Assembly: GCA_003427395.1 (NCBI GenBank)
Contig: BFEA01000015.1
Span: 558,267-622,266, forward strand
DNA from: Chara braunii
Taxonomy: Eukaryota; Plantae; Charophyceae
DNA length: 64,000 bases
Direction of reading: 5' to 3'
Part shown: positions 1 to 64,000 of the stretch, piece by piece
Layout: each line of letters begins with the position of its first letter
How positions within the stretch are numbered: the first letter of the stretch is position 1
Notes under the pieces: generated by a model
The model's database searches: none
The model's input: only the letters and a program-made list of their open reading frames with translations
What the model was told of the DNA's origin: nothing
Made by a program: the position numbers and the translations under genes

Positions 1-264
1 TCCTCCTCCCATCCCATGGGACACACTGTACTCTTCTCCCTCTTGCTACGAGGCGACCTGCTCCACCAAAATGTGCAAGATGAAGAGCACAAATGATTCC
101 TCCTGAAGCAAGACCTAGTAAAAAGCCTTACCCCACCTCACACGGCATGCTAGCCCGTAGCATCACTCGTGAGAGGTACAAGACAGTGAGATGGCACTAC
201 AAATGCTTTCAAATGTTAGGAGATAGAGAGTTGAAGTGTTCACCCAACTTCTCCATTCTGCAAT

Positions 265-600
265 TCCCTGCATCGTCACGCGTCATCGCACAGCAGTGCC
301 TGACATGGCCACGCATCCTCGCACAGCAGCGCCCAGCGTCACCGTGCGTTACCGCACAACACCACTTGGCATGACCGCGCGTCGTCGCACAGCAGCACCT
401 GGCCTAGCTGCGCGTCGTCCTGCAGCAGCACTGCGTCGTTGCGTAGCAGCGCCAACTCCCTGCATCGCCACATGTCATCGCACAACAACACTAGACATAG
501 CCACGCGTCCTCGCACAACGGTGCCCAGCGTCGCCGTGCGTTACCGCACAGCAACACCTGGCATGACCGCACCGCGCCTGCCCGCTTCTCCGTAGCCCGT
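265..600. repeat. Degenerate ~30-bp-unit GC-rich tandem repeat
   Basis: Recurring cgcacagcagc/cgcacaac motifs about every 30 bp, with a longer block repeated at ~306-380 and ~496-570. Confidence 0.75.
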
Positions 601-1159
601 CGGCGAGATCGTGTCAGCGGGGCGCAGCGCTCCCGGTCGCGCTGCGCCCCTCTGGCTGTTCTTCCGCTGAAGGTTTCCAAAGGTACCTAGCCCCTGCTTT
701 CTTAATCTCCCAGAAGGCCTCATTCCCCAGCAAGTGGACCGACAGAGGGAACCATAAGATAAAAAAGGCAGCTGTGGATATCACTAAGGCTCTACCGAAA
801 AAGGAGAGGTTTAAATTCCCGGCCAACTCAGGATCCTATCGATCACCTTATCCTGTGTACACGAAGAGTTCAATAGGTAGCCCATCTATGCCTGGGCATT
901 TGCTTGCCTGTAGTTGGAAGGGATAGAGGCAGAGAGTCCCAGAAGGCCGACACCCTTGAGAGGTCTGAGTCGGCAGTCTCATGTGTGCGCCTGGATGTCA
1001 CCATATCAGCGAAATAATGTCTGGCATACCTGCACATCGCCTCTGTATCTTTAACTATGGCACATTTCTATCAGCGGGGTGTGCCAATTCTCTCGAGACC
1101 GATTTTGACTGACTTAGGAGCTTGAAGGATCTAAAATCTTTTCCTTTTTTCTCTGTGTC

Positions 1160-1279
1160 TTTTTTTTTTTTTTTTTTTCTGGACCATTTCTCGATTTATG
1201 CCTGTCATCCTTGTGCAGGGGCCATTTGCTAATCTTCATTCTCTGTATCGTTCCAATTTTAACCGATGTCCTGAAGGAC
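1160..1279 (-). pseudogene. U6: U6 snRNA retrocopy, full length, poly(A)-tailed
   Basis: Reverse complement reads GTCCTTCAGGACATCGGTTAAAATTGGAACGATACAGAGA..GATTAGC..ATGGCCCCTGCACAAGGATGACA..ATAAATCGAGAAATGGTCCAG then an A-run (1160-1178). Matches plant-type U6 with small indels. Confidence 0.92.
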
Positions 1280-1309
1280 CTCTCTTTATTTTTTGAAAAG
1301 ACAATAAAG

Positions 1310-1530
1310 TGGACATCTCAGCAGAGGCTCCCGCTGCAGCTAAAATGTGCAACTTAAAAAAAAAAAGAAAAAAAAGTGCGACTTATAATGCCACCCATTT
1401 TCGTCTGGAAGACAGACTGAGTGTCACCTACATAAACTGAAAATAGTTCTGGTGACTCCTTCGTGACATCTAGCCTGAGAGGAATGACTTGTGCTTTTCG
1501 ACCATCAGCTTCATCAGCACCATTCCATGA
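1310..1530. repeat. Dispersed ~200-bp repeat; diverged second copy at ~15460-15660
   Basis: Shared blocks gctgcagct..gcaactt, gtctggaagac, tctag.ctg.gagg and catcagcaccatt in the same order. Confidence 0.65.
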
Positions 1531-1613
1531 CCTTTTTTTTTATTATCTGGACCCTTTTTTTCTTTAAATTAAATTCGTTATTTTCAAAAAAAATTCCACT
1601 TTTCTTTTTTCAA

Positions 1614-2717
1614 TTTGGACCTTTTCTCGATTGATGTGCCTCTTCCTCTGGGGCGAGGTCCCACTAGCAACGGGATAGGATCGAAACGAGTTTGTGGGGC
1701 AGTTGAGTGACCCAAATCCTGCCGTGCGGTACTCGTGATCCCACGGTCAGTATTTTACATGTATTACCCGAAAAAGTAAGGAGATCTTTGTTCCCCTCCT
1801 CCTCTCCTTAACACTGGGCATGCCAAATGCAAAGAAAGCTTCCCGCCAGAATCTTTTCAATCGGTTGGGGGTGCGGCCAACCCCGAGCGAGGATGAAGTC
1901 GGCCTTAGAGGCTCGCAACACAGGCTGTCGAATGTCGAAAATTTTCGACAGGTATTTCACAGTCGGGCGGTCGACAATTTCCCCCCCTTCACCACACAGG
2001 CTGTCAAGGGGCAAGGTTTTTGGTTAATTGACAGGCGGACGGGTTTCACGGAAGTTGATGGAACAGTCCCTGACAACGCAAATTCGAACGCAATTTTCGA
2101 AAGGTCGGCGGGCCACTGTCGAATTTCCGTCACCTGCAGGCTGGTGGAAACGGTTGCTGGAGGGCGGCTGTCGAAAGGACCATTCTGACACCTGTCGAAA
2201 GTTTTTTGAGTCGCAATTCTTCGAAAGTCTGTGTGGCGATGCAAAATTGTCGAAAACCTGGTTTTTGACAGCCTGTGTGGCGAGCCTCTTAGGCCCACTG
2301 GATAGAAGATTCTCAGTATTTTACTTGCTGTTGTGCAATTATCTCATTGGGTGGAGCCCTCCTTCAATCACGGAGTATGTGGAGGGTGTCAGGATCAGTG
2401 CTGACAGAAGTCAAGTTTATTCCAGAAAATGTGGCGGTTACTGTGTTCACTGTTGTTGCAACCACCACCAACAGATCATTCGTGATCTGATGGCTGGGAA
2501 GCACTCTGCCATGATTTCTGGTGGGAGGTCTCTGTTTTTTTTGTTTTTTTTTGCCTTTCTCCTGTTTTCTCAGCCCAGAAATCCGTAATGAACCTGTCAG
2601 GCCGCTGCCACTCAGTGTCACACTGGATCGGCCACACTCCTATCCGACTGCTAGTGGGACCTCGCCCCTGCTAATCTTCTTTGTATCATTCCAATTTCAA
2701 CTGCTGTCGTGAAGGTC
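1614..2717 (-). pseudogene. U6: U6 retrocopy split by a TIR element (3' part ~1614-1649, 5' part ~2669-2717)
   Basis: tggaccttttctcgattgatg (U6 3' end, reverse complement) and tgctaatcttctttgtatcattccaattt (U6 core, reverse complement) flank the 1650-2668 insertion in the correct order. Confidence 0.75.
1650..2668. mobile_element. Non-autonomous TIR DNA transposon (~1 kb)
   Basis: Left GGGGCGAGGTCCCACTAGCAACGGGATAGGA, right TCCTATCCGACTGCTAGTGGGACCTCGCCCC: first 20 bp perfectly inverted, ~31 bp near-perfect. Internal TGTCGA(A) repeats. TSD not resolved. Confidence 0.8.
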
Positions 2718-2809
2718 CGATGGACACTGCAGAATGTCTTGTTTGATTGTTAGACAACAACGAATGCTCGTGAAGGTCCAATGGAAAAAAAAAGCAGTAG
2801 CACAATTCT

Positions 2810-5800
2810 TTTTTTTATTTTTATTTTTTTTTATTAATAACGGGCCCAGTGCCCAAGGCTTATATTATCAAAGCAAATTGAGGCCGGGGTCCTCACAGTC
2901 TACTCGGAAAAGAGAACTTCTGGGAGCATTACCCAGTTTCGCTTCAAAAAATAACTCTCTACTGCCTAACATCAATCACAATTGTTGAATCTTATGCATA
3001 AGACCTCTCAGCCCGTAGGCTGTCAGAAATTAGTGAGCTGCTAGCCTTGTTGCTAAGAATCTCATGTGGAGTTTAAACCTATGTGCTACAGCGTCTATAG
3101 CTGGAGCCTGTTACTGTCTCAGTTGCCCAGTAAGGATAGCGCCTAGTCCTGCCTAAAATTCATCTTGAGAAAACTTTATTCTGTCCAAAAGCTGGGAACC
3201 GGGCCCAGCATCCCCTTGGTGGGCCGAGTCGCAGAGAAAGTGGGGGGGCATGTAAGTGCCAAAGGGAGGGGGCAATATCCCAGCGAGCTGAGACCCCGCT
3301 GGGATTGGGGAGGGTTTTATGTAGGTTTCTGAGTTAGCCACAGGGAGAGTTCAAGTCTCCCATTGGTACCAGGCTTGACTAGAGATGTCGGCATGTTGCA
3401 CGAATTATAGCCTTAAGTTGCACATCAGCACAGCGCTCTTGTCGGAAGGCATGCGAGTTCCTTTCACCCCAGATGGTCGACATCAGAATGCCCCTGAAGG
3501 TTTGTGCCACATAGCAGGCCGCTGAGTCGCCCTTATTGGCAGTTGGAGGAATGCCAGACAGGATGAATTCGTCCGACCACTCGAAGGAAGCCCATGGGAG
3601 CTTCGACCAGTGTCCACGCCACTAAGCCCAGATTCGTTTTGAGAAAGGACAATCCACCCAGAGATGTCGGTTAGTTTCCCAGGCCCATTGACAGCGCGTG
3701 CAGCTTGTAGAGACTTCCATACCTCTCCCTGCCAGAAAAGCAGCGGAGGCAATCACCAGCAGGGACTGTTGCCACAGTAGACTCCCCAGTTTAACGGAGG
3801 GTAGAGATTTAAGCAGTTGCCAATGTTTAACCTGTGTGTTCTTCTCATAGGTGATAAGTGACTGTTCCTGTCTGCGTTTGCTCAGCAGTTCGAAAGGGCT
3901 GTTAGGTGATTTTTCCCTGAGGAGAGCTGTGCCCAATTTGGAAGTGTACCGATGCATTGGGATCTCAGTCTGTTCTTGATGAACCGAGGTACGCCAGTGC
4001 CACCTCGTGGGGTCTAGTTTGAGTTCCGCCAGAGGAGTACCTCTGAACTTGACTAATGGGTGGGCTATACCATGTTGATCTGGATTCGGATCAACTTTGC
4101 ATTCTATCAATGGCAGGTTCCGGGAGGGAGATACCTCAGAGTCAAAACGGAGGGGGAAATCATCCGTTGCCCCACATTCTGCAGTCCAGGTCTGAAGGAG
4201 GGGGTTGTCCTGAGCAGACCCTTGGATTAGTCTGTAGTAGATCTGCTTTGTGTTATCCCCACGAGGGCGGTACCATCTGTCCATTTCCATTTGTTGGCCT
4301 GACCCTAGGAGGTCTTGCCAATGGGTTGGGATGGCACCCAGCAGTCTGCGCAATTTCACTCCTGCATCTCTCAGGTAAGGAAAACGGCTCCTCAGGTCTT
4401 TTTCTGTCAGCCAATCTGAATTATCAGTGTTCCTGATGTCTTTGATACGCAAGATTCCTCTTTCAATCCATCTACGTGCGAATAAGCCGGGTTTATCAGC
4501 TGCAGAGAAAGGATCTCCTTTCTCGTCCACGATGAATTTGTTTTCGAAAAGGAGTTCTTCTAATACCTCTACCTTGGAGGCTGGTCCTGTATGAACTGTT
4601 GGCTTTAGCTTCTTCCATGCAAAAAGGACTGCACTCCAGAACTTAGATTTCGGGCGACGGCTGGCGAATGAGTCCAGCATGAGGCAGCGCCATGTGTCAG
4701 CGTGGTTACTCAGATTCCATTCTCTTCCCAGGATGTATTCTCCCATTGCAATCCAAAATTTGTCGGAGGTTTCTGAGAGGGCTCGAATTGGCCATCTGGC
4801 CAGTAGGGCCAAATTCTGCCGTCTCGGGTCCAAAATGCCCAGTCCGCCTTCATGCTTGGGGAAGGTCACTGCTTCCCAGGCTACTTTGGCTAGGTAGCCC
4901 TGGTCCTCTGTTGCTGTCGGTTTCCACACTGTCTTCCTAGCCTTGGCTTTGATAGACCTGTATGCTTTGTCTCCCAACAGGTGGACAGTAAGACGAACCA
5001 GAGGGTTGAGAATGCGGCTGCGGTTAAAAGGAGGGATCTGCCAAACAGAGATGAGAGGTACGGGCGGTTCCACTTGGTGATACGCGAGATTACTTTCTCT
5101 TCTAGTAACTGGTCCTGAAAGTCCGAGCAGTCTGTGACCGCTACTTGGACCCCTAAGAAACGCTCGGACGAGTCTCCTGGAATGGATTTCATGCCCCAAT
5201 CCACACACAGCTGAAAGGGAGGGGGCAACAGGTATGAGGTTTTAGACCAGTTAACCGAACCCTCCGATAGTTCACAGTATGTAGCTAGAACATTCTGCAC
5301 TTCGGTCAGCACGCTCAGGACGTTTTCCACACAAACTGTGAGGTCGTCAGCAATAGCTCCTATTTTCCATTCGAGGCCCCTGCTGATCCTGAGGCCCGAT
5401 ATTCGAGGGTTGTGTCTGAAGTTGTCCAACAGAACTTCGAGGTGAACAACGAAAACCAAGGGGGCCAGTGGGCAACCCTGACGCAGCGATCTAGTGAGGC
5501 GGAATGAGTCGGATCTTTGGCCATTAACCATAACTGCTGTGGTCGCTCTGGAGTACATTGCTTGCACCCAGGCGCAGATGTTCGGACCAAAACGCATGTG
5601 TCGCAGGGTGGTTTGTACGAAAGTCCAGCCTACCTTGTCGTAGGCTTTCTCCATGTCGAGGAGGATAACAGCAATGTCTCTTCTCTCTTTGACTATAATT
5701 TCGATAGCCTGCAAAGTGGTAACTATGTTGTCGTGGATAGATCGGCCTTTCACAAAGGCTCCTTGTTCCTGGCCTGTTAGGATAGGCAGGTGGTTCGCCA

Positions 5801-6476
5801 GTCTGAGGGCAATAGCCTTAGCTAATAACTTGTAGGCGGCATTCAACAGTGAGATAGGCCGCCAGTTACGTATGTCTTTTTTGCTGCCCTTTTTGTAGAG
5901 TAAAGAGATCACTCCAGCGACCATTGAACTGGGGAGGGGTTGCCCTTCAAGAACCTTGTTGAAGATCTCCGAAAGTGCTGGACCAAAGAAAATCCAAAGA
6001 GCTATGATGAACTCGATTGGCAGTCCATCCGGGCCTGGGGCTTTACCCTTGGCCATCGCATGAGCCGCCACTTCGAGTTCTTCTACAGTGAGAGGCCTGT
6101 CCAAGTCTAGGATCGCGTGTAGTGGAAGATGTCTACCGGAGAAATTCCAGAAACTGGAATATTCTCTTAGGTCCGTGTCTGGGGCGTCATAGGGACGGCG
6201 AGTAGTAAGTATATCACTAAAGTAATCTTTAGCATATTGGCACATTTGGACCAACGTTTTGGCGATGGGAGCCGTCAGCGAAAAGGGGTGTTCAAGTTCC
6301 TTCATGAGCGGTTTTGCCACTGATTCCATCAAGGCTCGAAAGGACTCTTTAGTCATTCTATCATAGTGGGTCATGCCTTTAATCCGCAACCATTCTTTGT
6401 GCTGTCCCTCGGCCTTGATTTCTTGTACCTCCAGGTTCTGGAGGGCCTTACTCCGTTTCTGCAGCCAGTAACGGTC
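2810..6476 (-). mobile_element. 5'-truncated L1/Tx1-like LINE (RT + zf-RVT, frameshifted) with A-rich tail
   Basis: ORF 4890-6497 has KAPGPDG, WRPISLLN, LDMEKAYD, LRQGCPLAP, IADD. ORF 3622-5208 has GGLG and CTRC..ETNRHLWVDC. T-rich tail from 2810. 13-bp TSD gtagcaca(a/t)ttct at 2797-2809 and 6477-6489. Confidence 0.93.
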
Positions 6477-7045
6477 GTAGCACATTTCTCTTGTCAAGCG
6501 ACCACGGGAACATTCCGAAAATTTTGTCTACCTTCTTCGGTCATAATAGCTGTATTTATACATTCGTCATAGTAGCTATATTTAGACTGAAACATACCCC
6601 AGCGGCTATAATGACCACGTGTTGTATTGGGGGGAAGAAGGCAGGAAGCCATAATGTCCACTGACCCTCTTTACCCACACCCAAAATAATATGTCGTAAA
6701 CCATGACTACTTCCCAGGCACTTCGCTCCGAGGCTGGAAACGTGCTGCACGCCAAAAGAAAACGACTGTCACAGTTGTGGGCCTCCTTTTCGCTGCCCCC
6801 ACCAGCCATTTTGCTCCGGCGGCTGAGTCCCAGCAGCACGCAAGCCGCAGCCTCAAAAAACTGGTTGGAACTTGGGAAACCTCCTACTGGAGGGGTCCAA
6901 TCCCAGGCAAGCGGTATTTGGTATCACGGTACTATCACCCTCCAGCTGAGCCCCTGTTCAACTAACACCACTATAATTTCAGTATTTTACTATTTTGGTT
7001 TCTAACAGGAGCCAACCTCTGACACTAACCTGCAGGCCCAGTCCA

Positions 7046-7347
7046 GGACTTGGTTGCAGAGACTGGGATCCGCAGGCTGGCCCCCGTATGCCTGTCAGTG
7101 ATCCTGCCAGCGAAAACAAAATCTACATTCCACAGTTCCCCATGTGACTGTGCCCATTTTTTTTCTTAACCCCTTTCTTTTCCCAATGACAACCTGGGAC
7201 TTAGTTGCAGAGACTGGGATCTGCAGGCTGGCCCCCGTATGCCTGTCAGTGATCCTGCCAGCAAAAACAAAATCTACATTCCACAGTTCCCCATGTGACT
7301 GTGCCCATTTTTTTTTTTAACCCCTTTCTTTTCCCAATGAGAACCTG
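7046..7347. repeat. Tandem duplication, ~151-bp unit x2
   Basis: ggactt.gttgcagagactgggat...cccaatga at ~7046 and ~7197. Confidence 0.85.
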
Positions 7348-7552
7348 GTGACCGTCCCCTCATTTTGCTTGTGCTATTACTAATGATGTTATTTTCATGG
7401 GACGCTGGACCCGGTTCCCGGCAGGTGATGCTCCCGACCAATTGATGGCGCGGGTTTGCTTTGTAAGAATGCTATCAATTGATTCAGGCCTAAAAGTAGG
7501 CTATCATGTAGGGGCGACGGTCGCACAGACCGTGAGTCAGTCCGGTGGCGTC

Positions 7553-10500
7553 ATGGCAAGCCAGCAGAGCCTGGTCGTGCTGAGGGCCTTAGAGAGATAC
7601 AGACAGAGAAGGAGAGGATGCTCAGACGTGGGACAAGGATGCAGCGGAGACAAGCGGACCTTAGAGAGTTAGAGGAGATGGAATTCACACATATGGATGA
7701 TAATGTGAGGGTCGTGAGAACAACTTTGCTAGGTGTAGTAGAAATGCAAGACTATCACACGACACTTGCAGGGCATTCAGCAGAGCCTGGCCGTGCTGGT
7801 CGGGCAAGTTCAGGTAGCACCATCACCATCAGGGCTCGGTCCCTGGCCCGTGGTACAGCCTCCTCCTTTTGTCCCACCGGTGACTGGAGTATCCCCATTC
7901 CTAGTTTCTCCAGCACCGGTACAAGCCGAAATGCCTTTGACAGGTGGGTTTCCAGCAGGTACTGGTGTACAGGTTCCAGTCCAGACAGTGTTCTCCCAAC
8001 CTCCGTTGCAGACTGCCGTAACTGGGCAGCCTGCTGTCTCGCAGCCGACACAGCCGCAAGGCACACAACCCCAACAACAGCTAGTGCAGCAGCCTGCACC
8101 CCAGGGCCCAGGGTCCACAACCTGGAGTAGTGCAGGTACCGGGACAAGGCCAGTGGATTCTGAAGACTGCCATCGCCTCGCCTAGACCCTTCTCAGGGGA
8201 TAAGAGGAGCGAAGACCTTGACACATGGTTGTTAATGAGGTAAGTGCCAGTCTACGTGAGTGCAAATTAACCTTGTCACACGAGGAAGTGTTTGTGGCTG
8301 CCTCCTACCAGGAGGGGAATGCAGGAAGGTGGCTAAGTGGGTTAGTACAACTGCAGGGGTACGGTCATGAATTCCATGTTTGGGCAGTCAACCAGAAACT
8401 GATGACTTCCTCAATCTGGTGGAGGAAAGGTGGCATGATCCTCAGGAGGCCCAAAAGGCCACTGATGCGATCCTGACTTTGAGCTCTAGAACGTTCAAGT
8501 CAGTAAGGGATGACACATACGCAGTGGAGCGTCTGATCTGTGTGCCTGGAGTGCGCTATGAGTCTATAACCCCAGGTCTTGCTTACCACTTACCTGAGAT
8601 GCCTTCCCATGCCACTCAGGAATCAGTTGGCAGGTGAGGCCCATATCACCATACACAACTTCCCCTCGTTCAGCAAGAAGGCCTTAGACCTAGAGGCAAA
8701 GATAGAGCATGGGCACCAACCTGCGACAGATGGTAGGAAGAAGGCACTGCCTCCCAACTTGAAGGCGAAGGGTCGCATTATGTTCGTCGATAACGATGGC
8801 TCAACCATGAAATTAGATGACGACTTCCAGAAGGGAGTAGGTTTATAGGCGGGCAGCGTAGAGGCTTCAGCGGGTGGAGGATTCGCTGCCTCAGTCCAGA
8901 AAGGTAAAAGGCGACCAGTAGACGCCGTGGAGGCTTCCGGTCTAGGAGTTAAGTAGACCCCAATTCTCCTCCATGGGAGAAAACGGGTCTAACAGAGGAC
9001 GCGTGGAGAGACCGTTACACGCGGCAGACTTGTATCCGTTGTGGCCAATATGGCCATAACCAGTTCAAGTGTCGAAATAAGAAGGTGACGGAAAAGATCC
9101 CGCCTACAATGGGGCAGGCGTCGGCATCCTCCGCTTCCCAGGGTAGCAATGTTGCCTGCAATTTTGACACTGCTTCGGAAAACACATCGAGCTAGTAGGA
9201 ATGGTAGTTGTTCCTGCTAGGGTCGAGGTGGTGGACACACCCTCACCATCTTGAGAGATGGCCCAAGCTATTGACTCCGTTGTCGTCAAATAAACACATT
9301 CAGACTCATCGATCCTCTGTTCGATGAATGTGTTTGAATCCTTAGAGGACCTAGAGGAGGAGTGGTCTAGATCGGACCCGTTAGCTTCTTGGACGGTCAT
9401 GGTCAAAACCCCTAAGGGTGAGTTGTTCGTCGGCGAGGTAGTTATCGGTGGCAGCAAGGCCGGGGCCTATTATGACACTTGCTCAACGCGGAACTTTATT
9501 AGTCGCGCGTGCGTTGAAAGGCTGCGCTTACAGAGGCAAGTGCAGCGCCTGAGTCGATCTGTGGAATTGACCTGTGCCAACAAACAGCGCATGGTAGTCA
9601 CTGACTACCTTAAAGACATTGAGTGTCTTTTACCGTACGCGGGAGGGGAGCTGAGACATCGAGTCTCGTCCTTGTCAGTGACGATCTCCCAATGAATATC
9701 ATGTCGGGTATGTACTATCTTTCGGTTGCACAACCGCAATTTGACTGGGACCGAAAAGTGGTCAAACACACTTTGCCCGGAGGGGGGACCGCCAGATTGC
9801 GTAAGTTTAAAGCCAGTAGTCTGATTGAGTCCTACAGATGCATGTGTGTGGTCGTGTTCTATAACTATCATAAGCAAATCCGGAGGAGGGTATGCACTTA
9901 GTTTACGTCTCTGCAGAAGGTGAGCCGGTGCAAGTACCTCCAGAGATAGAGGGAGTGGTCGCTAGGTACCCTGATCTATTCGAAGAGCCGAAAGGGGTTG
10001 TTGAGAGGAAGGTTTTTCACGCAATAGAGATTATCCCAGAATCTAGTATTATGAAGGGTAGGATCTATCGGATGTCTCCAGCGGAACTTGACGAGCTTCG
10101 CCGACAACTCAAGGAACTCATAGAGAAGGGTTGGATCCGTCCGAGTATTTCCCCTTATGGATCTCCTGTCTTATTCGTGCCAAAGAAGGGCGGAACCTTG
10201 AGGATGTGCATTGACTGTAGGAGCCTCAATGCCATCACTGTGAAGAACGTAGAGGCCCTGTCGCGCATTGATGACTTATTGAACCGAGTGCAAGGGTGTC
10301 GGTACTTCAGTAAGATAGATCTTAAGTCCGGGTACCATCAGATTGCAATACAGCCTGATGATCAACACAAACCGCTTTTCAAACCAGGTACGGTCTGTAC
10401 GAGTTTGTGGTGATGCCTTTCAACCGTTGCAATGATCCTGGCGCCTTTCAACACACCATGAACCGGATCTTTCATGACTACTTGGACAAGTTTGTAATCG

Positions 10501-12760
10501 TGTACCTCAATGATATACTTATCTTTAGTAGAACTGTCGAGGAGCATGAAGCCCACTTAGACAAAGTCCTTAGTCTCCTCAAGCAGCACCAGTTCAAGAT
10601 TTACCAGGAGAAGTGCGAGTTTGGCCGCACCCGGATCTTGTACTTAGGTCATGAAATTTCCGCAGAGGAATTCAAGCCCGATGACGCGAAGGTGACCAAC
10701 ATTCGTGATTGGCCATGTCCTCGGTATGTGACTGAGATGAGGTCCTTCTTAGGGATGACCGGCTACTACCGCAATTTTGCCAAGAACTATAGCATAGTGG
10801 TCGCCCCTTTGACGGACCTGACCCGCCTTGACACCCCATGGGAGTGGACAAATAGGTGTGAGGTTGCCTTCAGACATTTGAAGCATGCTCTGACACACCT
10901 TGAGGTCTTAAAACTTCCAGATACTGACAAACCATTTATAGTAACCACGGATGCCAACCAATATGGCATAGGCGCCATGCTTGTGCAATAAAAGGGGCCA
11001 AAGTTAAGGCTAGTTGAGTACATGTCTAAAAAGATGCCCTCTCAGAAGTTGGCTAAGTCCACCTATGGGAAAAAACTCTATGCGATCTACAAAGCGCTAA
11101 CCCACTGGAGACACTACCTTATTGGGAGGGTCTTCTACGTCAGAACTGATCATCAAACCCTGAACTTTCTGAAGTGGATGAGAACCCAGCCAGTGTTCTC
11201 TGATGCGCTGAAACGCTGGATCGAAGTCATTGAGCAGTATGACTTCGAACCCTAGTACATCAAAGGAGAGTACAACAGAGTTGTTGATGCATTGTCGTGT
11301 AGGCTAGACTTCCTTGGTGCACTGATCACTGGGCTTGGGTTTGCGGACGATGTTACTCGTTATTTGGTGGAAGCCTATCGTGAGGATCCGTTTATGGCTG
11401 AGATCATACGTAGACTCGAGGCGCAGGGCAAAGTAACTTCTGTCGAGTTTGAGTTGGTCAACGACCTGCTGTTCCGTGAGAAGGTCGGGAATAAACGTTT
11501 GTGTGTGCTTAATCGGGAGTCTTTGCGTAGTTGATTTTTAGGTGAGTGTCATGATGCCACGTGACATTTTGGCTATAAGAAGACTGCAGCCAATCTGCTG
11601 CAACAGTTCTGGTGGCCCACAATGATGAGAGATGCCGAGCTGTACGTGGAAACTTGTCAAGTGTGTCAAAAGGACAAGCCACGTACACAGGCCCCTCTTG
11701 GGCTCCTCAAGCCCCTTTCGATTCCGGAAAGGCCTGGTGACTCGGCGGTGAGAGTCTGTCCATGGACTTCATCGACACGCTGGTCACCAGCAAGAATGGA
11801 ATGAGACACATCTTTGTCATTGTGGTGGGTAAGTACGCTAGATTAGTTGCAATGCCTGAAACAGCAAAGACCGGGTACGTCATTAGGTTGTTCAAGGAGA
11901 ACTGGTTCAGAGACTTTGGGCTACCAAAGTCTATTGTAAGTGACCGGAATATCCGATTCACAAGCCAGTTGTGGAAGGCTGCAGCTGTAGAACAGGGCAC
12001 ACAACTGAAGATGACCTCCGGGAACCACCCAGAGGCAAACGGGCAAGCAGTGCAGCTGAACTGCGCTGTACAACACCTATTGAGGCACTACATCAAGCCC
12101 TACCAGGTGGACTAGGATGCGAAACTTGCTCTCATCGCCAACCTGTACAACAATGTTGTGCACAACGCTACAGGGGTGAGTCCTAACAGCCTGCTACTGA
12201 CATTCAAGCCTAGACTGCCACTATACTTCCTACTACAGAGTTGATGCAACAAGCATTAGAACAGATGAACAAAGCACAGGTGGCAATGATAGAATCTGAG
12301 AATAAACACCGCCGCCCATCGACATTTCAGGTAGGGGATAGAGTCTGGGTTAAGTCCTCTAAACTGGGGCAGGAGCACGGTATCTCCAGCAAGCTCATGC
12401 CACAGTACTTTGGGCCCTGGGAGGTTCTAGATATTGTCGGGGATGATCCGAACGGGCCGTCGTATGTAGTTCACATCCCTGGTCACCTACGCACTTACCT
12501 TGTCTTTCACGCCTCCAAGCTTGTACCTTTCAAAGTTTCCTTCACGTCGCTCAATGCTGCCCCCAACCATGGACGGAGAGGTCGACATGGACGGCATCGT
12601 GGACCACAGGGAAATGCCAGTTCCAAGACCGACAGGCAGGGGACGTCCTCCGAAGCCGAAGCTGCAGTATCGTGTTAGGTTTAGACATCACACTGATCCA
12701 AAGGAGGACAGATGGTTTGCACGGGAGGAACTGATGCAGGCCGCTCCAGAAAGGAAAGCG
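7553..12760 (+). mobile_element. Degenerate Ty3/gypsy (chromovirus-type) gag-pol: gag, protease, RT, RNase H, integrase, chromodomain; LTRs not found
   Basis: Zinc knuckle CIRCGQYGHNQFKC (9031-9072), protease YYDTCSTRNF, RT SPYGSPVLFVPKK, KIDLKSGYHQ and VYLND, RNaseH TTDAN and TDHQ, integrase CQVCQ, MDFI, SDR and HPEANGQ, GPY/F-like YFGPW, chromodomain-like ORF 12500-12769. Many stops and frameshifts. Confidence 0.93.
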
Positions 12761-13925
12761 CCAGATTGAATGAACTTCTCAGAGAACTAGCGAAGTATGG
12801 AGGAGGGAATGCGAGGTGCAAGGCCTCGGTAAACTGGGCCCTGTTTGCAACAGTGTCGGCCCCCATAAGTGAAGGTAGGCCCGCCCAAGGACAAGAGGCC
12901 TAATTTTGGCTACCACGCAACTGGGGAAATTCAGGTAGTTGCGCAGCGCCAGTTGGTTGAGAGCGCCCAGGCCCTGACTGCCTTTTTCGTACGTAACTGA
13001 GGCAGACCCTGGGCCAGATACGCAACATGGACTGGACACAGGCTGCCGGCAGTTGAACACGGGTAACCGCCATAGGCCCCGGGCCTGACTCGTTTGGACT
13101 GGGGCTCAGCCACTTGGGGCCTACCGGAAGCTTCTGGGAGGGGCCCAGTGCAGCCAGGCCGCACGCAAAGCAGGCAGGCCACTTCCATTTAGGAAAGTGC
13201 CTGCCCTCGCCTTCGCGATTCGGGTACTGGCTGCATGCTGCCCAAGCGCTGCTGCGGTAAACTCTGGCCAGCGCCCTCACGCTCACGGGCGAGCAGGAAG
13301 AGCAGGCAGCCATGGCCGAGCTGCCCTGCATCTGTGTGGGGGGGATCGAGGTTGTGAGTGATGCGACATACCAGTGGTGCTTGAGGTGAACGACATTGGC
13401 CTAGATCTGCTCATGCTTCGGGGAGCTGTTGACGTCACCAGCAGCATTGTAGATAGGCTAGATAGGATGTCGACATTCAATTTCAAATTGGTTCATTGTT
13501 GATGAGACTATTCCAACATTGTCACTTGTGAGTTTTTGCTGTGCTCTTATTTGGTGGAATTCGTGCTGCAATTCTGCTTTGGTTCGAGGTCATGACTATC
13601 TGGTTACATGCGTATGATGCTGCTTGGTTTCTGGAATTCGCTATCGCTCATGTTCCTGGCATTAGCAATAAACTGCGGTAGTATGACTTGTTTTTTTTTG
13701 GGTTTGGCTGTGGCAATCGGTTAGGGTTTGAACAGCCTTTGATTGAATTTGTTGGCAGCATTTGGGGAAAAGGGCCTTTGTGGCGAGTAGTTAGGCTCGT
13801 AGAGTTTGTTGGCTGCGGTCAGGCATGGGATTGGTAGGGAGTGCTTTTCCCATCCCTACATGGCTGCGGTTATATGTGAGGGCCGCCGGACCCGCTTTCC
13901 AGCATATAATGGAATGACCTTTTTG
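12760..13925 (+). mobile_element. 3' fragment of a LINE-like retroposon with a decayed C-terminal ORF and terminal stem-loop
   Basis: Frame at 13261-13386 encodes ..LPCICVGGIEVVSDATYQWCLR, similar to ORF 17195-17866. Ends in gggccgccggacccgctttccagcatataa (~13880-13910). Confidence 0.55.
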
Positions 13926-15070
13926 TTGAAATTTAAAACAAAAAAAAGACGGAAGATAGTCCACAACCGAGAAATCACGTACTAGGGTTTAGTGCTGCCC
14001 GTGCATCCTTATGATACAGCTTTAAATTTGTCCAAAATCCGCCGTTCAGGTGGTCCTAACAGTTCGCGAAAGCTGCCAGATACTAATGGCTTCAAAGTTC
14101 AAACCTATAGGATGCCCCCATTCAATGGTTCTTCTCAAGCGTCGACAACTGCTTGAGACAAACAAATCCAGGGGAGTTCCCACTGTCCCAGACAATTGCT
14201 TTCGCAGAAGGAAAAGCATCGGCAAAGTCGGAGGCTGGCCTCATTGAAAAGGAGGACTGATCACTCTTCAACCAGTCTGCAAAAAGCAAAAGGGAACCCC
14301 TTTAGACTCGGAGACATCCCCCTCGAGCCTTGCCTTTTTCTTTTTTTTCTTTTTTTTTTTTTCCCTCGCGATCACCCTGGATCATTCTGGTTTGGTCAGT
14401 CATTCCCCACAGAAAAAAAAACAAATTCTGTTTCTTTCCTTGATTCTTTTTGCAGACTGTTGGTTGCAATTGCACCAAGATATTTGTTTGAGTACAATCG
14501 GGTAAAGAAAAAAGAAGAAGAAGAAGAAGAAGAAAGAAAACCTCTGTACTGCGTGTGCAAGGAGATTTGTAGTCTATTCCTGTCCTTATCAATGCAAATA
14601 ATACCGCAACCTTCACTCTCCTGAACATACAGGCGGCAGCAATGAAAGTTCATTCAAATTTGCAGTTTTTTGTCACCTCCTTACTAGATGCCATTGGAGG
14701 CTTACACTTTTGAAAATGCCCCATCCCCTCCAGCGTCTTGAATGACCCTAGCAAGCTAGTAGTATAAGAATGCACCCGTGCGACTTCACATGCACAGATC
14801 ATGCATTGGTCGCCCTTGCCTTTGTTCTGCCCCTGTCAATAATAACGGTTCCCCTTGAGGTGGGTTTTCGACCAGACATGCCTATTACAATGATGCACTT
14901 TCACTTATAGAACAGAGGAGTGGGAGAGAGGTCACGTGAGGAAACAGGAGCCACGAACATACACGGAGGGAGGGAGAGAGAGGGAGAGAGGGAGAAGTGG
15001 GAAGGAAGGGGGGGAAGCAAGGGAATTCAAAATAGCGAGAACAGAGAGAGAGGGAGGGCAAGAAGAGAGC

Positions 15071-15076
<6 letters not shown>

Positions 15077-15165
<89 letters not shown>

Positions 15166-15166
15166 N

Positions 15167-15243
<77 letters not shown>
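15077..15243. repeat. (AG)n microsatellite
   Basis: Direct read. Confidence 0.97.
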
Positions 15244-15248
<5 letters not shown>

Positions 15249-16120
15249 GGTTGTTAAACATGGCACATGAAATGCAAGTGATCAGCACATTGGAGGCAAC
15301 AGTGTAAAATGACATATTAAGGCGAAATGTGTCTACAGAGAGATCTACAGATGGACAGGATGACAACAACAACAAAAGTGCACAAGGAACTTCAAAGACA
15401 AACATCTCTTTTCTTTCCATTTTCTCTCTAAGAGTTTCTCTTTTTGAGACGACGAAAAAGCGGGCATCTTAGCACAGCCTCCAGCTGCAGCTTAAAGCTG
15501 CAACTTGAGTCTGGAAGACTGTGGCGTCATTGACATAAAGGGAAAGTTCAAAATTCAAAATTTATAGTTTTAGTGGCTCATTCGCGAGATCTAGGCTGGG
15601 AGGTGTGACCGCCGACTGGTGGTTTTGCTCGACCACTAGCTCCATCAGCACCATTGCAGAACGTGTTGGCAATGCTTGTTTTTTCGATGACAACTCACAG
15701 TGAATTTATTTTTTTTTCCCTTTTTTTACAGTGTGATCTTTGCGACCCACAGCCGCGTGGTCTCAGAGTTGCACAAATTAAAATAATAATAATAATAATA
15801 GTAATTGAATGGAGAAAAGCAGCGGATAAACCGCTGGCGTCCTCTTGTCAAGCAAGCAGTGCCACCAGCAACGCTCTCAGAATGGTGTCTACAAATCACG
15901 AACGTCCAACTGACTCTCGTTATCGACAGCCAGCATCTCTTCATCCAGGCAAGTGGCGATGTCCACTGACCCTGATTTTATCTATGGCCAATATCTTTTA
16001 ATCCAGACACCTGGCATGACCTCCAGGTGAGCCTGTTTTTTTTTGTTTTTTCCCTGTTTTTTTTTTTCAAGGTGAGCCTGTTCAACCAACACCACAGTAT
16101 TTTTAAGTAATTTTTGGTTT

Positions 16121-16121
<1 letters not shown>

Positions 16122-16165
<44 letters not shown>

Positions 16166-17866
16166 GAAATGCACAAAGCTTATATTGCCGGGAAACGGGC
16201 CCGGCGTCCCTCACAAAATATTTGGAGCCCCAGGCTTGCTCCCTGCTACTCCGGCCGGGTGCAAGCCCTGGCTGTGGAAACAAAACCAACCACAACCAGA
16301 CACAACCCTACAATGAATTTACAAAGCAGACAATTATGTAACAGTCCCTCAGTCATCCGAAATTATTGCCAAACCCTGCAAATCGCCCTGCCACCCGCGC
16401 AGCAGGGGACTGCACCCACAGGCCCCAACTGCGGATCCAGTCCCCGCAAAACCCCCCCTCCTCCTCGTGATTCAGAGTGGATCGCACCACCAATAGAACC
16501 CAGACTCTCCAGTACCAAAACACCGACTCCCGCCACGATGATGTTTCTGCTAACCACCGGAAATACCCTACCACCCGCGCAGCAGGGGCCGAAGGCCCCG
16601 CAAACCCACCCACCTCCTCGCGATTTAGGGTATACCGACCCCCCAATCCGCATCTGCTCTCAAACGGAGTCCCAACGCCTATCAGATGATGTCAGAAACC
16701 AAAACCTACCATAAGAAGATGGAAACCAAGCCCTCTATTGCTAAACCCAATTATGTAACCACATCCAATTATCATCTCAACCCTGCAGCAATACCCTGCC
16801 ACCCGCGCGGCAGGGGTCGAAGACCCTGCAAACCCACCCTCCTCCTCGCGATTCAGGGTATTACCGCTCCACCCATCTGTATCGGCTCCCATAAAAGAAT
16901 CCCACTGCCCACCATGATGGGATCCCTGCGGAGCGACACTCGCCCAATCGCAGCAGATTTCCTATATCACACGTAAACAAAAACCCACGACAAAACAACA
17001 GGGCCAAAGCTGTCGTCTAAAAAGACAAAGCTAAATTCCAATCTGAAGAGATTAAGCCAAAATCTTAACAGTAACAACGCTCTATCGGTCAACACGAATA
17101 TGTGACTCTTACACTAATTACTGCTATACAAAACCTCGACAAAACGCACAGCAAAGCAGCAACAACAAGAACTATTCAACACAAACCAAAAGTACTAAAC
17201 CAAAACTGCACCAACAATCCAACACAAACGAAAAGCACTAAAACTCTCGTCTAAAGCGACGAGGCAGAATTCCATCCACTTCGATGTTTCACAGGACGGC
17301 GGAAGCCTCCAATCGCGTCTAAAACGCTGCAGCAGAGCATCCAAGGTCGATAGCAAACGCTCTACTCGATAATCTGGGGCGAGCCCAAGATCAACAACAG
17401 GAAAAACATGATCTCTTCTCTCCACGGCAGCAACTCCATGTCGACGCAACAAGAAGACGCGAATCTTCCAATTCACCGTACGCTCCATGTCAACAGCCAC
17501 CCTCCCATGAATCATACATGGGCAACACCCAATGTTCCGTATCAAAGCCAGGGGGTCGCCCCCTGACAAGTTCCATATTAGGTATATATGGAAGGCTCGC
17601 ACCCTGCCCGTCAACCACCCCCACATGCCACTCTCCTTCCAAGGCTGACAAGGATTCCCGGGCTTCTCCAGCAAAAGTCCCGACCAAGGCGAGCTAAAAC
17701 CGAGGTGTTTCACCACCATCGCGGAGCCTGCACCATCGCGCCCATGCGCCCTAACTGCCCACAGCGCTCCCTTGTTCGTGCCCGCAGCAAATTCTGGCAG
17801 GCAAGGCCAACGCACGTTGACCTCGCCGAGCGATCCTCCGCTGCGCGAGCCTCCAGCTTCTGTTGC
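16122..17866 (-). mobile_element. Poly(A)-tailed retroposed element (probably a LINE 3' fragment) with a non-RT ORF
   Basis: T-run 16123-16163, perfect 14-bp TSD taatttttggtttc at 16108-16121 and 17867-17880, open frame 17195-17866, internal repeats (ccacccgcgc..cctcctcg) at 16390-16870. Confidence 0.85.
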
Positions 17867-18703
17867 TAATTTTTGGTTTCTTGACATCAACTGGACCCGG
17901 TTTCCAGCAGGTGGTGCTCCCACCAATAGATGGAGCTGGTTTTTTTTGTGGGGAAAAAAAAAAAAAAAAAAAACCTTGGGTATCTGCATATCTGTTGATT
18001 TTGCCAAGCACAATAGAGGGCCTCGTTGCAGTACTCTCCACATGTACAAAGGACAAATTTAAAAAGAGATGGCAATTTATCTTTTTCCATGTTCTAGCGG
18101 TGGATTTAGTCTTATTCTGCAAATTTGGCAAGTAGTGCAGCCAGGCCCAGAGTCTAGTACTGCTGATAACCTGAAATCTGTATTTGGTCAGAAAAAAAGG
18201 TTATCTTGCAACCAGCCCATGTGGCTAGATGGTACAACCATTAACCTGAGCTGTGATCCTTCTTCCTCTTTTTTTTTTTTTTTTTTTTTTTGTTAACATT
18301 GACCGGATTCGTTAGGAATGGTGATAAGAGCAATGCCATCCCTACTATTTCAATCCGCCAATACTCCAGTCAATTGGTGGCGTATCAAACTGTGTGAGGG
18401 ATGCTGGACCCGTTTTCCAGCAGGTGATGCTCCCCACCAATAGATGGAGCCTTTCCCCAGGTGCTAGCGATGTCTGCTCTAAACAGCAGCGCTAGCACTG
18501 GAGGGTTATGTGTTAAAAAAAAAATAAAAAATAAAAAATAAAAAAAATAATAAAATAAAAAATGGTGGCGACTCTGGGGAGTGTCGCCTGCTGGAAACAG
18601 GGTCCAGCGTCCCTCACATGATCCCAAGAACGAACCCCCACAAGTTTGAAATTTGAATGTAGAAGCCCACCTCTTCAGCCCTTTCTGGGCCACATGAGAT
18701 GGA

Positions 18704-18739
<36 letters not shown>

Positions 18740-19169
18740 TCGCCCCCACCAGTGCTAGTGGTGACCTGAGATGGAATCCTGATGCAATCAGTTAAGCAAA
18801 ATAACTCGGGAGGTGGCAAGAGGTCGAGCATTGCAACCAGGAGGTTGCGGGTTCAATTCTGGCCGGCCATTACTATCCTACTGTGCACGCACTTGGTTGG
18901 TGCTACAACACCCTCTGTACTTGCCCCCAACCTAGCCCAGCAGATAGAACTTTGGGGAAGGTTTGGGGAGCACTGCCTGCCAGTGATGGGAAATCACTCA
19001 GGAGAGAAGTAGGGGCAGGAGCGGATGAGGGGTCAAGAGGGAGGACTGCTCTACAGNNNNNNNNNNNNNNNNNNNNNNNNNNNNNNNNNNNNNNNNNNNN
19101 NNNNNNNNNNNNNNNNTTGTGTAAGGGGGGGGGTGGGCTCCTACTCTGGGGGGGGGGGGGTAGTGACAA

Positions 19170-19204
<35 letters not shown>

Positions 19205-20190
19205 GGGACCGCTTAGCCTAAGGGAGCACTTAACTTACAGGGCATCATCATGGAGGGAGGTTAAGCCATCAGTACTTGGCCAATACATCGGACTCCGGCC
19301 CCTTATGTTAACGTGCCACGACTTTTGGGGCAAGCCCGGCATTGATAAATCTCTTTTTTTTTTTTTTTTCTTTTTTTTTTTTTGGCCTTCGTCGCATTTA
19401 CAACATCTGCGGCCGATGTATGGGTCAAGTACTGGGATTTTTTTTTATTATTATTATTATTAATAAAGGAACGCTTCCAGCACCAGGGATCCTGCATCCT
19501 CCTTAACGGCCCCACCCTTACATTTCAAGTCACCTCTGAGGGCTCCCTAGAGATTTTCGTCCTTTTGCCTGGGCCACCCTTATTTTTTAGCGGCGGACCC
19601 TAACAGCCGAAAATGTGGAAACGTTTTAGAGTTCGTTTTTTTCGTCATTAGGGTGTGGTGAAACGGCGATTTTGTAAAAACCCTTACATTTGTAGTGGTG
19701 TCGAACGAGGCCCAAATTCATAACCAAACTCAGAGTTAAAAATCAAAACCCTTTTTTTTTTTTTTAATCATTAAAAATATATATATGTTCGACCGAGGGA
19801 AAGACCCGAACATGTTCCACGTGCTACACAGGATATACTATCACCGTAGTATCACGTTTCCCATGATGTCATGTAGGTAGCCAAATTAGGCTGCACTGTA
19901 GTTACTCTTCCATCTGTCCACTTTCTATCTTGGAAGGTGGGCCTGGCAGCCGGCTGTCAGTACAATCATATATAGGTTCTGTCAGTACAATCATATATAG
20001 GTTCAAACACGCCACTGCAATGTTCAGGGACGCTGGACCCAGCACTTTCCAGCAGGTGCTGCTCCCCACCAATAGATGGAGCCTCCCTGGGAGTGACAGT
20101 GGTGCCTGCTGTTATCAGCACCCGTACGGTGCCGTACCATCCATCTGGGTTGTTCTTGAAAAAAAAAAAAAAAAGGGAAAAAAGAGGAGC

Positions 20191-20192
<2 letters not shown>

Positions 20193-20256
<64 letters not shown>

Positions 20257-20325
20257 TTACAGAGGCCATGCTAATCGTCTCCGTATTGTTCCAATAATCC
20301 AATTTTAGCGGACATCCCGAAGGAC
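20193..20325 (-). pseudogene. U6: 3'-truncated U6 retrocopy with long poly(A)
   Basis: Reverse complement GTCCTTCGGGATGTCCGCTAAAATTGG..TTGGAACAATACGGAGACGATTAGCATGGCC then an A-run. gagcacttt flanks both sides (possible TSD). Confidence 0.8.
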
Positions 20326-21069
20326 AGACGATGAGCACTTTTTTTTTTTTTTTCTTTCTGGAAAAGCCCTCTTGCCTCCAGGATTGAGGCTTTGCTTGTC
20401 AGCCTGCTCCGTCTATTGGTGGGGACCAGCACCTGCTGGAAAGCGCCAGGTCCAGCATCCCTTGGATACAGCTCATTAGTACAGAGTTTGCTGATGCATC
20501 AGTTGACGGGGCTTTTTTTTTTTTTTTTTTTTTTTTAATTTAAGGGCGATGGCCTTGAGGTATTATCATCGACTAACCAGCCCAGGTAAATTCAATCTTG
20601 TGTCTAATCTGACAACGGTGGCCTGATAGCCTTCAGGGAACCCCCAACNNNNNNNNNNNNNNNNNNNNNNNNNNNNNNNNNNNNNNNNNNNNNNNNNNNN
20701 NNNNNNNNNNNNNNNNNNNNNNNNNNNNNNNNNNNNNNNNNNNNNNNAAGGGCGATGGCCTTGAGGTATTATCATCGGACTAACCAGCCCAGGCAAATTC
20801 AATATTGTGTCTAATCTGACATCGGGTGGCCTTTTCAGCCCAGGGTGGCCTTGATTGCCCTCAGGGAACCCCAACAGGGCAGTTGACAGGGGACACCGGC
20901 CAGGGGACAGCCGGCCGCAGAGGGACAGAGCATCATCTGACTGGCCAGTCGCTGTGCCTCCCCTATTACCCCTCCCCCTATGAACATCAGCAGAGACTGC
21001 TTTTTAATGCCAATTGGGGGGACCAACGATCTCTATGTGGCGGGCGCCAAGCATGCCCAGGAAGGTACA

Positions 21070-21142
21070 TGAGGCGAATGGGGATTGAAACCAAGACCTC
21101 CTGAATGCCACTTGCATGCCTTACTAACTGAGCTAGGCCGCT
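21070..21142 (-). repeat. tRNA-like (SINE head or tRNA pseudogene) sequence
   Basis: Reverse complement has A-box-like TAGCTCAGTTAGTAAGG and B-box-like GGTTTCAATCC at tRNA spacing. Confidence 0.6.
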
Positions 21143-21426
21143 GGATGTTGACGGGGCTATGGCCTTCTCTGTTCCTTTTTCTTATCTTTTCTTTTTTTCC
21201 AAGTCCTACTGTGGAGTTCAGGCTTTCCCATGGAACTGCAAGTAATCCTTCCTTCCAGTGCCCCAGCCCTATCGTCCTCAACGGCATAGAACGCCCCGTA
21301 ATTATCGCTGCATCTGGACTGAAAGTTGTGCCAAATACAGCTATAATGACCGGGCGTTCTATTGGGGTGAAGAAGGACACGTTCTATTGGGGTGAAGAAG
21401 GTAGTCCTGGAATTGCCCACTGTTCC

Positions 21427-21574
21427 TTTTTTTTTTTTTGTTGGGAAATAGCCCTTGCTTTAGCCCTCTGTCCCGGCGGTGGTGAGAGAACCGTCAGAAT
21501 TGAGGGCTTATCTGTCGGGCTGCTCCATCTATTGGTGGGGAGCGGCACCTGCTGGAAAGTGTGCCCAGCGTCCC
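21427..21574 (-). repeat. Longest copy of a dispersed stem-loop SINE-like family (head GGGACGCTGGACCCGGTTTCCAGCAGGTG..GCTCCCCACCAATAGATGGAGC)
   Basis: Other copies at ~7399-7450(+), 17891-17936(+), 18398-18450(+), 20027-20082(+), 20403-20461(-), 57491-57543(-), 61351-61404(-), 61575-61691(-), plus partials. Longer copies end in A-runs. Confidence 0.85.
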
Positions 21575-23829
21575 ATTGAAAATCATGTAGCACAGAGCTT
21601 GTTTGTTTGTATTTGCCCACTGTTCCTTCTTTTTCTATATCCCTCTCTGGGCCGTCTGTCACAGTGCATTTCCAGGTCTGTGCAGTCCCCCTGGAACTCT
21701 CTGCTGTTGCATTGTTGGCCCCACCCCGATTGCCCTCTCACTTGCCCCTGCTTGCTTTCGTTTCTCTCTCCTTAGACTGTTTCTCTTATCCTTAAGCCAT
21801 AAGCCCTCCCTGAACCCTCCGCTATCACTTCGTCGGGGCCAGTGCAATTTTGCATCCCCCCCATGTCCACTTTTCTGCGGAAGGGGGCTCAGGCATGTTG
21901 CCCGCCCTTCGCCCTTCTTTTTATATGAAAGCCTGTGATAAGCTAGGATCCGTACTCAGCGGCTTCCCATACCCTTAAGGGAAAATCCCACATAAGCCGC
22001 GAAGTACGGGTTCTGGGTGATCGGGAAAGGCGGAGTCTATTTTTCTTTTCTTCTCCTTTTTCTTGAAACATGGGGGAGGAGGCGGAACAGAAACTTATGA
22101 TTTCTCCACGCGGACGGTTAGCGACCACGCCGAGAAATCCAATAAACGGTTAGAAATTGCTGTGGGTGGGAATTCTAAATTTTGCATGATGATGCGTGCG
22201 CGGCAAATTTTCAATTTTTTGTACGCTGCATAAACCCGTTCCCTCGCTTTGCATCTCCACGCCATCTTCCCTTCTTGCTGCGCGCTCCTTTCTTGCATGC
22301 CTCTTCATCTTCCCGCGAGCGATTGGCCGTGTAGTTGGGATGGTCGGATTAATTGGGTGAAAGCGGGAAGCGAGCACCACTTGAACGACCACCCCAATCA
22401 CACGGAATGTTCGACTCGCCTCCTTTGATCCTCTTGGAACCTTGGCCTTTCTTCTGTCCTGCTCATCTACACCCCTTGCTGCCCGCACCTCGTGCTGGCA
22501 CCCCGCCGCCTTCCGCACTATAAATTTTTGCAGCCCCTTCTCCTCCTCCTCTTTGATCTCGGCTGCAATGTTGCATGAGCTATGCACGAGGTCCACGACG
22601 TCGAACAGGCTTGACATGGCCAAGGACGGGCGGAGTGATGACGTGGGACGGGCTTAGAGATAGACTTGGGGTAAGACAGTCGGAGTGACGGAGCGGCGGT
22701 GAAGATCGGACGCCGCCAGCAGCAGGGCCTTGTGGCTATGGTTGGTGGAAGTTCGGATTGATTGGGGGCTCTGCCTGAGGGAGGCCAGTCGAGTGTGAAA
22801 TTTTGAATAGTGAGGGACTCACTTTTATCTCCATTGCTGCTTTGTCCAAGTGTGATGTGTGCAAAGTCTCGAAGTACGGGTATTTTGTTGTATGCATGCT
22901 GTGGTGCAGGGGTCTATGAATGCTGCATCATCCTAAATGTCTCACTGTCCAAGATAGATGAATGAGTAGATGTGTGAGCGCTTATAGGTGCAATTCCGGG
23001 TAACGCGGGTCGTCGACCGTCTACATGGATGCATGAGTGTGTTGGATTTCCCTCCCTTCCTCAGCCCCTTACTGATCCAGGCGCCGCGCGTAGGAGGAGG
23101 GATCGCCACTAACTCTTCCTTTCCTCTCCCTTGTGCGCACAGAGGATCAAGATCAATTGGGTGCGTGTCGCCCCACGACTCACCTCGACCACCGGGGATC
23201 CATGTGTTCGAACACCGGGCAACGGGGATCGTTAAATTCCGTTGATCCTCGTTGAATCCCGTTTAACGGAAAAACGAGGGTCTCCCATTGAATCCGAAAA
23301 AACGGGATGGGTGCATTGGGCCTCGGACACGTGGCCCTACGCGCCCAAACACTAAAAACAGGGAAAAAAAAATAAAAAAAATTGACCCCTATTAATAGGG
23401 TGGGGTGGCAAAAAATGCCCCTCCCTCCCCAAAATCAAACTGCGAGAGGGGAAAAAGTTGGGGCCACCCCATCCCCCAACACTGTGAGCACATGTATATG
23501 CATGTGAGTGTATGTCATTTTTTGTTTTTGTTTTTTTTTCCCAAAGGCTCCAATCTATTTGCCCAGTCTCATTTCCGAAGGGCCCCTACGGAGTAGCAAG
23601 GGCCCCTCGTGGAGCAGAAAAGGACATTAGACTTGTAGACTGTCCGTGTGGGCCGAGAGTATATAGTCTGGATTCGAATTCAGGTCTGTGGGACTCTGTG
23701 CATCACAGTTATGGGTCACTAATTCTTTGTTTTCTCGTTTTTCTTTTGTTTCTCGTTTGTCTTTTGTTTTCTCGTTTTTCTTTTGTTTTCTCATTTTTCT
23801 TTTGTTTTTTCTGGTTTTTCTTTTCTCAG

Positions 23830-24460
23830 CAGAATGATGGGTGAGATACAGCAGGCAGTCGTGGATGGAATGGGGGTGGACACGGGAAACTGGTTTTCTG
23901 ACTTCCGCCTTGTTATATTTTTTTGCCTTGATATGGAGTTGCTTGTCGTTGTCTGCCAGAGGATAGGAGTAGGATACTCAGTGATGATTGGTGTTGCCCG
24001 GCTCGCAATACCAATCAACACTGAGGTGGTGATCGCCTCGAGGGATTGGTGGTGGGCAGTTTACGGGTTAGGTTGCAGGCGGTCGACCCTTCCCTTGCGC
24101 AGGGGAGTACTCAATGCCCGTGACAGATTCTTAGGATAATGCATAATGGATGCAGGAGTCGACGTCCAGATTTTACACATCTCATCATGGAGAGTACGGT
24201 GTGTTAAGGCACGCCCAATGTTCACCACGTATAACTCATCATTGTTAGGGTTTTGTGATGTTCACTCATTATTGATAGAGTTTTGCTCTTATGCTTGATT
24301 GATAGAGAATAAATCAAATCCTGCTTAGAGTTTCGTGATTAGACTTTGATAGGTATAGATTAAAGACATATATAGACAATTTCAGACTGTTGGACATAGT
24401 CACACAACACGATATGGGGACGCTGGACCCGATTTCCAGCAGATATAAATCACATCTTTG
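23830..24460 (+). mobile_element. 3' fragment of a LINE-like retroposon (same tail family as 12760-13925 and 16122-17866)
   Basis: Ends in gggacgctggacccgatttccagcagatataa (24418-24449). Decayed W-rich ORF upstream. Confidence 0.45.
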
Positions 24461-24558
24461 GTAGTACACATCACATCATGGTTAGGGTTTCGACTGATTG
24501 GATTGATGCTTCAGATTGTTGCAGAGATTCCATAGTCTACATAGTTACACAACACGAT

Positions 24559-25489
24559 NNNNNNNNNNNNNNNNNNNNNNNNNNNNNNNNNNNNNNNNNN
24601 NNNNNNNNNNNNNNNNNNNNNNNNNNNNNNNNNNNNNNNNNNNNNNNNNNNNNNNNNNNNNNNNNNNNNNNNNNNNNNNNNNNNNNNNNNNNNNNNNNNN
24701 NNNNNNNNNNNNNNNNNNNNNNNNNNNNNNNNNNNNNNNNNNNNNNNNNNNNNNNNNNNNNNNNNNNNNNNNNNNNNNNNNNNNNNNNNNNNNNNNNNNN
24801 NNNNNNNNNNNNNNNNNNNNNNNNNNNNNNNNNNNNNNNNNNNNNNNNNNNNNNNNNNNNNNNNNNNNNNNNNNNNNNNNNNNNNNNNNNNNNNNNNNNN
24901 NNNNNNNNNNNNNNNNNNNNNNNNNNNNNNNNNNNNNNNNNNNNNNNNNNNNNNNNNNNNNNNNNNNNNNNNNNNNNNNNNNNNNNNNNNNNNNNNNNNN
25001 NNNNNNNNNNNNNNNNNNNNNNNNNNNNNNNNNNNNNNNNNNNNNNNNNNNNNNNNNNNNNNNNNNNNNNNNNNNNNNNNNNNNNNNNNNNNNNNNNNNN
25101 NNNNNNNNNNNNNNNNNNNNNNNNNNNNNNNNNNNNNNNNNNNNNNNNNNNNNNNNNNNNNNNNNNNNNNNNNNNNNNNNNNNNNNNNNNNNNNNNNNNN
25201 NNNNNNNNNNNNNNNNNNNNNNNNNNNNNNNNNNNNNNNNNNNNNNNNNNNNNNNNNNNNNNNNNNNNNNNNNNNNNNNNNNNNNNNNNNNNNNNNNNNN
25301 NNNNNNNNNNNNNNNNNNNNNNNNNNNNNNNNNNNNNNNNNNNNNNNNNNNNNNNNNNNNNNNNNNNNNNNNNNNNNNNNNNNNNNNNNNNNNNNNNNNN
25401 NNNNNNNNNNNNNNNNNNNNNNNNNNNNNNNNNNNNNNNNNNNNNNNNNNNNNNNNNNNNNNNNNNNNNNNNNNNNNNNNNNNNNNNNN
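24559..25489. other. Assembly gap (N-run)
   Basis: Direct read. Other gaps at ~19057-19116, ~20649-20747 and ~29208-29227. Confidence 0.99.
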
Positions 25490-25520
<31 letters not shown>

Positions 25521-25523
25521 GGA

Positions 25524-25561
25524 CTGTCTCTTATACACATCTAGATGTGTATAAGAGACAG
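25524..25561. other. Nextera mate-pair junction adapter (Tn5 mosaic ends), a library artefact
   Basis: Exact CTGTCTCTTATACACATCT+AGATGTGTATAAGAGACAG next to a gap. Confidence 0.98.
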
Positions 25562-25562
25562 A

Positions 25563-25840
25563 ACCAAGGCTGGGCCAACCTCCCAGCCCTAATGGAAGTG
25601 GAAGCGGACGAACCTTGCCGTACGGGAACTTCGGACGCCAGGCTCATCCAATCTTCTACATGCCCAATTCAGAGAGTCTACCCAGCAGGATTACCTAAGC
25701 AAGGCAGGCCAGCGCCGTGGACACATCCTACCGTCCTTCCCCTAGCTTACCCAAGGCTAGGCGGAACCCAGACTAGCCGGAGCAACTTATATCCCTACCC
25801 TACCCTAGAGCTATGCCATGCATGCATAGACCCCGTCATG
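25563..25840 (+). repeat. Dispersed repeat; longer copy at ~54418-54700
   Basis: accaaggctgggccaacctcccagccct..ccctagagcta near-identical at both loci. Confidence 0.9.
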
Positions 25841-25947
25841 CACATTTGGTGAGTACTGCAGCCAGACCCTGAGAAATCTGCCCCCACATCCCCCAGCCCC
25901 CACCCCCCAAAATCTGCCCCCCATCCCCCATCCCCCACCGCCCCCGG

Positions 25948-26827
25948 TTGTGTTTTTTTTTGTGTGTTTGTGTGTGTTGTGTGTGTGTGTGTGTGTGTGT
26001 GTGTCTGTTTATGTGTGTTTGTGTGTGTTGTGTGTCTGTGTGTGTGTGTTTATGTGTTTGTGTGTGTTGTGTGTCTGTCTGACTGTGTGTCTGTGTGTGT
26101 TGTGTGTGTGTGCGTGTCTTTTTTTCCTTTTTGTAATTTGTTTTTTATGGTTTTGATTTTTTTTAAAATACACGAAGTTAAAAAAAAAACGAAACGAATA
26201 TGTTGTTGTACACCTTTGAAAGGTCTACAACCCTATATATATATATATATTAAGTCTCTGTGAAACTATGTTACCAGATTGGACGTCTGGGACCTCCCTG
26301 GCCGTCCGGGGTTGTCCAATCGGACAACTGGTCGGATGTCCTTCCCGGGCAGTCTGTCCGAAGCCCGAATGGTCAGAAAAAAAAAAAAAAAAAATCAAAA
26401 AATTCCGAAAAAAAACTATGTTATGCAGAAAAATAAACTGAACATTCAAAAAAGAAAAAGTGAACAACTTTTGCCTTGGGGTTACATCGAAATTCTTTAT
26501 CAAATTTGAAATAAAAAATAAAACAATGTTATGCAGGAAAATAAAGTTTAATAAACTGAACAACTTTTGTCTTGGCCTTGCTACTGTTTCCTTCCCAGTG
26601 TGAGTCTGAGCGTGTGTGTGCGGGTGTGTGTGGGTGTCAGTGTGTTTGTGTGTGCGTAGACAGTGCATCCGTGTGCGTCTACATAGTGCGTGTGTGTGCT
26701 TAGACAGTGCATCTGTGTGTGTCTACATAGTGCGTGTGTGTGTGTGCGAGTAGATAGTGCGTGTGTGTGTGACTGTATGTATGTGTGCTCACATGCGTGT
26801 CACTCGTTGTGTTTGTGTGTGGATAGA

Positions 26828-26872
<45 letters not shown>

Positions 26873-27125
26873 TGGATGCTGCTGTCACTGCAGCTGCTGC
26901 ATCTGCCGGAAAGGATGGTCCACACGCTGCGTCAGACGAAGCAGCTGCAGTCGCCCCATGTGCAGCAGTTGCTGACTGCAGCAGCAGACCCTCCTCTGTG
27001 TGTGTGTGTGGATGACGCTGTCACTGCAGCTGCTGCATCTGCCGGAGCGGATGGTCCACACGCTGCTTCAGATGAAGCAGCTGCAGTCGCTGCATGTGCA
27101 GCAGTTGCTGACTGCAGCAGCAGGC
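25948..27125. repeat. (GT)n-rich satellite region including a ~135-bp tandem duplication (26870-27125)
   Basis: Direct read. Confidence 0.85.
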
Positions 27126-27820
27126 CCTCCATTTCAACTCCCCAAGCAATCCACCCCCCCCGACACCCCACCATCACACCTCCCCCATAGCATCTGATTT
27201 TTTTTTTCGTTTTTGCTCGGAACAGCCTGAATTTTTTTTTTGGGGGTCCCCTAGTGGTGCACAGACCCCCCCCGTTTTTTTTTTTTTCGTTTTTTTTTTT
27301 TCTGGCGAAAAAACAGTTAGCCGATTTTCCGGACAACTTCCCCCTGACCATCTCCGGAAGACGTCCGGGGGAGACGTCTCCCCATCGGACAGCTGGCAGC
27401 CTAGCTGTGAATGTGTAAGACCCAAAAAAAAAATGCTCATTTCATTTTTTTTTATTTTTTTTTCAGTGTGTTTATGTTTTTGATTTTTTTTAAATATACT
27501 CGAACATNAAAAAATAAAAATAAAAATATAGGGTTGTAGTCCTCAAAAAGGCCTACAACCCTTTTTTTTTACGTTTAGACCAGGAAAAAAGTCATTGCGG
27601 ACCCCGTTTATTCGTGTCTAATGAGTGTTTAAACGGGATTCGACGTGAATTCAACGCGGAACCCGCGTTGAGTCGAAAATCGAACACATAGTCGGGGATG
27701 TCAGTCGCCCGCGTTTCCGCGACGCGGCCGATATCTCCGCGACTCGGCTGTGGTCACACTCGTTCCTAATTATTAAATGGCGACCGCGACGACGAATCTC
27801 TGCGCCCGCATTTGGATTAA

Positions 27821-27933
<113 letters not shown>

Positions 27934-28817
27934 GTACGGCGGGTTCTATTGATCTGTGTATGGAGTCAGCGTGTGTCTCGGCAAACATGAGCGCGGACCA
28001 TTGCCCGTGCTCAACGTTTACATCGGTTCCTCACAGCGCGCCACCGTCCTTCCCAATAGCAGACGACGATAGCGTGTACTGCGATGCAGATGTACGGAAC
28101 ACTCTACGACGAACCGAGCAGATTCACCTTTATAACCCCGCGCGGGCCTGCCACATAGGAGGGAGTGAGTTCGTGTTGATTGACCGGTTCTCTTCCCCTT
28201 CCCTAATCCTGCCCTGCACTGATCTGACAGTGTTACATTGATCTGCATCCCACGCCACATGGCGGCTTTGGTTTAACTGCCGTTGATGTGGCCAGGGAGA
28301 TTCGTTTTCCTGGCGGAGATTAGTCCTGGGATACGAAGGTGCGGCTCGATTCCTAGAACTTTTCCCTGACGTGGGTGCGCTCCCAGCTAACTCTCGGACC
28401 TGGGCTCCCCCGGTCCAGCCCGCACTAAGAAATGCTGCATCGGGACGCCCTCACGGATTGGATGAGTCTGACACCGAGGCGTGAACACTCCGTGCCTCTG
28501 GGGGCCTTTCGCTACCAAGTGAGCCTGAACCAAGCGAGAAAGAAGCGGTGAATTACGCTTCCTCGAACCCCTTTTTCCTTTTTTTTTCCCTTTTTCTCCT
28601 TCGGGTTTTGCCGACGGTCGGGCGGGTAGCATTTCGCTTGCAGCTCCCTGGGCCGAGCGCAAGCTTTCGGAAACAAAACCAAATAGAACCGGTCATTTCG
28701 AGATAACCTTTTTTTCCCTCCCCGCCCTCTCTCTCTTTTGCCATTAACGTCAGCCCAAGTTCGAGGATTGCCTTGGTACGAAACAAGAATCCCCCGTTCC
28801 GCCCGGGTGATTCAACC

Positions 28818-29124
28818 TAGTGTCGTCCCCCGTACGTCGTACGGGGGGTCTGCGTACGGGCTGTCCAGATGAACGTACAGACGGGTATCCGAATGTACGA
28901 ACGGTTCCCGTTTGAATGTGCCTGGGCCAAGTAGGGGGGTGCCAGGGGGGGTTTGACCCCTACGGATGGTAAGGGGGGTCCCGAGGGGCCTTGTAGTTTT
29001 TTTCTTTTAAATTAAGAAAAAGGTTTGCTGTGAAAAAAGAGAAAAGAAAAATCAAAATCAAATGAATCTACCCCCAGAACATGGAAATATACACTGCCAC
29101 ATTTGTTTGTGAGTGTGTGTGTGC

Positions 29125-29207
<83 letters not shown>

Positions 29208-29227
29208 NNNNNNNNNNNNNNNNNNNN

Positions 29228-29289
<62 letters not shown>

Positions 29290-29427
29290 AGTCTCCAACC
29301 TTGCCGCTGGCCTCATGGTACTTCCATCGAATGGATGAGCAAAATCAAGTGAATCTACCACTAGAACATGAAAATATACACTGCCACACTTGTTTTCTTG
29401 TGTGCACGAACGCACGCGCGCGCGCGC

Positions 29428-29513
<86 letters not shown>

Positions 29514-29543
29514 TTGTGGGGGGGAGGCGGCCGCCCCACAGCA

Positions 29544-29593
<50 letters not shown>

Positions 29594-30083
29594 GCAATCA
29601 ATCAATCAATCAGTGAACAAAAAAAACAAAACCAAAAAAACGGCTGCCCGTGTGTGTGTGTGTGTGTGTGTTTGTATTCGTGGGGGGAGGCGAGCCCCCC
29701 ACAACAAATCAATCAATCTATCAATCAATCTTTTGCATGAATTTTTGTTTTTTGTTTTTTCGTTTTATTTTTTGTATTTTACGAGCAATTAATCATCCAC
29801 CAACCAACCAATCAATCAATCAATCAATCAATCCTTTTTTTTTTTTTTGCACCCAGACTCAAGGACTCAAAAAAAAAAAAGACAACTTTTTTCTTTTTGA
29901 ATGGGGGGATGCCCACCGACACCCGACCCCCCCCCAGCCCATCAGATGTAGTGAACACCCCCGCAAAGGCTGCGTACGGAGGGCCCAAAGTCCATACGTA
30001 CGGGCCGTATGGGCGTTGAGGGCCCGTACGTACGCTCGTACGGGAGTACGGACGCGTCCTCCCCGTCCTAGGTGGCGACACTG
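28818..30083. mobile_element. Non-autonomous hAT-type element filled with (AG)n, (GT)n and (ATCA)n
   Basis: TIR tagtgtcgtcccc / ggtggcgacactg, perfect 8-bp TSD attcaacc (28810-28817, 30084-30091), subterminal CGTACG repeats. Confidence 0.88.
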
Positions 30084-30174
30084 ATTCAACCCCACCGGCC
30101 AAAAATCCTCGGCCACACCCCCATTTACTCTGATTGACGTTCGCGGGTACTGGATGACGCCCGGGGTGTGAGGT

Positions 30175-32270
30175 TGGTGCCAGAGTTGATATGTTCCGTC
30201 TTCGAGGTTTCCTTGGGACGAACGTAAATTTTATTGTTATTTTTTTAATTTGTTTTTGGAGATGTTTGTTTATTTTGAGATAGGCTGGCACCCAGGCGCC
30301 ACCACTCGGCCAACAACAATCAAAACCAAGCAAAGGGGCGGGTTCGAAATCAACCTCGAACCATGGTCAAACCGGGTCAAGGGATGGATAATCATGCGGA
30401 GATGGCCAACCACCCCTTGTACCTCGTCCCTCCCCCTTTGAAGGTTCCCATCTTCTCCAAAGATGAAACAGACCCACGTACTTGGTTGGCTGCCTTGAAG
30501 GCCCAAGGTTGGACAAACCAGTTGTTTCGGGAACAGATTCCTGGAAGGTAAGCTGGAATCAAGTTTGAATGGTATGGACGAAACCTTTATACCAATTGAC
30601 CGACCTTCCAAAGAATTTTCCTTGAACGATTTGATCACATCGCGTCGAGGCAATGTTTGGGCCTGATCAAAGAATAGACGCAGCAGCCCCGGGAGACCCT
30701 GGCTAGATACGCGGAGCGATTCACCTACCTAGCTGAACGCTCCCGGGTTGACGAGAAGATGGTACAAACGGATTTCGTGAGGGGATTATCCGACTCCCGC
30801 TCGCGAAAAAAGATATGTAAAAAATGTAACGGTTGTATCCCGATTCAACACACCTTGACCGAGCTAATTCAATATGCTATCCAGTACGAAAAGGAGAACT
30901 ATAATGTAGGCTTGGATTCAAAATCAGACGAGGATGACCCATCCGGTGTCCGACGCAATAGCTAGTCCTCTACGGCTCGGATGTTCGAAGATCGCTTCGG
31001 ATTGGGGCCGGCCAAGAAAAATACGGACCGAAGAGCACCGTCCTCCTCCTCGGCCTCCAGACACCTTTTACAGGCACAAGGAGTGCCGGACGTAGAAGAA
31101 ATAACGATGAAGGAGGTAATCGCACAATGCGTTACGGTCGTGGCGCCCTTAATGAAGTTTGTCAAAGGGCTGCAGTGGCTAAGAGGCAACAAGTGGCCAT
31201 GGCGGCTGGGAGCCTGGGACCGCTATGCCACGACCAGCCTTAGCCGGGACCTCTCCGCCATGCGATGTTACAACTGCAATCAGCCAGCACATAGGATTCG
31301 TGAAAACCTAACAAAAAAAATTGTTAGGTTTGCATGAAAATTTTTAAAGATTCTGATAGTACATTTTTTAGGCTTCCTACATGAACAAAATTTTATGTGA
31401 AGTAAATTAACTGCAAAAAAGGAATAGAAAAGTTTTTTTTGAGAACCACTAGAAATGATGAGGTGAGAAGCAAGGTTTTTCACAAGAAATCACTACCTTG
31501 CAAATCATTATTTATTCAGGAACCAAAATATCCCATTTTTTTGCTTATCTAAAAAAATCATATTTATAGTTTTATAATGTAGGTAGCACGGTGAACCTTT
31601 TCGGGGGTTTCTTAAACACGCACACATTCTCTCCTGTTCATTCGCTTGGATATGTTCTCTCATACATGGACGAATACATTGTTTTTTTGTGTTTTTTATT
31701 AAATAATTTTCTATTTTTTTATTTTAAATTGTGGTTGGCTAAGAATTTTAAGATGTCTCCGAAGCAAAAGTTGTTTGAATTCTTCTTTTACATAACATAT
31801 ATTTCTTGAAAAGGGTTTTATAGTTAACTTAAAAATGGAGTTATCTATAAACTCGATTTCGCAGAGTCTGTTTTTTATCGAACTGTTGAAAACGATTTAT
31901 AGTTCTATAAATGAGTATTCACTCAAATTGTTTTTTTTTAACATCTTTCGAGGTCGCCTTGCAATCCTTAATATTGTCTTGTTTGAGCAATGTTTTTTGT
32001 CAATCTACTAAGAACGACATATACTCTTATAACATGCTCTTTGCTGGAAAAAAAGTTCTTGCACATTTTGAGAATCGCTAGAGTTTTTGCCTATTTTTTT
32101 ACCTCTTTTCTCGAAAAACAGTTAGAAATGTTCTCTTTTATGTGTCAAAAATAACAGTCTGACTTTTACTTTTTCATTCTATAAAAAATGTTAGGTTTTG
32201 TGGTTTTGTTAGGATTTCACGAATTCAGTGTTCAAGCCACCTCGCAAAAGATTATCCATATACAACTGAT
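30175..32270 (+). mobile_element. Decayed gag remnant of an LTR-type element related to 37885-46817, with PBS-like site
   Basis: gtgaggt|TGGTGCCAGAG at 30168-30185. DPRTWLAALKAQ resembles AGAWLATLRAQ. Zinc knuckle CYNCNQP..HLAKDYP is split by the 31289-32231 insertion. Confidence 0.7.
31289..32231. mobile_element. AT-rich MITE inserted in the gag zinc knuckle
   Basis: TIR acataggattcgtgaaaacctaacaaaa vs ttttgttaggatttcacgaattcagtgt (28 bp, 4 mismatches). Knuckle codons resume after it. Confidence 0.75.
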
Positions 32271-33238
32271 TCTTAAGTGTCTCAGGCCACAGCTGACTAG
32301 GTTAGGGGGTGGATATCAAGAATCAAAGCAGTAAGGGGTGAAAATTGGGGGGTCGGTTAACCTTCTGTCAGCAGTAAGCAAGTAGAGTTGTTGGGCATTG
32401 CTCATGAATGTATGCTGGGGCTAAGCCCCAACAGGTAACGATTTGTTTCCGGGTTAAAGAGAAAAAAATAAAAATTCCCGACCTCAAGGAAGCAAACATA
32501 TCAACACATACACAAGCATAAGAAACGTTTGGAAAAACAGGTGTATGAAGTATTAACTTAGTTAACATTCAGAGAGACCATGCTCTCAAAACTCAACATG
32601 CCACCATCGCTCCACGCTCCCAAGTACCGTCTATCCTTCCGTCGAACAAACCGTGTCGGCATCCGGTCGTACGATTGTGCGCAGGCGCCCGTCCCACGAA
32701 CCAATGTCAAGAGGACTAAACCCGACTCAATGTCAGGATTTTAACCCCCGTCTCATCGTCATAACCCTGTCCGTTTGGTGCTGGCCAACTAAGCACATTT
32801 TCAAACTTGTCACCACTGCCGCTTCACACTTGGGTACCTACTAACGTGCACGGGATCCGAGTCTACATCCATTGAGCAGTGGCAGTAGACTCCCCCTTCG
32901 GTCACGTCCTGACAATATGCCACAGACCACGGGATTGGACCCTACCACTTTTGACTGCACTCGCTGCACTTACTGAATTAAATTGGGACTGCATAGACTC
33001 AAAATCCGCGCGGGAACGGGCCTCTACAGCCTCTGTGCCCCCCGGCACTCCCGGGTCCAAAACAAAAAAAAAAAAAATGAAACAGACGAGACAAAACAAA
33101 ACAATACGCAAACCACAGACCGAGAAAACGGTCACGGGATCGAGTCCCGATCCAGCACTACATCTATGCTTCATGCCGCGGGCATCACTCTGGTTTCTAC
33201 ATACCAAACCAATCCATACTACAATTCTTATCCACCAT

Positions 33239-33956
33239 TCATTCATCTTCTCCTACGCCTGTATCCCCTCTCAACAATTCAGCAATCATCTTCTGAGTGT
33301 TCCCCTTATCGCGGGAGAAGTTCCTCATGGCCCAGTCAAAATAATGACTCGGGTAGTCCCTTCGACATAGTTCCATTCTCACCATGACCACTGCTCTAAT
33401 CATGCCTGAACCCGGAAAGGAGTTTGCTTCAATCTGATGCAGCGCACTAACAATAACTGCTAGCTTCGCTCTTTTGCAGGGCCATGACCTGAAATCATGG
33501 AAAGAACTAAAGGTCAAACTACTCCCATTCACCAAATCTGACTCATTCTTCACGGCCTGGTAACATCCCACATATGGGTAGCTATCCCTCACAGTCAGCT
33601 CACAGCCGAGGAATTCCCACGTTCTCTCGTCATTATCTGTCCTTTTCAATGTCAGGGCCTGATCAAATTGATCATAGCAATTTTCATAACTTCTCAGAAT
33701 TTCACATGCCTTTTTCTTTCCATCCCTCCTCTTTGCATTGTAAGCCACGAAACATGACACATCATCAACGAAATGTAGACCAGCTACGTACTATCTCCGT
33801 TGATTTCCTAATGTCGTCAGAAAGTCCCATTCCCCTTGGACACACATCATGCATGCCAATGGTGGACTCGACGATTTTCCCATTGGGATGTCAATCACTT
33901 GCCTGAGCACAACCTTACCTGTGACCGTGTAACAATGCTCCAGGTCAAACCTAATG
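33239..33956 (-). mobile_element. Penelope-like element A, RT C-terminal part (pseudogenised)
   Basis: IRFDLEHCY..VLRQVIDIPMGKSSSPPLAC, FVDD, WEFLGCEL. Continues the frame broken at 49572. Confidence 0.85.
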
Positions 33957-34240
33957 GAAGTTGGCCGCGGCATCTCCAATCTGTACTTGGAGCACGACCT
34001 TGCCTTTGCTTGGGTAAGAAGGGTCGTGAAACTTCGGGATTTTAGGGCTGGAAGTTTGCCGCGACATCTCCAATCTGTACTTGGGCTCTTTGTCTTAGCC
34101 TGTGTATGTTTCCTGTTCGTTCTGACCTTGGCTCTTTGTCCGCTGGTGGTGAATTCCTTCTTGGTAACGTCGATAGTCTCACGGTAGTACTTAAGTTGTT
34201 CTCGCCTATTCGTTCGGTCCCTATTCCTTGTAACTATTCA

Positions 34241-34290
34241 GACCCCTGACGAGTTCCGGTTGGCGGCCGGACGAAACCCCTCGTCGGGTC
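34241..34290 (+). ncRNA. Type I hammerhead ribozyme in the 5' pseudo-LTR
   Basis: GACCC-CUGACGA-G(U)UCCGGU..GCCGGAC-GAAAC-CCCUC-GUC-GGGUC: stem I, catalytic core, stem II, minimal stem III, GUC cleavage triplet. Confidence 0.88.
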
Positions 34291-34800
34291 GCTCCGCCAT
34301 ACTACGCAATGCTTACTTTTCGATGTTGTGGCGGTGCTTTATAATCAATTTTTAGGCCTATTGGTCGCGTTTCGGGATTTCGGGACTATGTGCTTTCCCC
34401 TCTGTTTTCTTGTTCTTTGTCTTCCTTCTCTTCTCTCTTCTTCCTCATTTTGTCTTCTTCTCCTTTTGCTTACGTAACGCATTTTTGTTGTTGTTGTGGA
34501 CTTGTCCTTATCAACTTTTCGCGCCGTAACCACCGTAAGGATTGTATTACGGTCGTGTCGCTGCGCTGACCGAGTACGTCGATTGTCAACGTGGGCTCTC
34601 TCTTTCCTTTTTTTTCCTCTCTCTTTCCTTTTTTTTTGTTTTTTTCTCTCTATCTTCTCTCTTATTATCTTCCTTATTAGTTCTCTTTTTGGTTTATGAT
34701 CATGGCGGCACCACCACGTGATGGTTGCTTCCGCTGTGGTCAAGTGGGTCATTGGTCGTGAGAATATCCTCATCCGAGGAGCAATAATCATAGGCCGCCC

Positions 34801-36186
34801 GTGGCAACGAAGACCAATGCGGAGCCGCTCTTAGCACTGCCTACTGCTAATTCGAGTACTGCTGCTGGGTCACAGTCAACCTTTGCGAGTACTTATTCGG
34901 TGCAAACTCGTACAGGGTGGTGGACTCGGAATCAACAAATATTGGATAAGTGTAACGCCTTCGTCAGTCGAACCGAGCAGAAGGAGAGGGATGGACGGGC
35001 GACTGAAGAACGTTTGAAGAAGCAGCGAGAAAAAGAGGAGGCGGTTAGGGTCAAGAAGGAACTTGAGGATTTCGAGTGTCAAATGGGGCAAAGATTGGCG
35101 AGCAGGCTTGCTCCCATGTAGGATGCTATTATGGGTAAGGGAGTCAACAAGACCAACAACGGCTCGGGTGACGAGGAATTGGCTCGTCTGTGACGGGAGA
35201 ATGAGGATACAAGTGCCAAGTACGGCATCACTGAGCTGCTGCCATCTTCGAACCTCATCGATCGTCCGCAGAAGGAGAATAACGATCTAAAGAAAGCGGG
35301 GGATGACTTGAAGACTCGATTGGAAAACGATATGGCGACACTCAAATGGGAGATCTGGGATCTCAAGGATCACCACGAATAAGTGGGGAGAAGTAACCTC
35401 ACGAAGCAAATTGACGAGCTGCGGTTAAAGATGGAGCTGCTCCGCAAACGGAACGAGGAAACGAAGGAGGTCGCTCAACTGTGGAGGAGCGAGGCCCTAC
35501 GGCCTGGGAACAAACGGGGAAGCGTCAATATGTCGATGCCAGCGAGCGAGGGTCGCACGGCGACTCGCTCTCGATTAGGGGTTGGTCCTGATGAAGAAGC
35601 ACGACGCCTTCGTGTAGAGGTGCAAGACCTGCATGAACGTCGTCGCTGTGATCAGACTGAAGTAGATATGCTCAAGGAAAGGTGTGCCAAAGCTGAGGCA
35701 CAATGCATGGAGGCGGAGGCGGAGCTCGTGAGACTACGGGAGCAGATGGGGAGGCTGTCCACTGATGGTACAGGTGTGGGTACTCCAGAGGTCGTAGGGA
35801 CGAATCTCAAAGAGAAGATGGATGAACCTGCAAAAACTGGCTTCCGTACGGGCAGACGGGGACGTGTGAAGATGACTCCAGGGAGAATACCGAGGGAGGA
35901 CAGTGCCAGAAAGGCTAATGACAGGCATGCTTTTGTGCAAGACGAGAAGAAGCGGCTCAAGGCACTTAAGAAGGGAGGCTCAAAGCCTCTCTGCAAGGAA
36001 GCTGGGATCAGGTATAAAACGGTGGATGTTACTGTTGATGAACTGGCCAAACTCAATGCTGAGAAAAGGTTCGAAGGGAGCAGTAACTCTGATGGCAAGA
36101 CGGATCCGGACCATGATCACGGTAGGTCAACCTCGGGAGACAATAATGTTGCTGTGATCGAGGAAGTCCCGTCGGATTTTGCTTGA
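34801..36186 (+). pseudogene. PLE-B ORF1: coiled-coil protein with a SAP-like motif, interrupted by stops
   Basis: Same-frame ORFs 34801-35121 and 35383-36186, E/K/R-rich heptads, LKALKKGGSKPLCKEAGIRY resembles a SAP helix-extension-helix. Confidence 0.6.
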
Positions 36187-36329
36187 TGGGACTTCCGGAA
36201 CGCGGCGTTGTGGGGTCTTGCTAATTCTTGTCGTATTAATAGGTCCTCCTCTACTTCTGCTCTCAAGGATGCGGCGTGGAACTCTTTCTTTCAAGTGGTC
36301 GTATTGCCAGGTATTGGTTCTCATCTTGC

Positions 36330-37884
36330 GTGGTTTAATCCCGTGGGCTGAAAAATTACGGTCCTATTTTTTGTCCATAGTCGATGGTGATGGTGATCTT
36401 TTTCGTTGCAAAGGTCCTCTTGTCTACGTCTGACTGTCTGCTTGGCACAAGCATGTCTATGTGGGATCGACTGATTGGGCACTTGATATTCGCTGGTGTG
36501 AGCATGTCTATCGCACTTGCAATAGTACTGTTGTCGAACGTGGCGAGAGGAACCATACACTTTACAATTGGCTTCGACGCTGTGGTCCGGAGCACTACGT
36601 GACGCTTCCTCTGTTTCGCTGTGAATCATCTGATCTTCTTGATTGGGAGCGGTTCATTATTCATAAATTTAATCATTTTCTTAACAGTAAGGGAAAACTC
36701 GTACGTTGGGTACATTCACGACCGGAAAAACGGGAACGGGCTAAACAGAGACGGAAGAAGCTCCAACTTGTGGTACCGGTGGTTGAGGACTTGTCGAGTA
36801 ACTATGCTCATCATCTGCATCTATCGTTTGTCACCAGTGAGGGGGTTTTGTCGGCCAGTTTGCTTGGTCTACTTAAGGACGCTAGGGTGAGTGGACGAAA
36901 GAACCTTATTGTATGGTGTGTTGGTGGGGAAGTACTCATCGACAAGTGAAAAATTGTTAAAAGATGTTTTGGTGGATCGGTTGTCGAATCTATCTTTGGT
37001 GTTGGTGCTTTGAAGAGGAGTTATGGCTAGCTGAAGGATGGGACCACACCGCATTTCAGTTCCATTTCGTATTTTTGTTCCACCTTGCTTTGTCTAAAAC
37101 CAACGTTACTTGGTTTTCTAACGAAACCCGGAACACGTGCATGTCTTCCTAGGTGGGAGTTGGACAAGTTGGTTGGACTCTATTCGGCGATCCGGTGTTT
37201 TACGGAGAAACAAACTCGCTATCAGTTATGCTGCTAGGTGTCTGGAGTAATTAGGCGGCAGTTTGGTATTAATGTTCGAACCCGTCTCGTTGTTCGCATA
37301 ACCTATGATGCTTGTCTCAGCAAATGTGCCATTAGGGAGACGTGCAATGATACCTTACGTAAGATGGATGTTCCGTACTGCATGAGTGAGATGATGGCCC
37401 GGAGGTTAAGGGTGGTATGGGTGAAAAATCGAACTCTCGGTGACATCTTGTTCAATTTTTGTGATGTGTCTAGGCGGGGTGATCACTATTGTGATTGCGC
37501 CAGAAATGAGTTGTTGTTTAGTCGCATTAATGAACACGTATGTTTCAGGTTAGCATCTACTGATTTCGTACCGCCCTTTCTGCGAAATTCTCGTAATGTT
37601 CCACGTCCCTCTCGTGTCACCTCTCGCCGGAATGTGGTTCGTCAAATTGTTGCTTCGTTTGATGTTGTGCGGTCTCTTCCAAAGTTGAATCCGGAGAGTA
37701 TAGGGATTTGCTTACTTGATTCTTGCTTCAACAATACCACAGTTTACTATGATTGTGCCTCGGGGATTGAAGGTCTCTTCCAAAGTGTTCTCATTGATCA
37801 CAATGCTAGCAATACATTGAACCACTGGTATGTTGTCCGGTGGTCTATAGACAGAGTATGGAAACATTGTTTTTGAAGAACCCT
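36330..37884 (+). pseudogene. PLE-B ORF2 N-terminal half: GIY-YIG endonuclease and linker
   Basis: GPLVYV*LSAWHKHVYVGST..IRWCEH..LDWERFII..FLN matches GIY-YIG motifs. ORF 37238-37876 is homologous to PLE-A ORF 50418-50759. Confidence 0.82.
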
Positions 37885-38884
37885 TGTGACGAACTACTTT
37901 CTGAAAGGCGCCATCTTCTGCGCAACCGGGATTGGGGGTACACAGAGGGATCGGGGATAAATTGCATGGCGGCCCCGCCTTCTTGATTTTTCGAAGTTTT
38001 CTCCTTGGTCCTTCGGGAAGAGATGGTGGCGGTTATGGACCTTGGGACAATAGGCCCTCGCCTTAGCGAGCGCGGAGGGGGAACAACTTCTGCTATGGTC
38101 TTTTTCGCTTTTCTTTTCCTTTTCTTTTGTTTTCAAATAAGGCGTTCGTCTTTTTGGCGCAATAATCGCGCGGGTAATTTCTTCGGAAGTTTTGAATTTA
38201 GAACGAGCCCATGCGGGCTTTCGGAATTTCTTTTCGTAATTAGGACTTTAGTTAGAGTAGGAAATTGGGTACGTTGTAATTTTTGCCCGTAACTGCACAT
38301 CGCCTCTTGCTTGCACGCGCGCTTTGCTGCACAGGGACCTGCGCTCTGTTCCCGCTGTGCCTAAATTCTAATCTCAACTGTAATCTCTTCTTGTTCCTTC
38401 CCCGCTACGCAGGTGTAACTGTAATCTTCCCCGTTCTTGAAATTCCCTTCCGCGTCACTGCATGCGCACTCTACCTCCAATTTCATTGGCCCGATCGTTG
38501 CATGGTTGGATTGAAGCGTGGAGTGAGGCTACGTCCCCCACGCCGCGGCCCAGTCATGCACTCGTAGGCACTTCCTTTCTCTATTCTTTCCTGTTCCTCT
38601 GGCAATCCCGACTATTGCGCGCTGATTAGCAAGCTATAAATTCTGCAAGCTCGATTAATTTTCTCTCTAATCTACTTAGGAGTTAGCACGGTCGAGAGAA
38701 TCGGCTAACGAGCAGAAAGACGGTGAGTAGAGAGTTGGGCGATCTGACGAGCTGGTGCTGAGTGCGCGGGGTTGACGTGGGGCCGCGAGGGACTGTGGCA
38801 CGTGGGCGAACCTGGCTTGTACGCTCGGGCTATGCGGGGTGACGACTCTGTGAGGTCTTTGGGATGCACGGCGACGAACTGCCC

Positions 38885-38923
<39 letters not shown>

Positions 38924-40354
38924 GGATATGGTGGAACAGTGTCTTTTCCTCCCTCCTTTCTATGAAAATTTTGATTCCAACGTTGGCCAATTTTGTTGCG
39001 GCATTTTTCGGATTCCTGTGTGAATCTTCTCAGATCTCCTTATTGGAATGCATGTATGTATGTATGGGGTCGAACGATCTCGCATCCTTTCTCGCAATTT
39101 GTCTTCGCGTTTTCATTTCGTTTTGATCAGTAGACTAGCGTGGTTTCAACTTCATCGCTTTTTCGGCATTCGGCGTCGCAGCGCGGGTTTCGATCTACGA
39201 ATCTGAGTTCTCGCGGATCTGGTCAGTGCGCTCACTGCACGGGATTAGCCCAATCACTTGCAAGAAAATACAGGAATTGTTGGGAATGTATGTCTGTTCT
39301 TCGAATGTTTGATGACCCTTTCCTCCAATGCATAAGGGTATATAACCAGGGAGGGGTTGTTCTGGGAACGAGGTTGCATGCATAATCGGGCCAAACGCCC
39401 GTAGATTGCTCCGCCATTAGGACGCGCAGCCTAGGACTTAACTAACTAGCCAGTTCGTACGCGCGTGGAAGACAGTAATCCATCAACGGATTTGCCATCT
39501 ACACGCACACATGCAAAGGCTAGCTACGATCCCGCCACGTAGGAATGATGTGTGTAAGTGAGTCCCGTTGATACGGATATGGCGATCGAAACTCCTTTTT
39601 GGATCACCGACCTCGAAAGCCTGAGAGATCCCGAGTACAGGACATATTGGGAAAGGGAACAGATCCTACGACAACAAGTCCGACAGCAGCGGATCAGACG
39701 GCAACAAAACTTGTGGAACCTTGATTACCCCTGCCGAGCTGAACACGGGCGACTAAGTAGGGGCGATTTCCAGCTGGCAATCAACCGGGACTCCCAAATT
39801 CCTGAGTATCCCGATTGTAGATACCAGCAATACTTTATCACCCCAGGCTTCGTCGCTATCACGACTAACTTTCCCCCCCATTGCATCGTCCTCCCGTATC
39901 ACCGATTGCTAGTTACCCCCTGGGACTCCATATCCCGATTCAGGCCCCGGCCTCCGTGCCCCGAGTGCCAACAGCCCAACGAGCACGAACGGACGGAGGC
40001 CACGCATCAGACTCCTCCCCAGAGAGAACGTCGAGAACCCAGCCCGTCCTCCTCATCAGACTCTGACTCTAAGTTCTGCGTCAGACGACAGAGGTACGAG
40101 CATTCCCACAGCGACGCCCGCAACACCCCGTTCGTGCACCCGGCTCCTTCCCGGCCCCGGCCGTGGGAACGGTGCCCACCCCAACTCTGAGCTAGAGGAA
40201 CCACTTGCACTTCTACCCCTAAAAATTGACACAGGAGATTTCAGTTCCGACCTGGAACTCCACCCCCACTTTCCAAAAATCCTTGGCACACCCGTGTTCG
40301 CGCTTCCAGGCCCACTAACACTCCGAAAACAGGAAGTCGCGCTGGGCGTGAGGT
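37885..40354 (+). repeat. 5' long terminal repeat A1 (2470 bp)
   Basis: Near-identical to 45625-46806 except for a ~1.26-kb segment (~38669-39929) missing from the 3' copy. Confidence 0.92.
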
Positions 40355-40366
40355 TGGTATCGGCGC
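40355..40366 (+). promoter_or_regulatory. Primer-binding-site-like sequence (tRNA-iMet type)
   Basis: TGGTATCGGCGC vs canonical TGGTATCAGAGC (10/12), immediately after A1. Confidence 0.7.
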
Positions 40367-40521
40367 CGACACGTATTAAGACAAGGGATTGACAAGTTGC
40401 TTGGCTCTCTAGTTCAACCGATCTGGCGACCCCAAAATGGGGACGGTCTGCGCAGAGGAACGCGTCGACACGCGAACCTGTAGTGACAAGAAGCAGGTCT
40501 GCGGGCGGATCAGCAGACGAC

Positions 40522-43017
40522 ATGAATGCTAATCAGGCAAACGCCAATCAGGCCCCAGCCAATCAAGCACAAGGCGTGGCAGGGGGCGGCCTGGGGCTTG
40601 CGCCTCAGCCCGTGCCTCAGCCCGCACGTGCCCGCGCTCCAACAACCCCGCCAGATCTGTATTTACTCGATCCCACGCACCACCTGGCAGGAGCATGGCT
40701 TGCCACGCTCCGAGCGCAACAGTATGATAATGATGAAGCTGGGATTAACATCCCAGCCCGATTAGGAGGCGACGCCCATCACTGGTTCAGCACCTACGTG
40801 TGGACTGACCTTCCTACCTTTGAGAGGGACTTCTTACACTGATTTGACTACATACATCCAGAGGAAGCGTTCTTTATGATCAAAGACAGAGTGCAAAAGC
40901 CCCTTGAGTCTGTTGCAGAAGACCGTAGTCGGTTCTACCGATTGTTTGTAAAATCTCAGAGGGACGAAAAGGTAGGAAGAGAGTTCTTCATAGATGGACT
41001 TCGAAGTAGAGCTATACAGGCTAAGATACGGAAACAGTTCTCCCCCATCACCTTCACCTTGACGCAAATCATGGACGTAGCAGAAAAGATGGAGCGAAAG
41101 TTCGCTGCTAGCTTGAAGTTCCTCGAGGGAGAAAATCACACTAAAGAAGGTGACTCTACGAAACTAACTCGTGGAAGGATGGAACTAGCAGCCCTGCAAC
41201 ATAAGTTCGAAAATATGGGCTTCGTGTCAGGCCCTGTTACCTACCTGGAACAGGTGGCAGCCTTACAGCGCCCTCTCGATCAGGGAGCAGGACCATCGAT
41301 GCCCAAGGCGGCTGCACAGGCACCCGCCCCGACGGAGAAGACAGAAGAATCGAATGCGGTGCTGGACCTTACACGTATGTTGGTTAGCCTCATGCAAGAA
41401 AGCAAAAAGGAACAGCGCGAGCACAATGCCCACATGGAGTCGCTGATGCGTTTCATGCGTCCCATTAACGTTCGCGCTGACCCTTTTGTCACCCAAGCGC
41501 CTGCTCCCGTAGTCGCGGGAGCTGGCGGAGGACCGGCCCAGAGGACTGACACGTGTTATGCCTGCCATCAACCCAGACACATGGCCCGAGATTGCCCCCA
41601 GCGACAAGTAAGAATAGGGGCAGCCCCGGCAGCTGCAGCTCCCTTAGCTAACGGGCGTGGACGGGTAGGAACCATGGTAGAAAAAACGGACGTGGCAATA
41701 CCAAACATAGGGGTAATCGAGGAAGCCGTAGAGCTCATCCCACTGGATCAATTCCTCTCCTTGGGATATCCGGGGCTTGGGATGATAGGGGCAATTCGGC
41801 CCGCGGACGATGAGCACGAGATTTCCGAATGGCGACCATCCCCGGGGGAGATGGAATTCGGCAGTCCTGAGTTCGTCATCGGAACGATCGATGTTTTGGA
41901 CATTGTCCGAGCTCTAAACCACAGCATTCCGCTTCCGATCGGCCACCTGTTGTCCATATCAGAACATGCCAATGATCGCATGCTCCAGCATTGCAAGGCC
42001 AATCGAAAACGATTCGCACTCGCCAAGCTGGCAACGGCCAAGGGGAAGGCCCCCGTAAGGGAGACAAAACCAGATACACCTGGACCCTCAGAGCCTGTGC
42101 GCCTGGGACTTCTCCAAAAAAACGACCATTTTCTGGCATTTCTACGCATCAAAGCTATCCCGTGGAAGTCTGCGGAGTGCGACGTAGAGATCTGGGGAGT
42201 CCCATACAGTGCGATCCTTGATTCCGAGACAGCAGTGTTGGCAATATCCCTGCGAGTAGTGGAACGGGCAGGAAGAAGGAAGGATTTGATCCCACCCAAC
42301 GACGGAGACCGTTTGATCTCCGCCGATGAGGAGAAGATCACAGCTGTAGAAAAAATGACAAACGTCGCTTTTAAGTTGGGAAAAGTCCACGCCTTGGGTG
42401 ACGTGGTGGTTCTTAATGTGAACTCGTATGACGTACTCATCGGACTGCCTGTTTTAAACGCCCTGCAGGCTAATCTAGACTTTGAGCGGCGGGAGGTGGT
42501 TATTAAGAACACCGGGGGTAAGCCGTACGCAGTCCCCATGCGCGTCACCCTCCGCACGACTACCAACCCGCCACATAGATCTTACCCAGAGGTGGGCGGG
42601 CCGATTCGTACAGTCACCTGGGACGGACGCCTAGAGGACTCGGAGACTAGCAGCGAAGAACACGTGTCCCCGCTCCCCAAGTATTCGGAAAGCGAGGACG
42701 AGACAAACCCGGTGATTCAAGAGTTGATACGAAAGGTAACTCGTTACCCAGTCCGACAGAAAACGATGAAAACGTTCGTGCTAGCTGAAGAAAATGTCCA
42801 ACGAACTCGAGCTCTGATCATAGGAGAACCCCTGGTACAGGTGTCAAGGATGCCCGACTCTTCGGAACCCCCTCGGACCCTGTACGAGGGCGCTACTCCC
42901 TTGCTTCCCCGATACGTAGATAAGCAGTCCTTTTGCGACGTCATAGAACCCCCTCCCCGATCGCTTCTTACCGCAGACAAGGAGATACGATTGTTGCGTC
43001 AAGGAGCGGAAGTATAG
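40522..43017 (+). pseudogene. gag-protease (frameshift near 40840)
   Basis: Capsid-like region, zinc knuckle CYACHQPRHMARDC, aspartic protease AILDSETA..YDVLIG. Confidence 0.85.
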
Positions 43018-43086
43018 GCTCCGGAACCCCCTGGGTGCCCCGAAGCCTCGCTGTTTGATGTCGGGATAAGAATCGCTGAGAAATCG

Positions 43087-44784
43087 GTGGATCCCTGGGA
43101 TATCACGGACGGGATAACCACCGAAGAACACCTGGCCATCCGAGAGGAGGAAGCCCAGATTGTAGCCACCGTGTTCTCGTGGCGGTCGGACAACTCTTTC
43201 ATCTCTTCCCCGCCGCCCCGGGACTCTAAGGCAGTACGTACCAAACACGTTACAGTCGATATAGACGGACGACCTTACGAGTTGCACGTGCCAGAATACA
43301 TGCCCGACCGGACCCACCAACTTATTGCAGAGATCGTACAGGAATATCGGGGTGCTATTAGCATTGATGACGCGGACATCGGGTTATCCTTAATAATCCA
43401 ACACGAGATTCAGACCGGCAATCACCCGCCGATTCATTGCAAACCGTATCGATACTTATCGGCAGAACGAAAGGAGGCACTCGAGCGAATCCGGGAATTC
43501 GAGGCTAACGGTTGGATAGAGCCCGCTACAGGTCCTTGGTCCTTTCCGGTAGTTTGAGTTCCAGAAAAGAACGGATCGATTCGCATTTACATTGATTATT
43601 GGAAATTGAATGACATCACGATCAAGGATGTGTACCCCCTCCCTCGGATTGATGATTTGCTGGATGCGATTGGCTGTGCGAATTATTTTAGTAAATTTGA
43701 TATTCGGCACGGGTTCCACCATATCCTTGTGAGGGAAGAAGATCGAGCGAAGACGGCATTTGTCTTATTTGAGGGCACGTGGCAGTGGGTTCGATGCCCT
43801 ATGGGTATATGCAATGCGCCGGCGACTTTTCAGCAGGCAATGAATGTCACTTTCCATAACTTCGTAAACAAGACTAGGTTAACTCAGGGCATGATCAATT
43901 TTTGCGTTATCGTGTACATGGATGATATTCTGGTGTATTCTGAATCATTCCATGGACACGCGCAGCATATTGAATGGACACTTGGCGCGCTGCGGGACGC
44001 CGGTTTCAAGATTGCATTGGAGAAAAGCGAATTTTTCTTGTCCGAGATCTCGTTCCTGGGCTACGTGGTAACCCGAGGAGGCTTGAGACCGGATTCGAGG
44101 AAGGTCGAGGCTGTTCGAGAAGCACCCACGCCCACGTCATTGACGCAGGTTCGAGCCTTCCTGGGACTGGTCTCGTACTACCTACGGTTTATCAAGGGCT
44201 TTGCGGCAATCGCTCGGCCCCTGACAAATCTCCTGCGGAAGGATCAACCGCTGAACTGGGACACAGAGTGTGAGCAAGCCTTTTGCATGTTAAACGAGGC
44301 CCTGGCCTCGACCACTATTTTAATCTGGCCCGATCCCGAGCGCCAGTTCCTATTCATTACTGACTGGCAGTCGGACGCTATCTCCGCTATCCTAGCTCAG
44401 AAGGGGAAAGACGGGCAGGAGCACGTGGTCGAATATGCTTCGAGGACGGTGCCGGACGAAAGGAAGAACGACTCAGCGCCACAAGGAGAATGCTGCGTTG
44501 TCGTCTGGGGAATCCAACACTTCCACCCATATCTCTACGGGCAGAAGTTCCTCCTCGTAACTGATCACGAGCCATTGCTGACCCTCAAAAAGCTGACGAA
44601 CTACACTGGAATGATTGGGCGATGGGTGGTGAGGCTGCAGAAGTATGACTTCGACATCCTCCACCGAAAAACGGAAAGGCACGGGAACGCCGACGGATTG
44701 ACACGTCTGCACCGGCCTGGCAAGGTGCCACGCAACAAAGAGATCACTATCCGGAGCAGCCCAAGGGACCCGGGTACGACCTAG
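43087..44784 (+). pseudogene. Reverse transcriptase + RNase H (Ty3/gypsy type), in-frame stop at 43555
   Basis: PWSFPVV, YPLPRIDD, KFDIRHGFHH, PMGICNAPATFQ, YMDD, ITDWQ, TDHEPL, NADGLTR. Confidence 0.93.
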
Positions 44785-45624
44785 TGAAGGTTCTCCGTTG
44801 GCAGGCGAAGAAGTGACACGTGTACTTATGGCGGCCCAGAGAGAAGAAGACGCAGAGGGCCCTCTCTCTCCTTCTTCCTCTTCTCTATTCCCCCTCCCCT
44901 TCCCCCCGTCCCTCAGTTCGAGCTCGTAGCGATTCGGGACATCGGGCTACGTCCCCGTTCCCTATCCTGCCGTCCCCTTGATTACATCACCTTCCGGCAG
45001 ATCGATACTTCGCGCTCTTTCCCCTCCAATCCTTTTCCTTCTTCAACCTTCCACCAATTCTACGCCACACGCCTCGTCGCCGACGTATATCCGCACCCCG
45101 CCGCCCAATGTGTCTCTCCTTCCTTCTATCTCCACGTCCTTCTGTTTAGCGCCGTGTGGCAAGACCAGGACGCCATCGAAGTCTACTGCATCATCACGGG
45201 AACTATCCCCGTGTGTGCAGATCATGAGCAGTTCCGAGCGGCGATGTTTCGCACCTTCTCAACCCTCTATCCCGATTATCTTGGCTCCCTCCCTGAAGGC
45301 GGAAATCGCTTCCCCCGCATCCATCGCATCATCAGGTACTAGGAGCTCCCTGAAAAAGTGATGGGGATGGCGAATTTTTTGCTGCCTCTCCCAAATGATC
45401 CTCCCCCGCCCATCCCCGCCATCTTCCGACGTCCCCACCCTTGAAACGAGGGCGGTTCGAATGACGTGTCGAAAGGATGACGTCCACACTCTTATCCTAC
45501 GGTAACGACACGTATAATATGGGTGGGATTGTAATTCTTCTCCCTTTTTTTTTCTTCTTCGAGCTTGGGAGATGTGGGTGCAAGTGGGAGCGTGCACAAG
45601 ATGGAACCCCCTGGGCGTCACATT

Positions 45625-46817
45625 TGTGACGAACTACTTTCTGAAAGGCGCCATCTTCTGCGCAACCGGGATTGGGGGTACACAGAGGAATCGGGGATAA
45701 ATTGCATGGCGGCCCCTCCTTCTTGATTTTTCGAAGTTTTCTCCTTGGTCCTTCGGGAAGAGACGGTGGCGGTTATGGACCTTGGGACAATAGGCCCCCG
45801 CCTTAGTGAGCGCGGAGGGGGAACAACTTCTGCTATGGTCTTTTTCGCTTTTCTTTTCCTTTTCTTTTGTTTTCAAATAAGACGGGTAATTTCTTCGGGA
45901 GTTTTGAATTTAGAACGAGCCCATGCAGGCTTTCAGAATTTCTTTTCGTAATTAGGACTTTAATTAGAGTAGGAAATTGGGTACGTTGTAATTTTTGCCC
46001 GTAACTGCACATCGCCTCTTGCTTGCACGCACACTTTGTTGCACAGGGACCTGTGCTCTGTTCCCGCTGTGCCTAAATTCTAATCTCAATTGTAATCTCT
46101 TCTTGTTCCTTCCCCACTACGTAGGTGTAACTGTAATCTTCCCCGTTCTTGAAATTCCCTTCCCGCGTCACTGCATGCACACTCTACCTCCTATCTCATT
46201 GGTCGGATCGTTGCATGGTTGGAGCAAAGCGTTGAGTGAGGCTACGTCCCCCACGCCGCGGCCCAGTCATGCACTCGTAGGCACTTCCTTTCTCTATTCT
46301 TTCCTGTTCCTCTGGCAATCCCGACTATTGCGCGCTGATTAGCAAACTATAAATTCTGCAAGCGCGATTAATTTTCTCTCTATATCCCGATTCATGCCCC
46401 GGCCTCCATGCCCCGAGTGCCAGCAGCCCAACGAGCACGAACAGACGGAGGCCACGCGTCAGACTCCTCCCCGGAGAGAACGTCGAGAACCCAGCCCGTC
46501 CTCCTCATCAGACTCTGACTCTGAGTTCTGCGTCGGACGACAGAGGTACGAGCATTCCCACAGCGATGCCCGCAACACCCCGTTCGTGCACCTGGCTCTT
46601 TCCCGACCCTGGCCTTGGGAACGACGCCCACCCCAACTCTGAGCTAGAGGAACCACTTGCATTTCTACCCCTGAAACTTGACACAGGAGATTTCAGTTCC
46701 GACCTGGAACTCCACCCCCACTTTCCAAAAATCCTTGGCACACCCCTCTTCGCGCTTCCAGGCCCACTAACACTCCGAAAACAGGAAGTCGCGCTGGGCG
46801 TGAGGTTGGGCGTCACA
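45625..46817 (+). repeat. 3' long terminal repeat A2 plus terminal 11-mer B
   Basis: Copy of A1 with internal deletion, ending gtgaggt+tgggcgtcaca. Confidence 0.92.
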
Positions 46818-46821
46818 CCCT

Positions 46822-48030
46822 GACTTTGTAATTTGCCACAACGAAAAGTCGATCATTGAGTCTCGTGCTGCTTGCTTCCGTGACGAAGGTTTCGGACGAC
46901 TAGGTAAGTGGAATGGGGCTGGGAATCTGGGGCAGGCATACTCGATACCCAAGCATAAGGATATTGCCAAGTGACGCCCGATCTGTCCCACCCATTCAGA
47001 GTGCGGGGTTCGAGCGAGTAAGAGGGCGGCACAAGGCATCAATCAACTACTATGGGAGTTACCCCCGGCCATCAACTTTAATCTCAAAAGTATGGCCGAA
47101 CTGGCTTCCACAGTTGGGAGAGTTAACAAGGAGCTGCGGAAGGGTGAGTGTTTTTCAAGTGCAGCATGTGACATCAAAGAAATGTTCTGTAATTTACCAC
47201 ACGTCGCCATCATGCAAGCGGTCCGATGGGTTGTGGACTTCTGGGCGTTTCGGGGATGCAAGGGGGTTTTGGTCAAGCAGAGGGGGAAAGGGGCTAAACT
47301 GAGATTTGGGGGTGTACAGCTTGGCTGGAATTCAATTCCATTTGATGTCCTTGTTGATTTTGTCAAATTTGACCTTGACTGTACGTTCTTCAAAGCCTGT
47401 GGGAAAATGCTGCAACAGAAGGTCGGGATTCCAATGGGTAAATCGTCTAGTCCTGCTCTGGCATGCCTTCTGTGTGCCTATAACGAGTTTCATTTCCTTT
47501 CGTCTCTTGGATGTGACAAAAAATTAGTTTGTGGCATACGAATGGTAGATGATGTCTCTGTCTTTGTGCGATATAAGGATGGGGACCCAAATTCTCTGTC
47601 AACAACCCAGTCCATTTTGAACAGGTTTCGACACTGTTATGACTCTAATCTTGTGTTGGAACTTACGAGTGATAGTGATTGTTGGGACTTTCTGAGGTGT
47701 GTGTTGAAAGTCCTTGATTGGCCATGGGGCATTCAATGTGTCGCCCTACATAAGAATCGAAGGCATTTTGGTGAGGACAAGTTGTGTTTCCAAAATCTGC
47801 AGGATTTCAACTCTTACTCTTGCAGGGAGCAGAAAATGGCGGTGATCGGATCCTGCCTACATAGGGCTAAAGCGTACACCACGATGGCTGGCATGGAGGT
47901 GGCTTTTCTCTTAGTACCCTCAAGAATGAACTCAGAAAGAGAGGTTTTCCTGACGCCTATTTTGATAATGCTCTGCGGAATTTTTCAAGGAAATTCGGGG
48001 GCATTTGGGAGGAATGGGTCACTTATCTGA
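46822..48030 (+). pseudogene. PLE-B ORF2 C-terminal half: Penelope-type reverse transcriptase
   Basis: YSIPKHKD..RPI, DIKEMFCNL, QKVGIPMGKSSSPALA, RMVDDV, WDFL. Confidence 0.9.
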
Positions 48031-48279
48031 CAGGGTGGGGAGGTCTTTTCCGACCTTCAAGGGACCGGACTACGGTCCTTCCAACGTTGTTTGACGAGTA
48101 TCTGGGAAGATCAGGTGGTATACGTGACAGGCCAGGGTGGTCTTTTCAGTGGAGGCTTTGCCTCAGCCGGTTTCAAGACTGTGTTAGGGGTATTGGACTA
48201 ATGTTTTTGCCTGCGAGCAGACAGGCTGTTACAGTTCATTGGTAGTATTCTTCGAGATTTTGTTGAGGCATGTATGGGG

Positions 48280-48614
48280 CCATTTCGTCAAAATGGACAT
48301 CGTTTATTTTTTAAACGAAATTGAAACCGAGTTTTTTTGCCCAAAACTCGTCAAAACTTGTTGTTCCTGCGGGTCTGGCGTTTGTAAAACGCTGGACCCC
48401 TGGCTGTACATGGACCTAGCTTGAGACCAGGTACCTCCAGGAAGTCCTGCCTGGAGGTGCCTGGTCTCAAGCTAGGTCCATGTACAGCCAGGGAGTCCAG
48501 CATTTGTAAAACGCTGGACCCTCAGGAACAGCAAAATTTTTGACGAGTTTTCGGCCAAAAAACTCCGTTTCAATTTCGTTCAAAAAATAAAAAATGTCCA
48601 TTTTGACGAAATGG
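48280..48614. mobile_element. Foldback MITE (near-perfect ~335-bp palindrome)
   Basis: ccatttcgtcaaaatggacat ... atgtccattttgacgaaatgg, arms pair up to a centre at ~48445. Confidence 0.85.
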
Positions 48615-49254
48615 TGTACTTGGGTCTGTGGGACTGTTTCTATTTTGTTTTAGTTTCTTCGTAATGTTTTTTTCGATCAATTTTTTTTTTCTGAAACGCA
48701 TTGGGGTACAGGTGGCTATCAGAGTCCGCGTCAATTTGGGACATTCGCATACCTTTCCCAGGGTTGTAGACAGGTGGCGAGCGGAGTAAGCGGTACCCTG
48801 TCTTCTTCTGTTCTCGGCCGCTAATTGGTGTCATGATTCTCTCGTCTAAATCCGGGTCTATCTCTGGGTTAGCTTCGTGTACCTTTGCTTGGGTAAGAAG
48901 GGCCGTGAAACTTCGAGATTTTAGGACGGGAAGTTGGCTGCGGCATCTCCAATCTGTACTTGGGCTCTTTGTTTTAGTCTGTGCATGTTTTCTGTTGGTT
49001 CTGGCCTTAGCTCTTTGTCCGCTGGCGGTGAATTGAATTTTCTTCTTGGTAACGTCGATAGTCTCACGGTAGTACTTAAGCTGTTCTCATCTATTCGTTC
49101 GGTCCCTATTCGAACCAATAGGCCGAACGAATAGATGAGAACAGCTTAAGTACTACCGTGAGACTATCGACGTTACCAAGAAGAAAATTCAATTCACCGC
49201 CAGCGGACAAAGAGCTAAGGCCAGAACCAACAGAAAACATGCACAGACTAATCA

Positions 49255-49304
49255 GACCCCTGAGGAGTTCCAGTTGGCGGCCGGACGAAACGCAGCGTCG
49301 GGTC
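49255..49304 (+). ncRNA. Type I hammerhead ribozyme in the 3' pseudo-LTR
   Basis: GACCC-CUGAGGA-G(U)UCCAGU..GCCGGAC-GAAAC-GCAGC-GUC-GGGUC. Confidence 0.85.
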
Positions 49305-49571
49305 GCTGTGCCATACTACACAATGCTTACTCTTCGATGTTGTGCCGGTGCTTTATGATCAATTTTTCGGCCTATTGGTCGCGTTTTGGGATTTCGGGAC
49401 TATGTGCGTTCCCCCCTTTCTTCTTTTTCTCTGTCTTCCTTTCTTTCTTCTCTCCTTTGTCTTATCTTCTCTCTCATCTTTCTTCTCTTCTCTCTTCTCC
49501 CTCATTCTGTCTTCTTCTCCTTTTGCTTACGTGATGCATTTTTGTTGTTGCTGTGGACTTTGTCCTTATCG

Positions 49572-50740
49572 AACCTAATGTAGCTCATCAAAATCTCAAA
49601 ACTCACAAATCTTTTTTTGCCCCTTTTCCTCTCCTTCGCACGTGCACTCCCGTGATTCCTTTCCTTCCATACCACCACATACACCAGTCGACGGTCCGCA
49701 CGATCGAATCCTGTGGCAACTTCCTGAACATATCTTTTATGTCATAGGAAGCCGTTAACACCCTCGCATTCCTACAAGCTCCCTCCATCTTCCTGTTGAT
49801 CTTCCTCAAATGCTCCTTCATCTGACCTACCGGTAGGCCAAACAGCGTACCATTCAAGCTCCGTGCTACGACCTTACTATCCCTATTGCTTGGCTCACAG
49901 TCAGTCGGGCATATGGGTCGGTACTTACTCGTGTCTATATGTTTCGGCAACGTGTACGCCCGTCCCATCTTCCCATCCTTCCGCCGCTTACCCATTGCAA
50001 TGCCTGAAAACGACCTTTATTAGATGATGATTCCCTTGTTTCCTTCAGCAGGTCCACTTCACCATCGCTGCAATGTACGTACCCCTTATTCTCAACAAAG
50101 GTTGACTTCATCCCTCTCCCATAGGTCTCCGGACACATTACCAGTGTCTCACCCGGATTCTTGTCCAATGGGCAGAGCACCAGTCCCTTCAATTCTTCCT
50201 TCATCCTACGGATCTCATCCACTTCAGATTTAACTCCCGCCCGCATCTCACTCAAGCAGCCCATAATCTCAGCCTGACTTATCTTGATCTGACCGATGTC
50301 ACTACCTAACCAATTCACACTGTTTATCGATTCCGTTAGTTCGTTCACCAGCCTTGATTGTTCGCCTTCGTCAACTTCAATCGGCACATTCTTCGCGTTC
50401 CTTGAGATGTTCAGACTTTACCTCCATTCGCTGAGTCGGAAATGTACGTGCCCATTCACCATTGGAAGGGCTCTACCGGTGCATGTGCACTGGGTGATGC
50501 CATCAGCTGCATATCGCCGATGGTTATGAATAATCTCCCCGTCGTTTGGACTTCTCGTCCAAACAACTCGGGTGCATCTTCGCACCATTTCCTTCGTTGT
50601 GACTTTGAGTCTCAGCTCCCCCACCTTTTTTACCAGTCTACGAACTTCCCCTTTCTTAATTTGTTCATTGAAGCGGACCCATACAACTATTTGTCTCCTG
50701 ACATTTACGCCATACCGTACCTTACGGTTATAATAATTTG
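49572..50740 (-). mobile_element. Penelope-like element A, upstream ORF2 part (5'-truncated)
   Basis: PLDKNPG, AYTLPKH..KYRPIC, YDIKDMF, ending ..MSYIRFD, which joins DLEHCY at 33945. Confidence 0.85.
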
Positions 50741-50901
50741 AATTCCTTATTTTTCCCAACTTTTTATCATTGGATTGATTTCATTGTCGAACTGATTGAC
50801 ACCAGGTACTCATCTGATTCCACCGGGATTCGAACGCAGTTGTCTTTATCGACAGTTACATGGGTGTACCATTCTGTTCCGCCACGTGGACTTGGCAAGA
50901 C

Positions 50902-50946
<45 letters not shown>

Positions 50947-51111
50947 AAAGTTCTTCCTGATACTTCCCCCCCCCCACTAAAAGAAAAAAGAGCTTGGAAA
51001 AATCTTTTTTCTTTTTTTTTTGGAAAAATCTTGATCCGGGTTTAGAACATTACCATGATGTCAGAGTGACTCAGTGCGTACTCACACTAGTATCACTAAT
51101 CTTAAATGTAT

Positions 51112-51380
51112 ATGACCGCATTTATGGCCGGACTTGTATGCATCTGGCCCCAATTTCGTCCAGAGATAAGTGTATTCAAGTCAACTTGCAGTCTAAATGC
51201 AGCAATAATGGCTGAGCTTGTATACATCTGGCCGCAATTTCCTCCAGAGATAAGTGTATTCGGGTCAACTTTCAGTCTAAATGCAGCAATAATGGCCGAA
51301 CTTGTATGCATCTGACCGCAATTTCCTCCAGAGATAAGTATATTTGGGTCAACTGTCAGTCTACATGCAGCAATAATGAC
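51112..51380. repeat. 84-bp tandem repeat, ~3.2 copies
   Basis: atgcagcaataatg at 51197, 51281 and 51365. Confidence 0.88.
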
Positions 51381-51878
51381 CCCGGTTTCTATCGGGCCGA
51401 AGAAGTAGCCCAAATTGCGGTCAGGTACATCCAGGAAAACATATTGATAGGATAGCCTGCCCCACACAAAGATCACATTATTAGTGGATGTGAATCTTTT
51501 TGGTTGGAAAGAAGATCTTTCGTGTTTCTTTTTTTTTTTTTTTTTTTTTTAATCCAGAGAATCTGGATTGCAAAACGTTGAGGGCATACTCAAAGTAGAA
51601 ATTTCCTAAAATAAAAACAAAAAAAAAGAGGGTCTACTCACACTAGAAATTTCCTAAATGCATCTGACCGGAATTAGAGCCCTACCAAGATGCATCTGAT
51701 AGCAATCATGTCCAGAGCTCAGTAGAAAAACTCCGAAAATTTCCTCTTTTTTTTTTTTCCCTTTCTTTTTCAATAAAAAAGTCTGAAATGTACTTCAAAA
51801 GGATGCCATTTGTCAGCCAAGTTTCTTAATACCTATCCAAAAATTCCTAGTGTGAGTATGGCCTGAAAAGAGAAAAGG

Positions 51879-51997
51879 GTCCTTTGGGACATCCCTTACA
51901 AAGTTAAAATGGGAATGATGCAGAAAAGATTAGCATGGCCCTGTCGAAGGATGACAACACATAAATCAAGAAATCCTCCATTAAAAAAAAAAAAAAA
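51879..51997 (+). pseudogene. U6: U6 snRNA retrocopy, full length, diverged, poly(A)-tailed
   Basis: GTCCTTTGGGACATCC..AAAATGGGAATGATGCAGAAAAGATTAGCATGGCCCTGTCGAAGGATGACA..CATAAATCAAGAAAT followed by an A-run. Confidence 0.88.
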
Positions 51998-52855
51998 GAC
52001 TCTGCTGCTACTCGACGAGGGGTGGGGGACGATGAGAAAGGGAGACGCAGCTACTGGCAAAATGCTCGGTCTTTGCATTAGCCGGACCCCCACCGGCGGC
52101 CCCAACCCCCCGGGGGGCAACATGAATTTCCTCGTTTGCGAGGCCCTATGCTTTCAGGGGTCCCCTCTATATAGTCTTTAGGTAGGTAGGTAGTGTGAGG
52201 TGAATTTGAGAGAAGAATATAGCTTAAAAAAAAGAAAAAGAAAGAAAGGATAAGAAATAGCCACCAAGGAGACAGTCAGACTCAGCATAAGCATAATCTA
52301 CTCTCAGCATAATCAGATGATCTTTTTTTTTTTTTTTTTCCAAGGATAATCTTCTGCAGAGAAATTCCATTTGCTGAGAAGAAGATACTGTTTGCTTTCT
52401 TTGTTGCTTTTTTCACTTTTTTCTTTCAAAGGGCGCCGCCGCTGTGGCCTTGAGATATCACATTGAGCTTACCATCCCCATAATTAGATCCTTCTGTTCA
52501 TCTGATTGCAGCTGGATTCGAACTTGGGTCCATATCTCAACAGTTGACGGCCGTACCGGACCCCTCTCCGCCACACCCATTTGCCGTCGCTTAGATACTG
52601 TGTGACTGATTTGGGTGTGTGCGGCAAGTACCCCCGGCCCCAACCAAACACAAGTCTTTTCCTTTTTTTTGTGTTGGTTAAAAAAAAAAAAAGAAAAGGG
52701 GAAACAGTGGCTGTGACACACTTTTAGTTTGAAATAGTCAAGAAAAAAGACAAAGTGGCGCCCATGTCATGATGTGAGTTTCGAACCCCAGTGGCGCTTG
52801 GCAGATATAGGGGATCTCCTTTTTTGCTGCAATTCGGGAACTGAGAAAGTAAAAC

Positions 52856-52929
<74 letters not shown>

Positions 52930-53012
52930 GAAAAGAAAAAAGAGAAAGTAACTGTTGCCTATTCTGAACGTTGGGTGTTGGGTGTGACTCCAATGTACTT
53001 AGGGCCAGATCC

Positions 53013-53171
53013 CACTGGCAAAGAGGATTGGAATAAGTGTGTGAATCTGGACGTGTTCCACACAGATATGCAGAAAAGCAGATCAATCACAGTTTGATTG
53101 ATCTGCGTTTCTGCATATCTGTGTGGAACACGTCCAGATTCACACACTTATTCCAATCCTTTTTTCCAGTG
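53013..53171. mobile_element. Palindromic MITE or long hairpin; related TIRs at ~53641-53908
   Basis: ~75-bp arms with a 5-nt loop. Shared terminal gcaaagaggattgga and internal gaaa.gcagatcaatcac. Confidence 0.8.
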
Positions 53172-53282
53172 CCACTGGATCTCAGTAGTTATGGATCTAT
53201 ACATCCGGCCCTTAGAAAGCCCTCCTCCGCGCAAGCACAGCTTCAAACCAGCGACCTTGGCCTCAAGAGCCGAGTCTCTTAA

Positions 53283-53422
53283 ACCACCAGTACTTGGGCG
53301 ACGCCTTAGCGTTAACGCTACGCGATTTCCGCGGCCGGCGGGCCGTCAATAAATAGAATAGACAGCCCTCACTGCTTTGAGATTTGGGCGGGCGCGGCGC
53401 ACAGTGCCCAAGTACTGGTGGT
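53283..53422. mobile_element. TTAA-flanked MITE inserted in a tRNA-like sequence
   Basis: TTAA-ACCACCAGTACTTGGGC...GCCCAAGTACTGGTGGT-TTAA. Confidence 0.85.
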
Positions 53423-55068
53423 TTAACCACTACAGCCAGGACACAGTGTTCGAAAGTGGAATCGTACAGGTCCTGATATCCACCCCGGCCCTGCAAGGCT
53501 GTAGTGTCCAACTCAATACGCACATCACACTACACCACAGGGACACGGCAGCTCCCCCGTATACTGTTCTGCTTTTGTCTTGTCGGCTTCGAAGACTTCT
53601 GCAATTTCTAGCTTCTTGCTCGAGAAGCAAGGTCTGACTAGCAAAGAGGATTGGATTAGGCATCTGAATCTGGATGTCTTTTATGCAGAGATGGAGGCAG
53701 AGATGGAGGAAGCAGATCATCCCCCTAACTGAATGGCTGATTGCTGTCAAATGTCTAGTATCCAACCTCCATAACCTGTACTTCATACTAGGAGGGGGGG
53801 AGGAGGGGGGGGGAGGGGGGAAGGAAAGCAGATCAATCACCATTTTCTGCACCTCTCCACAAACACATTGGATTCCCAGATTCAGGCGTGAAATCCAATC
53901 CTCTTTGCCGGGGAGACCTCACCCCTGTTCTCTCTGTTTTTCGGAATAACGGCATGTTTTGAAACCACAAAGGCGAAAAAAAATAAACACGCCGGCACGC
54001 GCCAACTCGAAATGAGCAATTTCGGTCCAAAAGTATCGGTTGGGCATTGTCTTTTCCTTTTGTTTCCCCCTCTGACACCACGGCCTACCCCTGGAAATAT
54101 GACCCCCAGTCTGACACCACGGGCGTCACGACTTCCGTTGCCTTTTCGAACTCCACGTGTTTTTTTTTTTTTTTTTTTTTTTTTTTCAAAAGCGCAGCCC
54201 GAGGGTGTTGTAGAGGCCAAGGACCAGACCCGCGGTGATTGGCGGTGGCGGCAGCCAATGGTTGTCCTGGGAGGATAGGCGACCTACCCTACCCATCCCC
54301 ACGTTAATGCTCCCAGTGCACCCCCTGCCTCTACTATCCTACCTCAGTGTGACCAGCGCTCAGGACCATCACCCTACCAGTATTGAGGGCAACTTGGACC
54401 AGACAGCAGTGACAAGCACCAAGGCTGGGCCAACCTCCCAGCCCTGATGGAAGCGGAAGCGGACGAACCTTGCCGTATGGGAACCTCGGACGCCAGGCTC
54501 ATCCAATCTTCTACATGCCCAATTCAGAGAGTCTACCCAGCAGGATTACCTAAGCAAGGCAGGCCAGCACCCGCGGACACATCCTACCATCCTTCCCCTA
54601 GCTTACCCAAGGCTAGCGGAGCTCAGACTAGCCGGAGGGACTTATATCCCTACCCCTACCCTAGAGCTAAGACATGCATGAGTAGACCCCGTCATATACC
54701 TGGTAGACCCCCCCAGCCCAGTATCGTAATTTGTGTGTGTGTGTATGCCCAGAGGATATGTATGTTTTGTAGGAGCCCATAGGGCCACGTGTTTTTGTAT
54801 CTGCCCGAAGGCTCTCTGTGCTCTGTGTGCCTATATAGCGAGATGTATGTGCCCGAAGCCCAGATACGTGCAGTCTACGTGTGCTCTGTGTAACTGTATA
54901 GCGAGATGTATGTGCCCGAAGGCCAGATATGTTCAGTGCTATGTAGAGGGAACAATGTGTTCGTTTGAAGAGATGACAGGCCAAGCTGGACAAGAACCCC
55001 CCTCAAAGTCCCCAGCCAGACTCGAACCCGTGATCTATGACATGTGACCTGAAAACTCTACCATTTAA

Positions 55069-55219
55069 ACCACCAGTACTTGGCCCAGCTATAGGCCGCG
55101 GAAAAAAATAGAGTAGAAACGTTTCTAGTTGGATGAATTTGGGCGCTCCAGTAGTGGCCCGTATGTTTCCTAAAATTGGGTAGCGTTAACGCTACGCGAC
55201 TTTAGGAAGTACTGGTGGT
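55069..55219. mobile_element. TTAA-flanked MITE, same family, inserted in a tRNA-like sequence
   Basis: TTAA-ACCACCAGTACTT...AAGTACTGGTGGT-TTAA, shared core tagcgttaacgctacgcga. Confidence 0.85.
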
Positions 55220-55457
55220 TTAAGCAACAATCGCAAACGGCCCCTGTGTGTGATATGCCAGACTGGGGAGATCAACAGAACAACAAAAGCCACAGCCACA
55301 AGCAACCCACGCAGTATCAAGACCCGACATACAACACCATGGACAACCCTTGGGTGGTGCACAGGCAGTGTCTGTATAAGCTTACGGTGCGTCAGTCCAA
55401 GGGAATGTGTGTCCAGCTGTGCCTCATTCTAACGCCCTGCCGGTGTCCATGCACAAG

Positions 55458-55537
55458 GCTGCAATAGAGTTTTGAACCCGCAACCTCATACCACAACGCG
55501 CATTTCCAACCGGTGCTCTCACCACTGAGCTACATCA
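55458..55537 (-). repeat. tRNA-like sequence
   Basis: Reverse complement GATGTAGCTCAGTGGTGAGAGCA...GCGGGTTCAAAAC (A and B boxes). Confidence 0.6.
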
Positions 55538-58500
55538 ACTGGACAATCCCGACATGTGTTTTTTTTTCCCATTTGATACTCAAAGTTGACATGAATGTAC
55601 TGTAACATGCCTCTTTTTTTGGGGGGGGAATCACCTTGTTAGTTTGAAATAGGCAAGAAAAGACAAAGTGGCACCGATGTCATCATTTGAGTTTCAGAAT
55701 GTGCAAGTTTAGTGGAGGGGGGGTTGAAACGGTGGCCGTTTTTTTGAAGTGGTGGGAACATTGGGAATGCGGATTTAGCAGCGGCTTTTTTTGCCCGGGC
55801 CTGTTTCGAGAACTGCTAATTTAGTTGCCTAATACAAACGCTAGGTGTGACCGAGGAGCTGTTGAACCTTCCTTTTTTTTGGGGGGCGGGAGGGGGGGAA
55901 GGAACAAAAGTCTCTTTATCTGACAGTTAGGCAAAACTGTAGGAAAGAGTAAGGTCGGGATCTCACAGATATGCGGATGGAAAAGCCGCCGGCCATGAAA
56001 TGCGGGCAAACAATATTGGGAAAAGAAATCGTCGGCAAGTTGGGACCCCACAGCGAACCACAGCGAAGGAAGTTTTGCGGCGAAATGAGGGCTGTTGTTT
56101 CGGTGATAGGGAAGGTCTATCGCCATGGCCCGAAAAGGAAAGTATTGGCGTGTCCGAGTGATCGGTTATGGATGGTAGGAACTACTGAGCACCGGAAGCA
56201 GGCGACATCGGGGGACTTCATCATTCTTTTGGCTTTTCGTGCTTGTTTCGTCTTGTCTCTTCACATGATTACAGGTTTCGGCCTGTCTGCTTGTGTTGCA
56301 TTGATTGTATACTATCACTGCAACCACCACGTACGAACCGGCTGGGGGATGTTCACCCTGACCGTGTGACTATACCCCTTCTCTCTATCCTTGCTATCCT
56401 ACTCTCCGTTCGTCATTACTTCATCATTATTCTGTCTGTGCCGCGGATAATTGCGCTCGGGGGACTTCATCATTCTTTCGTCTTTTCAAGGTTGTTTCAT
56501 CTTGTCTCTTTGCATGATTACAGGTTTCGGCCTGTCTGGTTGTGTTGCCTTGATTGTATACTATCACTGCGACATCGGGTGGCACACTTGGGACCCGTGC
56601 GATGGGGCAAACATGAGAAGGCTGGTGGGGCTGCGCCTTGGGGAGGACCCACTACCGGCCACGAAACCGTTGGCTCGTGCGCAGCAGCTGTCCAACTGTT
56701 TTGTATTTTTGTTTGCCTGTCTGCGTGCCCCGCAGAGCCTTCTTCATTGCACACGTACAGCTTCCATCATGTGCCCGTTCCACATGTAGTTCTTTACCGC
56801 ATCACAGATTGCCGGAGGGTGCTCGCCAACAGTGCAAGCACCATCATTTGCGGTCTGCAGAAGGATGAGGTGTGGACCATCAGACATGGTGGACGGATTT
56901 GAAAACGGCTGGTCCCGCTGTGCCTGTTTGTTTGTGTCCCATTCAGGAGGGACTGCCTTGAGATGCCATCGTCCTCGCGTGCGACAGAAGGCACAGAATG
57001 CCTGGGTGTTTCAGGAACAGGAATGGAACCATGGGCGGACACTGGCAAAGCCGAGTGAGGGACGCGACCTTGAAAAATTTCGAGATGCCCCACCCCCCTA
57101 CCATCTGCAATGGGCACATTGTCAAAATTACGGCAAGGAATCCTCCCGACAGACTTTTCCAGGCCGTGGACAATGTGAGTCTCAGAACGGAAAGATGTGT
57201 TCTCCCGGGCCACGAACTTCGGTAAGAGGGGTACCCAGAAAAGAGTTTGCAGAAGAAATTTCACCTTATCCAGGAAGTCTGCCGCGAGTTGTGGGGCCCC
57301 AGAAACAGTTTTGCGGCGAAGTTTTTTCCATCCGCATTTCTGTGGGGTCCAGGCCTAAGAGAAGGAAACGGTGGACAGAAAATAAGTTCCATTTAAGAAA
57401 AGGAGACCAGGAGTTATGAACTTACTTGGTAAGCTGGGGACCTGGGGCCTCGCTGCACTACTCTTTCTTTTTCTTTTTTTTACCACACGCGCTCCATCTA
57501 TTGGTGGGGAGCAGCACCTGCTGGAAACCGGGTCCAGCGTCCCATAGATACAACCATATCCTCTCAAATTGGCACGAGCTGGGAACCGGGCCCAGCGTCC
57601 CTTGAGTACGTTCAGAAAAACCATCAGAAAATTTCATGACAATGAAATGAGGGGTATACTGAGGCTACTTCAGAGCTTTTTTGTAAGGAACATTCAGAGA
57701 TAAACAGAAACCAGAAGAAGACTCGGGAATCCACCAACAGTCCTCCTCACCCCACTCCGGCAAGACTTACTGCAGCAAACTCTTGACTCGTGAAAATTTG
57801 CAAGAGTGCGGCACGAGTTGTCAGAGTCCTAAAAACACCTGTAGACCGATGCTGCACTCTTGCTTGGCTCTTGATACACGTTCAGTGCTCTTGAAGCCGT
57901 ACACAACAGCGACAGCCTTGTTCGTCCACCCAGACTCCAGACCCGCTCATGAAAATCCTCACCATTTCAAGCGACCATTGGACCACACTAGCAAAAATGG
58001 TCGTTGCAGGTATGCAAGAGTGCTCTAGGTGATGTCTACTCACGGCTTCCTGACAGCTCTTGAAAGGCATTTTCATGAGCCACAATCACGAGCGAGTGCA
58101 GTGATGGCTACTCTTGACTTTTTCAAGAGTTACATCCTGACAGCTCTTGAAGCATTTTCTGACAGCCCAACTCTAGAGTAAGTGCAGCGGTGTGGAGCTC
58201 TTGAAAATGTGTGTTTCAAGAGTAGCACAGCGAGGCCCCTAGTGTTGTGCTACACACAAAAAGAAAAGGCTAGGAACCATGGTAACGCCGGCCCGGACAC
58301 CGAAACAGTCCAAACGTCCGGCCAGACCTGTGTCTGGACTGCTCCAGACCGTCTGGGTTGGGAAAAAAAGTTGTTTTAAAAATAAAAATAAAAACGTTTT
58401 ATTGTTTTTCCTTGGATTTGGCTATGACTTTTGTGATGGTCCTCAGCCAAAAGATTTTTGTATTGCAATGCTGCATAACATATCTCTTTTTCAGATTCTT

Positions 58501-58690
58501 TTGATTTTTTTTTTGAAAGTAGGATTTTCTCTTTTGGTGGGGGTGGGGGGATGGGTCCACCAGACCCAGATCTTCTGCACTACGGTCTAGACGTCCGGAT
58601 CATCACCATGCTAGGAACCTGGCAGCAGTTCTTTTTTTTTTTTTTTTTTTTCGAATCATCGCGTGGCAAACCTTCTTTTCTCTTTTTTTT

Positions 58691-61314
58691 GGACACGGTG
58701 ATGTCTGTCTGTCAAGGAATGCAGTATATTAATAGAACTGAACAGAATGTGGGAGTACTACTTCTCGATTTCGAAAAAGCATACGATCGAGTAAATTGGG
58801 ATTTCCTTTTTTTACTATTACAAAGACTCAATTTTGGTCCTCGTTTCATTACATGTGTCAAAGCCTTGTTCATAGGAGCGACAACAATTTTGCTGATTAA
58901 TGGCAAGTTGTCTGACCCAGTAACTTTGTCCCGGTCTGTACGTCAAGGGTGTCCCCTGGCCCCCTACCTCTATATAATTTATATAGAAGCTTTGCATTCA
59001 ATGTTGCGAGCTGATTTACGAGTTACAGGTCTACGATACCCGCTTCAACAAGAAGCCAAAGGCCAAGCCTTCGCTGATGACACCTCCTTATTTCTTTTGC
59101 TACAAGACTCTGTTTTTTCGGCCTTAAAAGACGTGATTGATTCTTTTTCTGAAGTATCTGAAGCACGAGTTAATTGGCAAAAAACAGTTCTCCTTGTGCC
59201 CTCACATTGTCAACCACCGATACATTGGGGAATCCAATGTTTATCTTCGGACATACCATCCAGATTGTTGGGTTTTTATGTTTCCTTTGATGGACACATT
59301 GGCCAAACGACCCATGACCTTCTTCAAAAAGTCAATAGCACATTTCTAACATGGACTCGTTCGAAAGGGGTGTCTCTGATTGGACGTGTGCTTACCTTGA
59401 ATAATGCTATCTTCTCCAAAATCTGGTATGAGCATGCCATATCACCACTGTCGCCTGCGGTCTATAAACAAATAAAAAAATCAGCTGCTAATTATATCTG
59501 GAAAGAAAAAACAGGAGAGCGACACTTCATATCCAAGGTATCATGGAGAAAAATAATACAGAAAAGAAGTCAAGGGGGTCTGGGTGTGCTGGATCCGGAC
59601 ATTCAGATCCGAACCCTTCTCACCAAGTGGCCTATTCGGCTCCTTTTCGCAGACGGACAAGCTACATGGAAAGCGCTTGCCTACTGTTTACTAGCACGAG
59701 ACTTCGGTTTCTCCTCTAACCCGGATATAATGATATTAGCTCTTTTCACTGACGAATATTGCAGAAAGCGAGCAATCTCACCAATATGGAGAAACATTTT
59801 ACAGGTTTGGAGGACTGCTCTTCCTAGCAAAATTGCACCAGTCCATAGCAATGATAGGATATTAACACAACTGATTTTTAATAACCCCTACACCCTCTTA
59901 GAAAATCTTCCTTTTCCCATTTATGGTCCATCTGCATTTGGCCACTCCTGGATGGCGCGAGGGGTTGCCACTTTAGCACATCTGTGGGATTCCCCCGCAA
60001 AGAATTGGAAGACACATAGAGCAATGTCAGAGCAACTGCGCGGACTGTGGAATTGGAGGCATCATCTGGATCTCATACATATAGCTCTGCCACCAGAGTA
60101 GGAACAAGTGTTGCAACAGGAACGTTATCTACCGGGTACTTGGCTCAAGGACAACTCAGAGATCAGGCCAACCAGACTGTGGAGACTATAACATCAAACA
60201 TCCCCGACTCAATGGGAGATGACAAGCTGGAAAGCTAATGATGGATATACAGGTCTTGGATCATTTTTGCACAGATCAACTGTGGCTCCAATTATTTCGG
60301 GATTGCAGGGTTTGGTTGCTGTTTGCGTACTGGAAGACATTCAAAGAGCACATACCACTTATCGATCATTCTGTCTAGAAACACCTGCTCAGGATCTGTT
60401 TCTAGATCCTCGAGACTGGTACTGGGATAACCCCAAGCAACCTGGAACTATTGTCCCATTATTGCGACATACTGCTCGTTTTGCCTATTCACTACTGCAA
60501 CCGACTTGTGATATTGATTGGGAGATTACAAGAATATGGTCAACTAGGGGTTATGCTATTATTCCGGACAGACTGAAAGCTTTTTGTAAGATGTTGCCTA
60601 CTCTGATGGTGACGAAGCATGCTGGACTTCTCTGGTCAATCATGCATAATGCTGTCCCCACAGCGAAGATGTTATTCCGTAGACGACGGACAGGTTTGCC
60701 TTTCTGCACAGCATGTCCGTCTATACACATAGTGGAAGATCAATGCCATCTTTGGCAAAGTTGCCTCATTGTGCAACCAGTTTGGCAGCATTGTCAAGAA
60801 CATTGTATTTTTCCGAAGGAGTGGGGTGTGACATGGACCTCAAAAGTCATTTTATTTGGCTCTGTCATCCTTTGTCTTACCAAACCTAGAACGTACGTTT
60901 TTGAATCAGTTCGAGCAGCTATACTTTGGCAACTTTGGAAGCAGCGTAATGCAGTGGTTCGAAATGGGGACTGTCCTTCTCTACTGCAACTTCTTAGTAA
61001 GCTTAGACGCTTTTTGTGACATATAATTTTTTTAGATTGGAAGAAACGTGTCAACAGTGTGCAAGGCTCTAGAGCTGGAGTACAATGGTTCAGAAACTAT
61101 TGGGCGTCTTGTCCCAGCCTGGTATCTATTGATGGCTGTACAGGGGACATTTCCTTTGGTCCTTTTTTGTTACAGTAGATGTTTCACAGGGGACGGGCTC
61201 GGCTTCCTGGATGAAGTGGTGACCTCGCCGCCCCTGAGGTCACAGATTGTATGTTAATGTTTTTCTGCCTTGGGCACTGGGCCCTAATTGATGATTAAAA
61301 AAAAAAAAAAAAAA
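58691..61314 (+). mobile_element. 5'-truncated L1/Tx1-like LINE (RT + zf-RVT) with poly(A)
   Basis: LDFEKAYD, VRQGCPLAP, FADD, GGLG, in-frame stop at 60099, CTAC..EDQCHLWQSC, 3' end gccttgggcactgggccc plus A-run. Confidence 0.93.
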
Positions 61315-61536
61315 GAATACTATCTGGATTGAGGCATTACCTGAGTGATGGCTCCTCTCTATTGGTGGGTAGCTGCACCTGCTGGAAACCGGGTCCACCA
61401 TCCCATTAACAAATATAGCAATAACAATGGAAAATAAAACATCACAAGTGACCTGAAGGTATTTCCAGGTCCCTTTTTTTTTTTTTTTTTTGTAACAATG
61501 CTCCAATCTATTCCTGGGGTCCATCATCCCAACCTT

Positions 61537-61569
<33 letters not shown>

Positions 61570-62719
61570 GCCTGTGCAAAACCTCTATCCCAGTGGTGGT
61601 AAGAGAACCACCGGGATTGAGGCTTTGTCTGGTGGGCCGCTCCATCTATTGGTGGGGAGCCTCACCTGCTGGAAACCGGGTCCAGCGTCCCTTAGATACA
61701 TCTTTCTCTTTTCCACCATTGAGTCTGACACCACAGTGCTAGAAACCGGGTCCAGCGTCCCATGTCCAGATTATGACATCTTTTCCTGCCTTGAGGTGTG
61801 GTCGGGTGTGGGGGGGGGCCACCGGGGGGCACCGGTGGAGACTCCCTCCGAAACCCAGCCGTACCCACCATGTACTGTCCTCGTGGTGCCGGTAAAATGA
61901 GGAGATAAAATGGAGGGAAAATGAGGAGTAAAATGAGAAGTACATGAGAAGTAAAAAAACTGGAAAGGACTAAGAAAATCTTGCAGGAGTATAAATATGA
62001 ATAGTTCCTTACAAAAATGTACATAACAATTTGAGATACCAGGGCTGTTACCCGGCTTCGGCTCAGAACAACAGGGATATTGACTGCGCTTGCGCTACCG
62101 CCCCGCAGCAGACCAACCGGCATGGCCCGGTTGTCCCTGACTCGACTGGCACCCGGGGAGGAGGGCCCCGTGGTTGCTAGGCCTGCGTACGTGGCCAATA
62201 GGACACGGGGCGCTCTCGATTGCCACGTGGCACCTATTGTTTGGTGTCGTGGAGGCACCATGACGCACAAGCAGGGGCAGCGACGGCCATGAGATTGCAT
62301 CAAGTACCTTGCAAAAGAAGCGGCGTAGTCTGTTCAACCAGCTATGGCTTCACCCGGAGAGTTGCATCATGGAGCAGCGGCGTGGTTATGTACTCTGGAA
62401 AGGGGCCGGCGGAGCCTGCAACTGATCATGGGTGAGCTGTCTCTCCAAAAGCAGCAGGGGATGGAGGTTGACCGGGGGACGATTTCACTGCCCGTCTGGC
62501 TGGCTGGTAGGCGCCAGGACATGCTGGCGATCATCTGGGAGCTGGAAGAGGGGCCAACTTCTCAGCTCGATCCATCATTGATTGGAGCCAGGCGGATGAG
62601 CTGCTGTATGTCTGGTATACCCTCTTCGAAGAGGGTGTCGCCCTCCGTACAGAGTTGGAGGACAACATTGGTTACCTTGGCGGCACCTGCATCATTGACG
62701 ACAACTATAACACCGCCAC

Positions 62720-62950
62720 CAACAGCAATAACAACAACAACAACAACAACAACAATAATACCGACAACTTTGGTGGTTGTGAGGACTGCACCGAGTGCAC
62801 TCACGAAGGTAAGACTGGTGGACGTGAGGACAACATCGGAGGCACGAGCGGCACCAGGATCATTGGGGAGGATAACAACACCGATCGCCCCAACATCGAT
62901 AACAGCGACAACGACAACAACAACAACAACAACAACAACAATAACAATAC
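62720..62950. repeat. (AAC)n microsatellites
   Basis: Direct read. Confidence 0.9.
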
Positions 62951-64000
62951 TCCTATGCTCTCTCCCCGCGTGGCGCAAACGGAGTTGTCGGCCCCCCTTG
63001 CTCGCCTTTCTGCTGGGAGGGGAGGAGGTTACATCCTGTTTAATGGCTCAAGTACAGGAGGGTTTCCCTGCACCCTGCCTTCCTTCGATGATGTGGCTGA
63101 TGCTAATGAGTTTGGTACAGGTACGCGTTTGGGGTCTGCTGGGATTTGTCTCTCCTGGGGCAAACAAGGGTCTCGTATTGATGATGGCTGGAAGGACTCC
63201 ATATCATCGACAGCCTTACTCACCAAGGTGGTGGGGATGGAGCCATTAGGTATTGGGTAAGCAGGAATGGATAGCGGAGGAAGGGTGATTGAGATTTGCG
63301 AGTTGGGGAGCTCTTTTCTGTCCTCCTTATCCGGTAATTCCACTATTTCGCTGTCCCCTTCTGTCGATAGCCGTCGATTTTTCATCACAGAATCACACAG
63401 ATAACCCATGCTCTTCCAGGTTGATCGACAATGCTGACATACTTAGTACAAGAGCGGTGATGTGGGTTTGTTAGGAAGTTCTCACTTCCTCCACCTTATG
63501 CAATGATTGGTACCATGAGGTATGGAGGTACGGGGGGTGTGGATCTACTCGTTTTTCTCCATCCCACATCAAAACATAGTTGCTAAATTGCTAATAAGAT
63601 CATTCTACTCTAGCTATCAGCGCTCCCCCCTTTCATGGTGGTAGTGTTAAATCTGCGAAATGGGAGACGCGATTTAGGCTAACTTTTTAGGGTTTGTGAC
63701 GGAATGTTGATCTCATTCGACCCCCTTTGCCCTGCTACAACTTCTCTCTTCTGCTGGTGTTGAAGGGTTCCAACTTAGGGTTGTCAGCTGGGGGCCCCCG
63801 GGGGCAAAGCCGGGGTAGGGGTTTGACCCCTGGACCCCCGCCGCGGGGGTGCCCCACCCCCGCCCCTCCCAAAACACCCCCGCTGGTGCCCCGCCCCCCG
63901 CACCAAAAAAAAAAAAATTAAAAAAAAAAAAAAGAAAAAAAAAAAAGGGACGAAACAAACAGAGAAAAGGCCAAGCAGCTTCTGTGCCTAGCGACTCAGA

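Follow-up and report, generated by a model that had tools for sequence, protein, structure and literature searches.

The element under study occupies positions 37885-46817 of the window, the 64,000-nt stretch of Chara braunii DNA that was analysed, and is an old, defective copy of a Ty3/gypsy lineage that is very abundant in Chara braunii. From left to right it consists of the TSD CCCT, a 5' LTR (A1, ending ...GTGAGGT), the PBS TGGTATCGGCGCC, gag-PR-RT-RH, GGAACCCCC-TGGGCGTCACA-TT, a 3' LTR (A2), a second TGGGCGTCACA and CCCT again, so that the 11-mer TGGGCGTCACA (B) is present both internally (B1) and at the right end (B2; Table 1).

Table 1. Features of the element and its borders, in window coordinates
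Feature	Positions	Strand	Remarks
Left TSD CCCT	37881..37884	+	identical to 46818-46821
5' LTR (A1)	37885..40354	+	starts TGTGACG; ends ...GGGCGTGAGGT, without CA; full-length form ~2.5 kb
PBS TGGTATCGGCGCC	40355..40367	+	adjoins U5 directly; lineage form TGGTATCGGAGCC or TGGTATCAGAGCC
gag (zf-CCHC) and protease (RVP_2) frames, in pieces	40483..43017	+	domain matches
Reverse transcriptase and RNase H	43606..44784	+	RVT_1 1.8e-27, RT_RNaseH 2.3e-25
Breakpoint of ~3.05-kb deletion	44889..44899	+	integrase and most of ORF3 gone
Hairpin GTGCAAGY-GGGA-GCKTGCAC	45578..45597	+	upstream of B1; conserved in 7/7 aligned copies
Invariant GGAACCCCC	45603..45611	+	precedes B1, at the place expected for a polypurine tract
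B1, internal copy of the right integrase end TGGGCGTCACA	45612..45622	+	sequence match
2-nt spacer	45623..45624	+	between CA of B1 and TG of the 3' LTR; TT in window
3' LTR (A2)	45625..46806	+	~93-95% identical to A1; 1256-bp deletion at ~46382
B2, terminal TGGGCGTCACA, right end of the integrated element	46807..46817	+	sequence match
Right TSD CCCT	46818..46821	+	matches left TSD

Gene content, deletions and class of the element

The gag and protease frames match Chara proteins at 48-99% identity, and the window copy is without an integrase because about 3 kb were deleted internally: window 38890-44899 matches 7793-13793 of a second Chara copy (L001), window 44889-46382 matches its 16843-18349, and L001 14208-15434 carries Integrase_H2C2 and rve. 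Replacement of the integrase by an unknown ORF was rejected, the ~3-kb deletion having taken the integrase and the ORF3 region. Full-length members possess LTRs of ~2.6 kb, a putative initiator-tRNA-type PBS, gag-PR-RT-RH-IN and an ORF3 of no assigned function, whose N-terminal domain matched only unnamed streptophyte clusters in the ESM Atlas (scores <0.85). The two LTRs of the window copy also differ in length (A1 2470 nt vs A2 1182 nt; full LTR ~2.6 kb in other copies) because the 3' LTR lost 1256 bp, corresponding to A1 38670-39925; A1 is collinear with both LTRs of L001-L003, and an insertion in the 5' LTR was rejected on comparison with other copies, which indicated a deletion in the 3' LTR. 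No paralogous empty site was found for the window insertion.

The sequence-only reading had assigned a Ty3/gypsy-type reverse transcriptase and a DDE-like staggered insertion, and both assignments held. Among solved structures, the RT of copy L009 best matched Ty3 RT 4OL8 (2.4e-70), with 4OL8 and Ty3 Gag-Pol 7Q5B ranking above caulimovirus and retroviral RTs. The domain order PR-RT-RH-IN is present, as in Ty3/gypsy (in L009, gag-PR 9806-11692, RT-RH 11683-13734 and IN 13727-15031), and the DDE integrase of full-length copies is closest to PFV and Ty3, with Integrase_H2C2 and rve found in L001, L003 and L009 and missing from the window copy. No recombinase family, tyrosine recombinases included, was detected in any reading frame scanned (window, L001, L003, L008, L009). 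The TSDs are short (4 bp), as in Ty3/gypsy and contrary to the lack of TSDs that characterizes DIRS/Ngaro/PAT. Two equivalent TG...CA LTRs are not present, the 5' LTR ending ...GTGAGGT on the PBS in 10/10 copies and only the 3' LTR being followed by GCGTCACA among the 10 compared; split direct repeats A1...B1-A2-B2 are present, with B only 11 bp long.

Recurrence of the split layout among Chara braunii copies

The comparison set comprised nine more elements of Chara braunii, all from scaffolds other than that of the window (n=10 with the window). Their gag-PR proteins share 48-86% identity with that of the window copy, and all nine have its layout with nearly the same junction motifs. At the left, flank/TGTGAC...GTGAGGT/TGGTATC(G/A)GAGCC was read in 10/10 elements on different scaffolds, GGAACCCCC-TGGGCGTCACA-T(A/T)-TGTGAC stands ahead of the 3' LTR in 10/10, and the right end reads ...GTGAGGT-TGGGCGTCACA/flank in all eight readable copies. 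Five of these eight have a perfect 4-bp TSD (CCCT, TCAG, AGGT, TTCC, ATGG), a sixth matches at 3/4 positions, and the TSD is unclear in two old copies. The A/B joint is exact in 7/8 copies, the exception being an extra T in L009, where the joint region bears other mutations too. Between subfamilies the junction block is invariant and the internal DNA there only ~70-80% identical. A solo LTR on the minus strand of L002 consists of A+B, the structure expected from A1 x A2 recombination, and one copy has LTRs 99.1% identical, making the layout compatible with recent transposition. L004 is an internal fragment only.

These comparisons of junctions and TSDs across copies had been proposed by the sequence-only reading, which described an element starting TGTGACG and ending CGTCACA within a 4-bp TSD, a 5' repeat running out at ...GTGAGGT on the PBS without CA, and an 11-mer repeated at the right end and ahead of the 3' repeat in a palindrome CGTCACA-TT-TGTGACG. 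All of this was read again in the window, with CCCT on both sides, and the missing CA recurs in 10/10 copies; the layout A1-PBS-ORFs-B-NN-A2-B is real and recurs at nine independent Chara loci. Its tt spacer is correct for the window and not for the family, the spacer being TA in 9/9 other copies and TT peculiar to the window copy. Copies of canonical form, by which the window element would have been a one-off, did not appear: GCGTCACA stands before the PBS in 0/10 and a normal polypurine tract abuts the 3' LTR in 0/10, from which we conclude that the split layout is a feature of the lineage and not a rearrangement or misassembly.

At the two LTR borders, homology stops at ...GTGAGGTTGG (40357 and 46809), beyond which the 5' copy continues into TATCGGCGCC (PBS) and the 3' copy into GCGTCACA and then the TSD. 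Immediately after U5, 10/10 copies carry TGGTATCGGAGCC or TGGTATCAGAGCC, which we take to resemble a plant initiator-tRNA PBS; no tRNA gene was found in the Chara DNA examined. B and the PBS share their first letters, TGG, and a palindrome GACACGTGTC adjoins the PBS and recurs ~110-130 nt upstream of the 3' LTR. Ahead of the 3' LTR, B1, the spacer and the LTR start form the palindrome CGTCACA-TA-TGTGACG in 10/10 copies (TT in the window), and the two spacer nucleotides are missing from both integrated ends; an exact 11-mer match at one fixed place has a chance probability of P = 2.4e-7. The 22 nt preceding the 3' LTR are GGAACCCCCTGGGCGTCACATA in all copies, with no polypurine tract abutting the 3' LTR in any of the 10 and the nearest purine-rich run, AAGATGGAA, ending 18 nt upstream of it. 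The hairpin upstream of B1 shows one T:A to A:T compensatory change between subfamilies, and a search of the rest of the elements turned up nothing complementary to the B1 region or to U5-PBS.

Aligning two runs of raw RNA reads and two of DNA contigs to 37700-40700 (the 5' LTR region) gave a summed contig depth of ~1.7-2.2e5 over the last 130 nt of the LTR plus PBS vs ~14 over the unique flank, with PBS position 40364 being A in nearly all genomic copies. RNA coverage of this region was sparse and on both strands, no molecule starts or ends were called in the RNA reads, and the LTR/PBS border was not among the loose ends listed. In a representative search with RT-RH, the five relatives at >=50% identity that were looked up were all Chara, sampled matches at 37-43% identity were animal gypsy elements, and two matches at 42-46% identity came from ENA contigs.

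Supply of the right integrase end

In all copies examined U5 runs up to the PBS with ...GTGAGGT, which leaves the right integrase end TGGGCGTCACA outside the 5' repeat. Inside the element there is a single copy of this 11-mer, placed head-to-head with the left end (CACA-TA-TGTG); the only other copy lies at the extreme right. It follows from the standard reverse-transcription scheme that the RNA (R-U5-PBS...B-TA-U3-R) contains the internal 11-mer only, and since the minus strand starts at the PBS, the cDNA right end stops at ...GAGGT, without CA. With CA lacking from U5 and the 11-mer in the RNA only upstream of U3, a copy of B must be placed after U5. Textbook two-jump reverse transcription cannot rebuild this right end, and an extra end-joining step appears to be required.

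To account for this step, we favor, at roughly even chances, a route in which joining or bridging of the two ends of the cDNA precedes cleavage of the CA-TA-TG palindrome by integrase. Under the standard scheme a B copy could arise only at the cDNA left end, either from a plus-strand start at B or from a minus strand copying an RNA primer that is B, and joining or bridging of the ends would bring this left-end B after U5. The shared TGG might serve as a 3-nt overlap between a U5 end retaining the tRNA CCA copy and the complement of B, and filling in 8 nt would give a ready ...CACA-3'OH right end; integrase would then cut CA^TA^TG and insert both ends with a 4-bp stagger, losing TA. This joined form may be a 2-LTR circle closed covalently, or no more than an annealed, nicked synapse of both ends, and a right end ...GAGGTTGGGCGTCACA(TA) would not be expected ready-made on a simple linear cDNA. 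That such a joined-end (circle-junction-type) substrate is obligatory in the whole lineage, its U5 attachment site having moved out of the LTR to be templated by the internal head-to-head copy, we hold at slightly under even chances.

Several observations speak against the joined-end reading. The sequence-only reading had inferred a B-tt-A repeat, joined cDNA ends and a circle; a B-NN-A cDNA repeat with its ends brought together follows from the anatomy, while the circle found no counterpart, with 0 A-B-TA-A junctions or circles in 336 kb of Chara DNA and 0 matches in a metagenome scan for TGGGCGTCACATATGTGACG (the read alignment covered the 5' LTR, where an A-B-TA-A junction could not show). 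Three nucleotides of overlap are few for a templated join, and upstream of B no polypurine tract marks a plus-strand start. A symmetric 2-LTR circle would contain two identical palindromes and so predicts A-B-TA-A-PBS-int-B insertions too, which were seen in 0/10 copies (P ~0.001 if both cuts were equally likely). Either GAGGT-B and CCCCC-B are distinguished, then, or the action takes place only at cDNA ends, and a covalent circle is only one of several ways to unite the ends.

A linear route by an extra RT template switch is unlikely. The minus strand, having passed U3, TA and B1, would leave B1 at its 5' edge (...CCA-3'), land on the TGG at U5/PBS and copy U5-R-U3 a second time, producing a linear cDNA ending A-B-TA-A, of which integrase would use the ordinary left end and cut the internal A-B^TA-A, the terminal LTR being discarded. 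Such a switch requires no ligation and explains why B and the PBS both start with TGG, and the two GACACGTGTC palindromes could hold the template sites together; yet the jump would have to be programmed on the strength of just 3 nt of homology, would waste ~2.6 kb of synthesis and would still need discrimination of int-B from A-B sites, and no tandem A-B-TA-A relic was found in the 336 kb.

Assembly of the right end after integration is improbable. Integrase would cut the left-end palindrome of a linear B-TA-A...B-TA-A cDNA, the TGTGACG end and an 11-bp B stub would be inserted concertedly, and host end joining would ligate the free U5 end to the stub. The final structure would be the same, and use of the terminal palindrome only would be explained, but integrase would act poorly on a stub of 11 bp, and every event would leave a chromosome break to repair. 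The extra T at the A/B joint of L009 is what imprecise joining might leave, against which stand the exact joints of the other seven copies and the mutations elsewhere in that L009 region.

We find it highly improbable that the terminal 11-mer is a copy of a second nucleic-acid primer (3' end ...UGUGACGCCCA) with internal B as its binding site, which implies a Chara tRNA or small RNA with the 3' end ...GUGACGCCCA. The reverse complement of B does end in CCA, like a tRNA 3' end, and B occupies the place where a priming signal is expected; however, U5 is adjoined by a different, conserved PBS (TGGTATCGGAGCC) in 10/10, annealing at B1 would copy the internal region rather than U5, and the acceptor stem of such a tRNA would have to be unusual. 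Two further explanations have next to no probability. A one-off rearrangement, tandem insertion or misassembly of a canonical TG...CA gypsy element, for which the two large deletions in the window copy might speak, is refuted by the same junctions in the nine elements from other scaffolds, which differ in flanks and TSDs, and a DIRS/Ngaro/PAT-type element moving by tyrosine recombination of a circle, which would share the A1...B1-A2-B2 layout, is contradicted by the lack of a recombinase domain in any reading frame tested and by the DDE integrase, protease, zinc-knuckle gag and 4-bp TSDs.

Relation to known systems and significance

The Chara elements resemble canonical Ty3/gypsy elements (Metaviridae) in their zinc-knuckle gag, PR-RT-RH-IN order, RT closest to Ty3, H2C2 plus DDE integrase, putative tRNA-type PBS after the 5' LTR, TG...CA integrated ends and short TSD. 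They differ in that the LTRs are not equivalent, the 5' LTR lacking a CA-bearing right end; this end is present as a single internal copy upstream of the 3' LTR, in the usual place of the polypurine tract.

A joined-end route was put forward for retroviruses in the 1980s; it was then dismissed and later taken up again for foamy viruses. Cleavage of the palindromic LTR-LTR junction in 2-LTR circles is reported for the integrases of the foamy virus PFV and of HIV-1 (PMC1180852, PMC1905944; also PMC4372172). In the PFV junction 2 nt separate CA from TG, one cut gives both processed ends, and the 2 nt are lost on integration (PMC1180852, PMC1905944). The Chara palindrome is likewise a head-to-head CA-NN-TG, and its 2 intervening nucleotides are missing from both integrated ends. 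Each retroviral LTR, though, has both ends, the junction is found in circles alone, and use of this route is optional or a matter of debate. In Chara, by contrast, the palindrome is built into the genome itself and U5 offers no other att site, which makes some joined-end step appear obligatory.

Abutted ends 2-3 bp apart are also the active DDE-enzyme substrate in bacterial copy-out-paste-in elements of the IS3/IS30/IS256 type. Their circle junctions resemble the 2-bp gap between left and right ends in Chara, but these are DNA transposons whose junction is made by the transposase and not templated through RNA from an internal copy. In hepadnaviruses, DR1/DR2 and a short terminal redundancy serve genome circularisation; the 11-12-nt direct repeats and the very short terminal overlap bridging minus-strand ends are similar by analogy only, since hepadnaviruses have protein priming, no integrase-dependent cycle and a different genome layout. 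Among retroelements, Ngaro/PAT-like tyrosine-recombinase retrotransposons, including Chlamydomonas TOC1, have split direct repeats. Their A1-internal-B1-A2-B2 order is that of the Chara elements and is readable as a B+A LTR opened at the B/A border, whereas in Chara B is only 11 bp and a DDE integrase, TSDs, protease and zinc-knuckle gag are present (for the term 'split direct repeats', see PMC7192593 and PMC13465315).

In our literature search, no account of an LTR element combining a DDE integrase with split ends turned up, although this does not prove that none exists. Under the two-jump model of LTR-element replication, each LTR is assumed to carry both integrase ends; this rule is broken in every copy examined, by a lineage that makes up a large share of a ~2-Gb genome, yet integrase-type TSDs are left. 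LTR finders that require TG...CA in both LTRs, or a polypurine tract beside the 3' LTR, will mis-bound or miss these elements in charophyte genomes. If confirmed, the joined-end reading would show that a retroelement can rely mainly on joined cDNA ends for its integration, and DDE-integrase LTR elements would be linked to the split-repeat logic of tyrosine-recombinase retroelements. The lineage would then be the RNA-mediated equivalent, in eukaryotes, of the circle junctions of bacterial IS elements and of the foamy-virus route under debate, and it offers a natural system for the study of integrase recognition of internal palindromic sites.

Gene content and condition of the window copy

The reading frames of the studied element, a gypsy-like copy at 37885–46817, encode gag-PR and RT-RNase H domains, with no integrase-like sequence detected in the reading frames between 44785 and the 3' LTR. 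A protein search with gag-PR matched solely Chara braunii proteins (48–99% identity), which places the window in this alga, and via these matches we reached three close copies on other scaffolds (L001–L003). Relative to them the window lacks a stretch of ~3.05 kb (L001 13794–16842; breakpoint at 44889–44899) that holds the integrase as well as ORF3, a further reading frame of no assigned family past the integrase, of which the window copy keeps nothing. A nearly intact order of gag-PR, RT-RH, IN and ORF3 is found at locus L009, where RT-RH has the Ty3 RT as its best solved-structure match (4OL8, 2.4e-70); the integrase matches PFV (foamy virus) and Ty3 integrases in solved-structure comparison, and no tyrosine recombinase was detected in the element reading frames. 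By its gene content, with a DDE integrase, a Ty3-like RT and no tyrosine recombinase detected, the element belongs to the Ty3/gypsy-type retrotransposons with a DDE integrase; the window holds a defective copy.

The two LTRs of the window copy differ in length. Because the full LTR (~2.6 kb in L001–L003) includes the segment at 38670–39925, the window 3' LTR has lost 1256 bp by deletion; an insertion into the 5' LTR is ruled out by the same comparison. A 210-aa open frame in the 5' LTR (39558–40190), lying partly in the segment lost from the 3' LTR, has no Pfam match and probably does not represent a gene. Two direct repeats about 90% identical to each other (34003–34434 and 48882–49448, about 15 kb apart) bracket the gypsy insertion, and the flanking ORFs at 37238–37876 and 47092–48030 have no Pfam match.

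Coordinates of target-site duplications, domains and ORF3 in the window copy and in other Chara braunii loci
Feature	Location	Remark
TSD CCCT	window 37881-37884 and 46818-46821	both flanks of window element
zf-CCHC and RVP_2	window 40876-43017	reading-frame domains
RVT_1 + RNase H	window 43606-44784	reading-frame domains
Integrase_H2C2 + rve	L001 14208-15434; L003 13211-13951	in stretch missing from window
ORF3	L009 15926-16963; L008 16299-17477; L003 15282-16397; L001 15913-16836	extra ORF past integrase

Split ends in ten elements

The window element runs from TGTGACG at 37885 to CGTCACA at 46817. In a BLAST comparison of the right-hand region with the window, homology between its two repeats stops at ...GGGCGTGAGGTTGG (40357 in the 5' repeat, 46809 in the 3' repeat). 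Since the 5' repeat passes from there into TATCGGCGCC, we read TGGTATCGGCGCC as a tRNA-type primer-binding site (PBS) that has TGG in common with the repeat, while the 3' repeat runs on as GCGTCACA up to the TSD. The 11-mer TGGGCGTCACA (hereafter B) lies both at this right terminus (46807–46817) and internally (45612–45622), where it is followed by TT and then by the first base of the 3' LTR; the chance probability of an exact 11-mer at one fixed position is 2.4e-7. The sequence-only reading had described these ends, a 4-bp duplication and both copies of B, and the window sequence bears it out.

Ten elements on different scaffolds were compared (the window copy, L001–L003 and L005–L010), spanning about 48% to 86% gag-PR identity to the window copy. 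All ten read flank/TGTGAC...GGGCGTGAGGT/TGGTATC(G/A)GAGCC on the 5' side and GGAACCCCC-TGGGCGTCACA-T(A/T)-TGTGAC before the 3' LTR, and the right end is ...GGGCGTGAGGT-TGGGCGTCACA/flank in each of the eight elements where it is readable, the 3' LTR of L006 being truncated and the end of L010 falling in an assembly gap. All nine other copies have TA as the spacer, the TT of the window copy being a private change. Perfect 4-bp TSDs flank five of eight copies (CCCT, TCAG, AGGT, TTCC, ATGG), with a 3/4 match in one more and no clear TSD in two old copies. L002 has on its minus strand a solo LTR made up of A+B, as recombination between the 5' (A1) and 3' (A2) LTRs would leave. The junction block does not vary even across subfamilies that share only about 70–80% identity in their internal DNA.

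The sequence-only reading had held that an LTR ending in GCGTCACA before the PBS, together with a normal polypurine tract (PPT), would in most copies mark the window layout as a one-off; none of the ten elements shows this, and the shared junctions on different scaffolds rule out a one-off. The odd end layout is thus confirmed as common to the whole lineage. At L009 19829–19830 an extra T stands at the joint of LTR and terminal 11-mer (GAGGTT-TGGGCG instead of GAGGT-TGGGCG), which reflects either imprecise joining or a mutation acquired later. LTR-pair identities range from 88% to 99.1%, and the lineage has therefore been active over a long time, until recently; the LTRs of L010 (6945–9326, 17589–19782) are 99.1% identical over 2194 nt, the 3' LTR end being lost in a gap, which argues for recent transposition.

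A proposed route from cDNA ends to the integrated structure

In standard reverse transcription the right cDNA end is the minus-strand 5' end, that is, the base adjoining the PBS, and the plus-strand primer sets the left end. In the genomic RNA (R-U5-PBS...B-TA-U3-R), B lies nowhere but upstream of U3; the right cDNA end would therefore be ...GAGGT without CA, and a copy of B could arise only at the left end. None of the linear variants considered on paper (primer retention, alternative first jumps, the common GGGCGT motif) gives A-PBS-int-B-TA-A-B. The integrated structure is exactly the product of a B-TA-A-repeat cDNA whose ends are united (A/B-TA-A) and opened at the palindrome CA^TA^TG with loss of TA. 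The sequence-only reading is thereby supported in part, in that its permuted, junction-type logic holds.

We favor joined or bridged cDNA ends followed by an integrase cut at the palindrome, a route to which we give about an even chance. B and the PBS both start with TGG. The right-end top strand would keep the copied tRNA CCA, and the left-end bottom strand, having copied an RNA primer equal to B, would bear B's complement as a 3' overhang; the two ends would then anneal through 3 nt, filling in 8 nt would give ...GCGTCACA-3'OH adjoining TA-TGTGACG, and a single integrase cut on the other strand would yield two standard processed ends. A part for ORF3 in an extra joining step is conceivable; in full-length copies its N-terminal domain (~190 aa) is conserved, it also has a long tract rich in glutamate and a basic tail rich in Ser and Pro, and it gave no Pfam match and no useful ESM Atlas lead.

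The covalent 2-LTR circle of the sequence-only reading would give the same product as these annealed ends. A free symmetric 2-LTR circle would hold two identical palindromes, and A-B-TA-A-PBS-int-B insertions are expected from the other cut; 1-LTR circles should give A-PBS-int-B insertions. Across 336 kb of Chara DNA (<=1 mismatch), B occurs 9 times as int-B-TA-A, 8 times as A-B/flank and never as A-B-TA-A or int-B/flank, with one more, unrelated chance match; the internal B of L009 (which contains N) and the L002 solo-LTR end exceed one mismatch and were located separately. Alternative cuts are thus seen in 0/10 elements (P about 0.001 if both cuts were equally used), counts that speak against a free symmetric circle and imply either that the enzyme reads >11 bp (GAGGT-B versus CCCCC-B) or that the reaction is confined to cDNA ends. 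A programmed minus-strand template switch producing a tandem 3' LTR seems unlikely to us, and a route in which the host ligates the U5 end to an integrated B stub quite improbable.

Two further sequence features lie near these junctions. Some 15 nt 5' of the internal 11-mer, a hairpin (window 45578–45597, L001 17517–17536 and equivalent sites in L002–L007) is conserved as GTGCAAGC-GGGA-GCTTGCAC, or AGCAAGC-AGGA-GCTTGCT in other subfamilies, with one T:A to A:T compensatory change between subfamilies; it may serve in plus-strand priming or in packaging. Next to the PBS stands the 10-nt palindrome GACACGTGTC or a close variant of it (L001 9280, L002 9295, L003 8395), and such copies recur about 110–130 nt before the 3' LTR (L003 16988, L007 17815, window ~45487–45500); through them the 5' part of the RNA could pair with its 3' part, or two RNAs could dimerize.

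Abundance, relatives and known systems

In two genomic runs, summed contig depth over the PBS and the 130 nt of LTR before it was 1.7–2.2e5 against a unique flank depth of about 14, and the end architecture is therefore common to very many copies; nearly all genomic copies carry A at PBS position 40364 (TGGTATCGGAGCC). Summed depth in these runs was 3e4–2e5 at window 40225–40426, 38508–38608 and 38710–38810, LTR blocks found across a very extensive superfamily of repeats in Chara. All RT relatives sampled at >=50% identity come from Chara. A fragment of a more distant relative at window 30164–31337 (gag about 31–34% identical), its 3' end outside the window, has the same U5 end GGGTGTGAGGT adjoining a different PBS, TGGTGCCAGAG, and the CA-less U5/PBS junction therefore reaches beyond the studied lineage. 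A second gypsy-type RT at 10225–11297 is about 33–46% identical to that of the element, with no LTR pair detectable in the window.

The gene content of the lineage agrees with Ty3/gypsy, yet it lacks the equivalent TG...CA LTRs and the PPT adjoining the 3' LTR of textbook members. It has the A1...B1-A2-B2 order of Ngaro/PAT/TOC1-type tyrosine-recombinase elements, but no tyrosine recombinase and, unlike them, TSDs. The nearest known parallel is that PFV and HIV-1 integrases cleave palindromic LTR-LTR junctions (PMC1180852, PMC1905944), the PFV junction having two nucleotides between CA and TG and giving both processed ends in one reaction (PMC1180852); functionally, the lineage resembles bacterial IS circle junctions and this foamy-virus junction route. 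Our literature search, which was not exhaustive, turned up no earlier account of a DDE-integrase LTR element of this kind. The split-end layout leaves a mechanistic gap open to direct experiment.
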